DNA from: Erysipelotrichaceae bacterium
Lineage (GTDB): Bacteria; Bacillota_I; Bacilli_A; RFN20; CAG-826
DNA: 64,000 nucleotides
Reading direction: 5' to 3'
Assembly (NCBI GenBank): GCA_012837435.1
Contig: DURD01000007.1
Coordinates: 11,445-75,444 of the forward strand
Shown here: piece by piece, positions 1 through 64,000 of the stretch
Position numbering within the stretch: the first letter of the stretch is position 1
Layout: the number at the start of each line of letters is the position of its first letter
Notes under the pieces: generated by a model
What the model was told of the DNA's origin: nothing
What the model saw: the letters and a program-made list of their open reading frames with translations, nothing else
The model's database searches: none
Made by a program: the position numbers and the translations under genes

Positions 1-885
1 GTTTAAAACAGCGCTTTTACCAGAGGCTATTTTTCCAACAATAGCAATCTTTAAGGGAGCAACATTTTTCTTTTGACAAGAAGGACAATAAGTTGTTCCT
101 CGACCATTTACCTTGATAAAACGTAAAATTCTGTGACATGAAACACACTTTTTACCTTTTTGACCGTAAACTCTCAACTTGTTTTGAAAATTGCCAGAAA
201 TCCCTTTTCCTGATTCATAACTTTTTACTGTCGATCCTCCAGCGGCGATAGCTTGCTTTAAAACCGTTTTGGTATTTTTAACGATTAATTCCCATTCGTT
301 TTTACTAATATTTCTTGTGGGGGTTAAAGGATGAATCTTACTTAAAAATAAAACTTCATCAGCGTAGATATTGCCTAAACCAACAAATAGTTTTTGACTT
401 AGTAGGGCGGTCTTAATCGGCACATTGACTTTTTGACTTTTTTCTAATAGGAAATCCACATTAGTAATCTCAAAAGGTTCGGGACCTAATTTGGCCAATT
501 CTTTAATTTTTAAATAATTATGGTCGTAAGCCATAAACATTTTGCCAAAGCAACGCGAGTCGTCATAACACAGTTTTTTATTGTTATCTAAATGAAACGC
601 TACGCGACAATATTTACTATCAGCTTCATTTTCTGCTAGTTCGTAGTATTTACCTTCCATTCCTAAATGAGAAACTAAAATTTTATGATCGCTTAAATGA
701 AAAATTAAATATTTTCCTCGTCTAGAAATATTTAGGAACTTAGCATTATTCATGAATTCTTTGAATTCATTTTCTAAATTTTTAACAATGCTTTTTCTAA
801 AAACTTCTACCTTTAAAACTCTCCGATCTTTGACAATCGGTAAAAGGGTATTTTTAATTGTTTCAACTTCTGGTAATTCTGGCAT
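1..885 (-). CDS. mutM: Formamidopyrimidine-DNA glycosylase (Fpg/MutM), partial. The reading frame continues past the C-terminal zinc finger into a CoaE-like P-loop N-terminus and runs off the window.
   Basis: The reverse complement of 840-885 encodes MPELPEVETIKNTLLP, the canonical Fpg N-terminus with catalytic Pro2 and Glu3. The reverse complement of 1-180 encodes ...KKCVSCHRILRFIKVNGRGTTYCPSCQKK, a CxxC-x16-CxxC zinc finger. This is followed in frame by NVAPLKIAIVGKIASGKSAVLN, a Walker A motif typical of dephospho-CoA kinase, with no stop codon. The gene lies 2 nt downstream of the polA stop, as in the polA-mutM-coaE order of Firmicutes. Confidence 0.8.
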   Translation of the reverse strand, partial: MPELPEVETIKNTLLPIVKDRRVLKVEVFRKSIVKNLENEFKEFMNNAKFLNISRRGKYLIFHLSDHKILVSHLGMEGKYYELAENEADSKYCRVAFHLDNNKKLCYDDSRCFGKMFMAYDHNYLKIKELAKLGPEPFEITNVDFLLEKSQKVNVPIKTALLSQKLFVGLGNIYADEVLFLSKIHPLTPTRNISKNEWELIVKNTKTVLKQAIAAGGSTVKSYESGKGISGNFQNKLRVYGQKGKKCVSCHRILRFIKVNGRGTTYCPSCQKKNVAPLKIAIVGKIASGKSAVLN

Positions 886-887
886 AT

Positions 888-3485
888 TTACATAGTGCTA
901 TACCAATCTAAACCAAATCCTCCACTGACTTCAAGAGGAATGTCTAAATCTAAAGCATTTTCCATAATATCTTTAATGAGCTTATAAACTTGTTCTTTTT
1001 CCTCTTTGGGAACACGGAAGATTAATTCATCATGAATTTGTAAAATCATTTGCGTTTGATATTTTCCCTCTTTTAAAGCCTGATTTATCTTGATCATCGC
1101 TAATTTTATTAAATCGGCAGCAGTTCCTTGTACAGGAGCGTTCATCGCCGCTCTTTTCGCCGCTTCTCTTTTTTGATAGTTACTATCATTTAATTCTCTT
1201 AAATATCTTCTTCTTCCTAATAAAGTCGAGACATAACCATTTTTTAAAGCGTCATTAACGACATTAGTAAAAAAGGTCGCAACTTCCGGAAATGATTTAT
1301 AAAAAGAGTTGATAATTTTTTTAGCTTCCTTTGGTGGTATTTCAAGTTGTTCCGCTAATCCCCAGTCTGAGATGCCATAAATCACACCAAAATTCACCGT
1401 TTTAGCTCGACTTCTTTGTAGAGGAGTGGGGGGTTGGTGAAGGTTAAAAATCTTAATCGCGGTTTCCGCGTGAATATCTTTTTTTGAGAGGAATATATCT
1501 TTTAAGGATGGGCAATTTGATAAGGAGGCTAATACTCGTAATTCAATTTGCGAATAGTCTAAAGATAATATTTCATAAGTGTGGTTAGGATAATAGAAAG
1601 CTTTTCTAATAGTTCTACCTTCCTCGTCTCTAATTGATATATTTTGCAAATTCGGTTCCGAAGAAGATAGCCTACCAGTGGTAGTCAGAGCTTGATTAAA
1701 TTTTGCGTGAATTTTTCCATCGTCATGAATTTGACTTTTTAATCCTTCAACATAAGTGGTCAATAATTTAAAATACTTGCGATATTCTAATATTTTATCA
1801 ACTATTGGGTGCTCGTCTTTAATTTCCTTTAAAGAATCGCTCGATGTCGATAGTTTTTTATTGCTCGATAAACCCAATTTATTGTATAAAATATTTCCGA
1901 TTTGTTTAGGGGAGGCTAAATTAAATCTCTCGCCCACTAGATTGTAGATTTCTTCAGAGATTTCATCGATTTTCGCTTGATAAATTTCACCGAATTCTTC
2001 TAGCATTTTTTTATCGACGGGAAAACCCTCTATTTCCATATCTGCGAGGGTATCAACTAAGGGAATTTCTAATTCATTAAAAAGTTTATAAGCGGATATT
2101 TTTTCTAATTCTTCTTGAACTTTTTTGGCTAATATTAAGGAATAATAGGCAATTTTGCCAGTTCTATCACTGGCTTCGTTACCGAATAAGGATAACGTTT
2201 CCGGTTGCTTTCCTAAATCGACTCCAAAAATATTCATCACGGCTTCTACGTTGTTTTTAATCGAGGAATCGAGTAGATAGGAAGCAATTAGTAAATCGAA
2301 TTTTAAACCCGCGATTTCAATCTCGTTTTTCTTTAAGGCCACTTTGATGGCTTTATAGTCATAACAATATTTATGGACATTCCTATCTTTCAATATGTCT
2401 AGAGCTTTTTGATCCTTTTTTAAGTCTTCAAAAGATAGATAGTAAGTATTTTCTCCGTTAGAAAAAGCCATGCCGTATAGTAAACCCAATGTATAATTGT
2501 CGTCGCTATAATCAAGAGAAATTCCTACTTTATCTTTACATACAAAATCTTTTAAAGATGTGACAGTTTCAACGGAAACAGTAACGTCAGACAAATCAGT
2601 TTTTTTCCATTTTTGGACGATTTTTGACATGAATTGTTTTAAACCATAAGTTTGCGCAAAAGCACTGATAGTTTTAAATTCATAACCTCGATAAATTGTA
2701 TCTTTAATGGAGAAAGGTAGAGATATATCAGTTTTAATTATCGATAGGTCTCTGGATAGTTTGCCTATATCCTGATGCTCTTTTAAAGCTTCGCCCACTT
2801 TGCCATCGATTTCATCAGCGTGAGCGATAATATTATCAAATGAACCATATTCTTTAATTAATTTTACCGCGGTAACTTTACCGATTCCTTTTATACCAGG
2901 TAGGTTGTCACTACTATCGCCTCTCAGCCCTTTATAATCGACGATTTGAACTGGAGAAATTCCGTAGGTTTCTTCAACGAGTTCGGGGGTCATAGTCACT
3001 ACATCAGACAATCCTCTTTTGATGAGATTAACTGATATATCATCGTCCACTAATTGTAAAAAATCTCGATCAGAAGTATAGATTGTGACTTCATAGCCTT
3101 CTTTTTGCGCTAATTTAGCGACGGTTCCAGCGATGTCATCCCCCTCAAAACCTTCTTGCTCATAGATATAAATACCTAAAGATTTCAAAAATTCTCTAGC
3201 GATGGGAAATTGTGTTACTAAATCTTCGGGTGTGGGTTTGCGATTAATTTTATATGTTTCTAATTGCTCGTTTCTGAAAGTTTGTTTTCCCGCATCAAAA
3301 GCGACGATGATACCTTCATCCTCTTTGACGTCGTTTAGTATTCGGTTGATCATATTGGAAAATGCAAAGATAGCGTTAGTTGGAACGCCTTCTTGATTTC
3401 TCATAATTTCCATTCCCGGATAAGCGGTGGCATAATACGCTCTAAATAGCAGAGAATTTCCATCAATAATTGTTATTTTTGCCAT
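888..3485 (-). CDS. polA: DNA polymerase I
   Basis: The 894-aa ORF has a 5'-3' exonuclease N-terminus (MAKITIIDGNSLLFRAYYA) and C-terminal polymerase motifs (RRxAKxxNFGxxYG, QIHDELIF). The start at 3485 (MAKIT) is preceded by GGAGG at a 9-nt spacing. The track's longer N-terminal extension lacks an RBS. Confidence 0.9.
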   Translation of the reverse strand: MAKITIIDGNSLLFRAYYATAYPGMEIMRNQEGVPTNAIFAFSNMINRILNDVKEDEGIIVAFDAGKQTFRNEQLETYKINRKPTPEDLVTQFPIAREFLKSLGIYIYEQEGFEGDDIAGTVAKLAQKEGYEVTIYTSDRDFLQLVDDDISVNLIKRGLSDVVTMTPELVEETYGISPVQIVDYKGLRGDSSDNLPGIKGIGKVTAVKLIKEYGSFDNIIAHADEIDGKVGEALKEHQDIGKLSRDLSIIKTDISLPFSIKDTIYRGYEFKTISAFAQTYGLKQFMSKIVQKWKKTDLSDVTVSVETVTSLKDFVCKDKVGISLDYSDDNYTLGLLYGMAFSNGENTYYLSFEDLKKDQKALDILKDRNVHKYCYDYKAIKVALKKNEIEIAGLKFDLLIASYLLDSSIKNNVEAVMNIFGVDLGKQPETLSLFGNEASDRTGKIAYYSLILAKKVQEELEKISAYKLFNELEIPLVDTLADMEIEGFPVDKKMLEEFGEIYQAKIDEISEEIYNLVGERFNLASPKQIGNILYNKLGLSSNKKLSTSSDSLKEIKDEHPIVDKILEYRKYFKLLTTYVEGLKSQIHDDGKIHAKFNQALTTTGRLSSSEPNLQNISIRDEEGRTIRKAFYYPNHTYEILSLDYSQIELRVLASLSNCPSLKDIFLSKKDIHAETAIKIFNLHQPPTPLQRSRAKTVNFGVIYGISDWGLAEQLEIPPKEAKKIINSFYKSFPEVATFFTNVVNDALKNGYVSTLLGRRRYLRELNDSNYQKREAAKRAAMNAPVQGTAADLIKLAMIKINQALKEGKYQTQMILQIHDELIFRVPKEEKEQVYKLIKDIMENALDLDIPLEVSGGFGLDWYSTM

Positions 3486-3486
3486 T

Positions 3487-6400
3487 TTATTCATCCTCCA
3501 ATGGGTAAATGTTGTCAGCAATGTAGCTATAGTCATCTTGGCGTTTTTTGCGTTTAATGTCGCAAACAACAAGGTTGTTTTTTTCTACTAAATCTAAAAC
3601 ATTAGCATAAGTATCAGGAAAAACTGTAATTTCAATTTCATCAGTTTCATCGAGAAGTTTAACAAAGGCCATGGTCGACCCCTTTTTGGTATTTATCTTT
3701 TTAACATCTTTAATTAAACCCGCAATTTTAGCTTCAAATAGATATTTAGCTTCAACGATGGGAATGACGTTTTTCTCAGCTAAGATTTCTTTTTTATAAT
3801 ATAGTGGATTATTTGAAATCATCATCCCTAAAACTTCATATTCTCTATTTAGATTTTCGATAGGATCATCTTTTTGCTCGATAGTGTAAGGAGTGATAAA
3901 GGCCGAGAAGCCAATATTTAATTGACCATCTTCTTTATAGGTTAATTCGGCGAATTGAAGAGCGCTCTTTACTGTCGCTCTCAGCGAGGCTCTCGAAGGA
4001 TTAAAAGAGTCAAAACAACCAGCATCTATCAGTCGAACAATTTGTTCATCATTAATTTTTAAATTATACATTCGAGAGACAAAATCAAAGAAATCCGTGA
4101 ATGGCTTTTCTTTTCTTTCATTTATTATGTTATCCACTAATAAGTTATTAATGCCTTTTATACCGCTGAGTGGGAAGAGCAATCCATTTTCATAGACTAA
4201 AAAAGTTTTCGTCGAAGCGTTGATGTTAGGAGCAATAATTTTAATGTTCCTTTTTTTCATTTCGCTGACATATTCACTAAATTTAGTATCGGATGTTCCG
4301 CTGGCGGTCTCCAAAATAGCGGCGTAAAATTCTAGGGGATAATGAAGTTTTAAAAACGCTGTTCGACAAGTGATGATTGCGTAGACAGCGGGATGGGATT
4401 TATTAAAACCGTAACCCGCAAATTTTTTGATATTGTTAAATACTTTTCTAGCCACGGTTTCCGAATGGCCATTTTTAATTGAACCTTCGATAAAGGCTTT
4501 TTCGTTCGCGCTGATTATTCCCGCATCTTTTTTGGTAATAGCTCTTCTAAACAAATCAGCTTCCGCCATAGAAAATCCCGCCATCACTCGAGCGATTTCA
4601 TTGACTTGTTCTTGATAGACAATAATGCCATATGTCGGTTTTAAAATCTTTTCTAAACATGGATCATCATAAGTAATTTTTTCTTTTCCTTCTTTTCTTT
4701 TTCCGTAGGAAGGAATCGAATCCATCGGTCCGGGACGATATAAAGCTAGCAAAGCAATAATATCATCAAAGCAACTAGGTTTAAGAACGCTAATCGCTCT
4801 TTTTATACCGGAACTTTCCAGTTGAAAGATGCCCAGTGTTTGCCCAGAAGCAATGAATTCATAAACTTCTTTTTCATCGTAGGGAATATTAAATTTATCA
4901 ATAATGGGTATTTTCTTTCCATCGTTTATTAAATCCACACAATAAGAAATAGTGGTTAAATTTCTCAAGGCTAAAAAGTCAATTTTTAAAAAGCCTTGAT
5001 CTTCTAAATAGTTTAATTCGTATTGCGAAATATAGTTGTTAGAAAAGTCTATCGATAAAGGCAAAACTTCTTCTAACGGACCATGATTTAATATGACCCC
5101 AGCGGGATGTAAACCATTTTGTCTTATCAGTCCCTCGATTTTGCTTGCCAAAGACACAATTTGTAAAAAATATTCATCGCTATCCACTAATTTTTTAAAT
5201 TCTGGTATTTGTCGATAAGCTTGTCTTAAAGATAGTTTTGGATTTGATAGTCTTTTAGATAATAAATCGATATGATGAGTCGGAAAATTATATACTCTAC
5301 CGATATCTCTCAAGGCTTGTTTCGCTTGAATCGTTTGATAAGTGACAATATTGGCCACTCGAGAATTTCCGTACTTTTCTCTAACATATTCCACGACATC
5401 GTTACGTTTAATATCCATAAAATCCACATCGATATCGGGCATAGTTTGTCGATGAGGATTTAAAAATCTTTCAAATTGTAAATCTTCTTTAATCGGATCA
5501 ATTTCAGTTATATTAAGCAAGTAAGAAACTAAACTTCCCGCGGCGCTGCCTCTACCTGGTCCCACTAAAATATCGTTATTTTTAGCGTAAGAAACAAAAT
5601 CGTGAACGATTAAAAAATAATCGGCATATCCTAGATTAATAATTGTTTCTAATTCGTAATCTAATCTTTTTTGATAGATTTCAGTGGTTTCTAATCCCTT
5701 ATCCTTTAAAGATTCTCGGCACATTGTTTTTAAAGTCTTACTGGCATCATCAACGGGATAGTGGAGCATTTCCCCTCTTTTTTGATGAAAAGAAAAGGAA
5801 GTCGCCTCAACAATTTCTCTAGTATTTCTAATTTCTTTTGGCGTGTAAATTTTTTGATAATTATTAAAGGACATAAAATAGTCTTGTCCTTTTTCTTTTT
5901 TAATCGTGATTTCTTCTTCAGTGGCGATAGCTTCTACAATCGATAAAACAATCGCGTCATCGGTTTTTAAATATCTAATTTTTGGAAAAGCCACACAATT
6001 ATAAGGATGGTTGCTGACGAAATTTCTTATTTCATTAGCATAGCTAACTTCTTCTTTACTAGTGACCGATATCCCTAGATAAAAGTTACTTTTAAATAAC
6101 ACATCGTAATCGAATAACAAGCGATTAAGCTGTTCTCGATCTTCTTTAAAAAGAGTTTTGAATTTATCGTTAGAAGTCTCGATAACCCCTATCAAGCCCT
6201 CGCTATATTTTTTTAATAATTGGATGTCGAGAGATTGACTGCTTAAAGCGGTAGCAAGTTTCATCAAATGACGATAACCCGTTTCGTTTTTGACATACAA
6301 ACACAAAACATCATCGTTTAGTTCGACTTCCATACCAATGACGTAGGGACGATTTAATTCTTCTGCGGTTTTAATAAAGGCTGGCACCCCGTACATCACT

Positions 6401-6546
6401 CCGATATCGCATAGACCTAGACCGTAATAATCGTTTTTATAAACGCCAAGTTTGATTCTTTCCATAGTAAGACCGCTCTTTAAAAAAGAGTAATCAGAAA
6501 TGATGCGTAAAGGGACAAAATCGTTCATAGTTCTAATATAGCGCAT
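3487..6546 (-). CDS. dnaE: DNA polymerase III alpha subunit, DnaE type (short, about 1019 aa)
   Basis: An N-terminal PHP domain and a polymerase core spread along the full length. This is the compact size typical of Mollicutes and of low-GC Firmicutes that also carry PolC. Confidence 0.8.
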   Translation of the reverse strand: MRYIRTMNDFVPLRIISDYSFLKSGLTMERIKLGVYKNDYYGLGLCDIGVMYGVPAFIKTAEELNRPYVIGMEVELNDDVLCLYVKNETGYRHLMKLATALSSQSLDIQLLKKYSEGLIGVIETSNDKFKTLFKEDREQLNRLLFDYDVLFKSNFYLGISVTSKEEVSYANEIRNFVSNHPYNCVAFPKIRYLKTDDAIVLSIVEAIATEEEITIKKEKGQDYFMSFNNYQKIYTPKEIRNTREIVEATSFSFHQKRGEMLHYPVDDASKTLKTMCRESLKDKGLETTEIYQKRLDYELETIINLGYADYFLIVHDFVSYAKNNDILVGPGRGSAAGSLVSYLLNITEIDPIKEDLQFERFLNPHRQTMPDIDVDFMDIKRNDVVEYVREKYGNSRVANIVTYQTIQAKQALRDIGRVYNFPTHHIDLLSKRLSNPKLSLRQAYRQIPEFKKLVDSDEYFLQIVSLASKIEGLIRQNGLHPAGVILNHGPLEEVLPLSIDFSNNYISQYELNYLEDQGFLKIDFLALRNLTTISYCVDLINDGKKIPIIDKFNIPYDEKEVYEFIASGQTLGIFQLESSGIKRAISVLKPSCFDDIIALLALYRPGPMDSIPSYGKRKEGKEKITYDDPCLEKILKPTYGIIVYQEQVNEIARVMAGFSMAEADLFRRAITKKDAGIISANEKAFIEGSIKNGHSETVARKVFNNIKKFAGYGFNKSHPAVYAIITCRTAFLKLHYPLEFYAAILETASGTSDTKFSEYVSEMKKRNIKIIAPNINASTKTFLVYENGLLFPLSGIKGINNLLVDNIINERKEKPFTDFFDFVSRMYNLKINDEQIVRLIDAGCFDSFNPSRASLRATVKSALQFAELTYKEDGQLNIGFSAFITPYTIEQKDDPIENLNREYEVLGMMISNNPLYYKKEILAEKNVIPIVEAKYLFEAKIAGLIKDVKKINTKKGSTMAFVKLLDETDEIEITVFPDTYANVLDLVEKNNLVVCDIKRKKRQDDYSYIADNIYPLEDE

Positions 6547-6576
6547 TTAAGGCTTAAATTAAATTTTTTAGTACCT

Positions 6577-7572
6577 TTATTCGGTAAATAATGCCTCTAA
6601 TTCCCCGATAAATTTATCTAATTCACTAATATTGTTTAAACGAGCGCCACTCGCTAGGGCATGGCCTCCACCTCCCCATCTAGCGGCTAATTCGTTAATT
6701 GGTTTTTCTTTACTGCGAAGAGAAATCCGCCAGCAATTGTCTTTAATATCTTCGGTTATCGAGCACCATGCCTCAATGCCTTCGATATTAGAAAATAGGT
6801 TAACATTTTCTTTGCCACGTTCCGTAGTTATATTTAATTCTTTTAACACTTTATCCGGTAAAAGATAATAAGCCACTCCATTTTTTGTGGTTTTAAAATT
6901 ATCAATAATATAGCCCATAATCTTCAAATCATCAATTTGTCTTAAGTACATCGTTTGATAAATTTCTGTAATATCAATACCGATTTCTAATAAGTAAGCG
7001 GCTGTGATAAAAGTGACTTGAGAAGTTGAGGAATATTGAAATCTTCCAGAATCACCAGCGATCGCGGAGTATAGATAAGAAGCAGCTTTCTTGCTTAAAA
7101 CATAATGACCTTTTAAGGATAGAAGCATGTTGGTAATCATTTCAGCCGTCGCACAAGCCTTTACATTAACGATAGAAATATCTCCAAATTTTTCTATTTC
7201 AGGGTGATGATCAATTTTAATGATAAATTCAGCATTTTTATAACGAGGATCAGAAATTCTTGCGAGGTTAGCGACATCTAAAATAATCGCTAGAAATGGC
7301 GTTTTAAACCAATCTTCATCTATCTTGTCAGTTTTAGGATAAACGCGATTTGTATAGGTGACGTGATTGTCTCCTAAAACACACACATCTTTATTTGGAA
7401 AATTATCTTTCAGCCAAGTGGCTAAACCAAATTGAGAACCCAGAGCATCGTAATCCGGCGTGGCGTGACGAAAAACTGCAATGCGGTCATAATTCTTTAC
7501 CGCTTTTAAAAATCTCGAGATATCTTTTTTAAAAGGGGCTAAATATTCGATAATTTTCTTATCTAATTTCAT
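6577..7572 (-). CDS. nrnA: DHH/DHHA1 phosphoesterase, NrnA-like bifunctional oligoribonuclease / pAp phosphatase
   Basis: A DHH motif (IKIDHHPE) and a DHHA1 GGGH motif (AARWGGGGHALASG). Its start is about 30 nt downstream of the dnaE start and 3 nt after the ackA stop. Confidence 0.75.
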   Translation of the reverse strand: MKLDKKIIEYLAPFKKDISRFLKAVKNYDRIAVFRHATPDYDALGSQFGLATWLKDNFPNKDVCVLGDNHVTYTNRVYPKTDKIDEDWFKTPFLAIILDVANLARISDPRYKNAEFIIKIDHHPEIEKFGDISIVNVKACATAEMITNMLLSLKGHYVLSKKAASYLYSAIAGDSGRFQYSSTSQVTFITAAYLLEIGIDITEIYQTMYLRQIDDLKIMGYIIDNFKTTKNGVAYYLLPDKVLKELNITTERGKENVNLFSNIEGIEAWCSITEDIKDNCWRISLRSKEKPINELAARWGGGGHALASGARLNNISELDKFIGELEALFTE

Positions 7573-7575
7573 CTA

Positions 7576-8775
7576 TTACTTTCCTTTAATACACATGGCA
7601 TAACAATCACGAGCAATCATGACTTCTTCATCAGTGGGAATGATCACCACTTTGATTTTGCTTTCCGGTAGAGAGAGAACCACTTCTTTACCGCGAGCTG
7701 TGGAGTTGATTTTTTCATCGATTTTAACGCCGAGAGCTTCTTCTAATAAATGGCAGACTCTACGTCGTATTCTCGGTTCGTTTTCTCCGATACCCGCAGA
7801 AAAAATTAATAAATCACATCCGCCTAATCTCACGAAATATTGACCGATAAAATCAGCGATACGGCGACAGAATATCTGCACCGCTAGGAGGGCTCGTTCA
7901 TTGCCGTTTTCTGCCGCGGCTAAAACATCTCGCGTGTCATTTGAAACACCAGAGACCCCTAAAAAACCTGATTTCTTATTGAACATTTGGTAAACTTCTT
8001 CCGCGGATTTTCCGGTTACTGAAACGACGTGATTAAAAACGCTAGGGTCCATATCGCCAGTTCTCGTCCCCATCATCACGCCCCCTAAAGGAGTTAAGCC
8101 CATGGATGTGGCGACGCATTTGCCGTCCTTAATCGCAGTGATAGAAGAGCCAGAACCAATATGACAAGAAATAATACGGGGATGTTTGACACCTTTTAGA
8201 TATTTCAAGCCTTCAAGCGACAAATATTGATGGCTAGTGCCGTGCGCCCCATATCTTCTAATATCATATTTTTTACTCAGTTCATAGGGGATAGGGAAAG
8301 TATAATCCGCTGGTTCCATTGTCTGATGGAAAGCGGTATCGAAGGTGGCAATTGCCGGACAATTGGGCAAGGCTTCTTTAAAAGCTCTATAACAAGTCAA
8401 ATGGGCAGCATTATGGAGTAAAGCTAGAGGAATTAAAGATTCGATTTTCTTTTCGGTATCTTCGTTAAAGAAGGCGGAAGAAGAAAAATATTTTCCTCCC
8501 TGAACAATTCTATGACCGATGGCTTTGATTTCATTAAAATCTTGTATAACACCCTTTTCAATCAGACTTTGAACGACTAACTTAGCCGCTACTCCATGAT
8601 TAGGAAAAACGGGATAAGTTACATCGCTATTTCCGTTATATTTAATTGTAAAGATGCCATCTGGCAAACCAATTCTTTCACAGTTTCCAGAGCAAAGCAC
8701 CTTTTCTTCAGGCATATCATATACTTTAAATTTCAATGATGAACTACCAGAATTTATCGTCATTACTATTGGCAT
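7576..8775 (-). CDS. ackA: Acetate kinase
   Basis: N-terminal INSGSSSLKFKV, matching the acetate kinase signature xNxGSSSxKxxL. The length is 399 aa, and a GAGAGG RBS precedes the ATG. Confidence 0.85.
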   Translation of the reverse strand: MPIVMTINSGSSSLKFKVYDMPEEKVLCSGNCERIGLPDGIFTIKYNGNSDVTYPVFPNHGVAAKLVVQSLIEKGVIQDFNEIKAIGHRIVQGGKYFSSSAFFNEDTEKKIESLIPLALLHNAAHLTCYRAFKEALPNCPAIATFDTAFHQTMEPADYTFPIPYELSKKYDIRRYGAHGTSHQYLSLEGLKYLKGVKHPRIISCHIGSGSSITAIKDGKCVATSMGLTPLGGVMMGTRTGDMDPSVFNHVVSVTGKSAEEVYQMFNKKSGFLGVSGVSNDTRDVLAAAENGNERALLAVQIFCRRIADFIGQYFVRLGGCDLLIFSAGIGENEPRIRRRVCHLLEEALGVKIDEKINSTARGKEVVLSLPESKIKVVIIPTDEEVMIARDCYAMCIKGK

Positions 8776-8799
8776 AATAATAAATCCTCTCTATCTATG

Positions 8800-8818
8800 T
8801 TTATTCAATAAACATTAA
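8800..8818. promoter_or_regulatory. Perfect 19-bp palindrome ATGTTTATTcAATAAACAT immediately upstream of the ackA RBS, a candidate operator
   Basis: Read directly from the sequence. The arms are 9 bp with a 1-nt centre, about 20 nt upstream of the ackA start codon on the minus strand. Confidence 0.4.
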
Positions 8819-9106
8819 AATATTATGTCATATTAGAGATGTTGTTTCAATTAATTGTTCGATGGGCACGCTATACACTGCGATAAAATATTGAATAAAA
8901 GAATAATTAAAGAGATGGCAATGAGAGCGACAAGCGAATAATCAAAATAGGTAATAGGTTAATTATAAAATAGAGATGTCAGTTTTATTCTCGTTTAATA
9001 GGAATAAATATGAGGATACTAAAAACCATTTCTTCCATCAAAAAATATAAATCTTATTTATTTATTCTGTTTTTTAATTATAATTAAAGCATTGGAGGTT
9101 TTCATT

Positions 9107-10939
9107 ATGGCATTTAAAATATTAGACGAATACCTCAACGGACAGTGTATCGAAGCACATAATTATTTTGGAGCTCATTTCTCCACAAAAGATGGACAGT
9201 CGATTGTTACTTTTCGACTTTACGCTCCTAGTGCCGAAGATGTTTCGGTCATTGGTGAATGGAACAACTGGGATGTCACCAAAGACAAAATGCATAAAAT
9301 TCATGGGGCAGGTGTCTGGGAAATTTCTATCCCTAATCTCCATAACTACCAATGTTACAAATACCATTTTAAAAATGCAAAAGGCGAATATGTTGACAAA
9401 ATTGACCCTTTTGCTTTTTATTCGGAATTAAGGCCAGGAACTTGCTCGCGTTTATTTAATAACCATGATTTCGCTTGGCACGATGATGAATGGCTTAGGA
9501 ATCGCACGAGAAATTTTGATTCGCCGATGTCCATTTATGAAATGCATCTCGGTTCATGGAAAGGAAAAGGTGATGATGGACGCACTCTTTCTTACGAAGA
9601 AATTGCTGATTATCTTATTCCTTATATTAAAGAGCATGGTTTCACCCATGTGGAATTTATGCCTTTAGTCCAATATCCTTTCGATGGTTCGTGGGGTTAT
9701 CAAGCAACCGGATTCTTTTCCATCGATTCAAGATATGGTAACCCTTTCCAATTGATGTCGTTAATCGATCGATTGCATCAAAATGGTATCGGGGCAATTA
9801 TCGATTTCGTTCCCGTCCATTTTGCTAGAGACAGTTGGGGTCTTGTCGAATATGATGGCACCTGTTTATACGAGTACAGTGATGATCGGAAAATGTCTCA
9901 GTGGGGCAGTCTTCAATTTGACCTCGGTAAAGACCCTGTCAGAAGTTTTTTGATGAGTGCGATGAACTATTTGGTGGATTATTTCCATTTTGATGGTATC
10001 CGCGTCGATGCGGTCAGCAACATCATCTATCACAATGGCAATAAAAATCACGGTGTCAATGAAGGTGGTTTGGAATTTATCAAGCGCCTAACTAGTAAAA
10101 TCCATATCGCTCACCACTCGGTTATGATGTTTGCCGAGGATTCTACAGCTTTTCCTGGAACCACTAAAGATACGCAGTATGGAGGCCTAGGTTTCGATTA
10201 CAAATGGGACCTCGGTTGGATGAACGATACGCTCAAATACTACTCTAAAGATCCCATCTACAAAAAATGGGAACATTACAATATTACCTTTAGCATGGCA
10301 TATTTTTTCAGCGAAAACTTTATGCTTCCTTTATCTCACGATGAAGTCGTGCATGGTAAAGGGACCATTATCAATAAAATGTGGGGTAATTATTACGAAA
10401 AATTCGCTCTAGTGCGCAATCTATATACCTATCAATTTTCTCATCCTGGTAAAAAACTAAATTTCATGGGAAATGAATTAGCGTCTTTCGATGAATGGGA
10501 TGAGAGCAAATCACTGCCTTGGATTTTGAAAAAATATCCCGCTCATGATAGTATTTCTCGTTTGGTGCGTGACTTAAATCTCATCTACCGCCACGAAAAA
10601 GCTATGTATTTTGAAGAGCATAATCCCGCTCATTTTAGTTGGTTGATGGTCGACAATGCCAATGAAAGCATTTATGCTTTTTCGAGAAAAGTCGACAAAG
10701 ATACTTTGATTTTTGTATTTAATATGACTGGCAATTATTATGAGTCCTACGCTATTCCCATTCTTGAAAGCGGTACCTATGAAGAAATCTTCAATTCCGA
10801 TAAAGACGTTTATGGGGGCAGCAATCAATATAATGGGTTACCAATTAATAGCGAACTCGGAAGCTTTGAAGGTTTACCCGCTCATCTGAATATCAAACTC
10901 GCCTCTTTTGGGGCTTGTATATTTAAGAAAATAAAATAA
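9107..10939 (+). CDS. glgB: 1,4-alpha-glucan (glycogen) branching enzyme, GH13
   Basis: GH13 catalytic-region motifs (GIRVDAV, EDSTAFPG) and a CBM48-like N-terminus. ATG at 9107 with GGAGG at 9094-9098. The track's start is an upstream TTG. Confidence 0.85.
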   Translation: MAFKILDEYLNGQCIEAHNYFGAHFSTKDGQSIVTFRLYAPSAEDVSVIGEWNNWDVTKDKMHKIHGAGVWEISIPNLHNYQCYKYHFKNAKGEYVDKIDPFAFYSELRPGTCSRLFNNHDFAWHDDEWLRNRTRNFDSPMSIYEMHLGSWKGKGDDGRTLSYEEIADYLIPYIKEHGFTHVEFMPLVQYPFDGSWGYQATGFFSIDSRYGNPFQLMSLIDRLHQNGIGAIIDFVPVHFARDSWGLVEYDGTCLYEYSDDRKMSQWGSLQFDLGKDPVRSFLMSAMNYLVDYFHFDGIRVDAVSNIIYHNGNKNHGVNEGGLEFIKRLTSKIHIAHHSVMMFAEDSTAFPGTTKDTQYGGLGFDYKWDLGWMNDTLKYYSKDPIYKKWEHYNITFSMAYFFSENFMLPLSHDEVVHGKGTIINKMWGNYYEKFALVRNLYTYQFSHPGKKLNFMGNELASFDEWDESKSLPWILKKYPAHDSISRLVRDLNLIYRHEKAMYFEEHNPAHFSWLMVDNANESIYAFSRKVDKDTLIFVFNMTGNYYESYAIPILESGTYEEIFNSDKDVYGGSNQYNGLPINSELGSFEGLPAHLNIKLASFGACIFKKIK

Positions 10940-10957
10940 GAAACAAGGAGATAACTA

Positions 10958-13363
10958 ATGTTTAGAAACAAACAAGCATTTAAAAAAGAATACGCAAAAA
11001 GACTACTAGAAACTTATGGTGTCAGTGTAGAAAATAGCCACATCACCGAAAGATATCAAATTTTGGGTGAAATGGTAAGAGATTACGCCAATCTAAACTG
11101 GGGCAAAATCTACGATAGAGCCGTAAGAGAACAAAAAGCCTTGATATATTTTTCCATGGAATTTTTAATCGGTCGATTGCTCATCAACAATTTACAAAAC
11201 ATGGGAATATACGAGGTCACAAAAAGAGGACTAGAAGATTTAGGAATTTCCATTCATGAACTCGAAGAAGAAGAAAGTGATGCGGGTTTAGGCAATGGGG
11301 GTTTAGGTCGTCTAGCGGCGTGCTTTTTAGATAGTATTGCTTCTTTAGGTTATATCGGTCATGGCAATTGCATCCGCTATACCTATGGATTTTTTAGACA
11401 GAGAATAATCGGTGGTCGGCAAGTGGAGCTACCCGATCAATGGTTAACAAATGGCAATGCTTGGGAAGTAAGAAAACCAAAATATGCTGTTGAAGTGAAG
11501 TTTTATGGCTACCCAGAATCATATTTAAAAGAAGATGGAACTTACGCCATAAGAACCGTAAAAACGGTCAATGTTAGAGCCGTCCCTTACGATGTTCCCA
11601 TCGTGGGATACCGCAATAACGTTACTAACACATTGAGATTGTGGAACGCGGAACCTTCTTCCAGCCCCTTACCCAAAGGAACTTCTTTTAAAGAATATTG
11701 CAGCGCTTTAGAAGAATTATGTCATGGTTTATATCCTGATGACAGCACGGAGGAAGGTCGTATTTTAAGGCTTAGACAACAATATTTTCTCGTCTCCGCG
11801 GGACTACAATCCACTCTAGGATCATATTATCGTCATCACGGTACCTTACTAGGTATCCATGAAAAATACGTTTTTCAATTAAATGATACCCATCCGATTT
11901 TAGCTATCCCAGAAATGATGAGAATTATGATGGACGAATATGGCATGGGTTGGGATGAATCGTGGAATGAAGTTCGTAAGTCCATGGCTTTTACTAATCA
12001 CACCATTATGCCTGAAGCATTAGAAAGATGGCCAGTTAGTTATGTACAAAATCTTGTTCCTCGAGTCTACATGATTATCGAAGAAATCAACCGCCGTTTT
12101 AACAATGAAATGACCGAACAAAATCTTTCCAATGCTTATCGCTATCGGATGAACATCATTAAAGATGGACAAATTCATATGTGCAATTTAGCTATCTATA
12201 CTTGCTTTTCAGTAAATGGTGTCGCGGCATTGCACACTGAAATATTAAAAACCATTACTTTTAAAGAATTTTACGAGTGCATGCCCAACAAATTCAACAA
12301 CAAGACGAACGGAGTTACCCATCGTAGATGGCTCGTTTATTCTAATCCCCAACTCACGAAATTAATCAATGAAAAAATTGGGGACGAATGGATTACTAAT
12401 ATGGAACTCATCAAGCAATTTGAACAATACAAAGATGATGAGGAAGTGTTAGAAAGATTAGCGATGATTAAAAAAGAAAATAAAATGGCTCTAGCCAAAT
12501 ACATCAAAGAGCACAACAACATCGAGGTCGATGTCAATGCCATTTTTGATGTGCAGATTAAAAGATTGCACGCGTATAAGAGGCAATTGTTAAACATCTT
12601 CCACGTCATCTACTTATATCAAAGGATGAAAAACGATTCTTCCTTTAGAATCTATCCACGGGTTTATATATTCGGCGCAAAAGCCGCGCCTAGTTACGCT
12701 TACGCTAAAAAGATTATCGAATTGATTTTAGCCGTCGCAGAAGTGGTGAATAACGATCCCGAAATCTCTCCCTACTTAAAAGTGGTATTTATCGAAAATT
12801 ACAGAGTGACTCTCGCGGAACTCATCATTCCCGCGACTGATGTTTCCGAACAAATTTCTACCGCCGGAAAAGAAGCCAGCGGAACTTCCAACATGAAATT
12901 TATGATGAACGGAGCTATTACTTTGGGGACAATGGATGGGGCTAACATCGAAATCGTAGAAAATGTCGGTAACGAAAACGCGGTTATATTTGGTCTAAGA
13001 GCCCATGAAGTCGAACAGCATGTCGCTAATTACGATTACAATCCGTGGGATGTTTACAATAGCGACGAAAGAATCAAAAATGTCTTAGATTCTCTATTAG
13101 ATACCAGTTGGTCAACCTATAATAGACCCGATCGTTTTAAGATGATTTTTAGTGAGGTTATGGATAAACGCGATGAATACTTTATTCTTGCCGATTTTGC
13201 TTCTTATGTGGAAGCTCAAGAAAAAATTGAAGCCTTGTACAAAGATCAAAAGAAATGGCAAAAAATTTGTTTAATCAACATTGCTAACTCTTCATTTTTT
13301 ACTAGCGATAGAACCATCGAAAGTTACGCTCAAGAAATTTGGAACTTAAAAAAGGTGGTATAA
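10958..13363 (+). CDS. glgP: Glycogen/maltodextrin phosphorylase
   Basis: An 801-aa ORF carrying the PLP-site signature EASGTSNMKFMMNGA. An AAGGAG RBS precedes the start. Confidence 0.9.
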   Translation: MFRNKQAFKKEYAKRLLETYGVSVENSHITERYQILGEMVRDYANLNWGKIYDRAVREQKALIYFSMEFLIGRLLINNLQNMGIYEVTKRGLEDLGISIHELEEEESDAGLGNGGLGRLAACFLDSIASLGYIGHGNCIRYTYGFFRQRIIGGRQVELPDQWLTNGNAWEVRKPKYAVEVKFYGYPESYLKEDGTYAIRTVKTVNVRAVPYDVPIVGYRNNVTNTLRLWNAEPSSSPLPKGTSFKEYCSALEELCHGLYPDDSTEEGRILRLRQQYFLVSAGLQSTLGSYYRHHGTLLGIHEKYVFQLNDTHPILAIPEMMRIMMDEYGMGWDESWNEVRKSMAFTNHTIMPEALERWPVSYVQNLVPRVYMIIEEINRRFNNEMTEQNLSNAYRYRMNIIKDGQIHMCNLAIYTCFSVNGVAALHTEILKTITFKEFYECMPNKFNNKTNGVTHRRWLVYSNPQLTKLINEKIGDEWITNMELIKQFEQYKDDEEVLERLAMIKKENKMALAKYIKEHNNIEVDVNAIFDVQIKRLHAYKRQLLNIFHVIYLYQRMKNDSSFRIYPRVYIFGAKAAPSYAYAKKIIELILAVAEVVNNDPEISPYLKVVFIENYRVTLAELIIPATDVSEQISTAGKEASGTSNMKFMMNGAITLGTMDGANIEIVENVGNENAVIFGLRAHEVEQHVANYDYNPWDVYNSDERIKNVLDSLLDTSWSTYNRPDRFKMIFSEVMDKRDEYFILADFASYVEAQEKIEALYKDQKKWQKICLINIANSSFFTSDRTIESYAQEIWNLKKVV

Positions 13364-13365
13364 GA

Positions 13366-13857
13366 ATGGCCATCGATCTACATCTTCTATACGAAAAACA
13401 AGCCGAACTCGACGCGACCATTGCTAAAAATCACCATATCAGCTATGCGACCACGCGTGAAAAAAGACTTTTAGCTCTCCTCGTGGAACTCGGTGAATTC
13501 GCTAATGCCACGCGATGCTTTAAATATTGGTCTCACAAAGAGAGCGAACCCAAAAAGGTGGTTTTAGACGAATATGTCGATGGTTTACATTTTTTCTTAT
13601 CTTTAGGCATTGATATTAATGTCTCAAAAAAAGTTTACCGCTACAGTAAACACGCTACAGATTTGACTGCACAAATATTAGAAACTTATCGTCTAGTCGG
13701 ACTATTTATCGCTAAACAAGATGAACAAAGTTACGTGAGAGCGTTTCGTTCTTTCATAAACATCGTTCCTTTGTTAAAGGTGAAGTGGTCGACGATTGAA
13801 AAAGCTTATTACGAGAAACTCGAAGAAAACTATCATCGGCAAAATAGCCATTACTAA
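13366..13857 (+). CDS. Dimeric dUTPase-like protein (dUTPase_2 / YncF family)
   Basis: The segment LALLVELGEFANATRCFKYWS resembles the all-alpha dimeric dUTPases. ATG at 13366 with an AAAAAGGTGG RBS, 2 nt after the glgP stop. Confidence 0.5.
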   Translation: MAIDLHLLYEKQAELDATIAKNHHISYATTREKRLLALLVELGEFANATRCFKYWSHKESEPKKVVLDEYVDGLHFFLSLGIDINVSKKVYRYSKHATDLTAQILETYRLVGLFIAKQDEQSYVRAFRSFINIVPLLKVKWSTIEKAYYEKLEENYHRQNSHY

Positions 13858-13866
13858 TATAAATGA

Positions 13867-14298
13867 CTAGAGGAGCGCGGCTATTTCGTCTTCGCTATAG
13901 ACTGCGATTCCTTTTCTTTTGAGCAAAGAAGCGGTGACGCCCATTCCTTCGATTAATTTATTGGAGAAAGAACCATCATAAATATGATGAACCCCACAAG
14001 AAGGGGATCTTTCTTTAAAGATAGCAATTTTAATATTGAGATAGAGGCAGATGTTATAGGCAAGATCAGCACCTTTAACAAAATTAACGGTGACATCTTT
14101 GCCTTTACTATTAATTACTTTGCCCCCATGTTGTTCGCTCGGCGAGCGGGGTATACTTAAGCCTCCTTCGACTTCTGGACAAAAAGGCACTAGTTCATAT
14201 TTCTCCAAAAGTTGTTCTATCAAAGGATGGTAGTTACTTTTTCCTAAGTAATTAACTTTATCGCCGATGAGACAAGCGGAAATTAAGATTTTTTCCAT
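13867..14298 (-). CDS. DUF523 family protein (YbbK/TudS-like, 2-thiouracil desulfurase family)
   Basis: N-terminal MEKILISACLIGDKVNYLG with conserved cysteines (SACL, FCPE, SPSCG), typical of DUF523 Fe-S proteins. Confidence 0.55.
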   Translation of the reverse strand: MEKILISACLIGDKVNYLGKSNYHPLIEQLLEKYELVPFCPEVEGGLSIPRSPSEQHGGKVINSKGKDVTVNFVKGADLAYNICLYLNIKIAIFKERSPSCGVHHIYDGSFSNKLIEGMGVTASLLKRKGIAVYSEDEIAALL

Positions 14299-14493
14299 AC
14301 TCGTCTATTTTAATAATGTTTGCGGTCTCTCGCAAGAGCATAGATAACAAATTCATCCTCGTTTCTTTTGACTTATTTTTAAAGCAAAAATCTGTCCAAT
14401 TATCACAAATCATTGATGAAATAAGTTCTCATTTTCTTAAATTTAATAATAAAAACGAGCGATTAGAAGGAGAAAATAGTATGATTAATAGGT

Positions 14494-15129
14494 ATGGAAA
14501 ATAGCTTTATCTACCTATTTGAAGGAAAATCATATCAAGTAGTGGTTAAATATAAAAAAATCAAAAACATTCACTATCGTTTTAACGGGGTTAATTTTTT
14601 GATTTCTTGCCCGAAAAGAACTAGCCTTATGACTCTTAAAAGTGGGTTAGATAAATTCGCGAAGAAACTCATCGACAGATGCTCTAAGTTCGCCCTAGAA
14701 ACCGAAGACTATATTTATATTTTTGCTGAAAAATATGAGTTAACTTATCCGGGAACAATTGTACTAAGAGACACCGTTATCCATTATAAAACTAATAAGG
14801 ATTTCCATAATAAATTAAAAGGGTGGTTTTTAAATTATCTAAAAGAACAAACTAAAAAAGAGGCTTTAAGGATGAACGCCCCTTTCTATGAGGTAAAAGT
14901 AAGAAAAATGTCCACGCGATATGGGACGAACAATAAAAATAAAAAAACCATTACCTATTCCTATTCTTTAATCCATTATGATGAAGCTATAATAGATTCA
15001 GTTATCATCCACGAATTAAGCCATTGTTTTGTTTATAACCACAGCAACAAATTCTATGATGTTTTGTATAAATATTGTCCAAAATATAATGAATATCGCC
15101 GAAAATTATTAAAAATGGAGTTAAAATAA
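14494..15129 (+). CDS. DUF45/YgjP-like predicted zinc metallohydrolase (HExxH)
   Basis: The segment VIIHELSHCFVYNHSNKFYDVL carries an HExxH motif near the C-terminus, as in the YgjP/M48-like family. Confidence 0.5.
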   Translation: MENSFIYLFEGKSYQVVVKYKKIKNIHYRFNGVNFLISCPKRTSLMTLKSGLDKFAKKLIDRCSKFALETEDYIYIFAEKYELTYPGTIVLRDTVIHYKTNKDFHNKLKGWFLNYLKEQTKKEALRMNAPFYEVKVRKMSTRYGTNNKNKKTITYSYSLIHYDEAIIDSVIIHELSHCFVYNHSNKFYDVLYKYCPKYNEYRRKLLKMELK

Positions 15130-15854
15130 TGTTAGAAATCATTTCAAAAAACAATAATAAAATCAAAGAAGCCTATGCTTTAAAAATGAAAAAAACTCGA
15201 TTAGAGAAAGGTCTTTTTCTTATGGAAGGTTTTAAAAATCTCGAGATGGCCTTAGCTCACGGTGTGGTTAAAACTATTTTTACTTCCGTTCCTTTGTCGA
15301 AGGTAGCGGAAGATATAGAAGTTTATAAAGTAAATATGGATCTCATTAAAAAATTAGCGAGCTCTAAAAATCCAGAAGGGGTAGTGTTTGTTTCGGAAAT
15401 CTTAAAACCACGGAAAAAGAAAAATGAATATCATAAAAATATCTATCTAGATCGAATTAATGACCCAGGTAATCTAGGAACGATTATTAGAAGCGCCGCC
15501 GCCTTTAATTACGATGCGGTGATATTAGCAAAAGGCAGTGTGGACTTATATAACGAAAAAGTTTTAGCGTCGACGAAGGGCTCGATTTTCTTAATCGATG
15601 TCTTCTACGACGATTTAGCTAATTATAAAAAAAGTCACAAGATAATTGTTTCAACAATTGATAAAAATTCCTCGCCCTTATCTCATCTACCAAAATACGA
15701 TAATTTCGTGCTTGTAGTCGGAAGTGAAAGCCATGGAGTGAGCGAAGAATATCTTCATCTTGCCGATATCAAAGTCAACATTCCGATAGATGCAAAAATC
15801 GATTCTTTGAATGTGGCGATAGCTTCAGGGATCCTAATGTATCATTTAAAATAA
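15129..15854 (+). CDS. TrmH/SpoU family RNA 2'-O-methyltransferase (YsgA-like, which precedes pheS in Bacillus)
   Basis: SPOUT motifs (DRINDPGNLGTIIRSAAAF, VVGSESHGVSEE). The gene order ysgA-pheS-pheT is conserved. Confidence 0.7.
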   Translation: MLEIISKNNNKIKEAYALKMKKTRLEKGLFLMEGFKNLEMALAHGVVKTIFTSVPLSKVAEDIEVYKVNMDLIKKLASSKNPEGVVFVSEILKPRKKKNEYHKNIYLDRINDPGNLGTIIRSAAAFNYDAVILAKGSVDLYNEKVLASTKGSIFLIDVFYDDLANYKKSHKIIVSTIDKNSSPLSHLPKYDNFVLVVGSESHGVSEEYLHLADIKVNIPIDAKIDSLNVAIASGILMYHLK

Positions 15855-15954
15855 ATAACTACGCCTAATCAGTGTTAAAATAATATTACAAAATGCTAAT
15901 GTAATATTTATTTTTATGTTATAATCATTAACGATTTTACAAGTGAGGTTCGTT

Positions 15955-16992
15955 ATGGAAAAAGGAACAGTATTGCTTTTAGAAAAAACCGCGTTAAAGC
16001 AAATCGAGGAAGCGAAAAGCACAGAAGCGTTGAACAATGTGAAAAATACTTATCTATCGAAGAAAAGTGAACTGTCCACTTTGACGAGCCAAATCGGAAG
16101 TCTTCCCGTAGAACAAAAAAAAGAATGTGGTCAATTAATTAATTCGGTCCGTCAAGCTATCACGCAAGCCATCGAAGAAAAAATGGTTTTACTAAAGAAC
16201 CAAGAATTAGAAGAAAAACTAGAAAAAGAAACCATCGATATTTCTCTACCAGGCAAAGATTCTAATCTCGGTTCTAGAAACCCCTTTTATGTCATTCAAG
16301 ATGAAATGGTTGAAATATTTTTAGGGATGGGTTTTGAAATTGCTGATGGCCCAGAAGTGGAGACCGATCTTTTTAATTTTGAACTCCTAAACATTCCGAA
16401 AGACCATCCCGCTAGAGATATGCAGGATACTTTCTATATCAACGAGAACGAATTATTAAGAACGCATACTTCTCCGGTTCAAGCTAGAGCCATGAAAGCT
16501 AAAAAGGGTAGTCCTATCAGAATGATTTGTCCTGGCAAAACTTATCGGAGAGATAATGACGACGCCACTCATTCTCATCAATTTGCGCAAATTGAAGGCC
16601 TAGTCATCGATAAAGATATCAATCTCGGTCACTTGAAAGCTACTTTAGAGCTATTTGTCAAAAAGATGTTTGGAGAAAAAAGAGAAATTAGACTGAGAAG
16701 TTCTTATTTCCCCTTTACTGAGCCGAGTGTCGAAGTCGATATCACTTGTGCGAACTGCAATGGTAAAGGTTGTGCGATGTGTAAAGGAACCGGTTTTATT
16801 GAAATCCTCGGAGCGGGGATGGTCCACCCCAACGTTTTAAAGATGAACGGATACGATCCCAATCAATACAGTGGATTCGCCTTTGGCGTCGGCATTGAAC
16901 GCCTCGCTATATTAAGATACGACATCGACGATATCCGCAAGATTTATCAAAACGATGTTCGCTTTTTACAGCAGTTTAAAAAAGTGAGCTAG
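15955..16992 (+). CDS. pheS: Phenylalanine--tRNA ligase alpha subunit
   Basis: Class II aaRS motifs (FPFTEPSVEVD; GAGMVHPNVL; GFAFGVGIERLA). ATG at 15955 after a GTGAGG RBS. The upstream leader is only about 100 nt, with a TATAAT at 15919 and no T-box. Confidence 0.9.
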   Translation: MEKGTVLLLEKTALKQIEEAKSTEALNNVKNTYLSKKSELSTLTSQIGSLPVEQKKECGQLINSVRQAITQAIEEKMVLLKNQELEEKLEKETIDISLPGKDSNLGSRNPFYVIQDEMVEIFLGMGFEIADGPEVETDLFNFELLNIPKDHPARDMQDTFYINENELLRTHTSPVQARAMKAKKGSPIRMICPGKTYRRDNDDATHSHQFAQIEGLVIDKDINLGHLKATLELFVKKMFGEKREIRLRSSYFPFTEPSVEVDITCANCNGKGCAMCKGTGFIEILGAGMVHPNVLKMNGYDPNQYSGFAFGVGIERLAILRYDIDDIRKIYQNDVRFLQQFKKVS

Positions 16993-17004
16993 GGGGACAA
17001 AATT

Positions 17005-19407
17005 ATGTTAGTCAGTTTAAAAAATATTAGTCAATATGTTTCCTTAGAGGGATTAACTCCCGAAGCAATTGCCGATAAACTCACTTTTTCTGGTGTCGAA
17101 GTGGAAGAAGTTAAATATTTAGCGCGTGGCACTCATCTAGTCATCGGGGAAGTAGTTTCTTGTGAGCCTCATCCTAACGGCGACTACTTGCATGTTTTAA
17201 ATGTATATTTAGGTAAAAAATACGGAACTAGTCAAATCGTTTGTGGGGCCCCTAATGCTCGGGTCGGCCTAAAGGTCATCGTCGCTCGTGTTGGGGCGAT
17301 ATTACCGCAAATGGAAATCAAAAAAGGAATCATTCGCGGAGTGGAAAGCAACGGCATGTGCTGCAGTTTGCTCGAACTCGGTGTCGATGCTAAATATCTT
17401 TCTGAATATCAAAAAGCGGGAATTGAAGAGTTGCCTCACGATGCGTTAGTCGGTGAAGAAAATGTTTTGGGATACTTAGGTTTAGATGATGTAGTTTTAA
17501 ACATTAAAGTTCTAGCGAATCGCCCAGACTTACTATCGGTTTTTAACATCGCTAGAGAAATCGGAGCTATCTATAATCGAGAAGTCAAACTTCCAGAAGT
17601 ACCACCGAAAGTTGATTTTAATACCCGATTAGTGGTTTCTTCTACCACTGATAAATGCCCGCAGTTCGCCTCCAAAGAAATAAGAAATATCGTCATTAAA
17701 CCCTCTCCAAAATGGTTATCATCTTCTCTGATGGCTATGGGGATTAGGAGCATCAATAACATTGTCGATATCGGTAACTATGTCATGGTAATGACTGGTC
17801 AACCCTTGCATATGTATGATGCCGATAAATTAGCTAGAGCGGAGCTAACCGCTCAAGATGATTACGAAGGCGATTTCATCGCTCTTGATGAAAAAACTTA
17901 CAAAATCAATTTAGGCGATATCGTCATTTGCTGTAATAATAAACCGATGTGTTTAGGGGGAGTGATGGGCTCTTTAGAATGCGCCGTCGATGAAAAAACT
18001 AAAAATATTTATATCGAAGCGGCATCTTTTGACAGCGCCACGATTAGACACACCTCAAATCGTCTCGGTTTAGCGAGCGAATCTTCGATGAGATTTATTA
18101 AAGGCACCAATCATTTTCAAGCGGAATTTGTTTTAAATTACGCCGCTAATTTAATTAATGAATTATGTGAAGCAAAAGAAAACAGTCAGATTGTATCTTA
18201 TTCTAGTGAAATCTATGAAGATCGCATCGTGGCTTGTTCTATTGCAAAGATTAACAAGCGTTTAGGCACTAACTTTTCTAAAGACCAAATCAAAGAAGTT
18301 TTAGAGAGGTTGAATTTTGTTTTAACTTTTAAAAACGACAATGAATTTTCTGCGTTAGTACCTATTTATAGACTAGACGTCACCAGCGACGCTGATTTAA
18401 GCGAAGAAGTCATCCGTTTATTAGGCTTTGAAAATGTCGAATCCATCTTACCTCGTTTAGATACGAAAGTGGGAATGCTGAGTGAAAGACAAAAGAGAAT
18501 TAAAAATCTCCGCACGCTTCTGCTCAGTAAAGGTTTAGATGAGTGCGTGACTTATTCGCTGACTTCCAAAAAGAAAATGAACGAATTTAATTTGTTAAAA
18601 AACGAAGAACATTATTTCATCATCAACCCTTTGACCGATGAAAGAGAAGTCTTTAGAACGCATATTCTCTCTTCTTTACTCGAAGTCGCTTCCTACAATG
18701 TCGCTAGACAAAATAAGAATTTGGCTCTATTTGAAATTTCCCAGATGATTAGTAAATCTTCGAGAAATGAACATCTCGCTATCGTGTTAGTGGGGCAAAA
18801 ATTATCGCAAGCTCAACTCAAAAAAGAAGATTATGATTTCTATCACGTTAAAGGTTTAGTGGAGGCAATTTTTGCTTCTTTAGGTATCGAACCTTCCAGA
18901 TATAGATTCGATCGATTAATCGACAATAACCAAGAACTTCATCCGGGTAAAGCGGCGGCCATCTTTTTCCAAAATAAGTTAGTGGGAAAGTGCGGAGAGC
19001 TTCATCCTTCGGCGATTGAGAAATACGACTTAGGTAAAACTAGCGCGGCGGTTTTAGAAATGAATATCGAACTATTATTAGAAGCTAGAGTTAGTGAAAT
19101 TAAAATGTCTCCCATCTCTCGCTTCCCCAGTGTTTCTCGCGATTTAGCTTTTGTTTTAAAACAGGAAATAGCCTCTAACGACGTCATTAGAGTAGTGAAA
19201 AAGAGTGGGGGTGCTCTAGTCACTAACTGCGAAGTTTTTGATATCTATCAAGGAGAAGGGATTGCGGAAGGCAAGAAGTCGATGGCTATTACCGTTACCT
19301 ATCTCAAAGATGGAGGAACACTCACCGAAAAAGAAGTGAGCGATTTAGAAGACAAGATTAAGTTTGAGTTAACTCGTCAATTTAAAGCGGAGATTCGTAC
19401 CTCATGA
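17005..19407 (+). CDS. pheT: Phenylalanine--tRNA ligase beta subunit
   Basis: An 800-aa ORF immediately after pheS. It has a tRNA-binding N-terminal domain plus B3/4 and B5 domains. An AGGGGGA RBS precedes the start. Confidence 0.9.
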   Translation: MLVSLKNISQYVSLEGLTPEAIADKLTFSGVEVEEVKYLARGTHLVIGEVVSCEPHPNGDYLHVLNVYLGKKYGTSQIVCGAPNARVGLKVIVARVGAILPQMEIKKGIIRGVESNGMCCSLLELGVDAKYLSEYQKAGIEELPHDALVGEENVLGYLGLDDVVLNIKVLANRPDLLSVFNIAREIGAIYNREVKLPEVPPKVDFNTRLVVSSTTDKCPQFASKEIRNIVIKPSPKWLSSSLMAMGIRSINNIVDIGNYVMVMTGQPLHMYDADKLARAELTAQDDYEGDFIALDEKTYKINLGDIVICCNNKPMCLGGVMGSLECAVDEKTKNIYIEAASFDSATIRHTSNRLGLASESSMRFIKGTNHFQAEFVLNYAANLINELCEAKENSQIVSYSSEIYEDRIVACSIAKINKRLGTNFSKDQIKEVLERLNFVLTFKNDNEFSALVPIYRLDVTSDADLSEEVIRLLGFENVESILPRLDTKVGMLSERQKRIKNLRTLLLSKGLDECVTYSLTSKKKMNEFNLLKNEEHYFIINPLTDEREVFRTHILSSLLEVASYNVARQNKNLALFEISQMISKSSRNEHLAIVLVGQKLSQAQLKKEDYDFYHVKGLVEAIFASLGIEPSRYRFDRLIDNNQELHPGKAAAIFFQNKLVGKCGELHPSAIEKYDLGKTSAAVLEMNIELLLEARVSEIKMSPISRFPSVSRDLAFVLKQEIASNDVIRVVKKSGGALVTNCEVFDIYQGEGIAEGKKSMAITVTYLKDGGTLTEKEVSDLEDKIKFELTRQFKAEIRTS

Positions 19408-19907
19408 AAATTAATCGCGCAGCATTACCGGTAAATGAAAGTGTTAAAATTCAAAAAGACATAGATTTTTCTATGCACCCCTCTGACGAACATCACATCA
19501 GAAAAATTGATAAATGTCGGGTGAAGGTCATCTTGAAAGAATATGAAGATGTATTAGAGTGCAAATTATCGGGCACCGCGGAGGTCGTTACTTCTTGTTC
19601 ATACACTCTCGACGACATAGTTTTAAAAATTAAATTTAAAGAAGATTTTTATTTTTCAAACAATAAAACTTCTAGAGAAAATGTCGAATACGAACCAGGC
19701 AGCATCATCGATCTAGAGCCCTACATTTTAGCGCTCATTTGCGATTCTGTCCCTCATAAAATCACTAAACCTGGGGCTTCTTTACCCAGTAGCGGCGAAG
19801 GGTATCGAGTTTTAACTGAAGATGATTTTTTTAAAGAAAGACAAATCCAAACTAACCCTGTTTTTGATGTTTTAGACCAGATAGAACTGCCATCTGATGA
19901 TGAATAA
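19404..19907 (+). CDS. YceD/DUF177-like protein (23S rRNA accumulation protein family), tentative
   Basis: A 167-aa ORF overlapping the pheT stop (ATGA). It has a Cys-containing central region and an acidic C-terminus. The size and composition fit DUF177. Confidence 0.4.
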   Translation: MKINRAALPVNESVKIQKDIDFSMHPSDEHHIRKIDKCRVKVILKEYEDVLECKLSGTAEVVTSCSYTLDDIVLKIKFKEDFYFSNNKTSRENVEYEPGSIIDLEPYILALICDSVPHKITKPGASLPSSGEGYRVLTEDDFFKERQIQTNPVFDVLDQIELPSDDE

Positions 19908-19933
19908 CTTTACTTATAAAGTTAAATGAGATA

Positions 19934-19961
19934 AAATTCCTGAAAAATAGGAATTTTTTTA
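19934..19961 (+). terminator. Rho-independent terminator after the YceD-like gene
   Basis: Stem AATTCC/GGAATT with loop TGAAAAATA, followed by TTTTTTT. Confidence 0.6.
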
Positions 19962-19987
19962 TTCTTAATAATTTTTATTAATAATTA

Positions 19988-20051
19988 TTGCATTATCTTT
20001 TTTACTTTGGCATAATATAGACACCAGTGGTAGAAAGTGGTAGAAAGTGGG
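19988..20051 (+). promoter_or_regulatory. mraZ promoter: TTGCAT-N17-CATAAT with upstream TG. It is followed by three direct AAAGTGG/GTGG repeats at 10-bp periodicity, a putative MraZ operator.
   Basis: -35 at 19988-19993 and -10 at 20011-20016. The repeat is cAGTGGtagAAAGTGGtagAAAGTGGg at 20024-20051, ending 5 nt before the mraZ ATG. MraZ is known to bind direct GTGG-type repeats in its own promoter. Confidence 0.55.
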
Positions 20052-20055
20052 AAAC

Positions 20056-20481
20056 ATGTTTTTTGGAAGTTATAACCATACTCTAGATGAAAAAGGCCGT
20101 TTGATGATTCCTAGCAAAATGCGAGAAAACATCGGAAAGACTCTTTACATCATGCAAGGTTATGACGGTTCTTTATCTTTATATACCGAGAGCCGCTACC
20201 AGGCATTGGGAGAAGAATTTGCTCGCTTATCTTTCAATCAGAGCAAAGTTCGTGATTATTTACGTCTCCAATTCGCTAGTACTTTCGAAATCGATGTCGA
20301 CAAGTTAGGTCGTATCCAATTACCCACCGCCTTGCTCAGCAAATTCAATATTTCACGCGATGTTATCGTTTTAGGCATTGGGGACCATATTGAAATATGG
20401 GACAGAGCCAAATATGAACAATATGAAGATAGCATTCGCGCTGACTTTGAAAATATCGCTGAAGAAATATCTACCAAGTAG
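20056..20481 (+). CDS. mraZ: Transcriptional regulator MraZ
   Basis: N-terminal MFFGSYNHTLDEKGRLMIPSKMRE, matching the MraZ signature. It contains duplicated DXXXR-containing halves. Confidence 0.85.
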   Translation: MFFGSYNHTLDEKGRLMIPSKMRENIGKTLYIMQGYDGSLSLYTESRYQALGEEFARLSFNQSKVRDYLRLQFASTFEIDVDKLGRIQLPTALLSKFNISRDVIVLGIGDHIEIWDRAKYEQYEDSIRADFENIAEEISTK

Positions 20482-20487
20482 ACGGAT

Positions 20488-21435
20488 ATGAATGAACATA
20501 TCCCCGTCTTATTAGCCGAAGTCATCGAAGGATTAAACATCAATCCTGAAGGTATCTATGTCGATTTGACCGTTGGACGCGGTGGACATAGTGCGGAAAT
20601 CTTAAAGCGTTTAACATCTGGTCGCTTAATCGCGGTCGATCAAGACGAAGAAGCCATTATTGCTTCTAGACGAAAGTTAGAAAAAATATCTTCTAGTTTT
20701 GTCTTAAAACTCTCTAATTTTTCTAAAATCGATGAAATTCTACAAGAAGAAAATGCCCCATTGGTCGACGGTATCTTGATGGACTTAGGAGTTTCCTCCC
20801 CCCAGTTCGATCAAAAAGAAAGAGGCTTTTCATACAAACAAGACGCGCTATTAGATATGCGAATGGATCAGAGTCAAGAACTGACAGCCTATCAAATAAT
20901 CAATAATTATTCACTCGAGGAACTGACGGATATTTTCAAAAAATACGGCGAAGAAAAATATTCGTATTCCATCGCTAAAAACCTCGTAAAAGAAAGGGAA
21001 ACAAAACCGATTAAGACCACTTTAGAACTAGTGGAAATCATCAAAAAAAGTAAACCGATGAAGGAATTAAAAAAGGCGGGTCATCCCGCTAAACAAGTCT
21101 TTCAAGCCTTACGAATCGCCGTAAACGACGAATTAAACGTCTTACAAATCACGCTATCTCGCGCTTTGAACCATCTAAAGCCTGGAGGTAGATTAGCTGT
21201 CATTACTTTCCATAGTGGTGAAGATCGTCTGGTCAAAACTGCGTTTAAAGAAGCGGCTATCACGATTGGTGACCGTTTCGACGGACCGATGAAAGCTAAA
21301 GAAAAACCATATTATCTTATTAACCGTAAGCCAATTAGCCCTAGTCAAGAAGAATTAAAAAATAATCCGAGATCGGCTAGCGCTAAATTACGGATCATAG
21401 CCAAAAAGAAAGGGGAAAAACAATTATGGTCATGA
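20488..21435 (+). CDS. rsmH: 16S rRNA (cytosine1402-N4)-methyltransferase RsmH (MraW)
   Basis: N-terminal HIPVLLAEVIEGLNI and the SAM motif DLTVGRGGHS. It follows mraZ and ends with a TGA stop, showing TGA is a stop in this genome. Confidence 0.9.
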   Translation: MNEHIPVLLAEVIEGLNINPEGIYVDLTVGRGGHSAEILKRLTSGRLIAVDQDEEAIIASRRKLEKISSSFVLKLSNFSKIDEILQEENAPLVDGILMDLGVSSPQFDQKERGFSYKQDALLDMRMDQSQELTAYQIINNYSLEELTDIFKKYGEEKYSYSIAKNLVKERETKPIKTTLELVEIIKKSKPMKELKKAGHPAKQVFQALRIAVNDELNVLQITLSRALNHLKPGGRLAVITFHSGEDRLVKTAFKEAAITIGDRFDGPMKAKEKPYYLINRKPISPSQEELKNNPRSASAKLRIIAKKKGEKQLWS

Positions 21436-21641
21436 AAGACAAATTATTTAAAAACCAGCATCATCGTTTGTATTATAGGTTTCGTAAATTAGGAATCGTT
21501 TTACTCGTCGCCATTTCTATAGGAACTATAATTGCCGTTCCAACCTACATTACCATGCGCGAAATCGGTAGTCATGCCCAGCATGCTGAAGAAGTACAAA
21601 CCCCAGATGATGTGCCAGAAATTGAAGTAGATAATTATTAA
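21426..21641 (+). CDS. Small single-pass membrane protein in the FtsL position of the dcw cluster (FtsL-like, tentative)
   Basis: 71 aa, with a basic N-terminus, one hydrophobic helix (LGIVLLVAISIGTIIAV) and an acidic tail. It overlaps the rsmH stop. Confidence 0.35.
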   Translation: MVMKDKLFKNQHHRLYYRFRKLGIVLLVAISIGTIIAVPTYITMREIGSHAQHAEEVQTPDDVPEIEVDNY

Positions 21642-21687
21642 TACCTCAATATAAATTTCTCCTTGTTTGTCCATCTCCTCAATGGAC

Positions 21688-21722
21688 GGAAGCGATAAGT
21701 GACATTGTCGCTTCTTTTTTAT
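21688..21722 (+). terminator. Rho-independent terminator after the mraZ-rsmH-ftsL-like unit
   Basis: Stem GGAAGCGA/TCGCTTCC with a 12-nt loop, followed by TTTTTT. A second small hairpin GTCCAT/ATGGAC sits just upstream. Confidence 0.6.
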
Positions 21723-21857
21723 TAGTTAATAACTAGTTAATATCTAGTGGTTAATAAGTAAAAAATTGCACAATTAAACATTTTTTTAACTAACTTTTAG
21801 TTAATTGTTGTTAAATTAAAAGAAGTTAATTAAAATAAAGAAAATTGGTTATTAAAT

Positions 21858-23057
21858 ATGGAAAAACCTATTGCCGCCATTGAACTTGGTTCAAAAAAGA
21901 TTAAACTCGTCATCGGCTACGAGCTGGATGGTCAAGTATATGTCGTCTATACACTAGTAAAACCCTATGGTCATTCTATAGACGCGGGGGTTTTTGTCGA
22001 CCCGAATAAAATTAGTGCGACCATTGCTTCCATTCGCGAATTTACCGATCCTCTAGCGAAACTGAGAATTAACATTACCGATGTTTTACTATGTTTACCC
22101 CCTTATAACCTCGGTATTTATCAAACGAGACAAGTGACGACTGTGGTGACTGAAGATTCGAAAATATCCTCTCTTGATATCAAGAACATATACGCCTTGA
22201 TAAGGAATAGTGCTTATCCCCTACAAGATAAAGCCTTAGTCGATGTCATCCCTGAATCTTTTACTTTAGACCACGGAAGAATTTTTGCTCGTCCCCCGAT
22301 GGGTGAATCTTCTTCGACTATCACCGTCTCCGCTAAAGTGCAGACGTTACCTAAACTACTAGTTGAAAATTACCAAAATGTTTTGATCAATGGGGGAGTA
22401 GTTTCTCGTCGATTTGTCGTCGCTCCTCTCGCGGCGGTGGAACTCATATCTTCTTATCAAGATTTACCGAGTTCCTATATCCTCGTCGATATCGGTTCCA
22501 ATATCACGACCGTTTCTTTCGTCGGTAACAACGCTTTATATGGTTCGACCTATTTTAGTTGGGGCGGAGATAATATTACCGAAAGAATTATTCAAAACTT
22601 CAACATCAACGAAGCGGAAGCGGAAAAATATAAGATGATGTACGGCATCGATAATCGGGAAATGAATTTCAAAGCTCCGATTTGTACAGTCGATGATGGT
22701 TCAGGCCGTGAAGTCCGTCATTACAACAGCGAATTAAACGCCATTATCAAAAGTGAACTCGAAGTCTTTGTCAAAAAAGTCAATGAATCTATCGACAAAG
22801 TGGTCTCTCAACACGATAAGTCATATCGCTCCTTTCCATTACTATTAATCGGAGGGGGAGCGGAACTAAATGGTTTAGAAGCTTATATCACTCCCAAAGT
22901 TTTAAGCGATGTCGTTCAAGTCGTGAGACCGAGAAACTTAGGGGCGAGAAATGGCACATTTTTTAATTGTTTAGGAATGTTATTAGCGCATTCGAAATAT
23001 ATAAATGTCAACGATGAATCCCAATCAAAAACGGGCAATGTCACTCGAAATCAATAA
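21858..23057 (+). CDS. ftsA: Cell division protein FtsA (divergent actin-like ATPase)
   Basis: A 399-aa ORF directly upstream of ftsZ, with an actin-fold phosphate-1 motif at the N-terminus (IAAIELGSKKIKLVIG). Confidence 0.6.
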   Translation: MEKPIAAIELGSKKIKLVIGYELDGQVYVVYTLVKPYGHSIDAGVFVDPNKISATIASIREFTDPLAKLRINITDVLLCLPPYNLGIYQTRQVTTVVTEDSKISSLDIKNIYALIRNSAYPLQDKALVDVIPESFTLDHGRIFARPPMGESSSTITVSAKVQTLPKLLVENYQNVLINGGVVSRRFVVAPLAAVELISSYQDLPSSYILVDIGSNITTVSFVGNNALYGSTYFSWGGDNITERIIQNFNINEAEAEKYKMMYGIDNREMNFKAPICTVDDGSGREVRHYNSELNAIIKSELEVFVKKVNESIDKVVSQHDKSYRSFPLLLIGGGAELNGLEAYITPKVLSDVVQVVRPRNLGARNGTFFNCLGMLLAHSKYINVNDESQSKTGNVTRNQ

Positions 23058-23075
23058 GGAGAAGGAGAGATTGAT

Positions 23076-24188
23076 ATGGAAAACTACGATCTAGATAACT
23101 TTGAACCCGCGGCTAAGATAGTTGTTATCGGTGTGGGTGGGGCAGGAAATAACGCGGTCAATCGTATGATTGACGAAGAAATTGCTAATGTAGATTTTTG
23201 GGTGGCAAATACTGACAAACAAGCTCTTTCGACGAGCAAATCTCCTAATCGTTTGATTTTAGGTCAAGAAATTACTGGTGGTTTAGGTGCTGGTGGCGAA
23301 CCGGAAATCGGTGAAAAAGCCGCAGAAGCTAGCACTCAAGATATCAAAGAAATCGTGAGAGGTGCCAACATGGTATTCATCGCCGCGGGGATGGGAGGAG
23401 GCACCGGAACAGGCGCTGCTCCAGTAGTGGCAAGAATCGCTAAAGATTCGGGCGCTTTAGTCGTCGCTATCGTCACTCGTCCTTTCACTTTTGAAGGCAA
23501 AAAAAGAGTGGTGAACTCCATCGCGGGACTCAATAGATTAAAAGAAAATGTCGATTCCATCATTGTGGTCAGCAACGATAAATTATTGATGACTTCAGGA
23601 AATTCTTCTATTTCCGCTGCTTTTAATGAATCCGATAAAGTTTTAGCCCAATCCGTCAAAACTGTCGTTAATTTAATTCTTTTACCCGCGGTAATTAATT
23701 TAGATTTTGCTGATGTTCGTAATACCTTAAGCAAAGCCGGTGTCAGCATGATTGGTTTTGGGGTGGGCACTGGTCCAAATCGAGCAAAAGAAGCGGCGAA
23801 TGCGGCACTAAATTCTCCTTTACTAGAAACGACTATCGCCGGAGCAAGAAGAGCCATTGTCGCGGTGACATGTGGCCGTAATGTTTCCTTGTTCGACGCC
23901 CAAGATACGGTAAATTTGTTGATCAATGCCTCTGGACACGATGTCGATGTTAAATTCGGCGTAGCTATCAATGACCAATTAAACGATGAAATACTCGTCA
24001 GCGTCATCGCCAGTGACTTTGAAAATGAAATTGACTTTTCAAAACCGTCAGAATATGAACCCCCGACAAGAATTACGGTGGAAAGTCCAGTTTTATCAAC
24101 ATTAGAGCAAGAAAATGTCGACGAAGAAGAAAAAGAAATCGATAAAATCGATGAAAGTTCAATTTTGCCTGAGTTCCTAAAGAAATAA
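23076..24188 (+). CDS. ftsZ: Cell division GTPase FtsZ
   Basis: Tubulin signature GGGTGTG plus VIGVGGAGNNAVNRM. An AAGGAGA RBS precedes the start. Confidence 0.95.
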   Translation: MENYDLDNFEPAAKIVVIGVGGAGNNAVNRMIDEEIANVDFWVANTDKQALSTSKSPNRLILGQEITGGLGAGGEPEIGEKAAEASTQDIKEIVRGANMVFIAAGMGGGTGTGAAPVVARIAKDSGALVVAIVTRPFTFEGKKRVVNSIAGLNRLKENVDSIIVVSNDKLLMTSGNSSISAAFNESDKVLAQSVKTVVNLILLPAVINLDFADVRNTLSKAGVSMIGFGVGTGPNRAKEAANAALNSPLLETTIAGARRAIVAVTCGRNVSLFDAQDTVNLLINASGHDVDVKFGVAINDQLNDEILVSVIASDFENEIDFSKPSEYEPPTRITVESPVLSTLEQENVDEEEKEIDKIDESSILPEFLKK

Positions 24189-25978
24189 TGAAAAAAATTG
24201 GCTTAGCTTTTATTTTTTTATTGACACTCACATCGTGTTATACCATCTTTGGTTCTAAATCTTCTTCGCAAAAATCATCTTCCATTTCTTCTCAAAGTTC
24301 AAAGGTTATCTCTACTTCATCTTCGATAGAATCCTTTTCGTCATCTCAAAGCACCAGTAGTCTTTCTTTAGATGAAGAAAATTTATCTTACAACGGCTAT
24401 TATAAAGACTTGAGAAGTTGGCAAAACGGTGAAGATTTAAAAAATCAGTTGTACGATATTATTAGAGAAGGCTATACTCCTTGCAGTTATAGCGATTCCA
24501 CTCCTAATTACGAATCCAATATTAAAGCGGATCATTCTAGAAATGACTTTGAATATCTAGATGTCGCTTATAGTAGCGAAGATATTTTTTATACTCAGAC
24601 TAATAAAGGTTGGCAAAGAGAACATGCTTTTTGTGCTTCTTTAATGTGCGGTAGCTCCACTTCTAACGCTGTTAAACATAAAGGACGAGCCACTGATTAT
24701 CACAACTTATTCGCCGCCTATGCTTCCGGCAATGTTTCAAGAGGAAATAAGAACTACGGCGTCGCTAATACTGATTCTTCTAGTTATAACGACTATACTT
24801 CTCACGATGGTTTGGATGGGTATAGTTACTGCGAAACCAACTTTGAACCCGGTCATATCGATAAGGGTCGTTTATCTCGAGCGATATTTTATATGGCGAC
24901 GATGTATAAGGAAGATGAGATCGATTCTAAAAATAATATCACGATGAAAGGGTTGAGAATTCTCGAACAACCTGTTAGTTATATTTCAGGAAATGAAGGT
25001 AACTTTGCCATAGGCAACTTATCCACTCTTTTATCGTGGAACAACGAATATGCTGTCGATTATTTGGAAATGCAGCACAATATTTCGGTCTATCAAGATG
25101 TCATTTCCATCGATGGATACGCTCAAGGAAATAGAAACCCTTATGTCGATTATCCCAATTTAGCGGACTACGTGTTCGGAGATAAGAAAAATGAATACGG
25201 CACTTTTAAAGATCTCTTACCTACCGAATCGAGATTAAAATCCAACGAACACACTTTTGATCACTACGCTATCAAAAGTGCAAAAAGAGAATATGAACTC
25301 GGTACCTCTATCGCTTCTAGCGATTTTGAAATAGTAAAAGTCTATAAAGATTACACTTATGAACCGGTGACGGAAGGATATGTTCATTCTCTAGAAGATA
25401 AGACATTTTCTTTAAGTGATGGAGGATATGTAAACGCTTCGATTTTAATTGACGAACAGACTTTATCTTATAATATCGCACTTAATCCCATGTCTAGTTG
25501 TGCTTCTGGTGCCATTTATTTAGACACGATAGAAGGAATTGATAATAAACTCCCTAATCAAGAACAAAGTGTCATTTATGGAGGAATTGACTTTTTATTA
25601 AGTTATACTACATCTTACGCTAAGGTAGAAACTGATGGCGTGACGATTAGCAATATTGTCACCAATGGACCAGGAATTAGTTTTGGAAGTAGCACGAAAC
25701 CGATTACTTCAGTCATAATAAAAAGCGTTAATACCTATGAGATTAACGCAGCTTTTGTTAAAGCTTGTGTGGGCAATAGAAATAGCCGTTATGAACTAAT
25801 AATTAAGGTCAATGATGAAACGCTACTAGCTGGTAGCATCATTGATAACAGCGATGATGTTTTTAGGCTATATGGAACGAACCTTGAAACTTCTTTATAT
25901 GGACAAATTAGTTTTATTTTTGTGGGAAGCAGTTCTATTAAAATCAATTCTATTGCTTTTAATTTTATAAATGCTTAA
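24188..25978 (+). CDS. Membrane lipoprotein nuclease, Endonuclease I (EndA) family, with a Ser-rich linker
   Basis: A lipobox (LLTLTSC), a poly-Ser low-complexity stalk, then Endonuclease-I motifs: WQREHAF, DYHNLFAAYASGNVSRGNKNYG (compare D-HNL-P--G-VN--R-N) and FEPGHIDKGRLSRAIFYMATMY. Its ATG overlaps the ftsZ stop (TAATG). Confidence 0.6.
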   Translation: MKKIGLAFIFLLTLTSCYTIFGSKSSSQKSSSISSQSSKVISTSSSIESFSSSQSTSSLSLDEENLSYNGYYKDLRSWQNGEDLKNQLYDIIREGYTPCSYSDSTPNYESNIKADHSRNDFEYLDVAYSSEDIFYTQTNKGWQREHAFCASLMCGSSTSNAVKHKGRATDYHNLFAAYASGNVSRGNKNYGVANTDSSSYNDYTSHDGLDGYSYCETNFEPGHIDKGRLSRAIFYMATMYKEDEIDSKNNITMKGLRILEQPVSYISGNEGNFAIGNLSTLLSWNNEYAVDYLEMQHNISVYQDVISIDGYAQGNRNPYVDYPNLADYVFGDKKNEYGTFKDLLPTESRLKSNEHTFDHYAIKSAKREYELGTSIASSDFEIVKVYKDYTYEPVTEGYVHSLEDKTFSLSDGGYVNASILIDEQTLSYNIALNPMSSCASGAIYLDTIEGIDNKLPNQEQSVIYGGIDFLLSYTTSYAKVETDGVTISNIVTNGPGISFGSSTKPITSVIIKSVNTYEINAAFVKACVGNRNSRYELIIKVNDETLLAGSIIDNSDDVFRLYGTNLETSLYGQISFIFVGSSSIKINSIAFNFINA

Positions 25979-25994
25979 AATTAATCCGTCCTAG

Positions 25995-26206
25995 AAGACA
26001 CGTCTTTAAGAAAACTAACTACTAGCGAATTTGGGATGGTGGAAGCCAAAAGAATAGGTCTTAAAGGTATCACTTCTTTGTAAGATTTCTGAAAATAGTA
26101 AGAATCCGTCGCTTCTACGAGAAGAAGAAAATGAGGGCTAAAGATTAATCTTTAGAACTAAGGTGGTACCGCGCTACTGGCGTCCTTAGATGTGGACGCT
26201 TTTATA
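25995..26206 (+). promoter_or_regulatory. T-box riboswitch leader of ileS
   Basis: The canonical T-box sequence AAGGTGGTACCGCG at 26160-26175. It is followed by a terminator hairpin GGCGTCC..GGACGC plus TTTTATATT at 26178-26210. A candidate specifier ATC (Ile) followed by A lies at 26069-26072. ileS is classically T-box regulated in Firmicutes. Confidence 0.7.
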
Positions 26207-26224
26207 TTAAAAAGGAGTGGCTAT

Positions 26225-28966
26225 ATGGATTATAAAGATACTTTACTGATGAACAAATCCCATTTTGAGATGCGAGGCAATTTAAATGTTAAAGAACCTC
26301 TTTTAGTCAAAAAATGGGAAGAACAAAAAGTTTACGAAAACATGAATTTATATCGTCAAGACGCTAAAGAATTCGTTTTGCATGATGGCCCTCCTTACGC
26401 TAACGGGGACATTCACTGTGGCCACATGCTCAATCGCATCTTAAAAGATTTTGTCGTCAGATATAAAAACATGCGAGGTTTTAAAACCCCTTTTGTTTTT
26501 GGTTGGGACACCCACGGCTTACCGATTGAAAACATGGTGACTAGAAGTGGGGTGGATAGAAAATCAATGTCGCTTTCAGCTTTTAGAGCTTTATGTGAAG
26601 AGTACGCCAAAACCCAAGTTGAAAGACAAAAAGTTCAAATTCAACGTCTAGGATTAGTCGGTGATTTCGCTAATCCCTATCTAACTTTGCAAAAAGAATA
26701 TGAAGCGGAGCAAATAAAAATCTTTTCACAAATGGCTCTAAAAGGGCTCATCTATAAAGGATTAAAACCCGTCTATTGGTCTCCGAGCAGCGAATCCGCT
26801 CTCGCGGAAGCTGAAATCGAATACGCGGATGTCACTTCGCATTCTATTTATGTTTCTTTTAAGGTAAAAGATGGTAAAAATGTCGTCGATAACGAGACAA
26901 AATTTGTCATTTGGACAACGACTCCTTGGACCTTACCCGCTAATTTAGCGATTGCGGTTCATCCAGATTTTGTCTACGGACAATATGAAACTAAATTTGG
27001 TAAGCTCGTCTTCCTTCAAGAATTTGCGGATAAATTAAAAGATGAGCTAGATTTAGGAGAAATCAAATTATTAAAAACTATCAAAGGACAAGATATGGAA
27101 TTTATCATGTGTTCTCACCCCTTTTACGACCGCGATTCTTTGGTGATTGTCGGTACCCACGTCACTAATGAAGCCGGTACCGGTTTAGTCCATACCGCTC
27201 CTGGACATGGTATTGAAGACTATCAGGTCTGCTTGAAATATATAGAACAGGGTCTTGAACCCTATTGTCCCGTCGATGAACACGGTAAATTCACCAAAGA
27301 AGCGGGTGAGAGATTAGCTGGTCTTTTCTATGAAAAGGCTGACAAAGTGGTTCTAGAAATGCTAAAAGAGAATAACGCTTTACTAAAACACTCGACTTTT
27401 GTTCATAGCTATCCTCACGATTGGAGAACTAAAAAGCCTTTAATCTTTCGAGCCACCAAACAATGGTTTTGCTCAATCGAACCGATTAGAGAAAGTTTAT
27501 TAAACGAAATCCATCGCGTTAAATGGTATCCTTCCTGGGGCGAAAATAGAATGGTCAACATGGTCAAAGACCGGAGCGACTGGTGTATTTCTCGCCAAAG
27601 AGCGTGGGGAGTTCCCATTCCCATCTTTTATGCAGAAGATGAGACGCCGATTATCGAAGAGGAAGTGTTTAAACACGTTGAAAACTTGTTTAGACAATAC
27701 GGAAGCAATATTTGGTATGAAAAAGAAGCTAAAGACTTACTTCCTGAAGGATATAAAAATAGCCATTCGCCTCATGGATTATTTACCAAAGAAAACGATA
27801 TCATGGATGTGTGGTTCGATAGTGGTTCTTCTTGGCAAGCGGCCCTAATTAATCGCGGTACTTCTTTTCCGAGCGATCTATATTTAGAAGGAAGCGACCA
27901 ATATCGCGGTTGGTTCAATTCTTCTTTGATTTTATCGACGGCCACTCAAGGGGTATCCCCTTATAAAAATGTCGTCAGCCACGGCTGGGTTTTAGATGAA
28001 CACGGCGAACAGATGCACAAATCCAAAGGAAATGGTGTCGATCCGATCGAAATCGCTAATATTTATGGCGCGGATATCTTGAGACTTTGGGTGGCGATTG
28101 TCGACTATCAACAAGATGTTCGCATCGGTAAAAACTTAATTAAACAAGTGGCCGATCAATATCGCAAAATTAGAAATACTTTAAAATTTATCTCTTGGAA
28201 TCTCGTCGATTTTGAGGTCGAAAATCAAGCAAGTAGTTTTACCAAAGTTGATAATTGCATTTTAGAAACACTAAATTTGTTAGTTAAAAATGTCACGCAT
28301 CATCTCGACCACTATGATTTTTCTAGTGCCTCGAGCCTGATTATGACTTTTATGTCGAGTGATTTATCGAGTTTCTATCTCGATATCAATAAAGATGTCT
28401 TATATTGCGACAAAAAAGATTCATTAAGAAGAAGGCAAGTGCAGACGACTCTATATATCATCGGAGAAACTCTCCTTAGATTACTCAACCCCGTTTTACC
28501 TTTTACCATGGATGAATTTAATTTGAATATGCCGGGCAATAGGATTAGCAATCCTCAATATTTGGATTTTCCCAAGTATCGAGAAGTCGATGAAAATGTC
28601 TTAAAAGAATACGAAGACTTTAAAGCATTAAGAGATGACGTTTTAAAAGCTCTTGAAGAAGCGAGAAACGATAAAATTATTGGTTCCGCCCAAGAAGCTT
28701 TAGTCTTGATATCATTTAACAACAAGACTTTAAAAAATTTATTTAATTCCTATGACCCAGTTTTAAGAAATCAATTATTCGTGGTTTCGGAAATTAAAGA
28801 AAGCGATAATGACGGCGCTACTTATAAGAATACAAAAATCTCCGTTTTGCGTCATCAAGGTCATTTCTGCGAAAGATGTTGGAACTATGAAAATACGGCT
28901 ATTAAGCAAGAAGACGGCACTTATCTCTGCAAGAGATGTCAAGAGGTAATCCATGGTGAAAAGTAA
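26225..28966 (+). CDS. ileS: Isoleucine--tRNA ligase
   Basis: HIGH-region motif (PYANGDIHCGH), a KMSKS-like motif (QMHKSKGN) and a C-terminal Cys4 zinc finger (CERCWNY...CKRCQ). ATG at 26225 after AAGGAG. Confidence 0.9.
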   Translation: MDYKDTLLMNKSHFEMRGNLNVKEPLLVKKWEEQKVYENMNLYRQDAKEFVLHDGPPYANGDIHCGHMLNRILKDFVVRYKNMRGFKTPFVFGWDTHGLPIENMVTRSGVDRKSMSLSAFRALCEEYAKTQVERQKVQIQRLGLVGDFANPYLTLQKEYEAEQIKIFSQMALKGLIYKGLKPVYWSPSSESALAEAEIEYADVTSHSIYVSFKVKDGKNVVDNETKFVIWTTTPWTLPANLAIAVHPDFVYGQYETKFGKLVFLQEFADKLKDELDLGEIKLLKTIKGQDMEFIMCSHPFYDRDSLVIVGTHVTNEAGTGLVHTAPGHGIEDYQVCLKYIEQGLEPYCPVDEHGKFTKEAGERLAGLFYEKADKVVLEMLKENNALLKHSTFVHSYPHDWRTKKPLIFRATKQWFCSIEPIRESLLNEIHRVKWYPSWGENRMVNMVKDRSDWCISRQRAWGVPIPIFYAEDETPIIEEEVFKHVENLFRQYGSNIWYEKEAKDLLPEGYKNSHSPHGLFTKENDIMDVWFDSGSSWQAALINRGTSFPSDLYLEGSDQYRGWFNSSLILSTATQGVSPYKNVVSHGWVLDEHGEQMHKSKGNGVDPIEIANIYGADILRLWVAIVDYQQDVRIGKNLIKQVADQYRKIRNTLKFISWNLVDFEVENQASSFTKVDNCILETLNLLVKNVTHHLDHYDFSSASSLIMTFMSSDLSSFYLDINKDVLYCDKKDSLRRRQVQTTLYIIGETLLRLLNPVLPFTMDEFNLNMPGNRISNPQYLDFPKYREVDENVLKEYEDFKALRDDVLKALEEARNDKIIGSAQEALVLISFNNKTLKNLFNSYDPVLRNQLFVVSEIKESDNDGATYKNTKISVLRHQGHFCERCWNYENTAIKQEDGTYLCKRCQEVIHGEK

Positions 28967-29555
28967 AATTATCTCCTATTTAAAATCATTCTTTCGGTCT
29001 TTTATCTGGCTCTTTATACTTTTGCTTGCTTTAGATATTATCACTAAGCAACTAGTTTTAAGCGCTAATGTTTCGCCCGGTTCTACCATTTACGATTGGG
29101 GAATTGTCCGCATTAGTTTTGTCTTAAATAATAATGCCGCTTTCGGCATCGGTTTTGAGGATCCACAAATCTCTAGAATCGTATATCTTGTTGCTTCTTC
29201 GATTATAACCATCGCTATTTTGATCTATTTAATTGTCAAAAGAAAAGAAACTAAATTAATCGTTAGAGCTTCTTTAGTTTTAGTTATCACTGGGGCCATC
29301 GGCAATATGATTGACCGTATCTTTTATGGACCAGATTATGCCGTCGTGGACTGGATTGATTTTTATTGGTTTTGGCCTTTTAATTTTAATATCGCTGACT
29401 CTTGTATCGTCGTCGGAACCTTTATGCTCATCATTTACGTTGTGATTTACGAAGTGAAAGATATGATAAAAGAAAGAAAACTTAATGAAGAAAAGACTTT
29501 ATCGACTAGAGAAAAAGAACGCTTGGCTAAGCAAGATGAAGAAAAAGATAAATAA
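28953..29555 (+). CDS. lspA: Lipoprotein signal peptidase II
   Basis: LspA motifs: NNNAAFGIGF, GNMIDR, VVDWIDF and FNIADSCIVVG. It overlaps the ileS 3' end, as in the conserved ileS-lspA arrangement. Confidence 0.85.
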   Translation: MVKSKIISYLKSFFRSFIWLFILLLALDIITKQLVLSANVSPGSTIYDWGIVRISFVLNNNAAFGIGFEDPQISRIVYLVASSIITIAILIYLIVKRKETKLIVRASLVLVITGAIGNMIDRIFYGPDYAVVDWIDFYWFWPFNFNIADSCIVVGTFMLIIYVVIYEVKDMIKERKLNEEKTLSTREKERLAKQDEEKDK

Positions 29556-29557
29556 CT

Positions 29558-30460
29558 ATGAAAAAATTCATCGTTTCATTTAAAGAAAGTGGGTTAAGAC
29601 TGGACAAAGCTCTTTCAGTTTTAAATCCCGCATTATCGAGAAGTTATATCGCCTCCATTCTTAAAGAAGGAAAAATCTTAGTGAACAATAAAAGAGAAAA
29701 AGCTTCCTACAAAGTCAAAGAAAACGATGAAATAATTTTAGAAGATATTCCCATTAGTAAAAGCGATATCAAAAAAGAAGATATACCTTTAGATATCGTG
29801 TATGAAGACGATGATATTCTAATTATCAATAAACCTCAAGGAATGGTCGTCCATCCCGCGAATGTCTATTCTTCTGGAACATTAGTAAACGCTCTATTAT
29901 ATCGAGAAGACAAACTCTCTACGATAAACGGTGTCGTTCGTCCTGGCATTGTGCACCGCCTTGACAAAGATACTTCTGGTTTATTGTGCGTCGCTAAAAA
30001 TGATAATGCCCATCAATTTTTGTCTAGACAACTCCAAAATCGCACGATGAGTCGAGAATATATCGCGCTTGTGCGCGGTGTCATTAAAGAAAATAGTGGG
30101 ACGATTGAAATGCCGATAGGACGCGATCCAAAGAATCGCCAAAAAATGGCCGCACTTAAAGAAGGAAAACCGGCGATTACTAACTTTGTGGTATTAAAAA
30201 GATATCAAGAACATACTCTAGTAAAGTGCCAATTAGTTTCTGGTCGCACCCATCAAATTAGAGTGCATTTAAGCACTATCGGCTATCCGATTGAAGGCGA
30301 CTCTTTATATGTGGGCAAGGGTTACGATAAACTCTATAAAAAAGGACAGTTATTAACCGCCTACAAATTAAAATTAATCCATCCTAGCACTAAAAAAGAA
30401 ATGGTATTTGAAATCGATATTCCTCAATATTTTAATGAGGTTCTTAAGACTCTAGAATAA
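29558..30460 (+). CDS. rluD: 23S rRNA pseudouridine synthase, RluA family (RluD-like)
   Basis: An S4-like N-terminus and the catalytic motif HRLDKDTSGLL. The lspA-rluD order is conserved. Confidence 0.85.
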   Translation: MKKFIVSFKESGLRLDKALSVLNPALSRSYIASILKEGKILVNNKREKASYKVKENDEIILEDIPISKSDIKKEDIPLDIVYEDDDILIINKPQGMVVHPANVYSSGTLVNALLYREDKLSTINGVVRPGIVHRLDKDTSGLLCVAKNDNAHQFLSRQLQNRTMSREYIALVRGVIKENSGTIEMPIGRDPKNRQKMAALKEGKPAITNFVVLKRYQEHTLVKCQLVSGRTHQIRVHLSTIGYPIEGDSLYVGKGYDKLYKKGQLLTAYKLKLIHPSTKKEMVFEIDIPQYFNEVLKTLE

Positions 30461-30620
30461 AAAAGTATAGTTGAACTGATAACCAGGAAACAAATAATAG
30501 CGTAGTCATCAAACACTGATAACTGCGTTTTTTTATGGCTTATTATTCCGTTATAAATGACATGGCTAGTCGAATTTTATTTATTTTGTAAAGAAATTTT
30601 CTGATTGAACAAGATTTATT

Positions 30621-31979
30621 TTACAAGCAAAACGTCATGTAAGCGGGTATACAAATTATGCCATTTTCCCTAATTGATAGATTTTTCGGATGAATGATAT
30701 ACGATTTATCTATTCGATGTTTGTAGATATCCATAAATAAATCTAGAGAATTAGTTTTATACGATTTAGACGACTTTACTTCAATCGGTATTATTTTGTT
30801 AGTGGTTTTACTTCCAGTAGATAAAATAAAATCAATTTCAATATCATTACGGCGTTTTTGTTCGGAATATCGCGTGTAAAAATATAGTTTATGACCATTA
30901 GCAACAAGCATTTGAGCAATGACATTTTCGTAGAGCATACCTTTATTTACTGATAAGCGGCCAGATAATATTTCTTGAAATAAATTAACATCGGCGTCTT
31001 TGTTATCATCAAAGGCGTGCGTTACGAGCAACCCCGTGTCTCCTAAATAACATTTAATATAAGACCTTTTTTCGTTCAAGGACAGTCCCACATTCGGGTC
31101 TGTGCATAAGAAACATTCATTGCATATCATTGAATCAGCTAGCCAAAAAAATGTCTCTTCATAATCAAGAGCGTTATCTGACGAGGAGATAGAGCTAATT
31201 TTCACTCGTTTTTCATGTTGAGATAAAAAGGCGGGTATTTGGTCAAAAATCGATAGTACCTTCGCTTTATACATCCGATCAATTTTATTGATATCGTCAC
31301 GATATGTTTCTAAAATATCTTTTTTTTCAATTTCGCATTCAGTAAACTGCTGCTTGTTTTTTAAAAAAACATCTACGACTTTAGGCATCCCTCCAACCAG
31401 CATATATTTTTTGAACAACAACATCGCTTTCCGATGAAGAGGATTGATTAATGGCTTTTGTTCTTTAAAGCAAGTTTTTATATAATCAATCAACAAATGT
31501 TCGCCTAGCGCCCATCCAAACTCTTCAAAATCCATGGGATACATTTTAATTTTTCGTTCTTCCGAAGGTATCAAAATATTTTTGGTGTTTTCTTTTATCG
31601 AAATTAATGAGCCCGTTTCAATATAATCATATCGTCCATCTTTAACTAAATGCTTAATGGCTTCGCGTGCTTTAGGGAAGAGTTGAATCTCATCTAAAAT
31701 AATGACTGATTGCCTTTCAAATAGTGGAGTGGCGTATTCGACGGACAGCAACATAAATAACGAATCCAAATCATCTAAGAAATTATTGAAGGCGTTTTTA
31801 ATTGATAATGAGGCCTTTGAAAAATCAATCAGTATATAGGACTTGTAATTGTTTTTAGCAAACTCTTCCACAATGGTTGACTTGCCAATTCTTCTAGCGC
31901 CTTCAATTAAAATTGCTTTTTCGCCATTTGCGGTCTTTTTCCAGTTCAATAACTGGTCATATATTTTTCTTTTAAACAT
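30621..31979 (-). CDS. AAA+ ATPase of the AAA_14/DUF4143 family
   Basis: A Walker A motif (GARRIGKST) near the N-terminus. The 450-aa architecture is typical of the AAA_14+DUF4143 proteins of Firmicutes. Confidence 0.55.
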   Translation of the reverse strand: MFKRKIYDQLLNWKKTANGEKAILIEGARRIGKSTIVEEFAKNNYKSYILIDFSKASLSIKNAFNNFLDDLDSLFMLLSVEYATPLFERQSVIILDEIQLFPKAREAIKHLVKDGRYDYIETGSLISIKENTKNILIPSEERKIKMYPMDFEEFGWALGEHLLIDYIKTCFKEQKPLINPLHRKAMLLFKKYMLVGGMPKVVDVFLKNKQQFTECEIEKKDILETYRDDINKIDRMYKAKVLSIFDQIPAFLSQHEKRVKISSISSSDNALDYEETFFWLADSMICNECFLCTDPNVGLSLNEKRSYIKCYLGDTGLLVTHAFDDNKDADVNLFQEILSGRLSVNKGMLYENVIAQMLVANGHKLYFYTRYSEQKRRNDIEIDFILSTGSKTTNKIIPIEVKSSKSYKTNSLDLFMDIYKHRIDKSYIIHPKNLSIRENGIICIPAYMTFCL

Positions 31980-32022
31980 AATGATATTCTCTTTCTGAAC
32001 AGCAGTATTTTAGCACGCCTTT

Positions 32023-32121
32023 AGAAAAAACGCAATCATCAAAACTCGAGTTTTACCGGAAAAACGCAATCATCGAAACTAGAGTTTTACCGGAAAAACG
32101 CAATCGTTCGATAGTTTCAAG
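32023..32121. repeat. About 35-bp tandem direct repeat, about 2.8 copies, each unit carrying a palindromic core (AAAACTCGAGTTTT / GAAACTAGAGTTT)
   Basis: Units at 32023-32057, 32058-32091 and a degenerate third at 32092-32121. Located in the promoter region of the DUF4143 ATPase gene. Confidence 0.7.
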
Positions 32122-32173
32122 ACAGACTTTTTAAGTTTTTTTATTGTTTAACCACGAGATAAAATAAAGTGTC

Positions 32174-32956
32174 TCAGATAGTATAATCTTCTAAATGATT
32201 AAGTTGATATTTTTCAATTAATTCAAAAACAAAGTCGATATCGTTATCGAATTCACTCGGATGATGGGCGTCATAGCCAGCGACCACTTCGACTTGATAT
32301 TCTCCAGCGATCTTCCAAAACTCTTCACAAGGATAAATCAAACGTTCATAGCCGTCTTTCCAATACTTTTTCGCATGGATATTGATTTCTAAAGGGATAT
32401 GATTTTTGACCGCTTCTTCGCAGATCATTTTGGAAACAATTTCGCAATCTTTATTCCATTTTTTAAACATCGTGACAAATAAATCTGGATGCGCGACATA
32501 TTTAAATAAACCGCTTCTCATTCCCCGAATTAGGTAATCAGCGTAAGAATATAGTTCTTCGATATCATCTCTAAAGTTTTTAATATATTTGGGATTATCA
32601 CTTTTATCAAAATTAAAGTGTTGTCCGAGAATTAAGAAATCAATCGCTTTGGAAGATAATAAATCCTTATAATAATCGATAAACCTTTCCGAGTATTCCG
32701 CTTCTAGACCCACTTTAATAGCAATGGTGTCCTTATATTTTTCTTTAAGATGATGGGTGGAAGCGAGATAGTCATCTAATAAAGAATAATCTCCGCGGGA
32801 GTGAACTTGTTTGATGCCGGGAAGCATCGCGTGATCAGAAAAACCAAAACGCTTAATTCCAATCTTAATCGCGCTTTTGACATAGTCTTCATCTTCCCCA
32901 GAGGCATGACCACAGCGGTAGGTGTGGGTATGGTAACAATAATCTAATTTATTCAT
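32174..32956 (-). CDS. PHP-domain phosphoesterase (histidinol-phosphatase HisJ/YcdX-like family)
   Basis: N-terminal YHTHTYRCGHA plus later His/Asp metal ligands (FSDHAM, GYDAHH). Confidence 0.6.
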   Translation of the reverse strand: MNKLDYCYHTHTYRCGHASGEDEDYVKSAIKIGIKRFGFSDHAMLPGIKQVHSRGDYSLLDDYLASTHHLKEKYKDTIAIKVGLEAEYSERFIDYYKDLLSSKAIDFLILGQHFNFDKSDNPKYIKNFRDDIEELYSYADYLIRGMRSGLFKYVAHPDLFVTMFKKWNKDCEIVSKMICEEAVKNHIPLEINIHAKKYWKDGYERLIYPCEEFWKIAGEYQVEVVAGYDAHHPSEFDNDIDFVFELIEKYQLNHLEDYTI

Positions 32957-33872
32957 TTTCTTTCAAATTTTTATAATTAGCAAAGTTTTGCTTGCAGATT
33001 TTAGCGAATTCTTTTTCGCCAAATTTAGCGATAAATCTCTTGGCAAAATCATCCGCAGTTTTTCCCGCGCCAAAAGGGAAAGCCATCTGATATTTCTTTT
33101 CTAATTTCTCTTTTTCCACTAAAAAGGCATAACGCGCGACGATGCTAGCTAGAGCGACGCATGGATAATAGGTCTCGCCTTTAGTTTTAAAGGTTACGTT
33201 AAGAACTTTAGGTTCCTGAGGATCGTTCAAATAAGAAAAATATTTACTTTCACCGACAAATTGATCGATAAAGATGTGTTTGGTATCAGGAAACTTCTTA
33301 AACATATTGAGCAAAGCGCGGTTGTGCATCTTAGCCTTCACAGAGTTGAGATTTTCTCCTTTAGCGATCACTTTATTATAATGGTCGTTGCTAAGTGTCA
33401 ACTTCGAGACTGAAAAAACTTTGAGCAGTGGGGGGACCATTTCTTTAATCTTTTCATCAGAGATTTTTTTGCTATCGTTGACGCCATATTGATCTAATAT
33501 CTTGATATCTTTACCTCTTACAAAAGCAGCGACCACGATTAAGGGTAAGACAAAATCACCGACCCCGACTTCGTCGCTACCGATTTGATTAGCGTAACAT
33601 AGCCAATCGGGTTTGCCCCCAGTGGCCTTTTCTATCGTTTTAATTTCGATGTCTTCTTTCCATTTTAAAGCTTCGCTAGAAGCCTCTTGACCGATAAAGG
33701 TAGCTTTATGATTTCCTTTTTTGTTTTCGTAAATGGTAATCACAACTTGATTAAAAATGGCTTGAAAAACGATGTATTCCCCATCGTTTAATCTTTGATA
33801 AGTTTGATAATACTCAATAATTTCATCAACTTGTTCTTTAGAAATAGCGAACGATACCGTCTCTTTACTCAT
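32949..33872 (-). CDS. rnhC: Ribonuclease HIII
   Basis: An N-terminal TBP-like domain followed by an RNase HII-fold with GSDEVGVGD. It is divergent from mutS2, as in Bacillus. Confidence 0.75.
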   Translation of the reverse strand: MSKETVSFAISKEQVDEIIEYYQTYQRLNDGEYIVFQAIFNQVVITIYENKKGNHKATFIGQEASSEALKWKEDIEIKTIEKATGGKPDWLCYANQIGSDEVGVGDFVLPLIVVAAFVRGKDIKILDQYGVNDSKKISDEKIKEMVPPLLKVFSVSKLTLSNDHYNKVIAKGENLNSVKAKMHNRALLNMFKKFPDTKHIFIDQFVGESKYFSYLNDPQEPKVLNVTFKTKGETYYPCVALASIVARYAFLVEKEKLEKKYQMAFPFGAGKTADDFAKRFIAKFGEKEFAKICKQNFANYKNLKENE

Positions 33873-33932
33873 GAAAGTATCATAACACTTTTAGGGTATA
33901 AAAAGCATTTTTTATTATGCTAAAATGTTCTC

Positions 33933-36245
33933 ATGCAAGATATCTATTTAACATTTGAATTCGATAAGATAAAAGAACATCTAGTGGCCTACAATAAAAC
34001 AGAGTTAGGAAAACTCTATAGTAAAGAACTAAAGAAGCTTCCTAATTTCGAATCGATCGAAAATTCTTTACTAGATTTAAAGGAAATCAGTTCGATTATC
34101 GTGAGGTTTGGGCCTTTACCTATTGTTAGTTCTGCGAACGCTTTAAAGCTCATCGAAATCGCGAAAAAAACTGCTTTACTAACCCCAAGAGACTTAAATC
34201 TCATCGCCGAAGATGTTTTAACCATCGTTAAGATTTCAGCGTTTCTTAAGAAAATTGATAGCGCTAACTATCCCCGTATTAACAACTTAACTAATGGCTT
34301 TATCGATTTATCTAATCTCGAAAAAGAAATCCATCGCGTTATCACTCGGTCTTTAACAATTGCCGATAACGCTACTCCTGAACTCCTTCAAATTAGAAAT
34401 AAATTAAAAAAAGCTGAAGACAATTTGCAATCTAAAATCGCTTCTTTAGCTTTCCAATATGCTAAATACTTAAACGATGATAATTTTACCATTCGCGATG
34501 GGCACTTTGTTTTACCGGTTAAAACGACAGAGAAAAGCCGAGTTAACGGCGTTATCTACGATGTTTCTGATACCGGTAATACCACCTTCATCGAGCCTCT
34601 AGAAATCGTTCAATTAAATAATGAGATTACTTCCTTAAAGGTCGAAGAAAATGAAGAAGTCAGAAAGATATTAAAAGCTTTAACCGCTTTAGTGCTCCTC
34701 CAAGAAAAAGAAATTATTACTAATAATAAGATTATCGCAGAGCTAGATTTTTTAAGTGCGAAAGCCCTGTACGCTAATGAGATAAACGCAGAAATTGCGA
34801 CCTGTAGCACCGAACAAATCATCGATTTAAAAGAAGCTAGACACCCTTTAATCGATGCTTCTAAGGTCGTAGCTAATTCCTTTTATCTCGATGAAGATAA
34901 ACCCATCATCATTATCTCCGGCCCTAATGCGGGTGGTAAAACGGTGGCTCTAAAAACTGTGGGGCTCTTAACGCTGATGCATCACTCAGCTCTTGCGGTA
35001 CCCGCCCTTAAAGCGACTATCGGTTATTTTAAAAATATCTATATCGATATCGGTGACAATCAATCCTTATCCGATAACTTATCGACCTTCTCCGCCCATG
35101 TTAGCCAAATCGGAGAGATTGTTCGCGTAGTGGGCGCGAAAGATTTAGTGTTACTAGATGAATTAGGGACAGGAACTGATCCCCGAGAAGGTGAATCGCT
35201 CGCCGTCTCTATCACTAAATACTTAGAATCAAAACGCTGCTTAGTTTTGATTTCTTCGCATTTTAACGCCCTAAAAGAATACGCCTTTATCTCTTTGAAA
35301 ATATCTAACGGCAGCATGATTTTTGATGAGCACAATCTCGCACCTACTTATCGCTTTAAACAAGGGGTACCAGGTAAAAGCTATGCTTTAGAAGTGGCGA
35401 GTAGGTACGGAATGGATTCTAAGATTATTAAGGAAGCGCAGATCTTTTTAGAAAGTCATCAGCAAAATGAAACCGCTGAACTCTTAGACATCTTACAGCG
35501 GAAAATCGAAGAAACTGATCAATTACAGTTCTCCTTAAACCAAAAAGAATCTGAGATCAATAAAAGAGAAAAGCAACTTTCTAACGCCGAAACGATTTTT
35601 GAAAATCGCCGCGAAAATTTACTAAAAGATGTCAAAATAGAGAAAGCTAAGTTAATCGCTGAAACTAAAAAAGAGATTTCGGAAATTATCAGTAAACTAC
35701 ATCACACCGATTTAAAAGTTCACGAAGTCATCGAACTTAAAAAAGATTTAGAAAAGTTAGAAGAAATTGAAGAAGAAGAAATCTTTGATGAAGATATAAA
35801 GCTCCACGATTACGTGGCTATTCCTAGCATGAATATCGTTGGTAAAGTGACGAGAATAAAAGGCGAAAAAGTCCATATCGTTTCCGATAGCGGCTTCACT
35901 TTCGATGTCGCTAAAAATAAGTTACAAAAAATTAATGCCCCAAAAACTAAACCCTCGAAAGTTAGAAAGGTTAGTGATAGTGAGCCTTTAATCAACACTA
36001 AGGTCGGAATCGAATTAAATTTAATCGGGATGCGCGTTGAAGAAGCGAGAAATACTTTAATCAAATATTTAGATAATTGTCGAATCAAACGCTTCACTCA
36101 GGTGAGAATCATCCATGGCTTCGGTAGTGGGGCTCTTCGCCAACTAGTGAGAAACTATTTAAAAACCCAAAAAGACTTAACTTATCGTCCCGGGGGAGAA
36201 TACGAAGGCGGTGGAGGGTGCACCGTAGTAATGTTTAACCCATGA
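33933..36245 (+). CDS. mutS2: Endonuclease MutS2
   Basis: Walker A (GPNAGGKT), a long coiled-coil and a C-terminal Smr domain (VRIIHGFGSGALR). Confidence 0.9.
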   Translation: MQDIYLTFEFDKIKEHLVAYNKTELGKLYSKELKKLPNFESIENSLLDLKEISSIIVRFGPLPIVSSANALKLIEIAKKTALLTPRDLNLIAEDVLTIVKISAFLKKIDSANYPRINNLTNGFIDLSNLEKEIHRVITRSLTIADNATPELLQIRNKLKKAEDNLQSKIASLAFQYAKYLNDDNFTIRDGHFVLPVKTTEKSRVNGVIYDVSDTGNTTFIEPLEIVQLNNEITSLKVEENEEVRKILKALTALVLLQEKEIITNNKIIAELDFLSAKALYANEINAEIATCSTEQIIDLKEARHPLIDASKVVANSFYLDEDKPIIIISGPNAGGKTVALKTVGLLTLMHHSALAVPALKATIGYFKNIYIDIGDNQSLSDNLSTFSAHVSQIGEIVRVVGAKDLVLLDELGTGTDPREGESLAVSITKYLESKRCLVLISSHFNALKEYAFISLKISNGSMIFDEHNLAPTYRFKQGVPGKSYALEVASRYGMDSKIIKEAQIFLESHQQNETAELLDILQRKIEETDQLQFSLNQKESEINKREKQLSNAETIFENRRENLLKDVKIEKAKLIAETKKEISEIISKLHHTDLKVHEVIELKKDLEKLEEIEEEEIFDEDIKLHDYVAIPSMNIVGKVTRIKGEKVHIVSDSGFTFDVAKNKLQKINAPKTKPSKVRKVSDSEPLINTKVGIELNLIGMRVEEARNTLIKYLDNCRIKRFTQVRIIHGFGSGALRQLVRNYLKTQKDLTYRPGGEYEGGGGCTVVMFNP

Positions 36246-37993
36246 AAGAAAGAATAAAAGTCGGAATCGCTAATTTAAAGCCTCTTCCCGGTGTATATTT
36301 AATGCACGATAAAGATGAGAATATCATCTATATCGGCAAAGCCAAAGATTTATCGAAGAGAGTCCGTCAATATTTCTTGCGTCCTCAATCCGGAAAAGTG
36401 GCCAAGATGGTCTTTGAAACCGCATATTTTGAAACGATTATCACTAATAATGAAAAAGAAGCTTTGATTTTAGAGATGAATCTCATTCAAACCCATTATC
36501 CTAAGTATAATGTTTTATTAAAAGACGATAGCCATTATCCCTATATCGCTTTAAAAAAAGAGGGTTATCCCTATTTGCAGATTAAAAGAAATACCAAAGA
36601 TAAAAAATACGATTACTTCGGACCCTTTCCACGAAGTAGTTCCGCGTACGAAACCATCGATTTACTAAATAAAATCTTTCCCTTAAGAAAGTGTAACCGC
36701 ATACCCCGTAAACCTTGTCTTTATTACGATTTAGGTCAATGTCTCGCTCCGTGCATCAATAAAATCGACGAACCCCTTATTAAGGAAATGAAAGAACAAG
36801 TTAAAGACTTCTTAAAGAGCAACAACCAAAAAGTCATCGCTGACCTCAATAAAAAAATGATGATGGCCAGCGAAAACCTAGACTACGAAAAGGCTCATGA
36901 ATATAAAAAAATATTGGAGGCGATTAATCACATCAACATCAAACAAAATATTGAGCAAATCGATAAAAAGGACCGCGATATCTTCGCATTTAGTAGTAGA
37001 GAAGGTTATCTATCTCTCGCCGTACTTTTGTTCCGTAAAGGTCGGCTCTTAGATAAAAAAAGCTATATCGTCGAACAATTTGATAATAACGAGGAACAAG
37101 TCGCTAATTTAATTTTACAGTTTTATCAAAAAGTTCTGCTCCCTCAAGAAATAGTGATAAATAACGACACTGTTATCGATTTATTAGAAGGGTTAATCGA
37201 CGCAAAAATCTATAGTGTTACCAGAGGTAAATTAATCGATTTACTCTTGAGTGCAAAACAAAACGCTGACAGTGCGATGGATGAATACTTTTTGTCAGCA
37301 AAACTAGATGATAATAAACTAACTCTATTAGAACAATTAGGAAAATTACTAAACATCAAAACACCTTTACGAATAGATTTAATCGATAATTCTCATTTAC
37401 AAGGGTCTTCGCCAGTCGGCGCCGCCGTCGTCTTTATTAACGGCGAACCGGCGAAGAAGTTGTACCGAAAATATAAAATTGAACACGAAGAAGCTAGAGA
37501 TGACTTAAAATCGATGGAAGAAATCGTAATCCGTCGATATTTAAGAATGAAAAACGAAAAACAAACTCTACCCGATCTCCTCCTCGTCGATGGGGGACAT
37601 AATCAAATTCATGCCGCGGATAAGGCTTTAAAAGAAATCGATTTAGATATCCATCTATTTGGTTTAGTTAAAAACACTAAACACCAAACTTCTGGATTGA
37701 TGGATAAAGATGGAAAGGTCTATGAGATTGAAAACAATAATTTATTCTTTTTACTAACAAGAATGCAAGATGAAGTCCATCGTTTCGCTATCTCTTTCCA
37801 TCAATCATTAAGAAGTAAAAAAATGAAATCATCGTTACTAGATGATATCAAAGGATTAGGAGAAAAAAGAAAAGAAATCATCCATAAAGCTTATCCTGAT
37901 ATCCATCTTTTAAAACAAGCTCCCTTAGAAGAATTAAATCAATTATTGCCTCCTTCTGTCGCAAAAGCTCTATACCGTAAACTGCATGATTAA
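36242..37993 (+). CDS. uvrC: Excinuclease ABC subunit C
   Basis: A GIY-YIG N-terminus (PGVYLMHDKDENIIYIGKAKDL), a UvrBC domain, an RNase H-like domain and a C-terminal HhH. Confidence 0.9.
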   Translation: MKERIKVGIANLKPLPGVYLMHDKDENIIYIGKAKDLSKRVRQYFLRPQSGKVAKMVFETAYFETIITNNEKEALILEMNLIQTHYPKYNVLLKDDSHYPYIALKKEGYPYLQIKRNTKDKKYDYFGPFPRSSSAYETIDLLNKIFPLRKCNRIPRKPCLYYDLGQCLAPCINKIDEPLIKEMKEQVKDFLKSNNQKVIADLNKKMMMASENLDYEKAHEYKKILEAINHINIKQNIEQIDKKDRDIFAFSSREGYLSLAVLLFRKGRLLDKKSYIVEQFDNNEEQVANLILQFYQKVLLPQEIVINNDTVIDLLEGLIDAKIYSVTRGKLIDLLLSAKQNADSAMDEYFLSAKLDDNKLTLLEQLGKLLNIKTPLRIDLIDNSHLQGSSPVGAAVVFINGEPAKKLYRKYKIEHEEARDDLKSMEEIVIRRYLRMKNEKQTLPDLLLVDGGHNQIHAADKALKEIDLDIHLFGLVKNTKHQTSGLMDKDGKVYEIENNNLFFLLTRMQDEVHRFAISFHQSLRSKKMKSSLLDDIKGLGEKRKEIIHKAYPDIHLLKQAPLEELNQLLPPSVAKALYRKLHD

Positions 37994-37995
37994 TC

Positions 37996-38024
37996 TTGCT
38001 TATTTCTCTATATTTCTTTATGAT
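37996..38024 (+). promoter_or_regulatory. Sigma-70-like promoter for tRNA-Arg (TTGCTT-N17-TATGAT)
   Basis: Read from the sequence. The -10 hexamer ends about 20 nt before the tRNA 5' end. Confidence 0.5.
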
Positions 38025-38043
38025 ATTATTCGCGCAAGCAAAT

Positions 38044-38120
38044 GTCCTCGTAGCTCAGTTGGACAGAGCAACAGCCTTCTAAGCTGTGGGTCAGGCGTTC
38101 GAGTCGCCTCGAGGATACCA
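38044..38120 (+). tRNA. tRNA-Arg (anticodon UCU), with CCA encoded
   Basis: Manually folded. Acceptor stem GTCCTCG/CGAGGAT (G1-U72 wobble), D-stem GCTC/GAGC, anticodon stem ACAGC/GCTGT with loop CTTCTAA (U33, anticodon TCT, A37), T-stem AGGCG/CGCCT with loop TTCGAGT, and an encoded CCA at the 3' end. Confidence 0.85.
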
Positions 38121-38153
38121 GTTAAAGACGGCACTCCGATGTTTCGGGGGTAA

Positions 38154-38186
38154 ATAGGGGGTTTTGAGAACCAAGCCCCCTTTTTA
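38154..38186 (+). terminator. Terminator-like hairpin after the tRNA (GGGGG/CCCCC stem plus TTTTT)
   Basis: Stem 38157-38161/38176-38180 with a 14-nt loop and a T-run 38181-38185. Confidence 0.45.
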
Positions 38187-38333
38187 TGTGATGTTCTGGC
38201 TCTCAGAAAAACGGAGAACCCTTAAAAATGCGACAATATGTTGAAAATATTAAAGAAAAAGTTTAGATTGTGTTAAACTATTATCAATAAATTTACTATT
38301 AACTTGTAGTGGACTAGAAGGGGGGTACGCTAC

Positions 38334-38576
38334 ATGACTATTAATAACGAACGGGAAGAGCTACACCGAACCATTTGGTGTTTTTCCCATGAACTCATTG
38401 GTAAATCTTATTCCATCACAATGGATAGTTTTTATTGTGCCACTGATAGAATGAGCAAAAACGCATATATAAACCTTGAATCTATCGAAAAAACCTGTTT
38501 GTCGATGGGTTGTAGAATTGAAGATGTGATTGAAATAATTAAAGATGAGGAAAAAAATGATGATAACAATAGATAA
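38334..38576 (+). CDS. Small Cys-containing hypothetical protein (80 aa). It has its own promoter and a strong RBS, and it overlaps the start of the R-M gene.
   Basis: TTGAAA-N17-TAGATT promoter at 38241-38270, an AAGGGGGG RBS and ATG at 38334. The 3' end overlaps the R-M start codon region at 38545-38560 in another frame. No recognisable HTH. Confidence 0.4.
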   Translation: MTINNEREELHRTIWCFSHELIGKSYSITMDSFYCATDRMSKNAYINLESIEKTCLSMGCRIEDVIEIIKDEEKNDDNNR

Positions 38577-41500
38577 TTTAGGCGGATTCTTATTATCTTT
38601 AGGATATACTGAGAATGACAATGTTTATTCATATCACTTCAGTCAATTTGCTTGTGACATTACAGTTGATTTCAATAAAGAAAAAATATACTACCCCGAG
38701 GAAAAGGGCTTAATAGTTAACGAAGCACAAACTACTAATTTTTTAGAAAATGAGAATTTTGTTGTACTTGAGTGCGTTCATAGACTTTTAGATAAAGGAT
38801 ATAATCCATCACATATTGAAATAGAAAAAAGATGGTCGCTTGGTCATTTGCAAAAAAGCGGTCGTGCTGACATATGTGTTATGAATGCCACAGGAACAGA
38901 TATGCTTATCATTATTGAATGTAAAACCTTTGGAAATGAGTATGAAAAAGCTTTGGATGTCTTGAAACAAGATGGCGGACAACTGTTTAGTTATTATCAA
39001 CAGGAGAAATCTACTAAATGGCTTATGCTCTATGCTACAGGTTATGAAAATAAAAAAATAGAACACCAAGTCAATACAATTCCTGTTTTTGATACGGAAA
39101 AAGCTTTAGAAAGATACCAAAAAGATAAAACTATAAAACTATATGAAAATGCACATTCTAAAGAGAGAGCCTTTGAGGTTTGGAAAGATACTTATGAACA
39201 AAAAACATATGATGATTTAATCTTTTCAAAAGATACAATAGCCTATAATATTGGCGAAGAACCTTTAAGAATCAAAGATTTAAAGGACTTCAACCCAAAA
39301 GATAGGATTGTAAATAAGTTTGAGGAGATACTAAGACACAATAATGTATCCGACAAAGAAAATGCTTTTAATAAGCTTACGGCTCTGTTTATATGTAAAC
39401 TCGTAGACGAAATAACAAAAGATGAAAATGATATTGTTGAATTTCAGTATCAATTTGGAACAGATACATACGAAACCTTGCTCGACAGATTGCAAAGACT
39501 GTATAAAGAGGGAATGGATAAGTTTATGAAAGAGGAAATATTTTATGTTTCTTCTGAATATCCTGTAAATCTTTTCAGAAATTACAAAGGGCATAACAGA
39601 AAAAATGCAATAGATGATTTAAAAGAAACTTTTAGAAAGCTAAAATTCTATTCCAATAGCGATTTTGCTTTTAAAGATGTTCATAATGAAGAACTTTTCA
39701 AACAAAACGGAAAAATACTTGTAGAGGTTGTAAAATTATTTGAAAAGTATAGGATTGTTTATCCATCTAAACATCAATTTTTGGGCGATTTGTTTGAACA
39801 GCTTTTAAATCAAGGATTTAAGCAAAACGAAGGTCAATTTTTTACACCTATTCCGATAACACGCTTTATTTGGGAAAGTTTGCCGTTGGAAACATTATCG
39901 TCAAGAACAGGAGGAGATATTTATCCTAAAATAATTGATTATGCTTGCGGTAGCGGACACTTTTTGACTGAAGGCATAGATATTTTAAACAGTATTCATA
40001 AAAGTGAAAATAATGATTGGGTACGAGGAAAAATCTTCGGCATTGAAAAGGATTATAGACTTGCTAGAGTTTCAAAAATTTCTTTATTTATGAATGGTGT
40101 CGGCGGAGGAAACATAATTTTCGGTGATGGACTTGATAATCACAAAGAAAAGGACATCGAGAATAACAGCTTTGATATTCTTGTTGCTAACCCACCTTAT
40201 TCAGTGAAAGCTTTTAAATCTCATTTACAACTCGAAGACAACGAGTTTGAACTCATAAATTTAATTTCTAACGAGGGTAGCGAAATTGAAGTATTATTTG
40301 TTGAAAGGATTTCGCAATTAGTAAAACCGAACGGGGTAGCTGCTGTTATACTTCCCTCAACAATATTAAGTAACACTTCTAATAGCTACATTGGTGCAAG
40401 GGAAGCAATATTAAAAAACTTTAAGATACGAGCTATTGTACAATTAAATGACAAAACCTTTGGGGCGACTGGGACTAATACCGTGGTCTTATTTTTAGAG
40501 AAATATAATGAGCCGCCAAAGCATTTCAAAATGATGGAAGATTCTGTAGAGGCAATTTTCAGTTTACAGACTTCAAAAGAATGGAAAGACGATGAGATAT
40601 TAAATGACTATGTAGACCATATAGGTATAGATACCTCTACCTATTCAGATTTTCTTGAGGAAAAAAGAGATTATAACGAATGGAAAGACGATGAATATTT
40701 TTCAATGTATTTGGATGCCTTTTTAAACTCAACAGAATTTAAAAACATGAATAGTAAAAACTTTTTTAAAAAACTGACTGATCAAGAACAGAAACTGAAG
40801 CTCAATACCACATTTTACAATGATGTAAAAAAAATTGAAAAGGATAAGCTGCTTTATTTCTCCTTAGCAAGAAATAATAAAACCTTAGTTATAAAAGCAC
40901 CTACAACAGCCAACGGACAATATGAGTTTTTAGGTTATCAATGGTCTAAAAGAAAAGGTAATGAGGGAATACAAGTGCAAAATCTTGGCGGGAAACTTTA
41001 CGACCCCAAAAATAGAGAAAGCAAAAAACACATATCTCCACTTATCAAGAAAACATTTAATGATAAGTTCGAAATTATGGATGAGGATTTAGAAGAATAT
41101 GTGAATATATTTCAAACTAAAAACATGTTTGATTTTGGTAGAGAAAAGTTTGATAGAGCAATTAGTTTAGTTGAAAGAGTTCTAAAAATAATAAGTAAAT
41201 ATAAATTAGAGCCATTAAAAAAACATATGCTCGTTATAAGAGGAGTAACCTATTCAAAAGATGAGCAAACTTTGAGCAAAACAGATAATGTAGTTCTTAC
41301 TGCCGACAATATAACTCTCACTCATAGATTGGATATAAAAAAAGAAATTCATTTAAATGATGGAGTAGAACTACCTGATGAGAAGAAGTTATTGGAAAAT
41401 GACATCTTTGTTTGTATGTCGAGCGGTAGTACAAAACATATAGGTAAATTAGCTTATATAACGGAAAACCTTAATAAATATGCGGGTGGTTTTATGGGAA

Positions 41501-41805
41501 TATTGAGGCTAAATTCAAAACAAATATTACCTAAGTACACATACTTTGTTTTAACTACAAATTTATTGCAAAAACAGATAAAATCACTCGGGTTAGGTGG
41601 GAACATAAAAAACATTTCGTCAAATATAGGTAATATAAAAATACCAATCCCCCCTTTAAACGTTCAAAAAGATATCATACAAGAATGTGAAAAAGTCGAA
41701 AGCAAATTTGAAAAAACTCGAATGAAGATAGAAGAATATCAAGACAAAATTAAGGTGATATTTGAAGAACTTGATGTGTTGAAATTTAGCGGGGGGGGGG
41801 TATAA
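38557..41805 (+). CDS. Single-chain restriction-modification enzyme, Type IIB/IIG-like. Domains are an N-terminal PD-(D/E)xK nuclease, a gamma-class N6-adenine methyltransferase and one HsdS-type target-recognition domain. It terminates 3 codons after a G10 tract.
   Basis: Nuclease motif ...RADICVMN...DMLIIIECK. MTase motif I IIDYACGSGHFL and motif IV LVANPPY. A C-terminal TRD with the conserved IKIPIPPLNVQKDI and a coiled-coil tail. GAGG RBS before ATG 38557. The track uses the upstream in-frame ATG at 38545. The sequence ends ...KFSGGGV* across GGGGGGGGGG. Confidence 0.75.
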   Translation: MMITIDNLGGFLLSLGYTENDNVYSYHFSQFACDITVDFNKEKIYYPEEKGLIVNEAQTTNFLENENFVVLECVHRLLDKGYNPSHIEIEKRWSLGHLQKSGRADICVMNATGTDMLIIIECKTFGNEYEKALDVLKQDGGQLFSYYQQEKSTKWLMLYATGYENKKIEHQVNTIPVFDTEKALERYQKDKTIKLYENAHSKERAFEVWKDTYEQKTYDDLIFSKDTIAYNIGEEPLRIKDLKDFNPKDRIVNKFEEILRHNNVSDKENAFNKLTALFICKLVDEITKDENDIVEFQYQFGTDTYETLLDRLQRLYKEGMDKFMKEEIFYVSSEYPVNLFRNYKGHNRKNAIDDLKETFRKLKFYSNSDFAFKDVHNEELFKQNGKILVEVVKLFEKYRIVYPSKHQFLGDLFEQLLNQGFKQNEGQFFTPIPITRFIWESLPLETLSSRTGGDIYPKIIDYACGSGHFLTEGIDILNSIHKSENNDWVRGKIFGIEKDYRLARVSKISLFMNGVGGGNIIFGDGLDNHKEKDIENNSFDILVANPPYSVKAFKSHLQLEDNEFELINLISNEGSEIEVLFVERISQLVKPNGVAAVILPSTILSNTSNSYIGAREAILKNFKIRAIVQLNDKTFGATGTNTVVLFLEKYNEPPKHFKMMEDSVEAIFSLQTSKEWKDDEILNDYVDHIGIDTSTYSDFLEEKRDYNEWKDDEYFSMYLDAFLNSTEFKNMNSKNFFKKLTDQEQKLKLNTTFYNDVKKIEKDKLLYFSLARNNKTLVIKAPTTANGQYEFLGYQWSKRKGNEGIQVQNLGGKLYDPKNRESKKHISPLIKKTFNDKFEIMDEDLEEYVNIFQTKNMFDFGREKFDRAISLVERVLKIISKYKLEPLKKHMLVIRGVTYSKDEQTLSKTDNVVLTADNITLTHRLDIKKEIHLNDGVELPDEKKLLENDIFVCMSSGSTKHIGKLAYITENLNKYAGGFMGILRLNSKQILPKYTYFVLTTNLLQKQIKSLGLGGNIKNISSNIGNIKIPIPPLNVQKDIIQECEKVESKFEKTRMKIEEYQDKIKVIFEELDVLKFSGGGV
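41791..41800 (+). repeat. Homopolymeric G10 tract at the 3' end of the R-M gene, a candidate slipped-strand phase-variation switch
   Basis: Ten consecutive G at 41791-41800. A 1-nt deletion (or +2) would join the R-M frame to the frame of ORF 41822..42307, which is open from 41783 onward. Confidence 0.7.
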
Positions 41806-41821
41806 ACTGAGTGATCCCAAA

Positions 41822-42307
41822 GTGTTCAGCATATCCATTGGACAGAGAGTGTTGCAAGAAGATTTAACGGACATTGGTATTCCTGTGTACAGTGCAAATG
41901 TCTTTGAACCTATGGGATTAATTGATGATAAGCTATTAAATAATTTTGATGACGAATATATTATCTGGGGCATTGATGGAGATTGGATGGTTAATATCTT
42001 ACCTAAAGGTTATGAATTTTATCCGACCGACCATTGTGGAGTAATGCAAGTAGATAAAAATATCATCAACCCGAGATATATGGCTTATATTCTAGAAAAG
42101 GAAGGAGCGAGACTAGGCTTTTCCAGAACTTATAGAGCTTCATTAGATAGAATAAAAGGCATTTCTATCGAAGTGCCTAATGTAAATATTCAGAACGAAA
42201 AAATGAGAGAAGTTGAAGAGTTTGAAAATCAAATAAGAAGTTTAGAAGAAACGCAAATTGATTTAAATTTTGAAATAAGCAATATTATTAAGAAATATTT
42301 GAATTAA
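41822..42307 (+). CDS. HsdS-type target-recognition domain (second TRD). It has no RBS of its own and is probably expressed only as a C-terminal fusion to the upstream R-M protein after a poly-G length change.
   Basis: TRD-like sequence ending in the conserved ISIEVPNVNIQNEKMREVEEFENQIRSL and a coiled-coil. The track start is GTG without a Shine-Dalgarno. Its frame is open back into the G tract. Confidence 0.65.
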   Translation: MFSISIGQRVLQEDLTDIGIPVYSANVFEPMGLIDDKLLNNFDDEYIIWGIDGDWMVNILPKGYEFYPTDHCGVMQVDKNIINPRYMAYILEKEGARLGFSRTYRASLDRIKGISIEVPNVNIQNEKMREVEEFENQIRSLEETQIDLNFEISNIIKKYLN

Positions 42308-42471
42308 TTAGTCAAACAACACAATTAACGAAAACAAAAAACACTTGAAATTACCGCTACGCAATGTTATTACCATAAAGAGTGCGGCGAGGGATAGTCC
42401 TCATGATCCGCCAGCAACCTGCTAATTTATAGGGTGCTAATGTTTGATCATCGAATCAGTTATGTTTAATT

Positions 42472-42504
42472 GACTCATCGAAACCATGTGATGAGTCTTT
42501 TTAT
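42472..42504 (+). terminator. Strong rho-independent terminator (GACTCATC/GATGAGTC stem, 10-nt loop, TTTTTAT)
   Basis: Perfect 8-bp stem followed by a T-run, about 165 nt downstream of the TRD ORF. Confidence 0.7.
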
Positions 42505-43180
42505 CACAAAAAAAGAAACGTAATGAAAAACCTGACCAAATGCTTTTGTCAAAAGAAGTGACAATTTATTCGTCTAACAACATTGCTTTGAAATGGTAAA
42601 GAAACAACTTATTGCTCTGCTTACAAGAATGGAGTTCTCTGTGAATAAAAATTGACTTTACGATTGGCTATCGAGTTCTAGTCAATAGATTTTCTTTTTA
42701 TTACCTTTGCTTCTTCCGTTAAACAAAGTATGTATAGTCAAACTAGATGATGAAAAAGAGACAAACGCTCTAATCCATTCGTAAGGAATGGAGTCTAATC
42801 TAAAAAGTTTTTGATGAGATAATATGAACATTATTGTATTTTTGTAACAAATATTGTAACATACTGGGGAAACATCATTAATTTAGGAGAGTAAATCACG
42901 ATTCCTCATCCTAAACAGTTCCGATTAACACACAAAAAATTACTTATTTAGAGGTTTAGATTAAATCCTCTAGGTAAGTACTCTCACATCATGATGTTAT
43001 TGATAAATATTAAAAACCATTAAGCCCTTGCTTATATGGAAATATATTTAGTACAGTAGTGTCTCATATCGATTGTTAACTTTGTTCGAAATTAAAAAAA
43101 GTTAAGGTTATTTAACTAATGGTTTTAAGCGCTGAATCAAAAGATAAAAAAGATTAAGTTTAAAATAGCAACAATCGAAA

Positions 43181-45997
43181 GTGCAAAAAGAGTTGATAAA
43201 TCAGGGAGAAAGCCATGGAAAAAAATTTAAATTAAGAAAAGATTCTTCTATTTTGATTAAATATCGGAATCTGCTAACACTTATTATTATCATTCTCGGC
43301 TTTGTCTCTTCCTTTCTTTATCTAGGCCATAATTGTCTCAAGAGTTTAAAAAAAGATAGCGATCAATCTATTAGCCTCGCAAAATCCTTTGCCTCTCAAA
43401 TCAATGTCGACAGCGCTTCCTCTTTAAGTGGTAGTGAAGACGACCTTGAAACAGAGGCTTATTTATCCATCAAAAACAATTTTGAAAAGATGGTGGAAAA
43501 CATGAATGTTTTAAAATTTACTTATTTGTTGGGGCAAAAGGGTGACGATATAGTTTATCTTGTCGATTCTGGAAAAGTTGATGCCCCAAATTACTATCGT
43601 CCTGGGCATGTTTATGCTGAGGCCACCGAAGAAATTAAAGAGTTGTTCATCTCCAAAAAAACCATACTCCTTAAATCTCTAGTGGATGAAAAAGGAACCT
43701 GGCGGAGTGTTGTAACTCCAGTCTTAGATTCTAACAACAATGTTATCGCTCTCTTCCGGACGGATTATTCATTCTCGGAATTTCGCAACCGCATCATTTT
43801 TGAACTAACTGACGATATAGCGATTACCGTCTTATTTTTGTTTTTTGTCATCTTTTTTGTCCGCTCGATCTTTAATTATCAGGGATATAAAAATGTTAGC
43901 GAAGAGAAAAAAGTTACGGAAGCGCTCTATCATAGTATTTTCGATCAAGTTCCTTTAGGCGCTGCGATCATCGATGGGGAACGCTTCATCGATGATGAAA
44001 TCTATGGCAACAGCACCATGAACTTTATGTTCCAAAAAATCCTCGGTAGAACTAGCCGTGAACTAGCGAAAATTTCTTCTTGGAGCAATATTTCTCACCC
44101 CGATGATTTAGAAGGGGAGATGGCCTTATATCGTCAATTTAAAAAAGGCAAAATTGATGGCTATACCATCACTAAAAGGTTTTTGAAGCCTGATGGAACC
44201 TATATTTGGGCTCAGATGTGGATTAATCGTTTTATCGGTCAACACGAGGACAATCCCTATCATCTATGTATCATTGAAGATATTACTAAAGAAAAAGAAA
44301 TCGCCGCGGAATTAAAAGAAAGTGAACGAAGCAAATCCCTTCTCCTTTCTAACCTTCCAGGAATGGCTTATCGCTATTCGAGAGATAGTGATAAACAATG
44401 GACGGTCAAATTTGCTTCCTCGGGATGTTTAGCCCTAACGGGATTTACCGTTGAAGAATTTTTAAAAAGCAAAGATAATCTCAGAGATTTTGTCGTTCCT
44501 GAACACTATGAAATATTAGAAGAAGAATGGTTTCAAGCCATTGCTAACAAACGCAATTTTAGATGCGAATATCAAATTATTACCGCTAATGGGGAACGCA
44601 AATGGGTCATCGATTTAGCTCAATACATCCAAGATGAAAAAGGCAAAGTGATAGCTCTAGAAGGAATTATGCTCGATATCGACGATCGGAAAGAGGCGGA
44701 AAATCAACTCAAATACACTTCTGAACACGACAGTGAAACAGGTTTATTGAACTATACTAGTCTCCAAAAAGATGTGGAAAGAGATTATAGCAAACACGTT
44801 AAACAAACCATTATCGATGTCAACTTGAATACTTTTGTCCGCATCAGCGTGATATTTGGACATTTCTATATACTGTATTTACTAAACGCCATCGCCGAAC
44901 AACTAAGAAAAATTTCTAGCGATAAAAATACTTTATATCGAGCCTATGGCAACCATCTGGTCTTTTATGTTAAAAACTATAAAGATCGAAATGAACTTTT
45001 AGACTTTGCTAAAAACATTAAAAAACTTCTCGAAGAAAAATTAAAACCAGAAGGTATCGGCGCCGGCATTGGAGTTGTGGAAGTGGAAAACGATGGGAAA
45101 CTGGATCTCAATAAATTGACAAAGAGAGTTTATTTGACCTCGAGCCAGGCGATTGCCCGTTATCCGAATGAAGTGGGAATAGTGTTTTTTGATCGCGAAC
45201 TGGAAGTCAAAATTCAACGTCAAGAAGATGTTAAACGAGCGCTTTACGATGTGGTCGATAAAAATGACACTGAGAACTTTTATATGCAATTCCAGCCGAT
45301 TCTCGATCTCAAAACTAATAAAATTGTTTCTTTTGAAGCTTTAGCTAGACTAAAAAATGAAGAATTAGGTAATATTTCTCCTCTAGAATTTATCCCGATT
45401 GCCGAAGAAACCAAGTTAATTATTCCTCTCGGATGGAATATCTTCCGTCAATCGTTTAACTTTCTAAAAAAATTAATTGCTTTAGGATATACGGAGATGC
45501 GAGTTTCCATCAATGTCTCGGCCATTCAATTATTTAGCGAAAACTTTACCACTCTTCTATTTAAATTAATGGATGAGATGCAGATTTTACCGACCAATGT
45601 GAACATCGAATTAACAGAATCAGTCTTCTCTTCGGATTTAGGAGAAATTAATAAAGTGCTAAATGAGATTCATAGTCGCGGATTAACTATCTCTATCGAT
45701 GATTTTGGCACCGGTTATTCTTCTCTTGCGAGAGAACACGAATTAAACGTCGATTGCCTTAAAATCGATAAGTATTTCGTCGATAAATTAATGGAAGTCT
45801 CGAGTGAAGAAGCTATCGCCTCGGATATCATCGCTATGGCGCATAAACGCGGTCATGGAGTCATCGCTGAAGGCGTGGAATACGAAAAACAAAAGCAATA
45901 TTTAATTGATAATAAATGCGATAAAATTCAAGGTTATCTCATCAGCAAACCGCTCAGCCAAGAAAACGCTCTAAATTTACTTAAAGAAAAAGCGTAA
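43181..45997 (+). CDS. Membrane sensor c-di-GMP phosphodiesterase. Architecture: TM, extracytoplasmic domain, TM, PAS, PAS, degenerate GGDEF, EAL.
   Basis: Two hydrophobic segments flank an extracytoplasmic domain of about 170 aa. PAS folds are present (…ITKRFLKPDGTYIWAQMW…; …EYQIITANGERKWV…). The GGDEF position reads YGNHL, so it is degenerate. The EAL domain has all catalytic motifs (FEALARL, NVS, ELTES, DDFGTGYSS, KIDK, EGVE, QGYL). The start codon is uncertain (GTG at 43181 or TTG at 43193). Confidence 0.75.
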   Translation: MQKELINQGESHGKKFKLRKDSSILIKYRNLLTLIIIILGFVSSFLYLGHNCLKSLKKDSDQSISLAKSFASQINVDSASSLSGSEDDLETEAYLSIKNNFEKMVENMNVLKFTYLLGQKGDDIVYLVDSGKVDAPNYYRPGHVYAEATEEIKELFISKKTILLKSLVDEKGTWRSVVTPVLDSNNNVIALFRTDYSFSEFRNRIIFELTDDIAITVLFLFFVIFFVRSIFNYQGYKNVSEEKKVTEALYHSIFDQVPLGAAIIDGERFIDDEIYGNSTMNFMFQKILGRTSRELAKISSWSNISHPDDLEGEMALYRQFKKGKIDGYTITKRFLKPDGTYIWAQMWINRFIGQHEDNPYHLCIIEDITKEKEIAAELKESERSKSLLLSNLPGMAYRYSRDSDKQWTVKFASSGCLALTGFTVEEFLKSKDNLRDFVVPEHYEILEEEWFQAIANKRNFRCEYQIITANGERKWVIDLAQYIQDEKGKVIALEGIMLDIDDRKEAENQLKYTSEHDSETGLLNYTSLQKDVERDYSKHVKQTIIDVNLNTFVRISVIFGHFYILYLLNAIAEQLRKISSDKNTLYRAYGNHLVFYVKNYKDRNELLDFAKNIKKLLEEKLKPEGIGAGIGVVEVENDGKLDLNKLTKRVYLTSSQAIARYPNEVGIVFFDRELEVKIQRQEDVKRALYDVVDKNDTENFYMQFQPILDLKTNKIVSFEALARLKNEELGNISPLEFIPIAEETKLIIPLGWNIFRQSFNFLKKLIALGYTEMRVSINVSAIQLFSENFTTLLFKLMDEMQILPTNVNIELTESVFSSDLGEINKVLNEIHSRGLTISIDDFGTGYSSLAREHELNVDCLKIDKYFVDKLMEVSSEEAIASDIIAMAHKRGHGVIAEGVEYEKQKQYLIDNKCDKIQGYLISKPLSQENALNLLKEKA

Positions 45998-46301
45998 TAA
46001 AGGGAAATAAAATATCCTCGAAGTTATTAGTGATTTTTTATCCTAAAAATATTATTTAATAGGAATTACGCTATTATTATCAGAAATAGACTGAAGCGGA
46101 AGCCTTTCTCACGATAATGAATTTATTGTGTTTTAATAGCGATTATTATATTCTATTTTTGTGATGTTATTAATTAAAGTGAGTAATGTCACATTTTTTT
46201 ATATCAAAAAAGTTAAGATAAACACACAAAAAATGCTCATTGGTTGATTTGAACTTCGCTTTTACTTAAAGTTAGAAAAATAGCTAAATCAAGGAGAGAT
46301 T

Positions 46302-49094
46302 ATGAGGGAAAAAGCTAAAAATAAAATTGATTCGACTTTTCTTAAAAAATATAAGAAATTGATCTTTGTTTTTGTGCTTCCCATCAGCTTGATATTTTCT
46401 GCTATTTATATCGGCATCAGTTGGCATCAAAATTATAAGGATAATGTCGATTTTGCCATCAACCTTTCTCAAGCCTTTACCGCCCATTTGGATTTAGAGG
46501 AAATCAATTCTTTAAGTGGTAGCGAAGACGATCTTGAAAAAGAAGAATATCGATTAATTAAACAAGATATCGAAAGACTAGTTAAAACTACGGAAATGAT
46601 ACAATGCACTTATCTATTAGGGCAGCGTAATGACGATATAGTTTTTCTCGTCGATTCTACATCATCGAATTCACAAAATAATTTTTCTCCCGGTCAAATT
46701 TGTGCTGAAGCCACTAAAGAAATTAAACAAATTTTCACTTCTAAAAAAACAATATTCATCGATTCCTTAACTGATGAAAAAGGAACATGGAAAACCGTTT
46801 TTGTTCCAGTTTTAGATGCGAATGAAGAAAATGTCGTCGCTCTTTTTCGCGTCGATTATTCAATTTCGAGATGGAACAATCAAATCTTAAAGAGAATGGT
46901 CGGTAGCATTATGTTTTCAATCTTGCTTGTATTTTTTGTAATCATTCTCATGCGTGCCATGCATGCTTATGGGGAATATAAGAAGATTAACTCTAAAAGC
47001 GAACTAGTGGGGACGTTATACGATAGTATTTTTGACCAAGTACCTCTTGGTATCGCCATCGTCAATGATGAGAGTTTTGTCGAAAAGTCAAAATACGGCG
47101 ATAGAAATATGAACTTTATGTTTCAAAAAATCCTCGGTAGAACGAGTGAAGAACTGACAAATATTTCTTGGAACAATATTACTCATCCCGACGATTTAGA
47201 AGGGGAGATGGCCTTATATAGTCAATTTAAGGAAGGTAAGATCGATGGATATACTATCACCAAAAGGCTTTTGAAGCCCGATGGAACCTATGTTTGGGCC
47301 CAAGTGTGGATCAACCGCTTCTTAGATAAAAGTGAAAATAGTTCTTCCCATTTATTGATTATCAGCGACATTACCAAAGAAAAAGAAATGGCGGAAGACT
47401 TAAAGGAAAGTGAACGGAGCAAATCCCTTCTCCTTTCTAACCTTCCGGGGATGGCTTATCGCTATTCGAGAGATAGTGGCGACAACTGGTCGATGAAATT
47501 CGTTTCCTCGGGATGTTTAGCCTTGACGGGATATACGGCGGAAGAACTTTTAGAAGACAAACATCTGCACGAAGATTTAATCGCTCCAGGCTATCATAGA
47601 ATTCTAAGAAATCAGTGGCAGCGGCTCATCGCTGGTAAACGCAGTTTTAGACACGAATACGAAATAGTGACCGCGGACGGTAGCCGTAAATGGGTGCTAG
47701 ATTTAGCGCAGAGCGTCCTAGATGAAGATGACCAACTCCAAGCTCTAGAAGGAATTATGTTCGATATTACCGAAAAGAAAATCGCGGAAAATAAACTCAA
47801 ATACACTTACGAACACGATGATGAGACCGGTTTATTAAATTACACCAGCCTCCAAAGAGATATTAAAAACGATCATAAAAAACAAATTAAACAAGCGATT
47901 ATCGATGTAAATCTCAATACTTTTGTCAGTTTAAGCGCGGTTTTTGGGTTTTTCTATGTCCAAAAACTAATCCTAACGATTTCTGAAAGTCTCCAACGCT
48001 TCTCCAAAGAAAAATCGAAGTTATATAAATCATACGGAAACCATTTTATTTTCTATATCAAAGATTACGACGATCAAGAAGAACTTATAGATTTCGCTAA
48101 TAAAATTAAGAAATCTCTCGAAGAAATCATCAAACCAGAACGCGTCGGCGCTGGAATTGGAGTGGTGGAAATTAAGGTTGATGAAGAAGTAAATCTTGAA
48201 GATTTGTCTAAAAAAGTTTTCCTGACTTCAAATAAAGCCATTTCTTTAAACGAGAGCGAAGTGGGAATTTTGTTCTATGATAGTGAACTAAAGGCTCAGA
48301 TTCAGCGCGAAGAAGATATTAAGCGCATCCTCCTCGAGGTGGCAAACCATCAAGAGAGCGATAATTTTTACTTGCAGTTTCAACCGATTCTCGATCTTAA
48401 AACTAATAATATTTGTTCTTTTGAAGCTCTAGCTAGACTAAAAGATAAACAATTAGGTAACATTCCTCCCCTAGAATTTATCCCGATTGCCGAAGAAATA
48501 AAAGTGATTATTCCTTTGGGGTGGAATATATTCCGCCAAGCCTTTATTTTTTTGAAAAAGGCGGTCGACTTAGGTTACACAAAAGTGAGAGTTTCCATCA
48601 ACGTCTCGGCTCTTCAACTATTCAGCAACAATTTTACTCAACTTTTATTCGATTTAATGGATGAGATGGAAGTTCCTTCTCATAATGTTGCTCTTGAATT
48701 AACCGAATCAGTATTTTCTTCGGATTTAGATGAAATCAATAAAATACTCAACGAAATCCATAATCGGGGAATATATATCTCCATCGATGATTTTGGGACG
48801 GGCTATTCTTCTTTAGCTCGAGAGCGCGAGTTAAATGTCGACTGTCTTAAAATCGATCGGTATTTTATCAAAAAACTTATGGATATCTCTTATAACGAAG
48901 CCATCACCGCGGACATCATTGCCATCGGTCATAAGCGTGGTCACTGCGTTATTGCCGAAGGCGTGGAGCACGAAAAACAAAAGCAATATTTAATCGACAA
49001 CGGATGCGATAAGATTCAAGGTTATCTCATCAGCAAACCTCTCAGCCAAAAAGAAGCTTTGAATCTGCTCAAAGAAAAATGCACGATGAACTAA
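46302..49094 (+). CDS. Paralogous membrane sensor c-di-GMP phosphodiesterase, with the same architecture as 43181..45997
   Basis: Same domain order and motifs, with a strong AAGGAGAG RBS. It is about 65% identical to the upstream paralogue at the protein level and has a degenerate GGDEF (YGNHF). Confidence 0.75.
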   Translation: MREKAKNKIDSTFLKKYKKLIFVFVLPISLIFSAIYIGISWHQNYKDNVDFAINLSQAFTAHLDLEEINSLSGSEDDLEKEEYRLIKQDIERLVKTTEMIQCTYLLGQRNDDIVFLVDSTSSNSQNNFSPGQICAEATKEIKQIFTSKKTIFIDSLTDEKGTWKTVFVPVLDANEENVVALFRVDYSISRWNNQILKRMVGSIMFSILLVFFVIILMRAMHAYGEYKKINSKSELVGTLYDSIFDQVPLGIAIVNDESFVEKSKYGDRNMNFMFQKILGRTSEELTNISWNNITHPDDLEGEMALYSQFKEGKIDGYTITKRLLKPDGTYVWAQVWINRFLDKSENSSSHLLIISDITKEKEMAEDLKESERSKSLLLSNLPGMAYRYSRDSGDNWSMKFVSSGCLALTGYTAEELLEDKHLHEDLIAPGYHRILRNQWQRLIAGKRSFRHEYEIVTADGSRKWVLDLAQSVLDEDDQLQALEGIMFDITEKKIAENKLKYTYEHDDETGLLNYTSLQRDIKNDHKKQIKQAIIDVNLNTFVSLSAVFGFFYVQKLILTISESLQRFSKEKSKLYKSYGNHFIFYIKDYDDQEELIDFANKIKKSLEEIIKPERVGAGIGVVEIKVDEEVNLEDLSKKVFLTSNKAISLNESEVGILFYDSELKAQIQREEDIKRILLEVANHQESDNFYLQFQPILDLKTNNICSFEALARLKDKQLGNIPPLEFIPIAEEIKVIIPLGWNIFRQAFIFLKKAVDLGYTKVRVSINVSALQLFSNNFTQLLFDLMDEMEVPSHNVALELTESVFSSDLDEINKILNEIHNRGIYISIDDFGTGYSSLARERELNVDCLKIDRYFIKKLMDISYNEAITADIIAIGHKRGHCVIAEGVEHEKQKQYLIDNGCDKIQGYLISKPLSQKEALNLLKEKCTMN

Positions 49095-49184
49095 ACTATC
49101 TATCAGATGATTGATATATAATAAATGTTGATAAATAGAGATAAAAAACTTTTTTGTCTCTTTATATTAAAAAATAGAAATATT

Positions 49185-50009
49185 ATGAAGAAAAATAAAC
49201 AACCGCTTAAAAATTTAACTCCCATATCTAAAACTAAATATCCGATTATTTTAGTTCACGGCATCGCCATCAAGGACTTCGGCCTTTTTAAATCTTTCGG
49301 AAAAATCGATCGCTATTTGATTAAAGAAGGTTTTAAGGTTTACAAAAGTAAAGCCGATGGCTTTGGGACAATTGAAAATAACGCTCTTTTCTTAAAAAAA
49401 GAAATATTAAAAATACTTGAAGAAAATAACGTTGAAAAAATCAACATCATCGCTCATTCCAAAGGGGGACTAGATGCTAAATACATGATTGAGTATTTAG
49501 ATATGAGTAAAAATGTCGCCTCATTAACGACTTTATGCACCCCTCACAAAGGTAGTCCCATCGCCACCCATATCCTCAATAAACCCCGATGGTTGCTTAA
49601 ATTTCTCGCCTTTTGGATCAATCTTTGGTATCGAATATTAGGGGATAAAAAGCCTGACGCCTACCGAGTGTGCAAACAACTGGCCACCATCGATAGTGTG
49701 GAAGACGAAACGATGAAAATCACTAGCGAGATTTACTGTCAGAGCTATTCGACCACCTTAAAAAGAAGTCGAGATGATTTCATTATGGGCATTCCGTTAA
49801 AATTTTATCACCGCTACGAAAAAGGTACGGCCAGCGATGGTTTAGTGGGCCGAGAATCCACCCAATTTGGAGAATATAAAGGCGAAGCTTTTGAGGAATC
49901 GATGTCTCATTCTGAAATCATCGATTTTATGGCGTCAAAAAAGAAAAAAGAAAAAATCTATGCGTTCTACACGATGATTTGCGAAGATTTGAAAGAACGG
50001 GGTTTTTGA
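49185..50009 (+). CDS. Lipase/esterase of the LipA/EstA-like alpha/beta-hydrolase family. No signal peptide, so probably cytoplasmic.
   Basis: PIILVHGI…, then the nucleophile elbow IIAHSKGG (compare Bacillus LipA AHSMGG) and TLCTPHKGS. The start is chosen at ATG 49185 (MKKNKQP). The track start is an upstream TTG. Confidence 0.55.
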   Translation: MKKNKQPLKNLTPISKTKYPIILVHGIAIKDFGLFKSFGKIDRYLIKEGFKVYKSKADGFGTIENNALFLKKEILKILEENNVEKINIIAHSKGGLDAKYMIEYLDMSKNVASLTTLCTPHKGSPIATHILNKPRWLLKFLAFWINLWYRILGDKKPDAYRVCKQLATIDSVEDETMKITSEIYCQSYSTTLKRSRDDFIMGIPLKFYHRYEKGTASDGLVGRESTQFGEYKGEAFEESMSHSEIIDFMASKKKKEKIYAFYTMICEDLKERGF

Positions 50010-50137
50010 TAATTTAGATAAAAATTTAATTTTTTTTGAAAAAAATAGTAAATAACTGAGATTTTTGCATTTCCCCTCTTTTTGTTTTTTAAAAAGAGAA
50101 GTATTATTAAATGGTTTCAATAGAGGTTTAAAAATAT

Positions 50138-51832
50138 ATGATTTTATCAACAGGGGAAGTTCCTCTCGAAACAACCATCATTATTATTTCCATTGCCGCG
50201 ACCTTACTCACAATATTCATAATTTCTTTCCTATTATTTTTCTTCTCACACAAAAAGAATCTACATGACATCTTCGAAAAAGAATATAATTCTCTACTCG
50301 AAAAAGGTTTAGAAAACCCTTCGCTTAGAGATCCTTTAAAAACCAGTCATTACGATGATTATTCTGAGAGCGACCGGGCTTTTTATCTAAAATATTCCGC
50401 TTACGCCCAAATGGTGTGGAACTTTTTAAAGACGATTTACGATTTATCAAGTTTGAGACAGAGAAAATACAGAAATTTATATCGTTCTTGGTTCCCGGTA
50501 ATAATTGAAGAAAACAAACTTCATTACCATTGGTTTATCAAAAATCACGAGTTATTTTCTCCTAAGTTTCAAGACTACGTTAAAAATATTGTTAGCGAAA
50601 TTACTCTAGAACTTAAAACCGACATCGATTCATTTAATGTCATCAATCAGAGATTAAAAAAAGAATTTCCCTTAGACGAACAAAAAGATGATAAACAAAT
50701 GATGGATTTATTAATTAAAGGTTATTATCGATTATTTATTGCGAGATTTGCTCATCAAGATAAAAGCGATAAATCGATAATTGGCTATGTCATTTATTAC
50801 ACCAACAAAGACAATAATTTTTTATTTTTAGATTATCTAAATATTTTGCCAGAATACCAAAACTCTGGCCATGGGTCTAAAATTTTTAATCTTTTGATGA
50901 AAGAGATAAAAGGCCGTAATCCCCACGGAGTCTTATTCGAAATCGAAACTAGCAAAGTAGGGGGACATTCTTTAAAAAATAAAAGAAGACAATTTTATAC
51001 AAATTTAGGGGCTAGCGAGTTATATTGTCCTTATCGCGCTCCTTGTGATAACCATCGATCGATTCCTATGTCGCTGATGTTTAGGCCAGTCGAAGGTAAA
51101 GATTTTGTCCGTAAAGAAGACATTCGTTCATTTATGAAAGAAGCGATTTCAAAGATTCACGCCGAATATCCCCACACCCCTGAAGTCATCAACACGTACA
51201 TCGATGAAATACCAAATTACGAAGCTAATTCCAGTATCAATTTAGAGAAAGGTTCTCTCTTAGATTATGAAAAAATTTCCGAATTTTTAAATATGGATTC
51301 TTGGAGGAATTTACTGGTTGAAAAAGATAAAATTCACCAGCTGCTGGAAAATAAAATCTATAATTTAATTTTGCTGAAAGACCAAGGAGGAAATTTGCTC
51401 GGCTACGCTTTTGTCTATCTATCTAAAAAGAGCGATTTCTTATTTATCGATAGTTTGAAGATTTTACCTTTTTATCAAAATCACGGATACGAAAAAATGT
51501 TCATCCAAAAATTATGTGTCAAAACCTTTCCTTTGGTTAAGTATGGTATCGTCGGTAAAAAATTACTAATCGATGAGAAAAAGATTAGCGACGAACAATT
51601 TGCGGTTTTCACGAACGGATATTTATTAGACGGAGAATACTCTTATTTTCTTAGGGACAATAAAGTTTCGCTAAAATTAATCTTCTATCCTAAAGAAGAG
51701 ATAAATAACGTTAAAGGTAATGAATTTAACCAATTGATGGACCAAATCTTATTAGACATCTATAGCGGTAGCGATGTTATAAACATTAATCACGGAGAAC
51801 ATTTTAAAAAAAATAAAGACTTTATAAGATGA
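50138..51832 (+). CDS. Membrane-anchored protein with two tandem GNAT-like acyl/aminoacyl-transferase folds
   Basis: An N-terminal TM helix, then two repeated segments with GNAT motif-A-like cores (…FLFLDYLNILPEYQNSGHGSKIF… and …FLFIDSLKILPFYQNHGYEKMF…). Confidence 0.45.
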   Translation: MILSTGEVPLETTIIIISIAATLLTIFIISFLLFFFSHKKNLHDIFEKEYNSLLEKGLENPSLRDPLKTSHYDDYSESDRAFYLKYSAYAQMVWNFLKTIYDLSSLRQRKYRNLYRSWFPVIIEENKLHYHWFIKNHELFSPKFQDYVKNIVSEITLELKTDIDSFNVINQRLKKEFPLDEQKDDKQMMDLLIKGYYRLFIARFAHQDKSDKSIIGYVIYYTNKDNNFLFLDYLNILPEYQNSGHGSKIFNLLMKEIKGRNPHGVLFEIETSKVGGHSLKNKRRQFYTNLGASELYCPYRAPCDNHRSIPMSLMFRPVEGKDFVRKEDIRSFMKEAISKIHAEYPHTPEVINTYIDEIPNYEANSSINLEKGSLLDYEKISEFLNMDSWRNLLVEKDKIHQLLENKIYNLILLKDQGGNLLGYAFVYLSKKSDFLFIDSLKILPFYQNHGYEKMFIQKLCVKTFPLVKYGIVGKKLLIDEKKISDEQFAVFTNGYLLDGEYSYFLRDNKVSLKLIFYPKEEINNVKGNEFNQLMDQILLDIYSGSDVININHGEHFKKNKDFIR

Positions 51833-51884
51833 GAACTTAAATGAGGCGGAAAAGCATCTTTTTTTGTATAGAAAACACCATCGA

Positions 51885-52961
51885 CTATTTCTTATCTCTT
51901 CTTAAAAAGAATTCTTTACCGATATTAAATACGATTTTAACTAAAGTGTCTCTTTCTTTTTTAGGAGTTTCTTTCCAACAACTTCTAAGTAGAGAGAAGC
52001 GGTGTCTAATAAAGGAAATAATCTCATTTTCTTTTGGTAGAACCTCGATGTCTAGTTTTTCTAATAGAGCGAATAATGCATCGACAAAAGCTCGTTTGTT
52101 GTTGTTGTCGTAATTTAAAAAAGCTTCGTTGATTCCTTCTACAATCCTTGTGGAGCGCTCCGAATATTGTTCTTCACGAATAAAAGAACCGTCGTTGATT
52201 AGCCAAGTAAATAAATCGTGTTGCATCAAAAGAGACTTACTAGAAGCCACAATAATCTTTTCCTTATCAATGACCATCAAACGGCCAATGATCGATTCTG
52301 CGGGAGCATAAGCGTGAATCAAAGGGGAAATCTTCTTATATTCTTCATCGTAAAAATTTGGTGAATAGTTAGGAGCATCATAAGAATAGATGGCTTTTAA
52401 TTTATGTGGTTTTTTAAAATTTTTAGCGGCGGTAATCGCTAGGCGTCCCCCTTTAGAATGACCCCCAAAGATAAAGGGGCGAAAGAAGAATTTTTTAGCG
52501 ATGGCATTCGCGTACTTAATAGCTTCTATCTCCGAAGGAACGATATCTAAATACGCCATATCAAAATCTTCTTTCCAGCCGGTGAGAGTGCCGTCTGTCC
52601 CTCCAAAAGATAGATAGACAAATTCAGGTAAAATAATGGTAATAGCTTGAAATTGTTTAGAATCGGCCTTGCTTTTAACTTTTGAATAATAAGCAAATTT
52701 TGCCTTTTTATAGCGCAGGCTATTCGTCACTATTTTTAACACTTTTAAATAGTTAATCTGTCTTTCACCAGCGTCCACGGGGAGAAGGTAGGTATCGAGT
52801 AAAGCCGCGAGTTGCTTGGTATTAAGGACGTCTTTTTTCGTTTTTAACCCATTGAAAGGAAAATAAGAAACGGCCGTTAGAACTAAAGCATCAATTTCAT
52901 TGAATGATTCTTCTTTAAATGTAAACTTTTGATATTCCAATAAGTAATCGATAACATTCAT
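51885..52961 (-). CDS. DUF2974 (Mbeg1-like) alpha/beta-hydrolase, lipase-like
   Basis: Nucleophile elbow FGGHSKGG and the overall Mbeg1-like organisation. Confidence 0.5.
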   Translation of the reverse strand: MNVIDYLLEYQKFTFKEESFNEIDALVLTAVSYFPFNGLKTKKDVLNTKQLAALLDTYLLPVDAGERQINYLKVLKIVTNSLRYKKAKFAYYSKVKSKADSKQFQAITIILPEFVYLSFGGTDGTLTGWKEDFDMAYLDIVPSEIEAIKYANAIAKKFFFRPFIFGGHSKGGRLAITAAKNFKKPHKLKAIYSYDAPNYSPNFYDEEYKKISPLIHAYAPAESIIGRLMVIDKEKIIVASSKSLLMQHDLFTWLINDGSFIREEQYSERSTRIVEGINEAFLNYDNNNKRAFVDALFALLEKLDIEVLPKENEIISFIRHRFSLLRSCWKETPKKERDTLVKIVFNIGKEFFLRRDKK

Positions 52962-53040
52962 GTTTTAATGTTATCATTTTTCAAAATATTTACACAAACA
53001 ATCTTAAACTATTATAAAATAATAAGAGTGAGGAAATGAA

Positions 53041-53904
53041 ATGATTAAAGGTTGGTTAGTGGTCAATACTTTTCTGAACTTAGAAAAATTCCAGCGTGTT
53101 TATCAAATGCTCGAAATCTCTTTTAGAAAATGGGGTATCGTTTTATCGACTAAAAAAGCGGAAGACATTTCCTTAAAAGTGGGGTTTAAACTGATGGATA
53201 AACCAGATTTTATCATCTTTTGGGACAAAGACTTTTATTTAGCCTCTAGCTTAAAAAAACAAGATATTAGGTTGTTCAATAGCCCTAATGCCATTTTATA
53301 TAGTGATAACAAAATATTGATGTATCAAAAACTTAAAGAAAAAAACATCCGAATACCTCGAACATTTGTCGCCCCTAAAACTTTTGAAGGTATCAACTAT
53401 AGTCACCGCGGTTTCTTAGATCAAGTCATCGATGAAATCGGTTTTCCAATCGTGGTTAAAGAGGCTTATGGTTCCTTCGGCGAACAAGTTTATCTCGCTA
53501 AAGATATAGTGGAGTTAAATCGCATTGTCGATGAAATCGGTTATAAGGACTTCTTGTTGCAAGAGTTTATCTCCTCTTCTAGAGGAAGAGATATTAGAAT
53601 CAACGTCGTGGGGAACAAAGCCATCGTCAGTATGTTAAGAGAAAACAACAATGATTTTAGAAGCAACATCTCTTCTGGTGGCAAAGGTTCTTTTTATAAA
53701 CCTCAGAAAAAATATATCGATTTAGCTATTAAAGCCACGAAAGCCTTAAAGCTAGATTTCGCGGGTGTTGATCTTTTGTTTGGCGAAAATGATGAACCGA
53801 TCGTTTGCGAAGTGAATTCTAATCCCCAGTTCGTTTCTACTTTGCAAGTAACTGGCATCAATCTCGCGGATTATATCGCTGCCTATATCGTTAAATCATT
53901 ATGA
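53041..53904 (+). CDS. RimK-family ATP-grasp ligase (alpha-L-glutamate ligase-like)
   Basis: The C-terminal half DIRINVVGNKAIVSMLRENNNDFRSNISSGGKGSF…FAGVDLLFGENDEPIVCEVNSNP aligns closely with E. coli RimK (DIRCLVVGD…GDFRSNLHRGG…VAGVDIL…VMEVNASPG). Confidence 0.7.
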   Translation: MIKGWLVVNTFLNLEKFQRVYQMLEISFRKWGIVLSTKKAEDISLKVGFKLMDKPDFIIFWDKDFYLASSLKKQDIRLFNSPNAILYSDNKILMYQKLKEKNIRIPRTFVAPKTFEGINYSHRGFLDQVIDEIGFPIVVKEAYGSFGEQVYLAKDIVELNRIVDEIGYKDFLLQEFISSSRGRDIRINVVGNKAIVSMLRENNNDFRSNISSGGKGSFYKPQKKYIDLAIKATKALKLDFAGVDLLFGENDEPIVCEVNSNPQFVSTLQVTGINLADYIAAYIVKSL

Positions 53905-54695
53905 AAAAGGGAATAATTATCTATCGAAAAGACGATAGTCTAAAAAACGATTTTTTTATCAATAAATGCCTTTCGCAACTAAATGATAGTCATTTTCAAC
54001 TGCAATTCGTCGTCGAAGATGATGTCGCTCTCTATTTAAAAAATCAGTACGTGGATTTTGCTATTTATCGCGGAAGAGACTATCGAACTATCGAGAAATT
54101 AAACCATTTAGGCCTCAAGGTTTTTAATAACTCTTTAACCAATAAAATAGCTAACAACAAATATTTGACCTATCAACTATTTAACGAATTAAATTTACCT
54201 TGCATCACTACCTATTTAGATTCCGAGTCGCTTTCCTTCCCTTACATCATGAAAAGCGTCGATGGACACGGGGGACAAGAAGTATTTTTGATCGATAAAC
54301 TCGATAAAAAACAACTAATTTTAGCTAAATACCCTCATAAAACCTTTATTTATCAACCATTTACCAGCAATACGGGGGATGTGAGATTATATCTATTAAA
54401 TAAAAAGTTCGTCAAAGCCGTCAAAAGAGAAAACCAAAATGATTTCCGAAATAATTACTCTTTAGGAGGTCAAGCTTCTTTATATACCCCTAATTCTCAA
54501 ATCATCGAACAAGCGGAATGGCTCGCCCGATATTTAGAGGCCGATTATATTGGAATAGATTTATTGCTAACGGAAGAAAGCTATGCCTTTAATGAAATAG
54601 AAGATCCCGTGGGCTCGAGGATGCTCTATGAAATTAGCGACATCGATATCATCGCTCTATATATTACTCATATCAAAAAACAATTAGAACAATAA
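53901..54695 (+). CDS. Second RimK-family ATP-grasp ligase, overlapping the first by 4 nt
   Basis: DVRLYLLNKKFVKAVKRENQNDFRNNYSLGGQAS…IGIDLLL, the same ATP-grasp core as RimK. ATGA overlap with the upstream paralogue. Confidence 0.65.
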   Translation: MKKGIIIYRKDDSLKNDFFINKCLSQLNDSHFQLQFVVEDDVALYLKNQYVDFAIYRGRDYRTIEKLNHLGLKVFNNSLTNKIANNKYLTYQLFNELNLPCITTYLDSESLSFPYIMKSVDGHGGQEVFLIDKLDKKQLILAKYPHKTFIYQPFTSNTGDVRLYLLNKKFVKAVKRENQNDFRNNYSLGGQASLYTPNSQIIEQAEWLARYLEADYIGIDLLLTEESYAFNEIEDPVGSRMLYEISDIDIIALYITHIKKQLEQ

Positions 54696-55358
54696 GAGCA
54701 CTCCGACTATTTGTAATATCGTAGAAAGTAAGACGAAAATATGGAATAGGGAGTGAAAATTTAAATTTTTACGTCCCAGCACATAAATTAAGGCCCCGAT
54801 AGTATAAGTAATGCCGCCACTTAAAATAAAAGTAAAGGCTAGTAAATCTAGCTCGATAAACCAGGCAAAGAATAAAAGTAACCAACCCATCACTATATAT
54901 AAAAATAAAGAGATTACCCGAATAAAGGGAATATTGAACAAAAGTAGACTAAACAATATTCCGATGAGGGCGAGCGCCCATTCCATAATGATGATGATGA
55001 GACCGGCTGCCATTCCTTTATCGATTAAATGGAAACATATCGGAGTGTAAGTTCCAGCGATTAACAAATATATCACCGCATGATCGAGGAGACGAAATAT
55101 TTTTTTATTGAATGTTTTTGGATCAAGGTAGTGGTAAATTGCTGAAAAACTATAGACAATGACTATCGTTAAAGCAAAAATTAATAAACCGGTAAAAGAC
55201 AGTAAGGAAATCGAATTTATTGAGAATTTATAAATAGCAAAAAAGATCACAACTAAAGATAAGGGTAAGCCCAGTAGATGGCTTAAGCTATTGAACAGTT
55301 CCTGTTTTTTGCTATAAGGAGGGATTTTAATTTTTGATACCGCATCGTCGTAAGACAT
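54684..55358 (-). CDS. Hemolysin-III / PAQR family 7-TM channel protein
   Basis: HlyIII motifs: SAIYHYL, DHAVIYLLIAGTYTP, and seven hydrophobic helices. Confidence 0.7.
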   Translation of the reverse strand: MSYDDAVSKIKIPPYSKKQELFNSLSHLLGLPLSLVVIFFAIYKFSINSISLLSFTGLLIFALTIVIVYSFSAIYHYLDPKTFNKKIFRLLDHAVIYLLIAGTYTPICFHLIDKGMAAGLIIIIMEWALALIGILFSLLLFNIPFIRVISLFLYIVMGWLLLFFAWFIELDLLAFTFILSGGITYTIGALIYVLGRKNLNFHSLFHIFVLLSTILQIVGVLLLF

Positions 55359-55643
55359 AATTTAACTTCCTACTCAATTTATCGTAAAAAAAGTTAACCG
55401 CTCTGTCAGTAAACGATGTATTGATTTTTATCTACTATTATTTTTTAAAGGTCTACTCGTTATTTTTCTAGCGATAGAATATTAAAGAGTTTTCTTTGTA
55501 GAAAACTAATTAAAATTAATCTCCGATTAGGGTTTAATTTTTTATCACGAATTTAATCTAAAACAAAATCTAAGCACAAATAAGAGACCTAATCTCCACT
55601 TTAGTCCTTTTAATTTATCGAATGAAATATTAATATATTTAAC

Positions 55644-56165
55644 ATGAAAAGAATTTTAGTCATCGGTTGTCCTGGCGCAGGAAAAACATATTTTTCGAAG
55701 AAATTAGGACAATTATTAAATTATCCTGTTGTTCATATGGACTGGCTTTATTGGAGAGAAGATAAAACCACCGTTAGCCGCGAACAACTGTTAGAAAAAA
55801 TGCTTCCATATCTGAAGGAAGATCAATGGATTATCGATGGCAATTATCATCACACTTTAAGTGTTAGATTAGAATACGCGACTGACGTATATTTTTTAAA
55901 GTTATCTCATGAAGAGTGTGTCCAAGGCATTCTTGAAAGAATCGATAAAAAAAGAGACGACATCCCGTGGGTAGAAACCAAAGAAGATGCCGAAAAATTA
56001 ATCGAATGGATAAAAACTTACGAAGAGAGAACTAGGGCGGAAGAAGAAGCTTTACTAGAGCAATATCAACATGTTAAAGTCCACGTTTTATCAAGTAGAA
56101 AAGAAGTTAATGATTATTTGAATAATCTATTAAAAAAACAAGCTCTAGAACTTAAGCTTGTTTAG
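55644..56165 (+). CDS. Small P-loop NTPase, topology-modulation-protein / adenylate-kinase-like
   Basis: N-terminal ILVIGCPGAGKTYFSKKL Walker A. It is 173 aa with a DGNY motif. Confidence 0.55.
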   Translation: MKRILVIGCPGAGKTYFSKKLGQLLNYPVVHMDWLYWREDKTTVSREQLLEKMLPYLKEDQWIIDGNYHHTLSVRLEYATDVYFLKLSHEECVQGILERIDKKRDDIPWVETKEDAEKLIEWIKTYEERTRAEEEALLEQYQHVKVHVLSSRKEVNDYLNNLLKKQALELKLV

Positions 56166-57243
56166 TTGTTTTTTGTTTTTTGGTCTTTCGTTTTTCGGCG
56201 CGCATCTCATTATCGGCAACATCGAGAACAGAATCGAGATTGAATGATTCGTCGACTTTAATGATATTCATACCGAGCGATATCGAGGTTCTAAATTCTG
56301 GGTTTTCAGAAAAAGTTAGTTCTTCAACCGCGCGACTATAATAATCAGCGTAGTTTCTTAACTGTTTTTTGCTCACGTTTTCGAAACAGACGACAAACTC
56401 ATCTCCACCCCAACGGCAGACAAAAGCTTCGCTAACTCTCGATAAAACTTCGGCGACTCGACAAAGCACGGTGTTGCCAAATATATGACCGTAATCGTCG
56501 TTGACATTTTTAAAATCATCAATGTCAATAAAAAAACAACCGAAAAAAGAACCCTTGCATCTATTACACTTGGTCATTTCTCCGATGTATTTTATTAAAT
56601 ATCGTTGATTAGCTACATTAGTCAGAGAATCGTGTAACAACGAATATTCTAATTGCTCATTAACTCTTTTATTGATTCGTGCATACAAATAACGAATTAT
56701 TTCCGCGATAGCACCGAAAAGAGTGCAGACCAAATAAAGCAATGAAAAATTTAGTCTGACATCTAAAATGGCTTGCAATGCCTCAGGATTGCTAGCGAAA
56801 ACATAATTTGCGACTGGCGTCCAGTAAATAATCAGGATGGCAACCGCTACAATGAAGGAACCAATCGCCCCCTTTATCAAACCGAAAAAGATAAAAGAAA
56901 AAGAAGGCAACAGTAAGATCCAATAGATAAAAACTTGTCTAGGTCCATTGACCATAAGAAGAAAAACACATAGTGCACTATAACAAACAATGAAAGAATA
57001 ACGAACGATAAGACGATATTTTTTTAGAAAAATACCCAATAAAATAATAAGAATAAAAAGTGCACAAAAACAAAGAACGCCGATGACATACGTATATTCT
57101 CCATAAAAAAATCTAATAAGGCTCGAAACAAGTAAAATTAATAGAATACTTCCAGAATTAAAGAACAGGAAAACATTTTTTCTATACTCATCGTCAATTA
57201 ATCTTTCAATGTACTTTTTAAAAAAATCCCTTCTTGTTTTCAT
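56152..57243 (-). CDS. Integral-membrane diguanylate cyclase (multi-TM N-terminus plus an intact GGDEF domain)
   Basis: Active-site RWGGDEFVV, upstream DDFKNVNDDYGH, and 5-6 N-terminal TM helices. The ATG at 57243 (MKTRRDF) is preferred over the track's TTG at 57285. Confidence 0.7.
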   Translation of the reverse strand: MKTRRDFFKKYIERLIDDEYRKNVFLFFNSGSILLILLVSSLIRFFYGEYTYVIGVLCFCALFILIILLGIFLKKYRLIVRYSFIVCYSALCVFLLMVNGPRQVFIYWILLLPSFSFIFFGLIKGAIGSFIVAVAILIIYWTPVANYVFASNPEALQAILDVRLNFSLLYLVCTLFGAIAEIIRYLYARINKRVNEQLEYSLLHDSLTNVANQRYLIKYIGEMTKCNRCKGSFFGCFFIDIDDFKNVNDDYGHIFGNTVLCRVAEVLSRVSEAFVCRWGGDEFVVCFENVSKKQLRNYADYYSRAVEELTFSENPEFRTSISLGMNIIKVDESFNLDSVLDVADNEMRAEKRKTKKQKTTKQA

Positions 57244-57411
57244 CGCGCCATTAATTTTACAAATTTTACGCTCAATTATCAACAATATTCTACTGAACTA
57301 GAATATTCCAGCAGGTTTTTTGACTAATTTGTATTTTTGTCTTGTGTCAAAAGGTAAATGTTTTATAATGATTTTGCTCGTGGGACCTTTTTGGCCTATA
57401 GGGAGAAAATC

Positions 57412-57993
57412 ATGTTTCAAAAGTTGACCACCAAAAAAATTGCTGTTACTGGTATATTATTAGCCCTTGAAATTATTTTTCAAATCATCGGCAACTACTT
57501 ACAAATTGGTCCAGTTAATATCAATTTATCATTAGTGACTGTGGCTTTGGCGGCTGTTATTTGTGGACCCATATCTGGTGCGATATTGGGTTTTTTTAAT
57601 GGGGTTGTAGTTTTGTTTTCGCCTTCAACCATCGCCATTTTCATGCCGATTAGTGTAGGCGGAACGATTTTGACCTGTTTAAGTAAATGTACTATCGCTG
57701 GCTTTTTAGCTGGTTTATTTTTTGAATTACTGCGAAAAATAAATCGAACAACGGCTTTGATTGGTGCCAGTTTGTTGGTTCCCATGATTAATACGGCTTT
57801 CTTCATCGTCTACAGTTTGATATTTTTTAGACCATTTTTAGAAAGTGGCGTTGGCGATACTTATCCTAACGCTAGTGCTTATTTAATATTAGGGGTGGTC
57901 GCTTATAATTTCATCTTTGAATTACTAGCGTGTACAATTTTAACACCTCTTATTGGAAACGTTCTCTTGTCGCGAGAACAAAAACATATTTAA
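57412..57993 (+). CDS. ECF-transporter substrate-specific (S) component, substrate unknown
   Basis: Six TM helices, about 190 aa, with the Gly-rich N-terminal helix typical of ECF S components. AGGGAG RBS. Upstream lie a TTGTGT-N16-TATAAT promoter and an 8-bp inverted repeat (ATATTCTA..TAGAATAT) at 57336-57357. Confidence 0.5.
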   Translation: MFQKLTTKKIAVTGILLALEIIFQIIGNYLQIGPVNINLSLVTVALAAVICGPISGAILGFFNGVVVLFSPSTIAIFMPISVGGTILTCLSKCTIAGFLAGLFFELLRKINRTTALIGASLLVPMINTAFFIVYSLIFFRPFLESGVGDTYPNASAYLILGVVAYNFIFELLACTILTPLIGNVLLSREQKHI

Positions 57994-58042
57994 TCACGTA
58001 CATAACTTTGATTTTTAAAGAAGAAAAAGCTATCATTTTATT

Positions 58043-59284
58043 ATGGAAAAACCTCTAGCGGATTGCATCCGACCACAGAAACTCGAAGAGATGGTCGGCC
58101 AGCATCACCTTTTGGATGAAGGGACGATTTTTAGAAAGAATTTTGAATCTAAGCGTGTTAGAAATATGGTGTTTTATGGACCTCCTGGAGTGGGAAAGAC
58201 TACCGTTGCTAATATCATCGCGGAAAATTCCGGCTTATCGCTTTTTAAATTAAACGGCACCAGCGCTTCGATTGACGATATTAAAAATGTCATTAAAGAA
58301 ACTGATAGTATTTTCAATACTAATGGCGTTTTATTGTATCTCGACGAAATCCAATATCTAAATAAAAAACAACAACAATCCCTCTTAGAATTCGTTGAAT
58401 CTGGCGAGATTACTCTCATCGCTTCGACGACCGAAAATCCCTATTTTTATATCTATCCCGCTTTATTATCTCGTTGTCTAGTTTTTGAATTTAAAGCCTT
58501 ATCCATCGATGACATTAAAGAAGGTCTACTAAGAGCGGCTAACCGCATTGCGGTTAAATTATCCGATGAAGCCTTGCACAAATTAGCGCTCTCGAGCAAC
58601 GGAGACATGCGCAAGGCCTTGAATAATCTAGATTTTCTTACCGTTTCAGTAGAAAAAGATAAAATTATTGGTATTGAAGAAGTTAATGAGCTCATCGATA
58701 AAGCCCATATCGCTTATGATCGCAGCGAAGATAAACATTTTGATCATCTCAGCGCTTTTATGAAATCATTAAGAGGTAGCGATCCCGATGCCGCCATTTT
58801 TTACTTAGCTAAACTATTAAAAGGTGGAGATATCATCGCCGCTAGCCGAAGATTACTCTGTGCAGTTAGTGAAGATGTAGGTTTAGCCTATCCGCAGCTC
58901 ATACCCCTTGTAAAATCCTGTGTCGATAGTGCGCTTCAGCTCGGACTACCCGAAGCGCGTTTACCATTAGCTAACGCCGCATTACTAATCGCCTTAGCTC
59001 CGAAGAGCAACTCCGCTTATCTAGCGATTGATGAAGCTATGAAAGATATCGATCTCGGTAGAGGAATTAATGTTCCTAGATCGTTGCAAAATACCCATTT
59101 TGATGGAGAAGATGCGACGATAAAAGGACAAAATTATCTTTATCCTCACGATTATAAAAACCATTATGTCAAACAACAATACTTACCCGATGATTTAAAA
59201 AATATTAAATACTATGTACCGCAAGATAATAAGAACGAACAAGCGTTTAAAGAGTATTGGAAAAAAATTAAGAAAAACGATTAA
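58043..59284 (+). CDS. rarA: Replication-associated recombination protein A (RarA/MgsA AAA+ ATPase)
   Basis: GPPGVGKTT Walker A, and the RarA family signature through the C-terminal domain. Confidence 0.85.
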   Translation: MEKPLADCIRPQKLEEMVGQHHLLDEGTIFRKNFESKRVRNMVFYGPPGVGKTTVANIIAENSGLSLFKLNGTSASIDDIKNVIKETDSIFNTNGVLLYLDEIQYLNKKQQQSLLEFVESGEITLIASTTENPYFYIYPALLSRCLVFEFKALSIDDIKEGLLRAANRIAVKLSDEALHKLALSSNGDMRKALNNLDFLTVSVEKDKIIGIEEVNELIDKAHIAYDRSEDKHFDHLSAFMKSLRGSDPDAAIFYLAKLLKGGDIIAASRRLLCAVSEDVGLAYPQLIPLVKSCVDSALQLGLPEARLPLANAALLIALAPKSNSAYLAIDEAMKDIDLGRGINVPRSLQNTHFDGEDATIKGQNYLYPHDYKNHYVKQQYLPDDLKNIKYYVPQDNKNEQAFKEYWKKIKKND

Positions 59285-59329
59285 CTTTGTTATATATACT
59301 AAATAAATACTAGAAAAGAACTATTTAAT

Positions 59330-60244
59330 ATGGATTCATTAAAAACATTGATGGATAAAAAAGAATACGATTTAGTGATAAAGCTCACAGAAAAGAGCGA
59401 GGATTCGATTTCGATTTTTTATCGAATTAGCGCTCTAATTGCTACTAATCACGCCCTCGAGGCTTTAAAAATCATTAAACAAAAAAGAAAAGTTTTACAA
59501 AGCCGCCTCTCTCTTTTGGTGAAGGTTCATATCGAACTATTGTGCTTATTGAAAAAATTTGATGAAGCTTATGAAGAATTAAATTATTATCGAGAACTTC
59601 CTTATGAAAATCAAGAGACTGAAGAGTTGTTACGAGGAATGGATAAATACATAAGGCACGAAGAAAGAAATCAATATTATAAAAAAGAAGTAGGTCAAGA
59701 AGAAATCAGCCAGAAATTATTATCGAGCGATGATGATAGTGTCTTACTGGCTCTTGATCAAATTCGTTCTCTACCTTTAGAACCATATATAATGCCTTTG
59801 TCTCGTATTTTGATAGACCATCCTCGTCAGGCCATTAGAACCTTGACTCTTCTCCTTCTCGTTTCAAGAAAATACGATAAAGAAGTATCTTTTTTACATA
59901 TCGATCGCCTGATAAAAGTAATTCCTTCGCAGTTAGAAGAACCTTTCTCTATCAGCGGTTTTAAAGATATTAAAGAGCTGTCTTCCGCTTTTCAAGATGC
60001 TTATCGCGATCCGAGTGTCTCGCAAAATGCTTTGCACCTCCTTTCTTCTTATCTAATCTATCTCTATCCTGAAAAAACCTCTCTTACTTTCGAAGAAATC
60101 ATCACGATATTCGGTTATCTAGCTAAAGAAGCTTTAAGGAGTGAAGATTGCGACTTGGAGGCTCTGTGCTCAAAGAGCAATTTAGACTTCGATAGAATCG
60201 AAAAAATTACTTTAAAAATTAAAGAACAACTCAAAAATTTCTAA
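59330..60244 (+). CDS. Hypothetical alpha-helical protein
   Basis: A 304-aa ORF with no recognisable motifs. Its position between rarA and tig suggests a core gene. Confidence 0.3.
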   Translation: MDSLKTLMDKKEYDLVIKLTEKSEDSISIFYRISALIATNHALEALKIIKQKRKVLQSRLSLLVKVHIELLCLLKKFDEAYEELNYYRELPYENQETEELLRGMDKYIRHEERNQYYKKEVGQEEISQKLLSSDDDSVLLALDQIRSLPLEPYIMPLSRILIDHPRQAIRTLTLLLLVSRKYDKEVSFLHIDRLIKVIPSQLEEPFSISGFKDIKELSSAFQDAYRDPSVSQNALHLLSSYLIYLYPEKTSLTFEEIITIFGYLAKEALRSEDCDLEALCSKSNLDFDRIEKITLKIKEQLKNF

Positions 60245-60350
60245 CTTTTTGAGAAATAAAACTCTTTTTGTAAAGTGTTTGTCTTGTCTTTTATTACGGG
60301 CACGTGATATATTTATACACGCATAAAAATCTGAAAGGACAAAATGTCTC

Positions 60351-61628
60351 ATGGAAAGAAAAGTAACAAAATTACCCAACTGCCACACCGAAGTTATTGT
60401 CGATGTGGACAAAGACCTTTGGAAGAAGGCCCAAGATAAAGCTTTTAACAAAATTGCGAAAAGTATTACTGTTCCGGGTTTCCGCCCGGGAAAAGCTCCC
60501 ATCAGTATGTTAAAAAATCGCGTCGATCAAACCAAAGTTTTTAACGAAGCAATCAATGAGGTTATAGTTCCAGTCTATCAAAACATTCTAGAAGAAGAAC
60601 AAATTCAACCATATGCTAGACCTTCTGTCGATGTAATAAAATTATCAGAGGAAGAACTAGAACTAAAATATGTCATAGTCACCCGTCCAGAAGTGACACT
60701 CGGTCAATATAAAGGTTACGAACTAGGTAAGGAAGAACCCGAAGTTACTGAAGAGGAAATTGATGCTGCGATTGAAGAACTCCGCAGGCAGAATGCCACT
60801 ATCATCATGAAAGAAGGACCCGCGGCTCTCGGCGATATAGTCGTCATCGACTTCGAGGGGAGAATCAATAACGTCCCATTCGAAGGGGGAAAAGCAGAGA
60901 ATTACGAATTAGAACTCGGATCTAACAGTTTCGTCCCCGGATTTGAAGAACAACTCGTGGGGGTAACTCCCGGAACTTCTATCGATGTTAAAATTAAATT
61001 TCCCGATAATTATGGCTCTAAAGAAATCGCGGGTAAAGAGGCTGTATTCCACTGCGAAGTTCACGATGTGAAACAAAAAGCCTTGCCAGGACTTGATGAT
61101 GACTTTATCAAAGATTTAAATTTTCTCGGTGTGACCTCAATTGGACAACTGAGGGATAATCGCCGTGCGCAATTATTAAAACAAAAAACTAAAGTGGCCA
61201 AATCGAATTACGTCAATAAATTAATCGAAGAAATCAAGAAAGTTTCAACTTTTGACATTCCAACGGAAGTAATCGAGGAAGAAAAAGAAAATCGTGAGAA
61301 ACAACTAGAAAATAAATTAAAACAGTCTGGTCTTGATATCGCTCAATATTTGGACTTAGTCAAGTTAACGGAAGAAGAACTAGACAAACAGTTAGAAGAA
61401 GAAGCGATAAAAGGCTTACAATCATATTTGATCGTCGAGAGCGTAGGGATGAAGGAAGAACTTTCTGTCAGCGAAGAAGAAATTGAATTCGAGCTCGCTA
61501 AGATGGCGGATCAATATCGCATGACTATCGATCAAGTCAAGCAAGCTCTCGGTCAACAAATGGAACATTTCGGTCAAAATTTACTAATGACCAAAATCGA
61601 AGATTTTTTAGTTGAAAATAACCATTAA
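60351..61628 (+). CDS. tig: Trigger factor
   Basis: The ribosome-binding signature GFRPGKAP near the N-terminus, and the tig-lon order. Confidence 0.9.
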   Translation: MERKVTKLPNCHTEVIVDVDKDLWKKAQDKAFNKIAKSITVPGFRPGKAPISMLKNRVDQTKVFNEAINEVIVPVYQNILEEEQIQPYARPSVDVIKLSEEELELKYVIVTRPEVTLGQYKGYELGKEEPEVTEEEIDAAIEELRRQNATIIMKEGPAALGDIVVIDFEGRINNVPFEGGKAENYELELGSNSFVPGFEEQLVGVTPGTSIDVKIKFPDNYGSKEIAGKEAVFHCEVHDVKQKALPGLDDDFIKDLNFLGVTSIGQLRDNRRAQLLKQKTKVAKSNYVNKLIEEIKKVSTFDIPTEVIEEEKENREKQLENKLKQSGLDIAQYLDLVKLTEEELDKQLEEEAIKGLQSYLIVESVGMKEELSVSEEEIEFELAKMADQYRMTIDQVKQALGQQMEHFGQNLLMTKIEDFLVENNH

Positions 61629-61658
61629 TCGTTTATTATTACAAAAAGGAGACCGTTT

Positions 61659-63983
61659 ATGAAAAAAGGGGCACAAGTATTATCATTACCTTTACTACCG
61701 ACACGTAGTTTTGTTCTTTTTCCTTCGACTATCCAGCCGATTGAAGCGGGACGGGCTTTTTCTATTAATGCTATTCGTGCCGCCCATTTAAAAACCGACT
61801 CTTTATTATTTGTCGTTTCGCAGAGAAATCCCAACGATGAACAAGTCAGTTTAGAAAACGTTTACGAAGTCGGCTGTTTATGTCGCATTGTATCAATTAT
61901 CGAAAGAAGCAACCTTTTGCGAGTAAGAGTGGATGTGGTCGAAAGAGTTAAATTGACCTCTTTAACTTACGATTCTGAAAAGGGATACTATGTCGCTGAC
62001 GGAGAGGTAAAGGAATTTTCTGAAGTCGATAGCGTTACCAATGAAACCATCGTTCGCGCCCTAGTCGAGAAATTAAACAATCTTCCTAATGTTTTATCGT
62101 TGCTCAGCAAAACGGCGCTCAACATGATTAATAAAGCTAAAGACGCGGTTTCTTTATGCTATATTCTCGCGAGCAATTTGCAAGGGTCAACGGAAGAAAA
62201 GCAAAAAATCTTAGAATGTGATGATATCAACGAATTGATGGAAAAAGTTCTCGTCCTCATTTCCGGAGAGCAAACTAAAGCCCAAATTGAAGAAAATATC
62301 GCGACAACCGTGAGAGAATCAGCGGAAAAAAGTCAAAAAGAGTACTTTTTAAGAGAAAAACTAAAAGCGATTAAAAAGGAGCTCGGTGAAACCACTGACG
62401 GGAGTAATTCTCCTGAATCAATTTTAGAAAAACTAGAAAATAATCCCTATCCAGAGAACATCAAAAAGAAAGTCAAAAGCGAGCTAAACAAGCTCGATAT
62501 GATGCCTCAAGGTTCACTGGAAGGGGCCCTCATACAAAACTATTTGGATGTTTTGATGTCCATCCCCTGGTGGGAAAAAACTAAAGATGATGAAGATTTA
62601 ATCAAAGTCGAGAAGATTTTAAATGAAAACCACTATGGTTTAGAGATGCCGAAAAAAAGAATTATCGAGTATTTAGCTATCAAAAAGTTAACTGGCAATC
62701 TCAAATCACCTATTTTGTGTTTCTACGGACCTCCAGGAACCGGTAAGACTTCTCTTGGCAAATCCATTGCTCATGCTTTAGGAAGAAAGTTTTTTAAAGC
62801 CTCGTTAGGGGGCATTTCTGATGAAGCAGAAATCCGTGGCCATCGCCGCACCTATGTCGGTTCTTTACCGGGAAGAATCATCCAAGGAATGCGTAAAGTT
62901 GGGGTAACCAATCCCGTCTTTTTACTCGATGAAGTCGATAAACTAGCTTCATCGTATAAAGGCGACCCTGCGAGCGCATTATTAGAAGTGCTCGATCCTG
63001 AACAAAACCATCAATTCAACGATAATTATGTCGAAGAGCCTTATGATTTAAGCGATGTTTTATTCATCTGCACCGCGAACTATTTAGAAAATATTCCTGG
63101 TCCTTTAAGAGATCGGTTGGAACTCATTCAACTATCTTCCTATACCGAAATTGAAAAAATGCATATCGTCAAGGAACACTTAATCGATAAGCAAATCGCT
63201 CTTAACGGCTTGAAGAAAGATCAAGTCGAATTCACCGATGACGCTATTAAGTTTATCATCCGTTCTTATACGAGAGAAGCGGGGGTTCGTGAATTAGAAA
63301 GAAAGATCGCTTCTTGCTTAAGAAAAGTAGCGGTTAACTATGTTAAAAATCCTAAAATTGGCAAGACGATTATCGATCCTGATAAGGCTCGTGAATTTTT
63401 ATTAACTCCGCCTTTTGAAGATACACAGAAGGAGAAAGAACCACAAATTGGTGTGGTAACTGGTCTAGCTTATACTGAATATGGCGGCGATATCTTACCG
63501 ATTGAAGTCAATTACTTTAAAGGAAAGGGCAACTTAATATTAACTGGCCACTTAGGCAACATCATGAAAGAAAGCGCTAGTATTGCTCTAGATTATGTTA
63601 AAGCCAATGCAGAACATTTCGTCATTGACCCCGATGTTTTCGCGAATAACGACATTCACATCCACGTTCCAGAAGGAGCGGTTCCGAAGGATGGCCCGAG
63701 CGCCGGTGTCGCAATAGCATGTGCTATTATTTCCTGTCTCAGCAAACGAGCGGTATCTCCTGATGTCGCGATGACGGGTGAAGTGACCTTGAGAGGTCGA
63801 ACCTTACCTATCGGTGGTCTAAGAGAAAAATCTCTCGCCGCTTTAAGAAGTGGTATCAAAAAAATTATCGTCCCAAAAGACAATAAAAAAGATGTCGACG
63901 AACTGCCCGTTGAAGTGAAAGAAAGTTTGCAAATTACTTATATGGAAAATGTCGATGACGCCGTCAAAGAGTGTTTTGTGTAA
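61659..63983 (+). CDS. lon: ATP-dependent Lon protease
   Basis: Lon N domain, the AAA+ Walker A GPPGTGKTS and the catalytic Ser in DGPSAGVA. Confidence 0.9.
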   Translation: MKKGAQVLSLPLLPTRSFVLFPSTIQPIEAGRAFSINAIRAAHLKTDSLLFVVSQRNPNDEQVSLENVYEVGCLCRIVSIIERSNLLRVRVDVVERVKLTSLTYDSEKGYYVADGEVKEFSEVDSVTNETIVRALVEKLNNLPNVLSLLSKTALNMINKAKDAVSLCYILASNLQGSTEEKQKILECDDINELMEKVLVLISGEQTKAQIEENIATTVRESAEKSQKEYFLREKLKAIKKELGETTDGSNSPESILEKLENNPYPENIKKKVKSELNKLDMMPQGSLEGALIQNYLDVLMSIPWWEKTKDDEDLIKVEKILNENHYGLEMPKKRIIEYLAIKKLTGNLKSPILCFYGPPGTGKTSLGKSIAHALGRKFFKASLGGISDEAEIRGHRRTYVGSLPGRIIQGMRKVGVTNPVFLLDEVDKLASSYKGDPASALLEVLDPEQNHQFNDNYVEEPYDLSDVLFICTANYLENIPGPLRDRLELIQLSSYTEIEKMHIVKEHLIDKQIALNGLKKDQVEFTDDAIKFIIRSYTREAGVRELERKIASCLRKVAVNYVKNPKIGKTIIDPDKAREFLLTPPFEDTQKEKEPQIGVVTGLAYTEYGGDILPIEVNYFKGKGNLILTGHLGNIMKESASIALDYVKANAEHFVIDPDVFANNDIHIHVPEGAVPKDGPSAGVAIACAIISCLSKRAVSPDVAMTGEVTLRGRTLPIGGLREKSLAALRSGIKKIIVPKDNKKDVDELPVEVKESLQITYMENVDDAVKECFV

Positions 63984-64000
63984 TTATGATCGATTTTAAT

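What the first reader, a model, noticed from the sequence alone, without database searches (positions are those of the whole stretch)
38334..42307. Single-chain R-M-S restriction-modification enzyme whose second specificity domain is gated by a G10 homopolymer
The protein encoded at 38545-41805 carries an N-terminal PD-(D/E)xK nuclease, a gamma-class N6-adenine MTase (DYACGSG / NPPY) and one HsdS-like TRD. This is the Type IIB/IIG single-chain architecture (AloI/PpiI/TstI/CjeI-like).

It terminates as ...KFSGGGV* directly across a run of ten G at 41791-41800. A second, complete HsdS-type TRD ORF begins 17 nt later at 41822. This ORF has no RBS, and its frame is open back into the G tract from 41783. 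A -1 (or +2) slip in the G tract would therefore fuse it in frame.

That would convert a one-TRD enzyme, which presumably recognises a symmetric site as a homodimer, into a canonical two-TRD Type IIB enzyme with a bipartite asymmetric site of about 1250 aa, the normal size for this class.

This fits a phase-variable, specificity-switching restriction-modification system sitting immediately 3' of a tRNA-Arg gene. Poly-G gated R-M genes are known in Campylobacter, Haemophilus and Mycoplasma. I cannot tell from sequence alone whether this particular arrangement has been described.
Basis: partly seen in the sequence, partly recalled or inferred. Interest (0 to 1): 0.75.

Follow-up and report, generated by a model that had tools for sequence, protein, structure and literature searches.

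The report
Poly-G switch in single-chain restriction enzyme
A run of ten G's sits exactly between the two DNA-reading modules of a one-protein restriction-modification enzyme, and relatives in other bacteria show that this run changes length very easily, so cells can flip between a one-module and a two-module enzyme; this is a known kind of switch found here in an enzyme class where I found no published description of it.

Summary
G10 at 41791-41800 is the only G/C run of 7 or more in 64 kb (0.004 expected). It ends a 1081-1086 aa protein made of a PD-ExK nuclease, a gamma N6-adenine methyltransferase and one HsdS-like TRD. It is followed, out of frame, by an intact second TRD. G9 or G12 gives a 1253 aa two-TRD protein whose S module superimposes on whole HsdS subunits.

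Comparative data support phase variation. Among 120 homologs, 91 carry the tract at the same junction. Their sequences decode to G6-G19: 48 in frame, 43 truncated. In one species, G9, G10 and G14 alleles are identical over the other 3.7 kb, and six other homopolymers never vary. TRD1 is the variable cassette and TRD2 is nearly constant.

Most likely this is a contingency switch between an AloI/TstI-like two-TRD enzyme and a HaeIV-like one-TRD enzyme that would dimerise on a symmetric site. The assembled window is in the one-TRD state. Whether the short form is active is inferred, not shown. The inference rests on NgoAV, engineered M~half-S fusions, and at least five lineages that lost TRD2 but kept the rest intact.

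It is a new variant of a known kind. No published description for single-chain Type IIB enzymes was found. Only G10 was seen in this organism.

The parts
38044..38120 (+). tRNA-Arg (anticodon TCT). Context only: the left neighbour of the R-M unit.
   Evidence: ARAGORN. Rfam RF00005, 65.9 bits. No direct repeat of 12 nt or more of the tRNA is found downstream.
38156..38181 (+). Terminator-like hairpin after the tRNA, which isolates the R-M unit transcriptionally on its 5' side.
   Evidence: Consensus scan.
38334..38576 (+). 80-aa ORF, a 5'-truncated remnant of a small XRE/HTH_26 gene (possibly a controller protein) that in relatives is intact and overlaps the RMS start. Only about 38448-38552 is conserved.
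   Evidence: Pfam HTH_26 at 6.7e-4, below the curated cutoff, aa 39-71 only. tblastn and blastn to L001, L007 and L011 cover only the C-terminal half, and the nucleotide similarity starts at about 38448. Intact 71-aa and 86-aa versions are in L001 and L011.
38560..41805 (+). R-M-TRD1 gene as assembled (G10): 1081 aa from ATG 38560, with alternative starts at 38557 and 38545. This is the short, one-TRD isoform.
   Evidence: ORF list. Identical to NCBI HHT66742.1, 'N-6 DNA methylase', Erysipelotrichaceae MAG. Pfam domains.
38773..38949 (+). N-terminal PD-(D/E)xK nuclease domain, with catalytic motif AD108...E125-C-K127 at 38866-38925.
   Evidence: Pfam HSDR_N_2 at 8e-6, aa 77-135. Motif search.
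39772..40542 (+). Gamma-class N6-adenine DNA methyltransferase domain. Motif I DYACGSG is at 39937-39957 and motif IV NPPY at 40189-40200.
   Evidence: Pfam N6_Mtase at 3.8e-35 and Eco57I at 3.3e-12. PDB RM.BsaXI at 1.2e-31. Motifs.
41200..41655 (+). TRD1, the variable specificity cassette (median 24% identity to 60 full-length homologs).
   Evidence: Pfam Methylase_S. Aligns with the N-terminal TRD of EcoKI HsdS at 4e-15. Per-region identities. Model pLDDT about 90.
41656..41778 (+). Central conserved helix of about 41 residues, the coiled-coil and dimerisation element. The short isoform ends a few residues after it.
   Evidence: AlphaFold model, helix 171-211 of the S-module segment. Homologous to the distal helix region by BLAST, 1.7e-6.
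41791..41800 (+). G10 homopolymer, the hypermutable switch. It encodes the GGG loop between the central helix and the first strand of TRD2.
   Evidence: uniqueness, chance expectation. (conserved DNA context GAY-Gn-TACARACTAAGTGAT). (length polymorphism). (position in the model).
41801..42307 (+). TRD2 plus the distal conserved helix (about 42182-42304) and the stop codon. Intact, but out of frame in G10 and in frame in G9 or G12. This is the near-constant module of the family (median 71% identity).
   Evidence: Pfam Methylase_S at 4.1e-8. Fusion translation. Region identities. Model strands 217-343 and helices 346-385.
42472..42497 (+). Terminator-like hairpin, and the first terminator after the tract, so TRD2 lies on the same transcript as the RMS gene.
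   Evidence: Consensus scan.

Best explanation
The locus is a single-gene restriction-modification-specificity enzyme of the Type IIB kind: an N-terminal PD-ExK nuclease, a gamma N6-adenine methyltransferase, and a C-terminal HsdS-like specificity module. Its two target-recognition domains are joined through a poly-G contingency tract. Slipped-strand mispairing during replication changes the tract length. At G9 or G12 the gene makes a 1253 aa AloI/TstI-like protein, TRD1-helix-GGG-TRD2-helix, that should read a bipartite asymmetric site. At G10, the state assembled here, or at G8, G11 or G13, translation stops 1-3 codons after the tract. The result is a 1081 aa HaeIV-like protein that ends just after the central coiled-coil helix. 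The most likely behaviour of this short form is that two chains pair through that helix, giving a 2RM:2TRD1 complex that methylates and cuts a symmetric TRD1-TRD1 site. If so, the tract switches specificity rather than simply turning the enzyme off. Shown here: the anatomy, the frame logic, conservation of the tract at this junction, and its hypervariability in relatives. Inferred: that this particular strain switches, and that the short form is active with a different specificity.
For: 1. The tract is not chance. It is the only G/C run of 7 or more in 64 kb, with 0.0036 expected. GGG is the rarest Gly codon here (13%), yet three of them sit in a row.
2. The tract is conserved in place. 91 of 120 closest homologs have Gly(n) at the same junction. 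7 of 10 genome loci from different families share GAY-Gn-TACARACTAAGTGAT, and all three cultured isolates among them have G9 in frame.
3. The tract is hypervariable. Protein tails decode to G6-G19: 48 in frame and 43 out of frame, in both alternative frames. In one species, 13 contigs from different samples carry G9, G10 or G14 with zero differences over the other 3.7 kb. TRD2 is intact in all of them, and six other homopolymers (A7, T7, C6) are invariant.
4. The tract sits in the loop between the central helix and the first strand of TRD2. The fused module matches whole HsdS subunits and S.BsaXI at E 1e-14 to 3e-9.
5. No terminator lies between the tract and the end of TRD2.
6. The one-TRD form looks viable. 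At least five lineages, 64-72% identical to one another, have lost the tract and deleted or frameshifted TRD2, yet keep an intact R-M-TRD1 ORF of 1060-1092 aa in many samples. One sits tightly between purL and purE.
7. Precedents exist. In NgoAV hsdS, the poly-G truncated form reads GCAN8TGC and the fused form GCAN7STCA (PMC9577141). SSRs in hsdS genes lie between the two TRDs (PMC7383803). HaeIV is an R~M~1TRD homodimer on a symmetric site, and AloI/CjeI are R~M~2TRD enzymes of about 1250 aa (PMC3874165). An engineered HsdM~half-S fusion, cut just before TRD2, was active in both restriction and modification (PMC6158711).
Against: No reads were available, so tract heterogeneity in this organism is untested. 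The only other assembly of this locus, L036, is 100% identical over 8 kb and also has G10, and it may come from the same data. Activity and specificity of either isoform are unmeasured. The one-TRD lineages are each internally 99-100% identical, so purifying selection on them could not be quantified; they could be recent decay products. A switch to a new specificity in a combined R-M enzyme exposes an unmethylated chromosome, which would be costly. TstI methylates and cuts unmodified sites at similar rates (PMC4027205), which may soften this cost but does not remove it. The counts of in-frame and out-of-frame alleles are of 90%-identity cluster representatives, not population frequencies.
Confidence: 0.6

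Rival explanations
1. Plain ON/OFF phase variation. The tract is hypermutable, but only the two-TRD protein is active. The G10 product is an inactive or unstable fragment, so this strain is currently in the OFF phase for both restriction and methylation.
For: Most SSR-controlled R-M genes, such as Type III mod genes and C. jejuni Cj0031, are ON/OFF switches (PMC4889913, PMC5909438). G9 is the modal length and is the state in all three cultured isolates. An unfused half-S construct lost restriction activity, attributed by the authors to instability (PMC6158711). The switchability evidence itself fits this reading equally well.
Against: The truncation falls exactly at the natural half-S boundary, after a complete TRD and the full central helix, not within a catalytic domain. 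SSRs in hsdS at this position switch specificity in NgoAV (PMC9577141). Several lineages keep a 3.2 kb R-M-TRD1 ORF intact after losing TRD2 altogether. G10 alleles are at least as widely sampled as G9 in the species examined: 47 index blocks against 20 contigs.
Confidence: 0.28
2. Both isoforms are made in one cell. RNA polymerase slippage or ribosomal frameshifting on the G10 run yields a minority of full-length protein from the G10 allele, so the tract sets a ratio of isoforms rather than a binary state.
For: Long homopolymers are known sites of transcriptional slippage (general knowledge, not tested here). TRD2 lies on the same transcript, with no terminator before it.
Against: No stimulatory RNA structure follows the tract; the fold is weaker than shuffled controls, z = +1.75. 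DNA-level length polymorphism already explains both isoforms. There is no direct evidence for slippage at the RNA level.
Confidence: 0.07
3. Artefact, or a dead gene in this organism. G10 is a homopolymer miscall of a true G9, or it is a fixed frameshift in a gene on its way to decay, with no switching.
For: The source is a metagenome-assembled genome. Only G10 is seen in this organism. The upstream HTH gene is already truncated. Decayed relatives exist (L008, L011, L029).
Against: Two assemblies agree on G10. Both reading frames are otherwise intact over 3.7 kb in AT-rich DNA. In the species examined, contigs with MEGAHIT- and SPAdes-style names show only this tract varying, while the A7, T7 and C6 runs are stable, which argues against generic homopolymer error.
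Confidence: 0.05

Closest known systems
NgoAV Type I system of Neisseria gonorrhoeae (poly-G in hsdS), and SSR-bearing hsdS genes in general
   Same: A homopolymer lies between TRD1 plus the central conserved helix and TRD2. One frame gives a full two-TRD specificity module. The other frames give a half module that dimerises and reads a symmetric site (GCAN8TGC against GCAN7STCA; PMC9577141). A REBASE survey found that SSRs in hsdS always lie between the TRDs (PMC7383803).
   Different: In NgoAV, S is a separate subunit of a three-gene, ATP-dependent Type I system. Here nuclease, methyltransferase and both TRDs are in one polypeptide with no motor domain, so the switch also changes the ratio of catalytic domains to TRDs from 1:2 to 1:1.
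AloI / PpiI / TstI / CjeI single-chain Type IIB enzymes
   Same: The G9 product has the same order of parts and the same size: PD-ExK nuclease, gamma m6A methyltransferase, two HsdS-like TRDs with two helices, 1253 aa against about 1250 (PMC3874165, PMC4027205).
   Different: Those enzymes are described as fixed two-TRD proteins. I found no report of a slippery tract in them.
HaeIV (single-chain, one-TRD Type IIB)
   Same: The G10 product has the R~M~one-TRD layout that Loenen et al. assign to HaeIV, which cuts on both sides of the symmetric site GAY N5 RTC, probably as a homodimer (PMC3874165, PMC4027205).
   Different: HaeIV is a fixed architecture. Here it would be one phase of a switchable gene. 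Homology to HaeIV and dimerisation were not tested.
Helicobacter pylori Type IIG enzymes JHP1272 / HP1353-54
   Same: These are single-chain R-M enzymes in which a second homopolymer near the 3' end adds a C-terminal recognition element and changes specificity, for example GGWTAA to GGWCNA (PMC3936762).
   Different: Those are MmeI-like enzymes with contiguous asymmetric sites and one-strand methylation. The added piece is a small partial TRD, not a whole HsdS-type TRD plus helix.
BcgI / BsaXI two-subunit Type IIB systems
   Same: RM.BsaXI is the closest solved relative of the catalytic part (1.2e-31), and S.BsaXI matches the S module. The short-form dimer would reproduce their 2RM:2TRD stoichiometry.
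   Different: In those systems S is a separate two-TRD protein. No phase variation is described for them.

Membership tests
Single-chain Type IIB R-M-S enzymes (AloI/TstI/CjeI-like) | N-terminal PD-(D/E)xK nuclease domain | tested here: met
   Pfam HSDR_N_2 at 8e-6 (26.4 bits, cutoff 25), aa 77-135. Motif AD108...E125CK127.
Single-chain Type IIB R-M-S enzymes (AloI/TstI/CjeI-like) | Gamma-class N6-adenine methyltransferase in the same chain (motif I before motif IV) | tested here: met
   N6_Mtase at 3.8e-35. DYACGSG at 465-471 comes before NPPY at 549-552. RM.BsaXI at 1.2e-31.
Single-chain Type IIB R-M-S enzymes (AloI/TstI/CjeI-like) | The locus encodes two HsdS-like TRDs, each followed by a conserved helix, collinear with R-M, for about 1250 aa in total | tested here: met
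   The G9 reading gives 1253 aa with two Methylase_S stretches. The model has TRD-helix-TRD-helix and aligns over 398-428 columns with whole HsdS subunits. 48 homologs are continuous two-TRD proteins.
Single-chain Type IIB R-M-S enzymes (AloI/TstI/CjeI-like) | One uninterrupted reading frame through both TRDs in this sequence as assembled | tested here: not met
   G10 puts TRD2 in the +1 frame, and the chain stops at 41805. The allele in the window is the truncated phase.
Single-chain Type IIB R-M-S enzymes (AloI/TstI/CjeI-like) | No ATP-dependent translocase domain | tested here: met
   No helicase or ResIII family appears among the Pfam or NCBIfam hits.
Single-chain Type IIB R-M-S enzymes (AloI/TstI/CjeI-like) | Sequence homology to AloI, PpiI, TstI or CjeI themselves | not tested
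REBASE is not among the libraries.
Single-chain Type IIB R-M-S enzymes (AloI/TstI/CjeI-like) | [quoted passage not shown] | not testable with these tools
   Needs enzyme assays or methylome data.
HaeIV-like one-TRD single-chain Type IIB | R~M~single TRD in one chain | tested here: met
   The G10 product has nuclease, methyltransferase, one Methylase_S domain and the central helix.
HaeIV-like one-TRD single-chain Type IIB | Homodimer acting on a symmetric site | not testable with these tools
   Only indirect support. The central helix is homologous to the distal helix it would normally pair with. One-TRD derivatives persist in nature.
SSR contingency locus (phase-variable R-M gene) | Homopolymer within the reading frame, long enough for slippage (7 or more) | tested here: met
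   G10 at 41791-41800.
SSR contingency locus (phase-variable R-M gene) | Tract-length polymorphism between otherwise identical alleles | tested here: met
   Met in relatives. G9, G10 and G14 alleles show 0 differences in 3.7 kb across 13 contigs, and other homopolymers are invariant. G6-G19 is seen across the family. For the window's own strain only G10 is known.
SSR contingency locus (phase-variable R-M gene) | Within-population heterogeneity and reversibility in this organism | not testable with these tools
   No reads or clonal lineages were available.
NgoAV-type hsdS specificity switch (Type I) | SSR placed after TRD1 and the central conserved region, before TRD2 | tested here: met
   The model puts GGG in the loop between helix 171-211 and strand 217-220.
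NgoAV-type hsdS specificity switch (Type I) | Separate HsdS, HsdM and HsdR subunits with an ATP-dependent motor | tested here: not met
   All functions are in one ORF and there is no motor domain. It works like NgoAV but is not a Type I system.
NgoAV-type hsdS specificity switch (Type I) | Both isoforms active, with different recognition sequences | not testable with these tools
   Needs methylome or cleavage mapping of G9 and G10 alleles.

The most novel reading that the evidence does not exclude
A horizontally spread family of single-chain Type IIB enzymes in host-associated and anaerobic-digester Firmicutes carries a conserved poly-G switch. The switch converts one gene between a HaeIV-type enzyme (one TRD, 1RM:1TRD, symmetric site) and an AloI-type enzyme (two TRDs, 1RM:2TRD, asymmetric site). 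Specificity would then diversify on two levels: recombinational swapping of the variable TRD1, and slippage-controlled attachment of a near-constant TRD2. If both phases are active, these natural isogenic pairs would give a direct experimental handle on a question Loenen et al. call 'a mystery': how AloI-type enzymes work with only one catalytic unit per two TRDs.
Probability: 0.5. Interest if true: 0.62.

Novelty: new variant of a known kind. Interest (0 to 1): 0.5.

Why it matters
Switching specificity through a repeat tract between the two TRDs is established for multi-subunit Type I systems, and a related trick exists in MmeI-like H. pylori enzymes. Here the same logic appears in a one-polypeptide Type IIB enzyme. 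It is conserved across many commensal and environmental Firmicutes and is demonstrably hypervariable in metagenomes.

If both phases are active, a single 3.8 kb gene gives a population two restriction barriers and two methylomes. That matters for phage defence, for gene flow in gut, oral and vaginal communities, and possibly for epigenetic regulation.

It also links two architectures, HaeIV-like and AloI-like, that are listed separately in the literature. It would supply matched natural variants for testing how AloI-type enzymes cope with one catalytic unit per two TRDs.

A practical point for annotation: the many 'N-6 DNA methylase' plus orphan 'hypothetical protein' or 'Methylase_S' gene pairs in MAGs are one switchable gene.

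Tried and rejected
- **Other alleles of the window's own gene.** An exact-pattern scan of metagenome contigs found nothing. The exact-protein look-up found one more contig, L036, also G10 and 100% identical, so it says nothing about heterogeneity.
- **tRNA-targeted island.** There is no repeat of 12 nt or more of the tRNA-Arg downstream, and no integrase in the unit. Similarity to relatives begins only about 110 nt upstream of the start codon. The adjacency is real, but an integration mechanism is unsupported.
- **Programmed frameshift signal.** The RNA after the tract folds worse than shuffled controls. Rejected as a designed feature.
- **Separately translated TRD2.** In the window the first start in that frame is GTG 41822, with no Shine-Dalgarno sequence. 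An ATG overlapping the tract exists only in some relatives (the AAT-GAC context) and is not conserved. Considered unlikely.
- **dN/dS on fixed one-TRD lineages.** Not possible, because each lineage is 99-100% identical internally.
- **Plasmid collection.** No relative above 35% identity.
- **Rfam over the window.** Only the tRNA was found.
- **NCBIfam.** Only sub-threshold MADS and BREX methyltransferase similarities, reflecting the shared methyltransferase fold.
- **Literature searches** for a phase-variable AloI/CjeI/TstI-type enzyme found none. The library is open-access only, so absence is not proof.
- **Guessing the half-site.** TRD1 resembles the N-terminal TRD of EcoKI, which reads AAC. 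I treat this as a lead only and make no claim.

Full report
**Observation.** The window has a run of ten G at 41791-41800. It is the only G or C homopolymer of 7 or more in the 64 kb. The next longest is 6, and base composition (35.8% GC) predicts 0.0036 runs of 10 or more. The ORF 38545-41805 ends ...KFSGGGV* across the run. The probable start is ATG 38560, seven bases after GAGGA, which matches the public annotation of 1081 aa (HHT66742.1, 'N-6 DNA methylase', Erysipelotrichaceae MAG). Pfam finds an HSDR_N_2 nuclease domain (aa 77-135), N6_Mtase/Eco57I (410-666) and Methylase_S (926-1058). The catalytic motifs AD...ECK, DYACGSG and NPPY are intact and in gamma-class order. The next ORF, 41822-42307, has a GTG start and no Shine-Dalgarno sequence. 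Its frame is open back to 41783, and it is a second Methylase_S domain (4e-8). Changing the run to G9 or G12 gives one ORF of 1253 or 1254 aa. G8, G10, G11 and G13 stop one to three codons after the run.

**Structure of the specificity module.** An AlphaFold model of the fused C-terminal 386 residues was built on 14 homologs (pTM 0.71; TRD1 and the helices have pLDDT around 90). It shows TRD1, a 41-residue helix, a short loop holding the GGG, TRD2, and a second long helix. It aligns over 398-428 columns with complete two-TRD HsdS subunits (1ydx, 1yf2, EcoKI S, PacII S) and with S.BsaXI of a Type IIB system, at E 1e-14 to 3e-9. The closest solved relative of the catalytic part is RM.BsaXI (1.2e-31). 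No motor domain is present. The fused form therefore has the AloI/TstI/CjeI layout and size (about 1250 aa; PMC3874165, PMC4027205). The form as assembled has the R~M~one-TRD layout that the same review gives for HaeIV.

**Is the tract a switch?** The comparative evidence says yes.
- Among the 120 best homologs, lengths fall into two groups, about 1242-1253 aa and about 1076-1094 aa.
- The long ones read ...GGG-Y(K/R)LSD.... The short ones end just after the glycines in the two other frames, as GGGVQTK* or GGGGTD*/TN*.
- With the conserved DNA context GAY-Gn-TACARACTAAGTGAT, these tails decode to tract lengths of G6 to G19. 48 are in frame (G6, G9, G12) and 43 are out of frame (G7, G8, G10, G11, G13, G14, G19). 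G9 is the commonest in-frame length and G10 the commonest out-of-frame length.
- Seven of ten genome loci from different families carry the tract. All three cultured isolates among them (Johnsonella ignava ATCC 51276, Tissierellia KA00581, Eubacteriales KG125) have G9.
- In one species sampled in many metagenomes, 13 contigs with G9, G10 or G14 have no other difference in the remaining 3.7 kb of the gene, and TRD2 is intact in all of them.
- Six other homopolymers (A7, T7, C6) in and around that gene are invariant. This argues against generic homopolymer sequencing error. The neighbouring gene content of these contigs differs, so they are separate strains or samples.
- GGG is the rarest glycine codon in the window (13%), so keeping three in a row across lineages that are only 55-78% identical in protein points to selection for the tract itself.

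**Family design.** Compared with 60 full-length homologs, TRD1 is a swapped cassette (median 24% identity to the window's TRD1). The nuclease, linker and methyltransferase regions are 68-91% identical, and TRD2 is mostly constant (median 71%). A few lineages, including Mesomycoplasma ovipneumoniae, carry other TRD2 types. The tract therefore controls whether a largely constant second half-site reader is attached.

**Is the short form functional?** This cannot be shown here. Several results bear on it.
- The truncation falls at the natural half-S boundary, after a complete TRD and the full central helix.
- That helix is homologous to the distal helix it normally pairs with.
- At least five lineages, 64-72% identical to one another, have lost the tract and TRD2 but keep an intact 1060-1092 aa R-M-TRD1 gene in many samples. 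One sits between purL and purE, with purE starting 16 nt after its stop. Two ride in a conjugative-element backbone, with TRD2 either cut after 34 codons or frameshifted. Others are L003 and L035.
- Each of these lineages is nearly clonal, so selection on them could not be measured.
- Published precedents: the NgoAV truncated HsdS reads GCAN8TGC and the fused form GCAN7STCA (PMC9577141). SSRs in hsdS genes always lie between the TRDs (PMC7383803). EcoDXXI deletion derivatives read symmetric sites, and HaeIV probably acts as a homodimer on a symmetric site (PMC3874165). An engineered HsdM~half-S fusion, cut just before TRD2, restricts and modifies (PMC6158711).
- A short-form dimer would have the 2RM:2TRD ratio of BcgI-type enzymes. 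The long form has the 1RM:2TRD ratio that Loenen et al. call a mystery.

**Alternatives.** A plain ON/OFF switch is the main rival, at about 0.28. RNA-level slippage producing both forms from G10 is possible, but nothing supports it, and the RNA after the tract is less structured than shuffled controls. A miscall or a decaying gene in this organism cannot be excluded without reads. Two assemblies agree on G10, but they may share data. Separate translation of TRD2 is unlikely in the window, because there is no usable start with a ribosome-binding site.

**Context.** The unit lies between terminator-like hairpins at 38156-81 and 42472-97, with none between the tract and the end of TRD2. tRNA-Arg is immediately upstream, but no tRNA repeat or integrase marks an island. 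The 80-aa ORF at 38334-38576 is the 3' half of a small HTH gene that is intact and overlaps the RMS start in relatives. It may once have been a controller gene.

**Comparison and novelty.** The locus works like NgoAV but is not a Type I system. It has the AloI/TstI architecture in one phase and the HaeIV architecture in the other. It also recalls the H. pylori JHP1272 switch, which adds a small partial TRD to an MmeI-like enzyme (PMC3936762). Searches of the open-access literature found no description of a repeat-tract switch in a single-chain Type IIB enzyme; REBASE could not be consulted. I rate it a new variant of a known kind and of moderate interest. The principle is expected, but the family-wide conservation, the clear population-level hypervariability and the link between two textbook architectures are worth a follow-up.

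Noticed in passing
window 38334-38576: The small ORF upstream of the enzyme is only the C-terminal half of an XRE/HTH_26-type gene. In relatives this gene is intact (71-86 aa) and overlaps the enzyme's start codon, so it may be a controller protein that is truncated in this genome.
   Followed up: partly
window 43181-45997 and about 46302-49100: Two tandem paralogous PAS-GGDEF-EAL genes, 74-76% identical at the DNA level, lie directly downstream of the R-M unit.
   Followed up: no
window 42308-43180: An 870-base stretch with no ORF of 50 aa or more and no Rfam match. It holds one terminator-like hairpin at 42472-42497. Its role, perhaps a leader for the GGDEF-EAL gene, is unknown.
   Followed up: no
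L032-L034, gene at 2501-5779: A one-TRD relative with no tract and no TRD2 is inserted between purL and purE of a purine operon. purE starts 16 nt after its stop.
   Followed up: partly
L012-L015 and L029-L031: Two different one-TRD derivatives sit in the same conjugative-element backbone (DUF3991, SNase, sortase, resolvase, RMS, small ORFs, topoisomerase III, SSB). This family therefore also travels on mobile elements.
   Followed up: partly
L011 5977-7526: In a Lentihominibacter MAG, an 89%-identical copy is broken into 293 aa and 181 aa pieces and ends at about residue 509. It is a pseudogene, although its upstream HTH gene is intact.
   Followed up: no
L008 9259-9272: In a Lachnospiraceae MAG the tract is G12 followed by TG. 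The start of TRD2 is changed (the conserved AGTGAT reads AGATAT), and a TAA lies soon after it. This may be a decaying version of the switch.
   Followed up: no
window 41200-41655 (TRD1): TRD1 aligns with the N-terminal TRD of EcoKI HsdS, which reads AAC, at E 4e-15. This is a lead for guessing the half-site, nothing more.
   Followed up: no
L036 against the metagenome-contig scan: An exact-pattern scan of metagenome contigs missed a JGI contig (sample 3300002898) that contains the pattern and was found by the protein look-up. The two collections are not the same.
   Followed up: no
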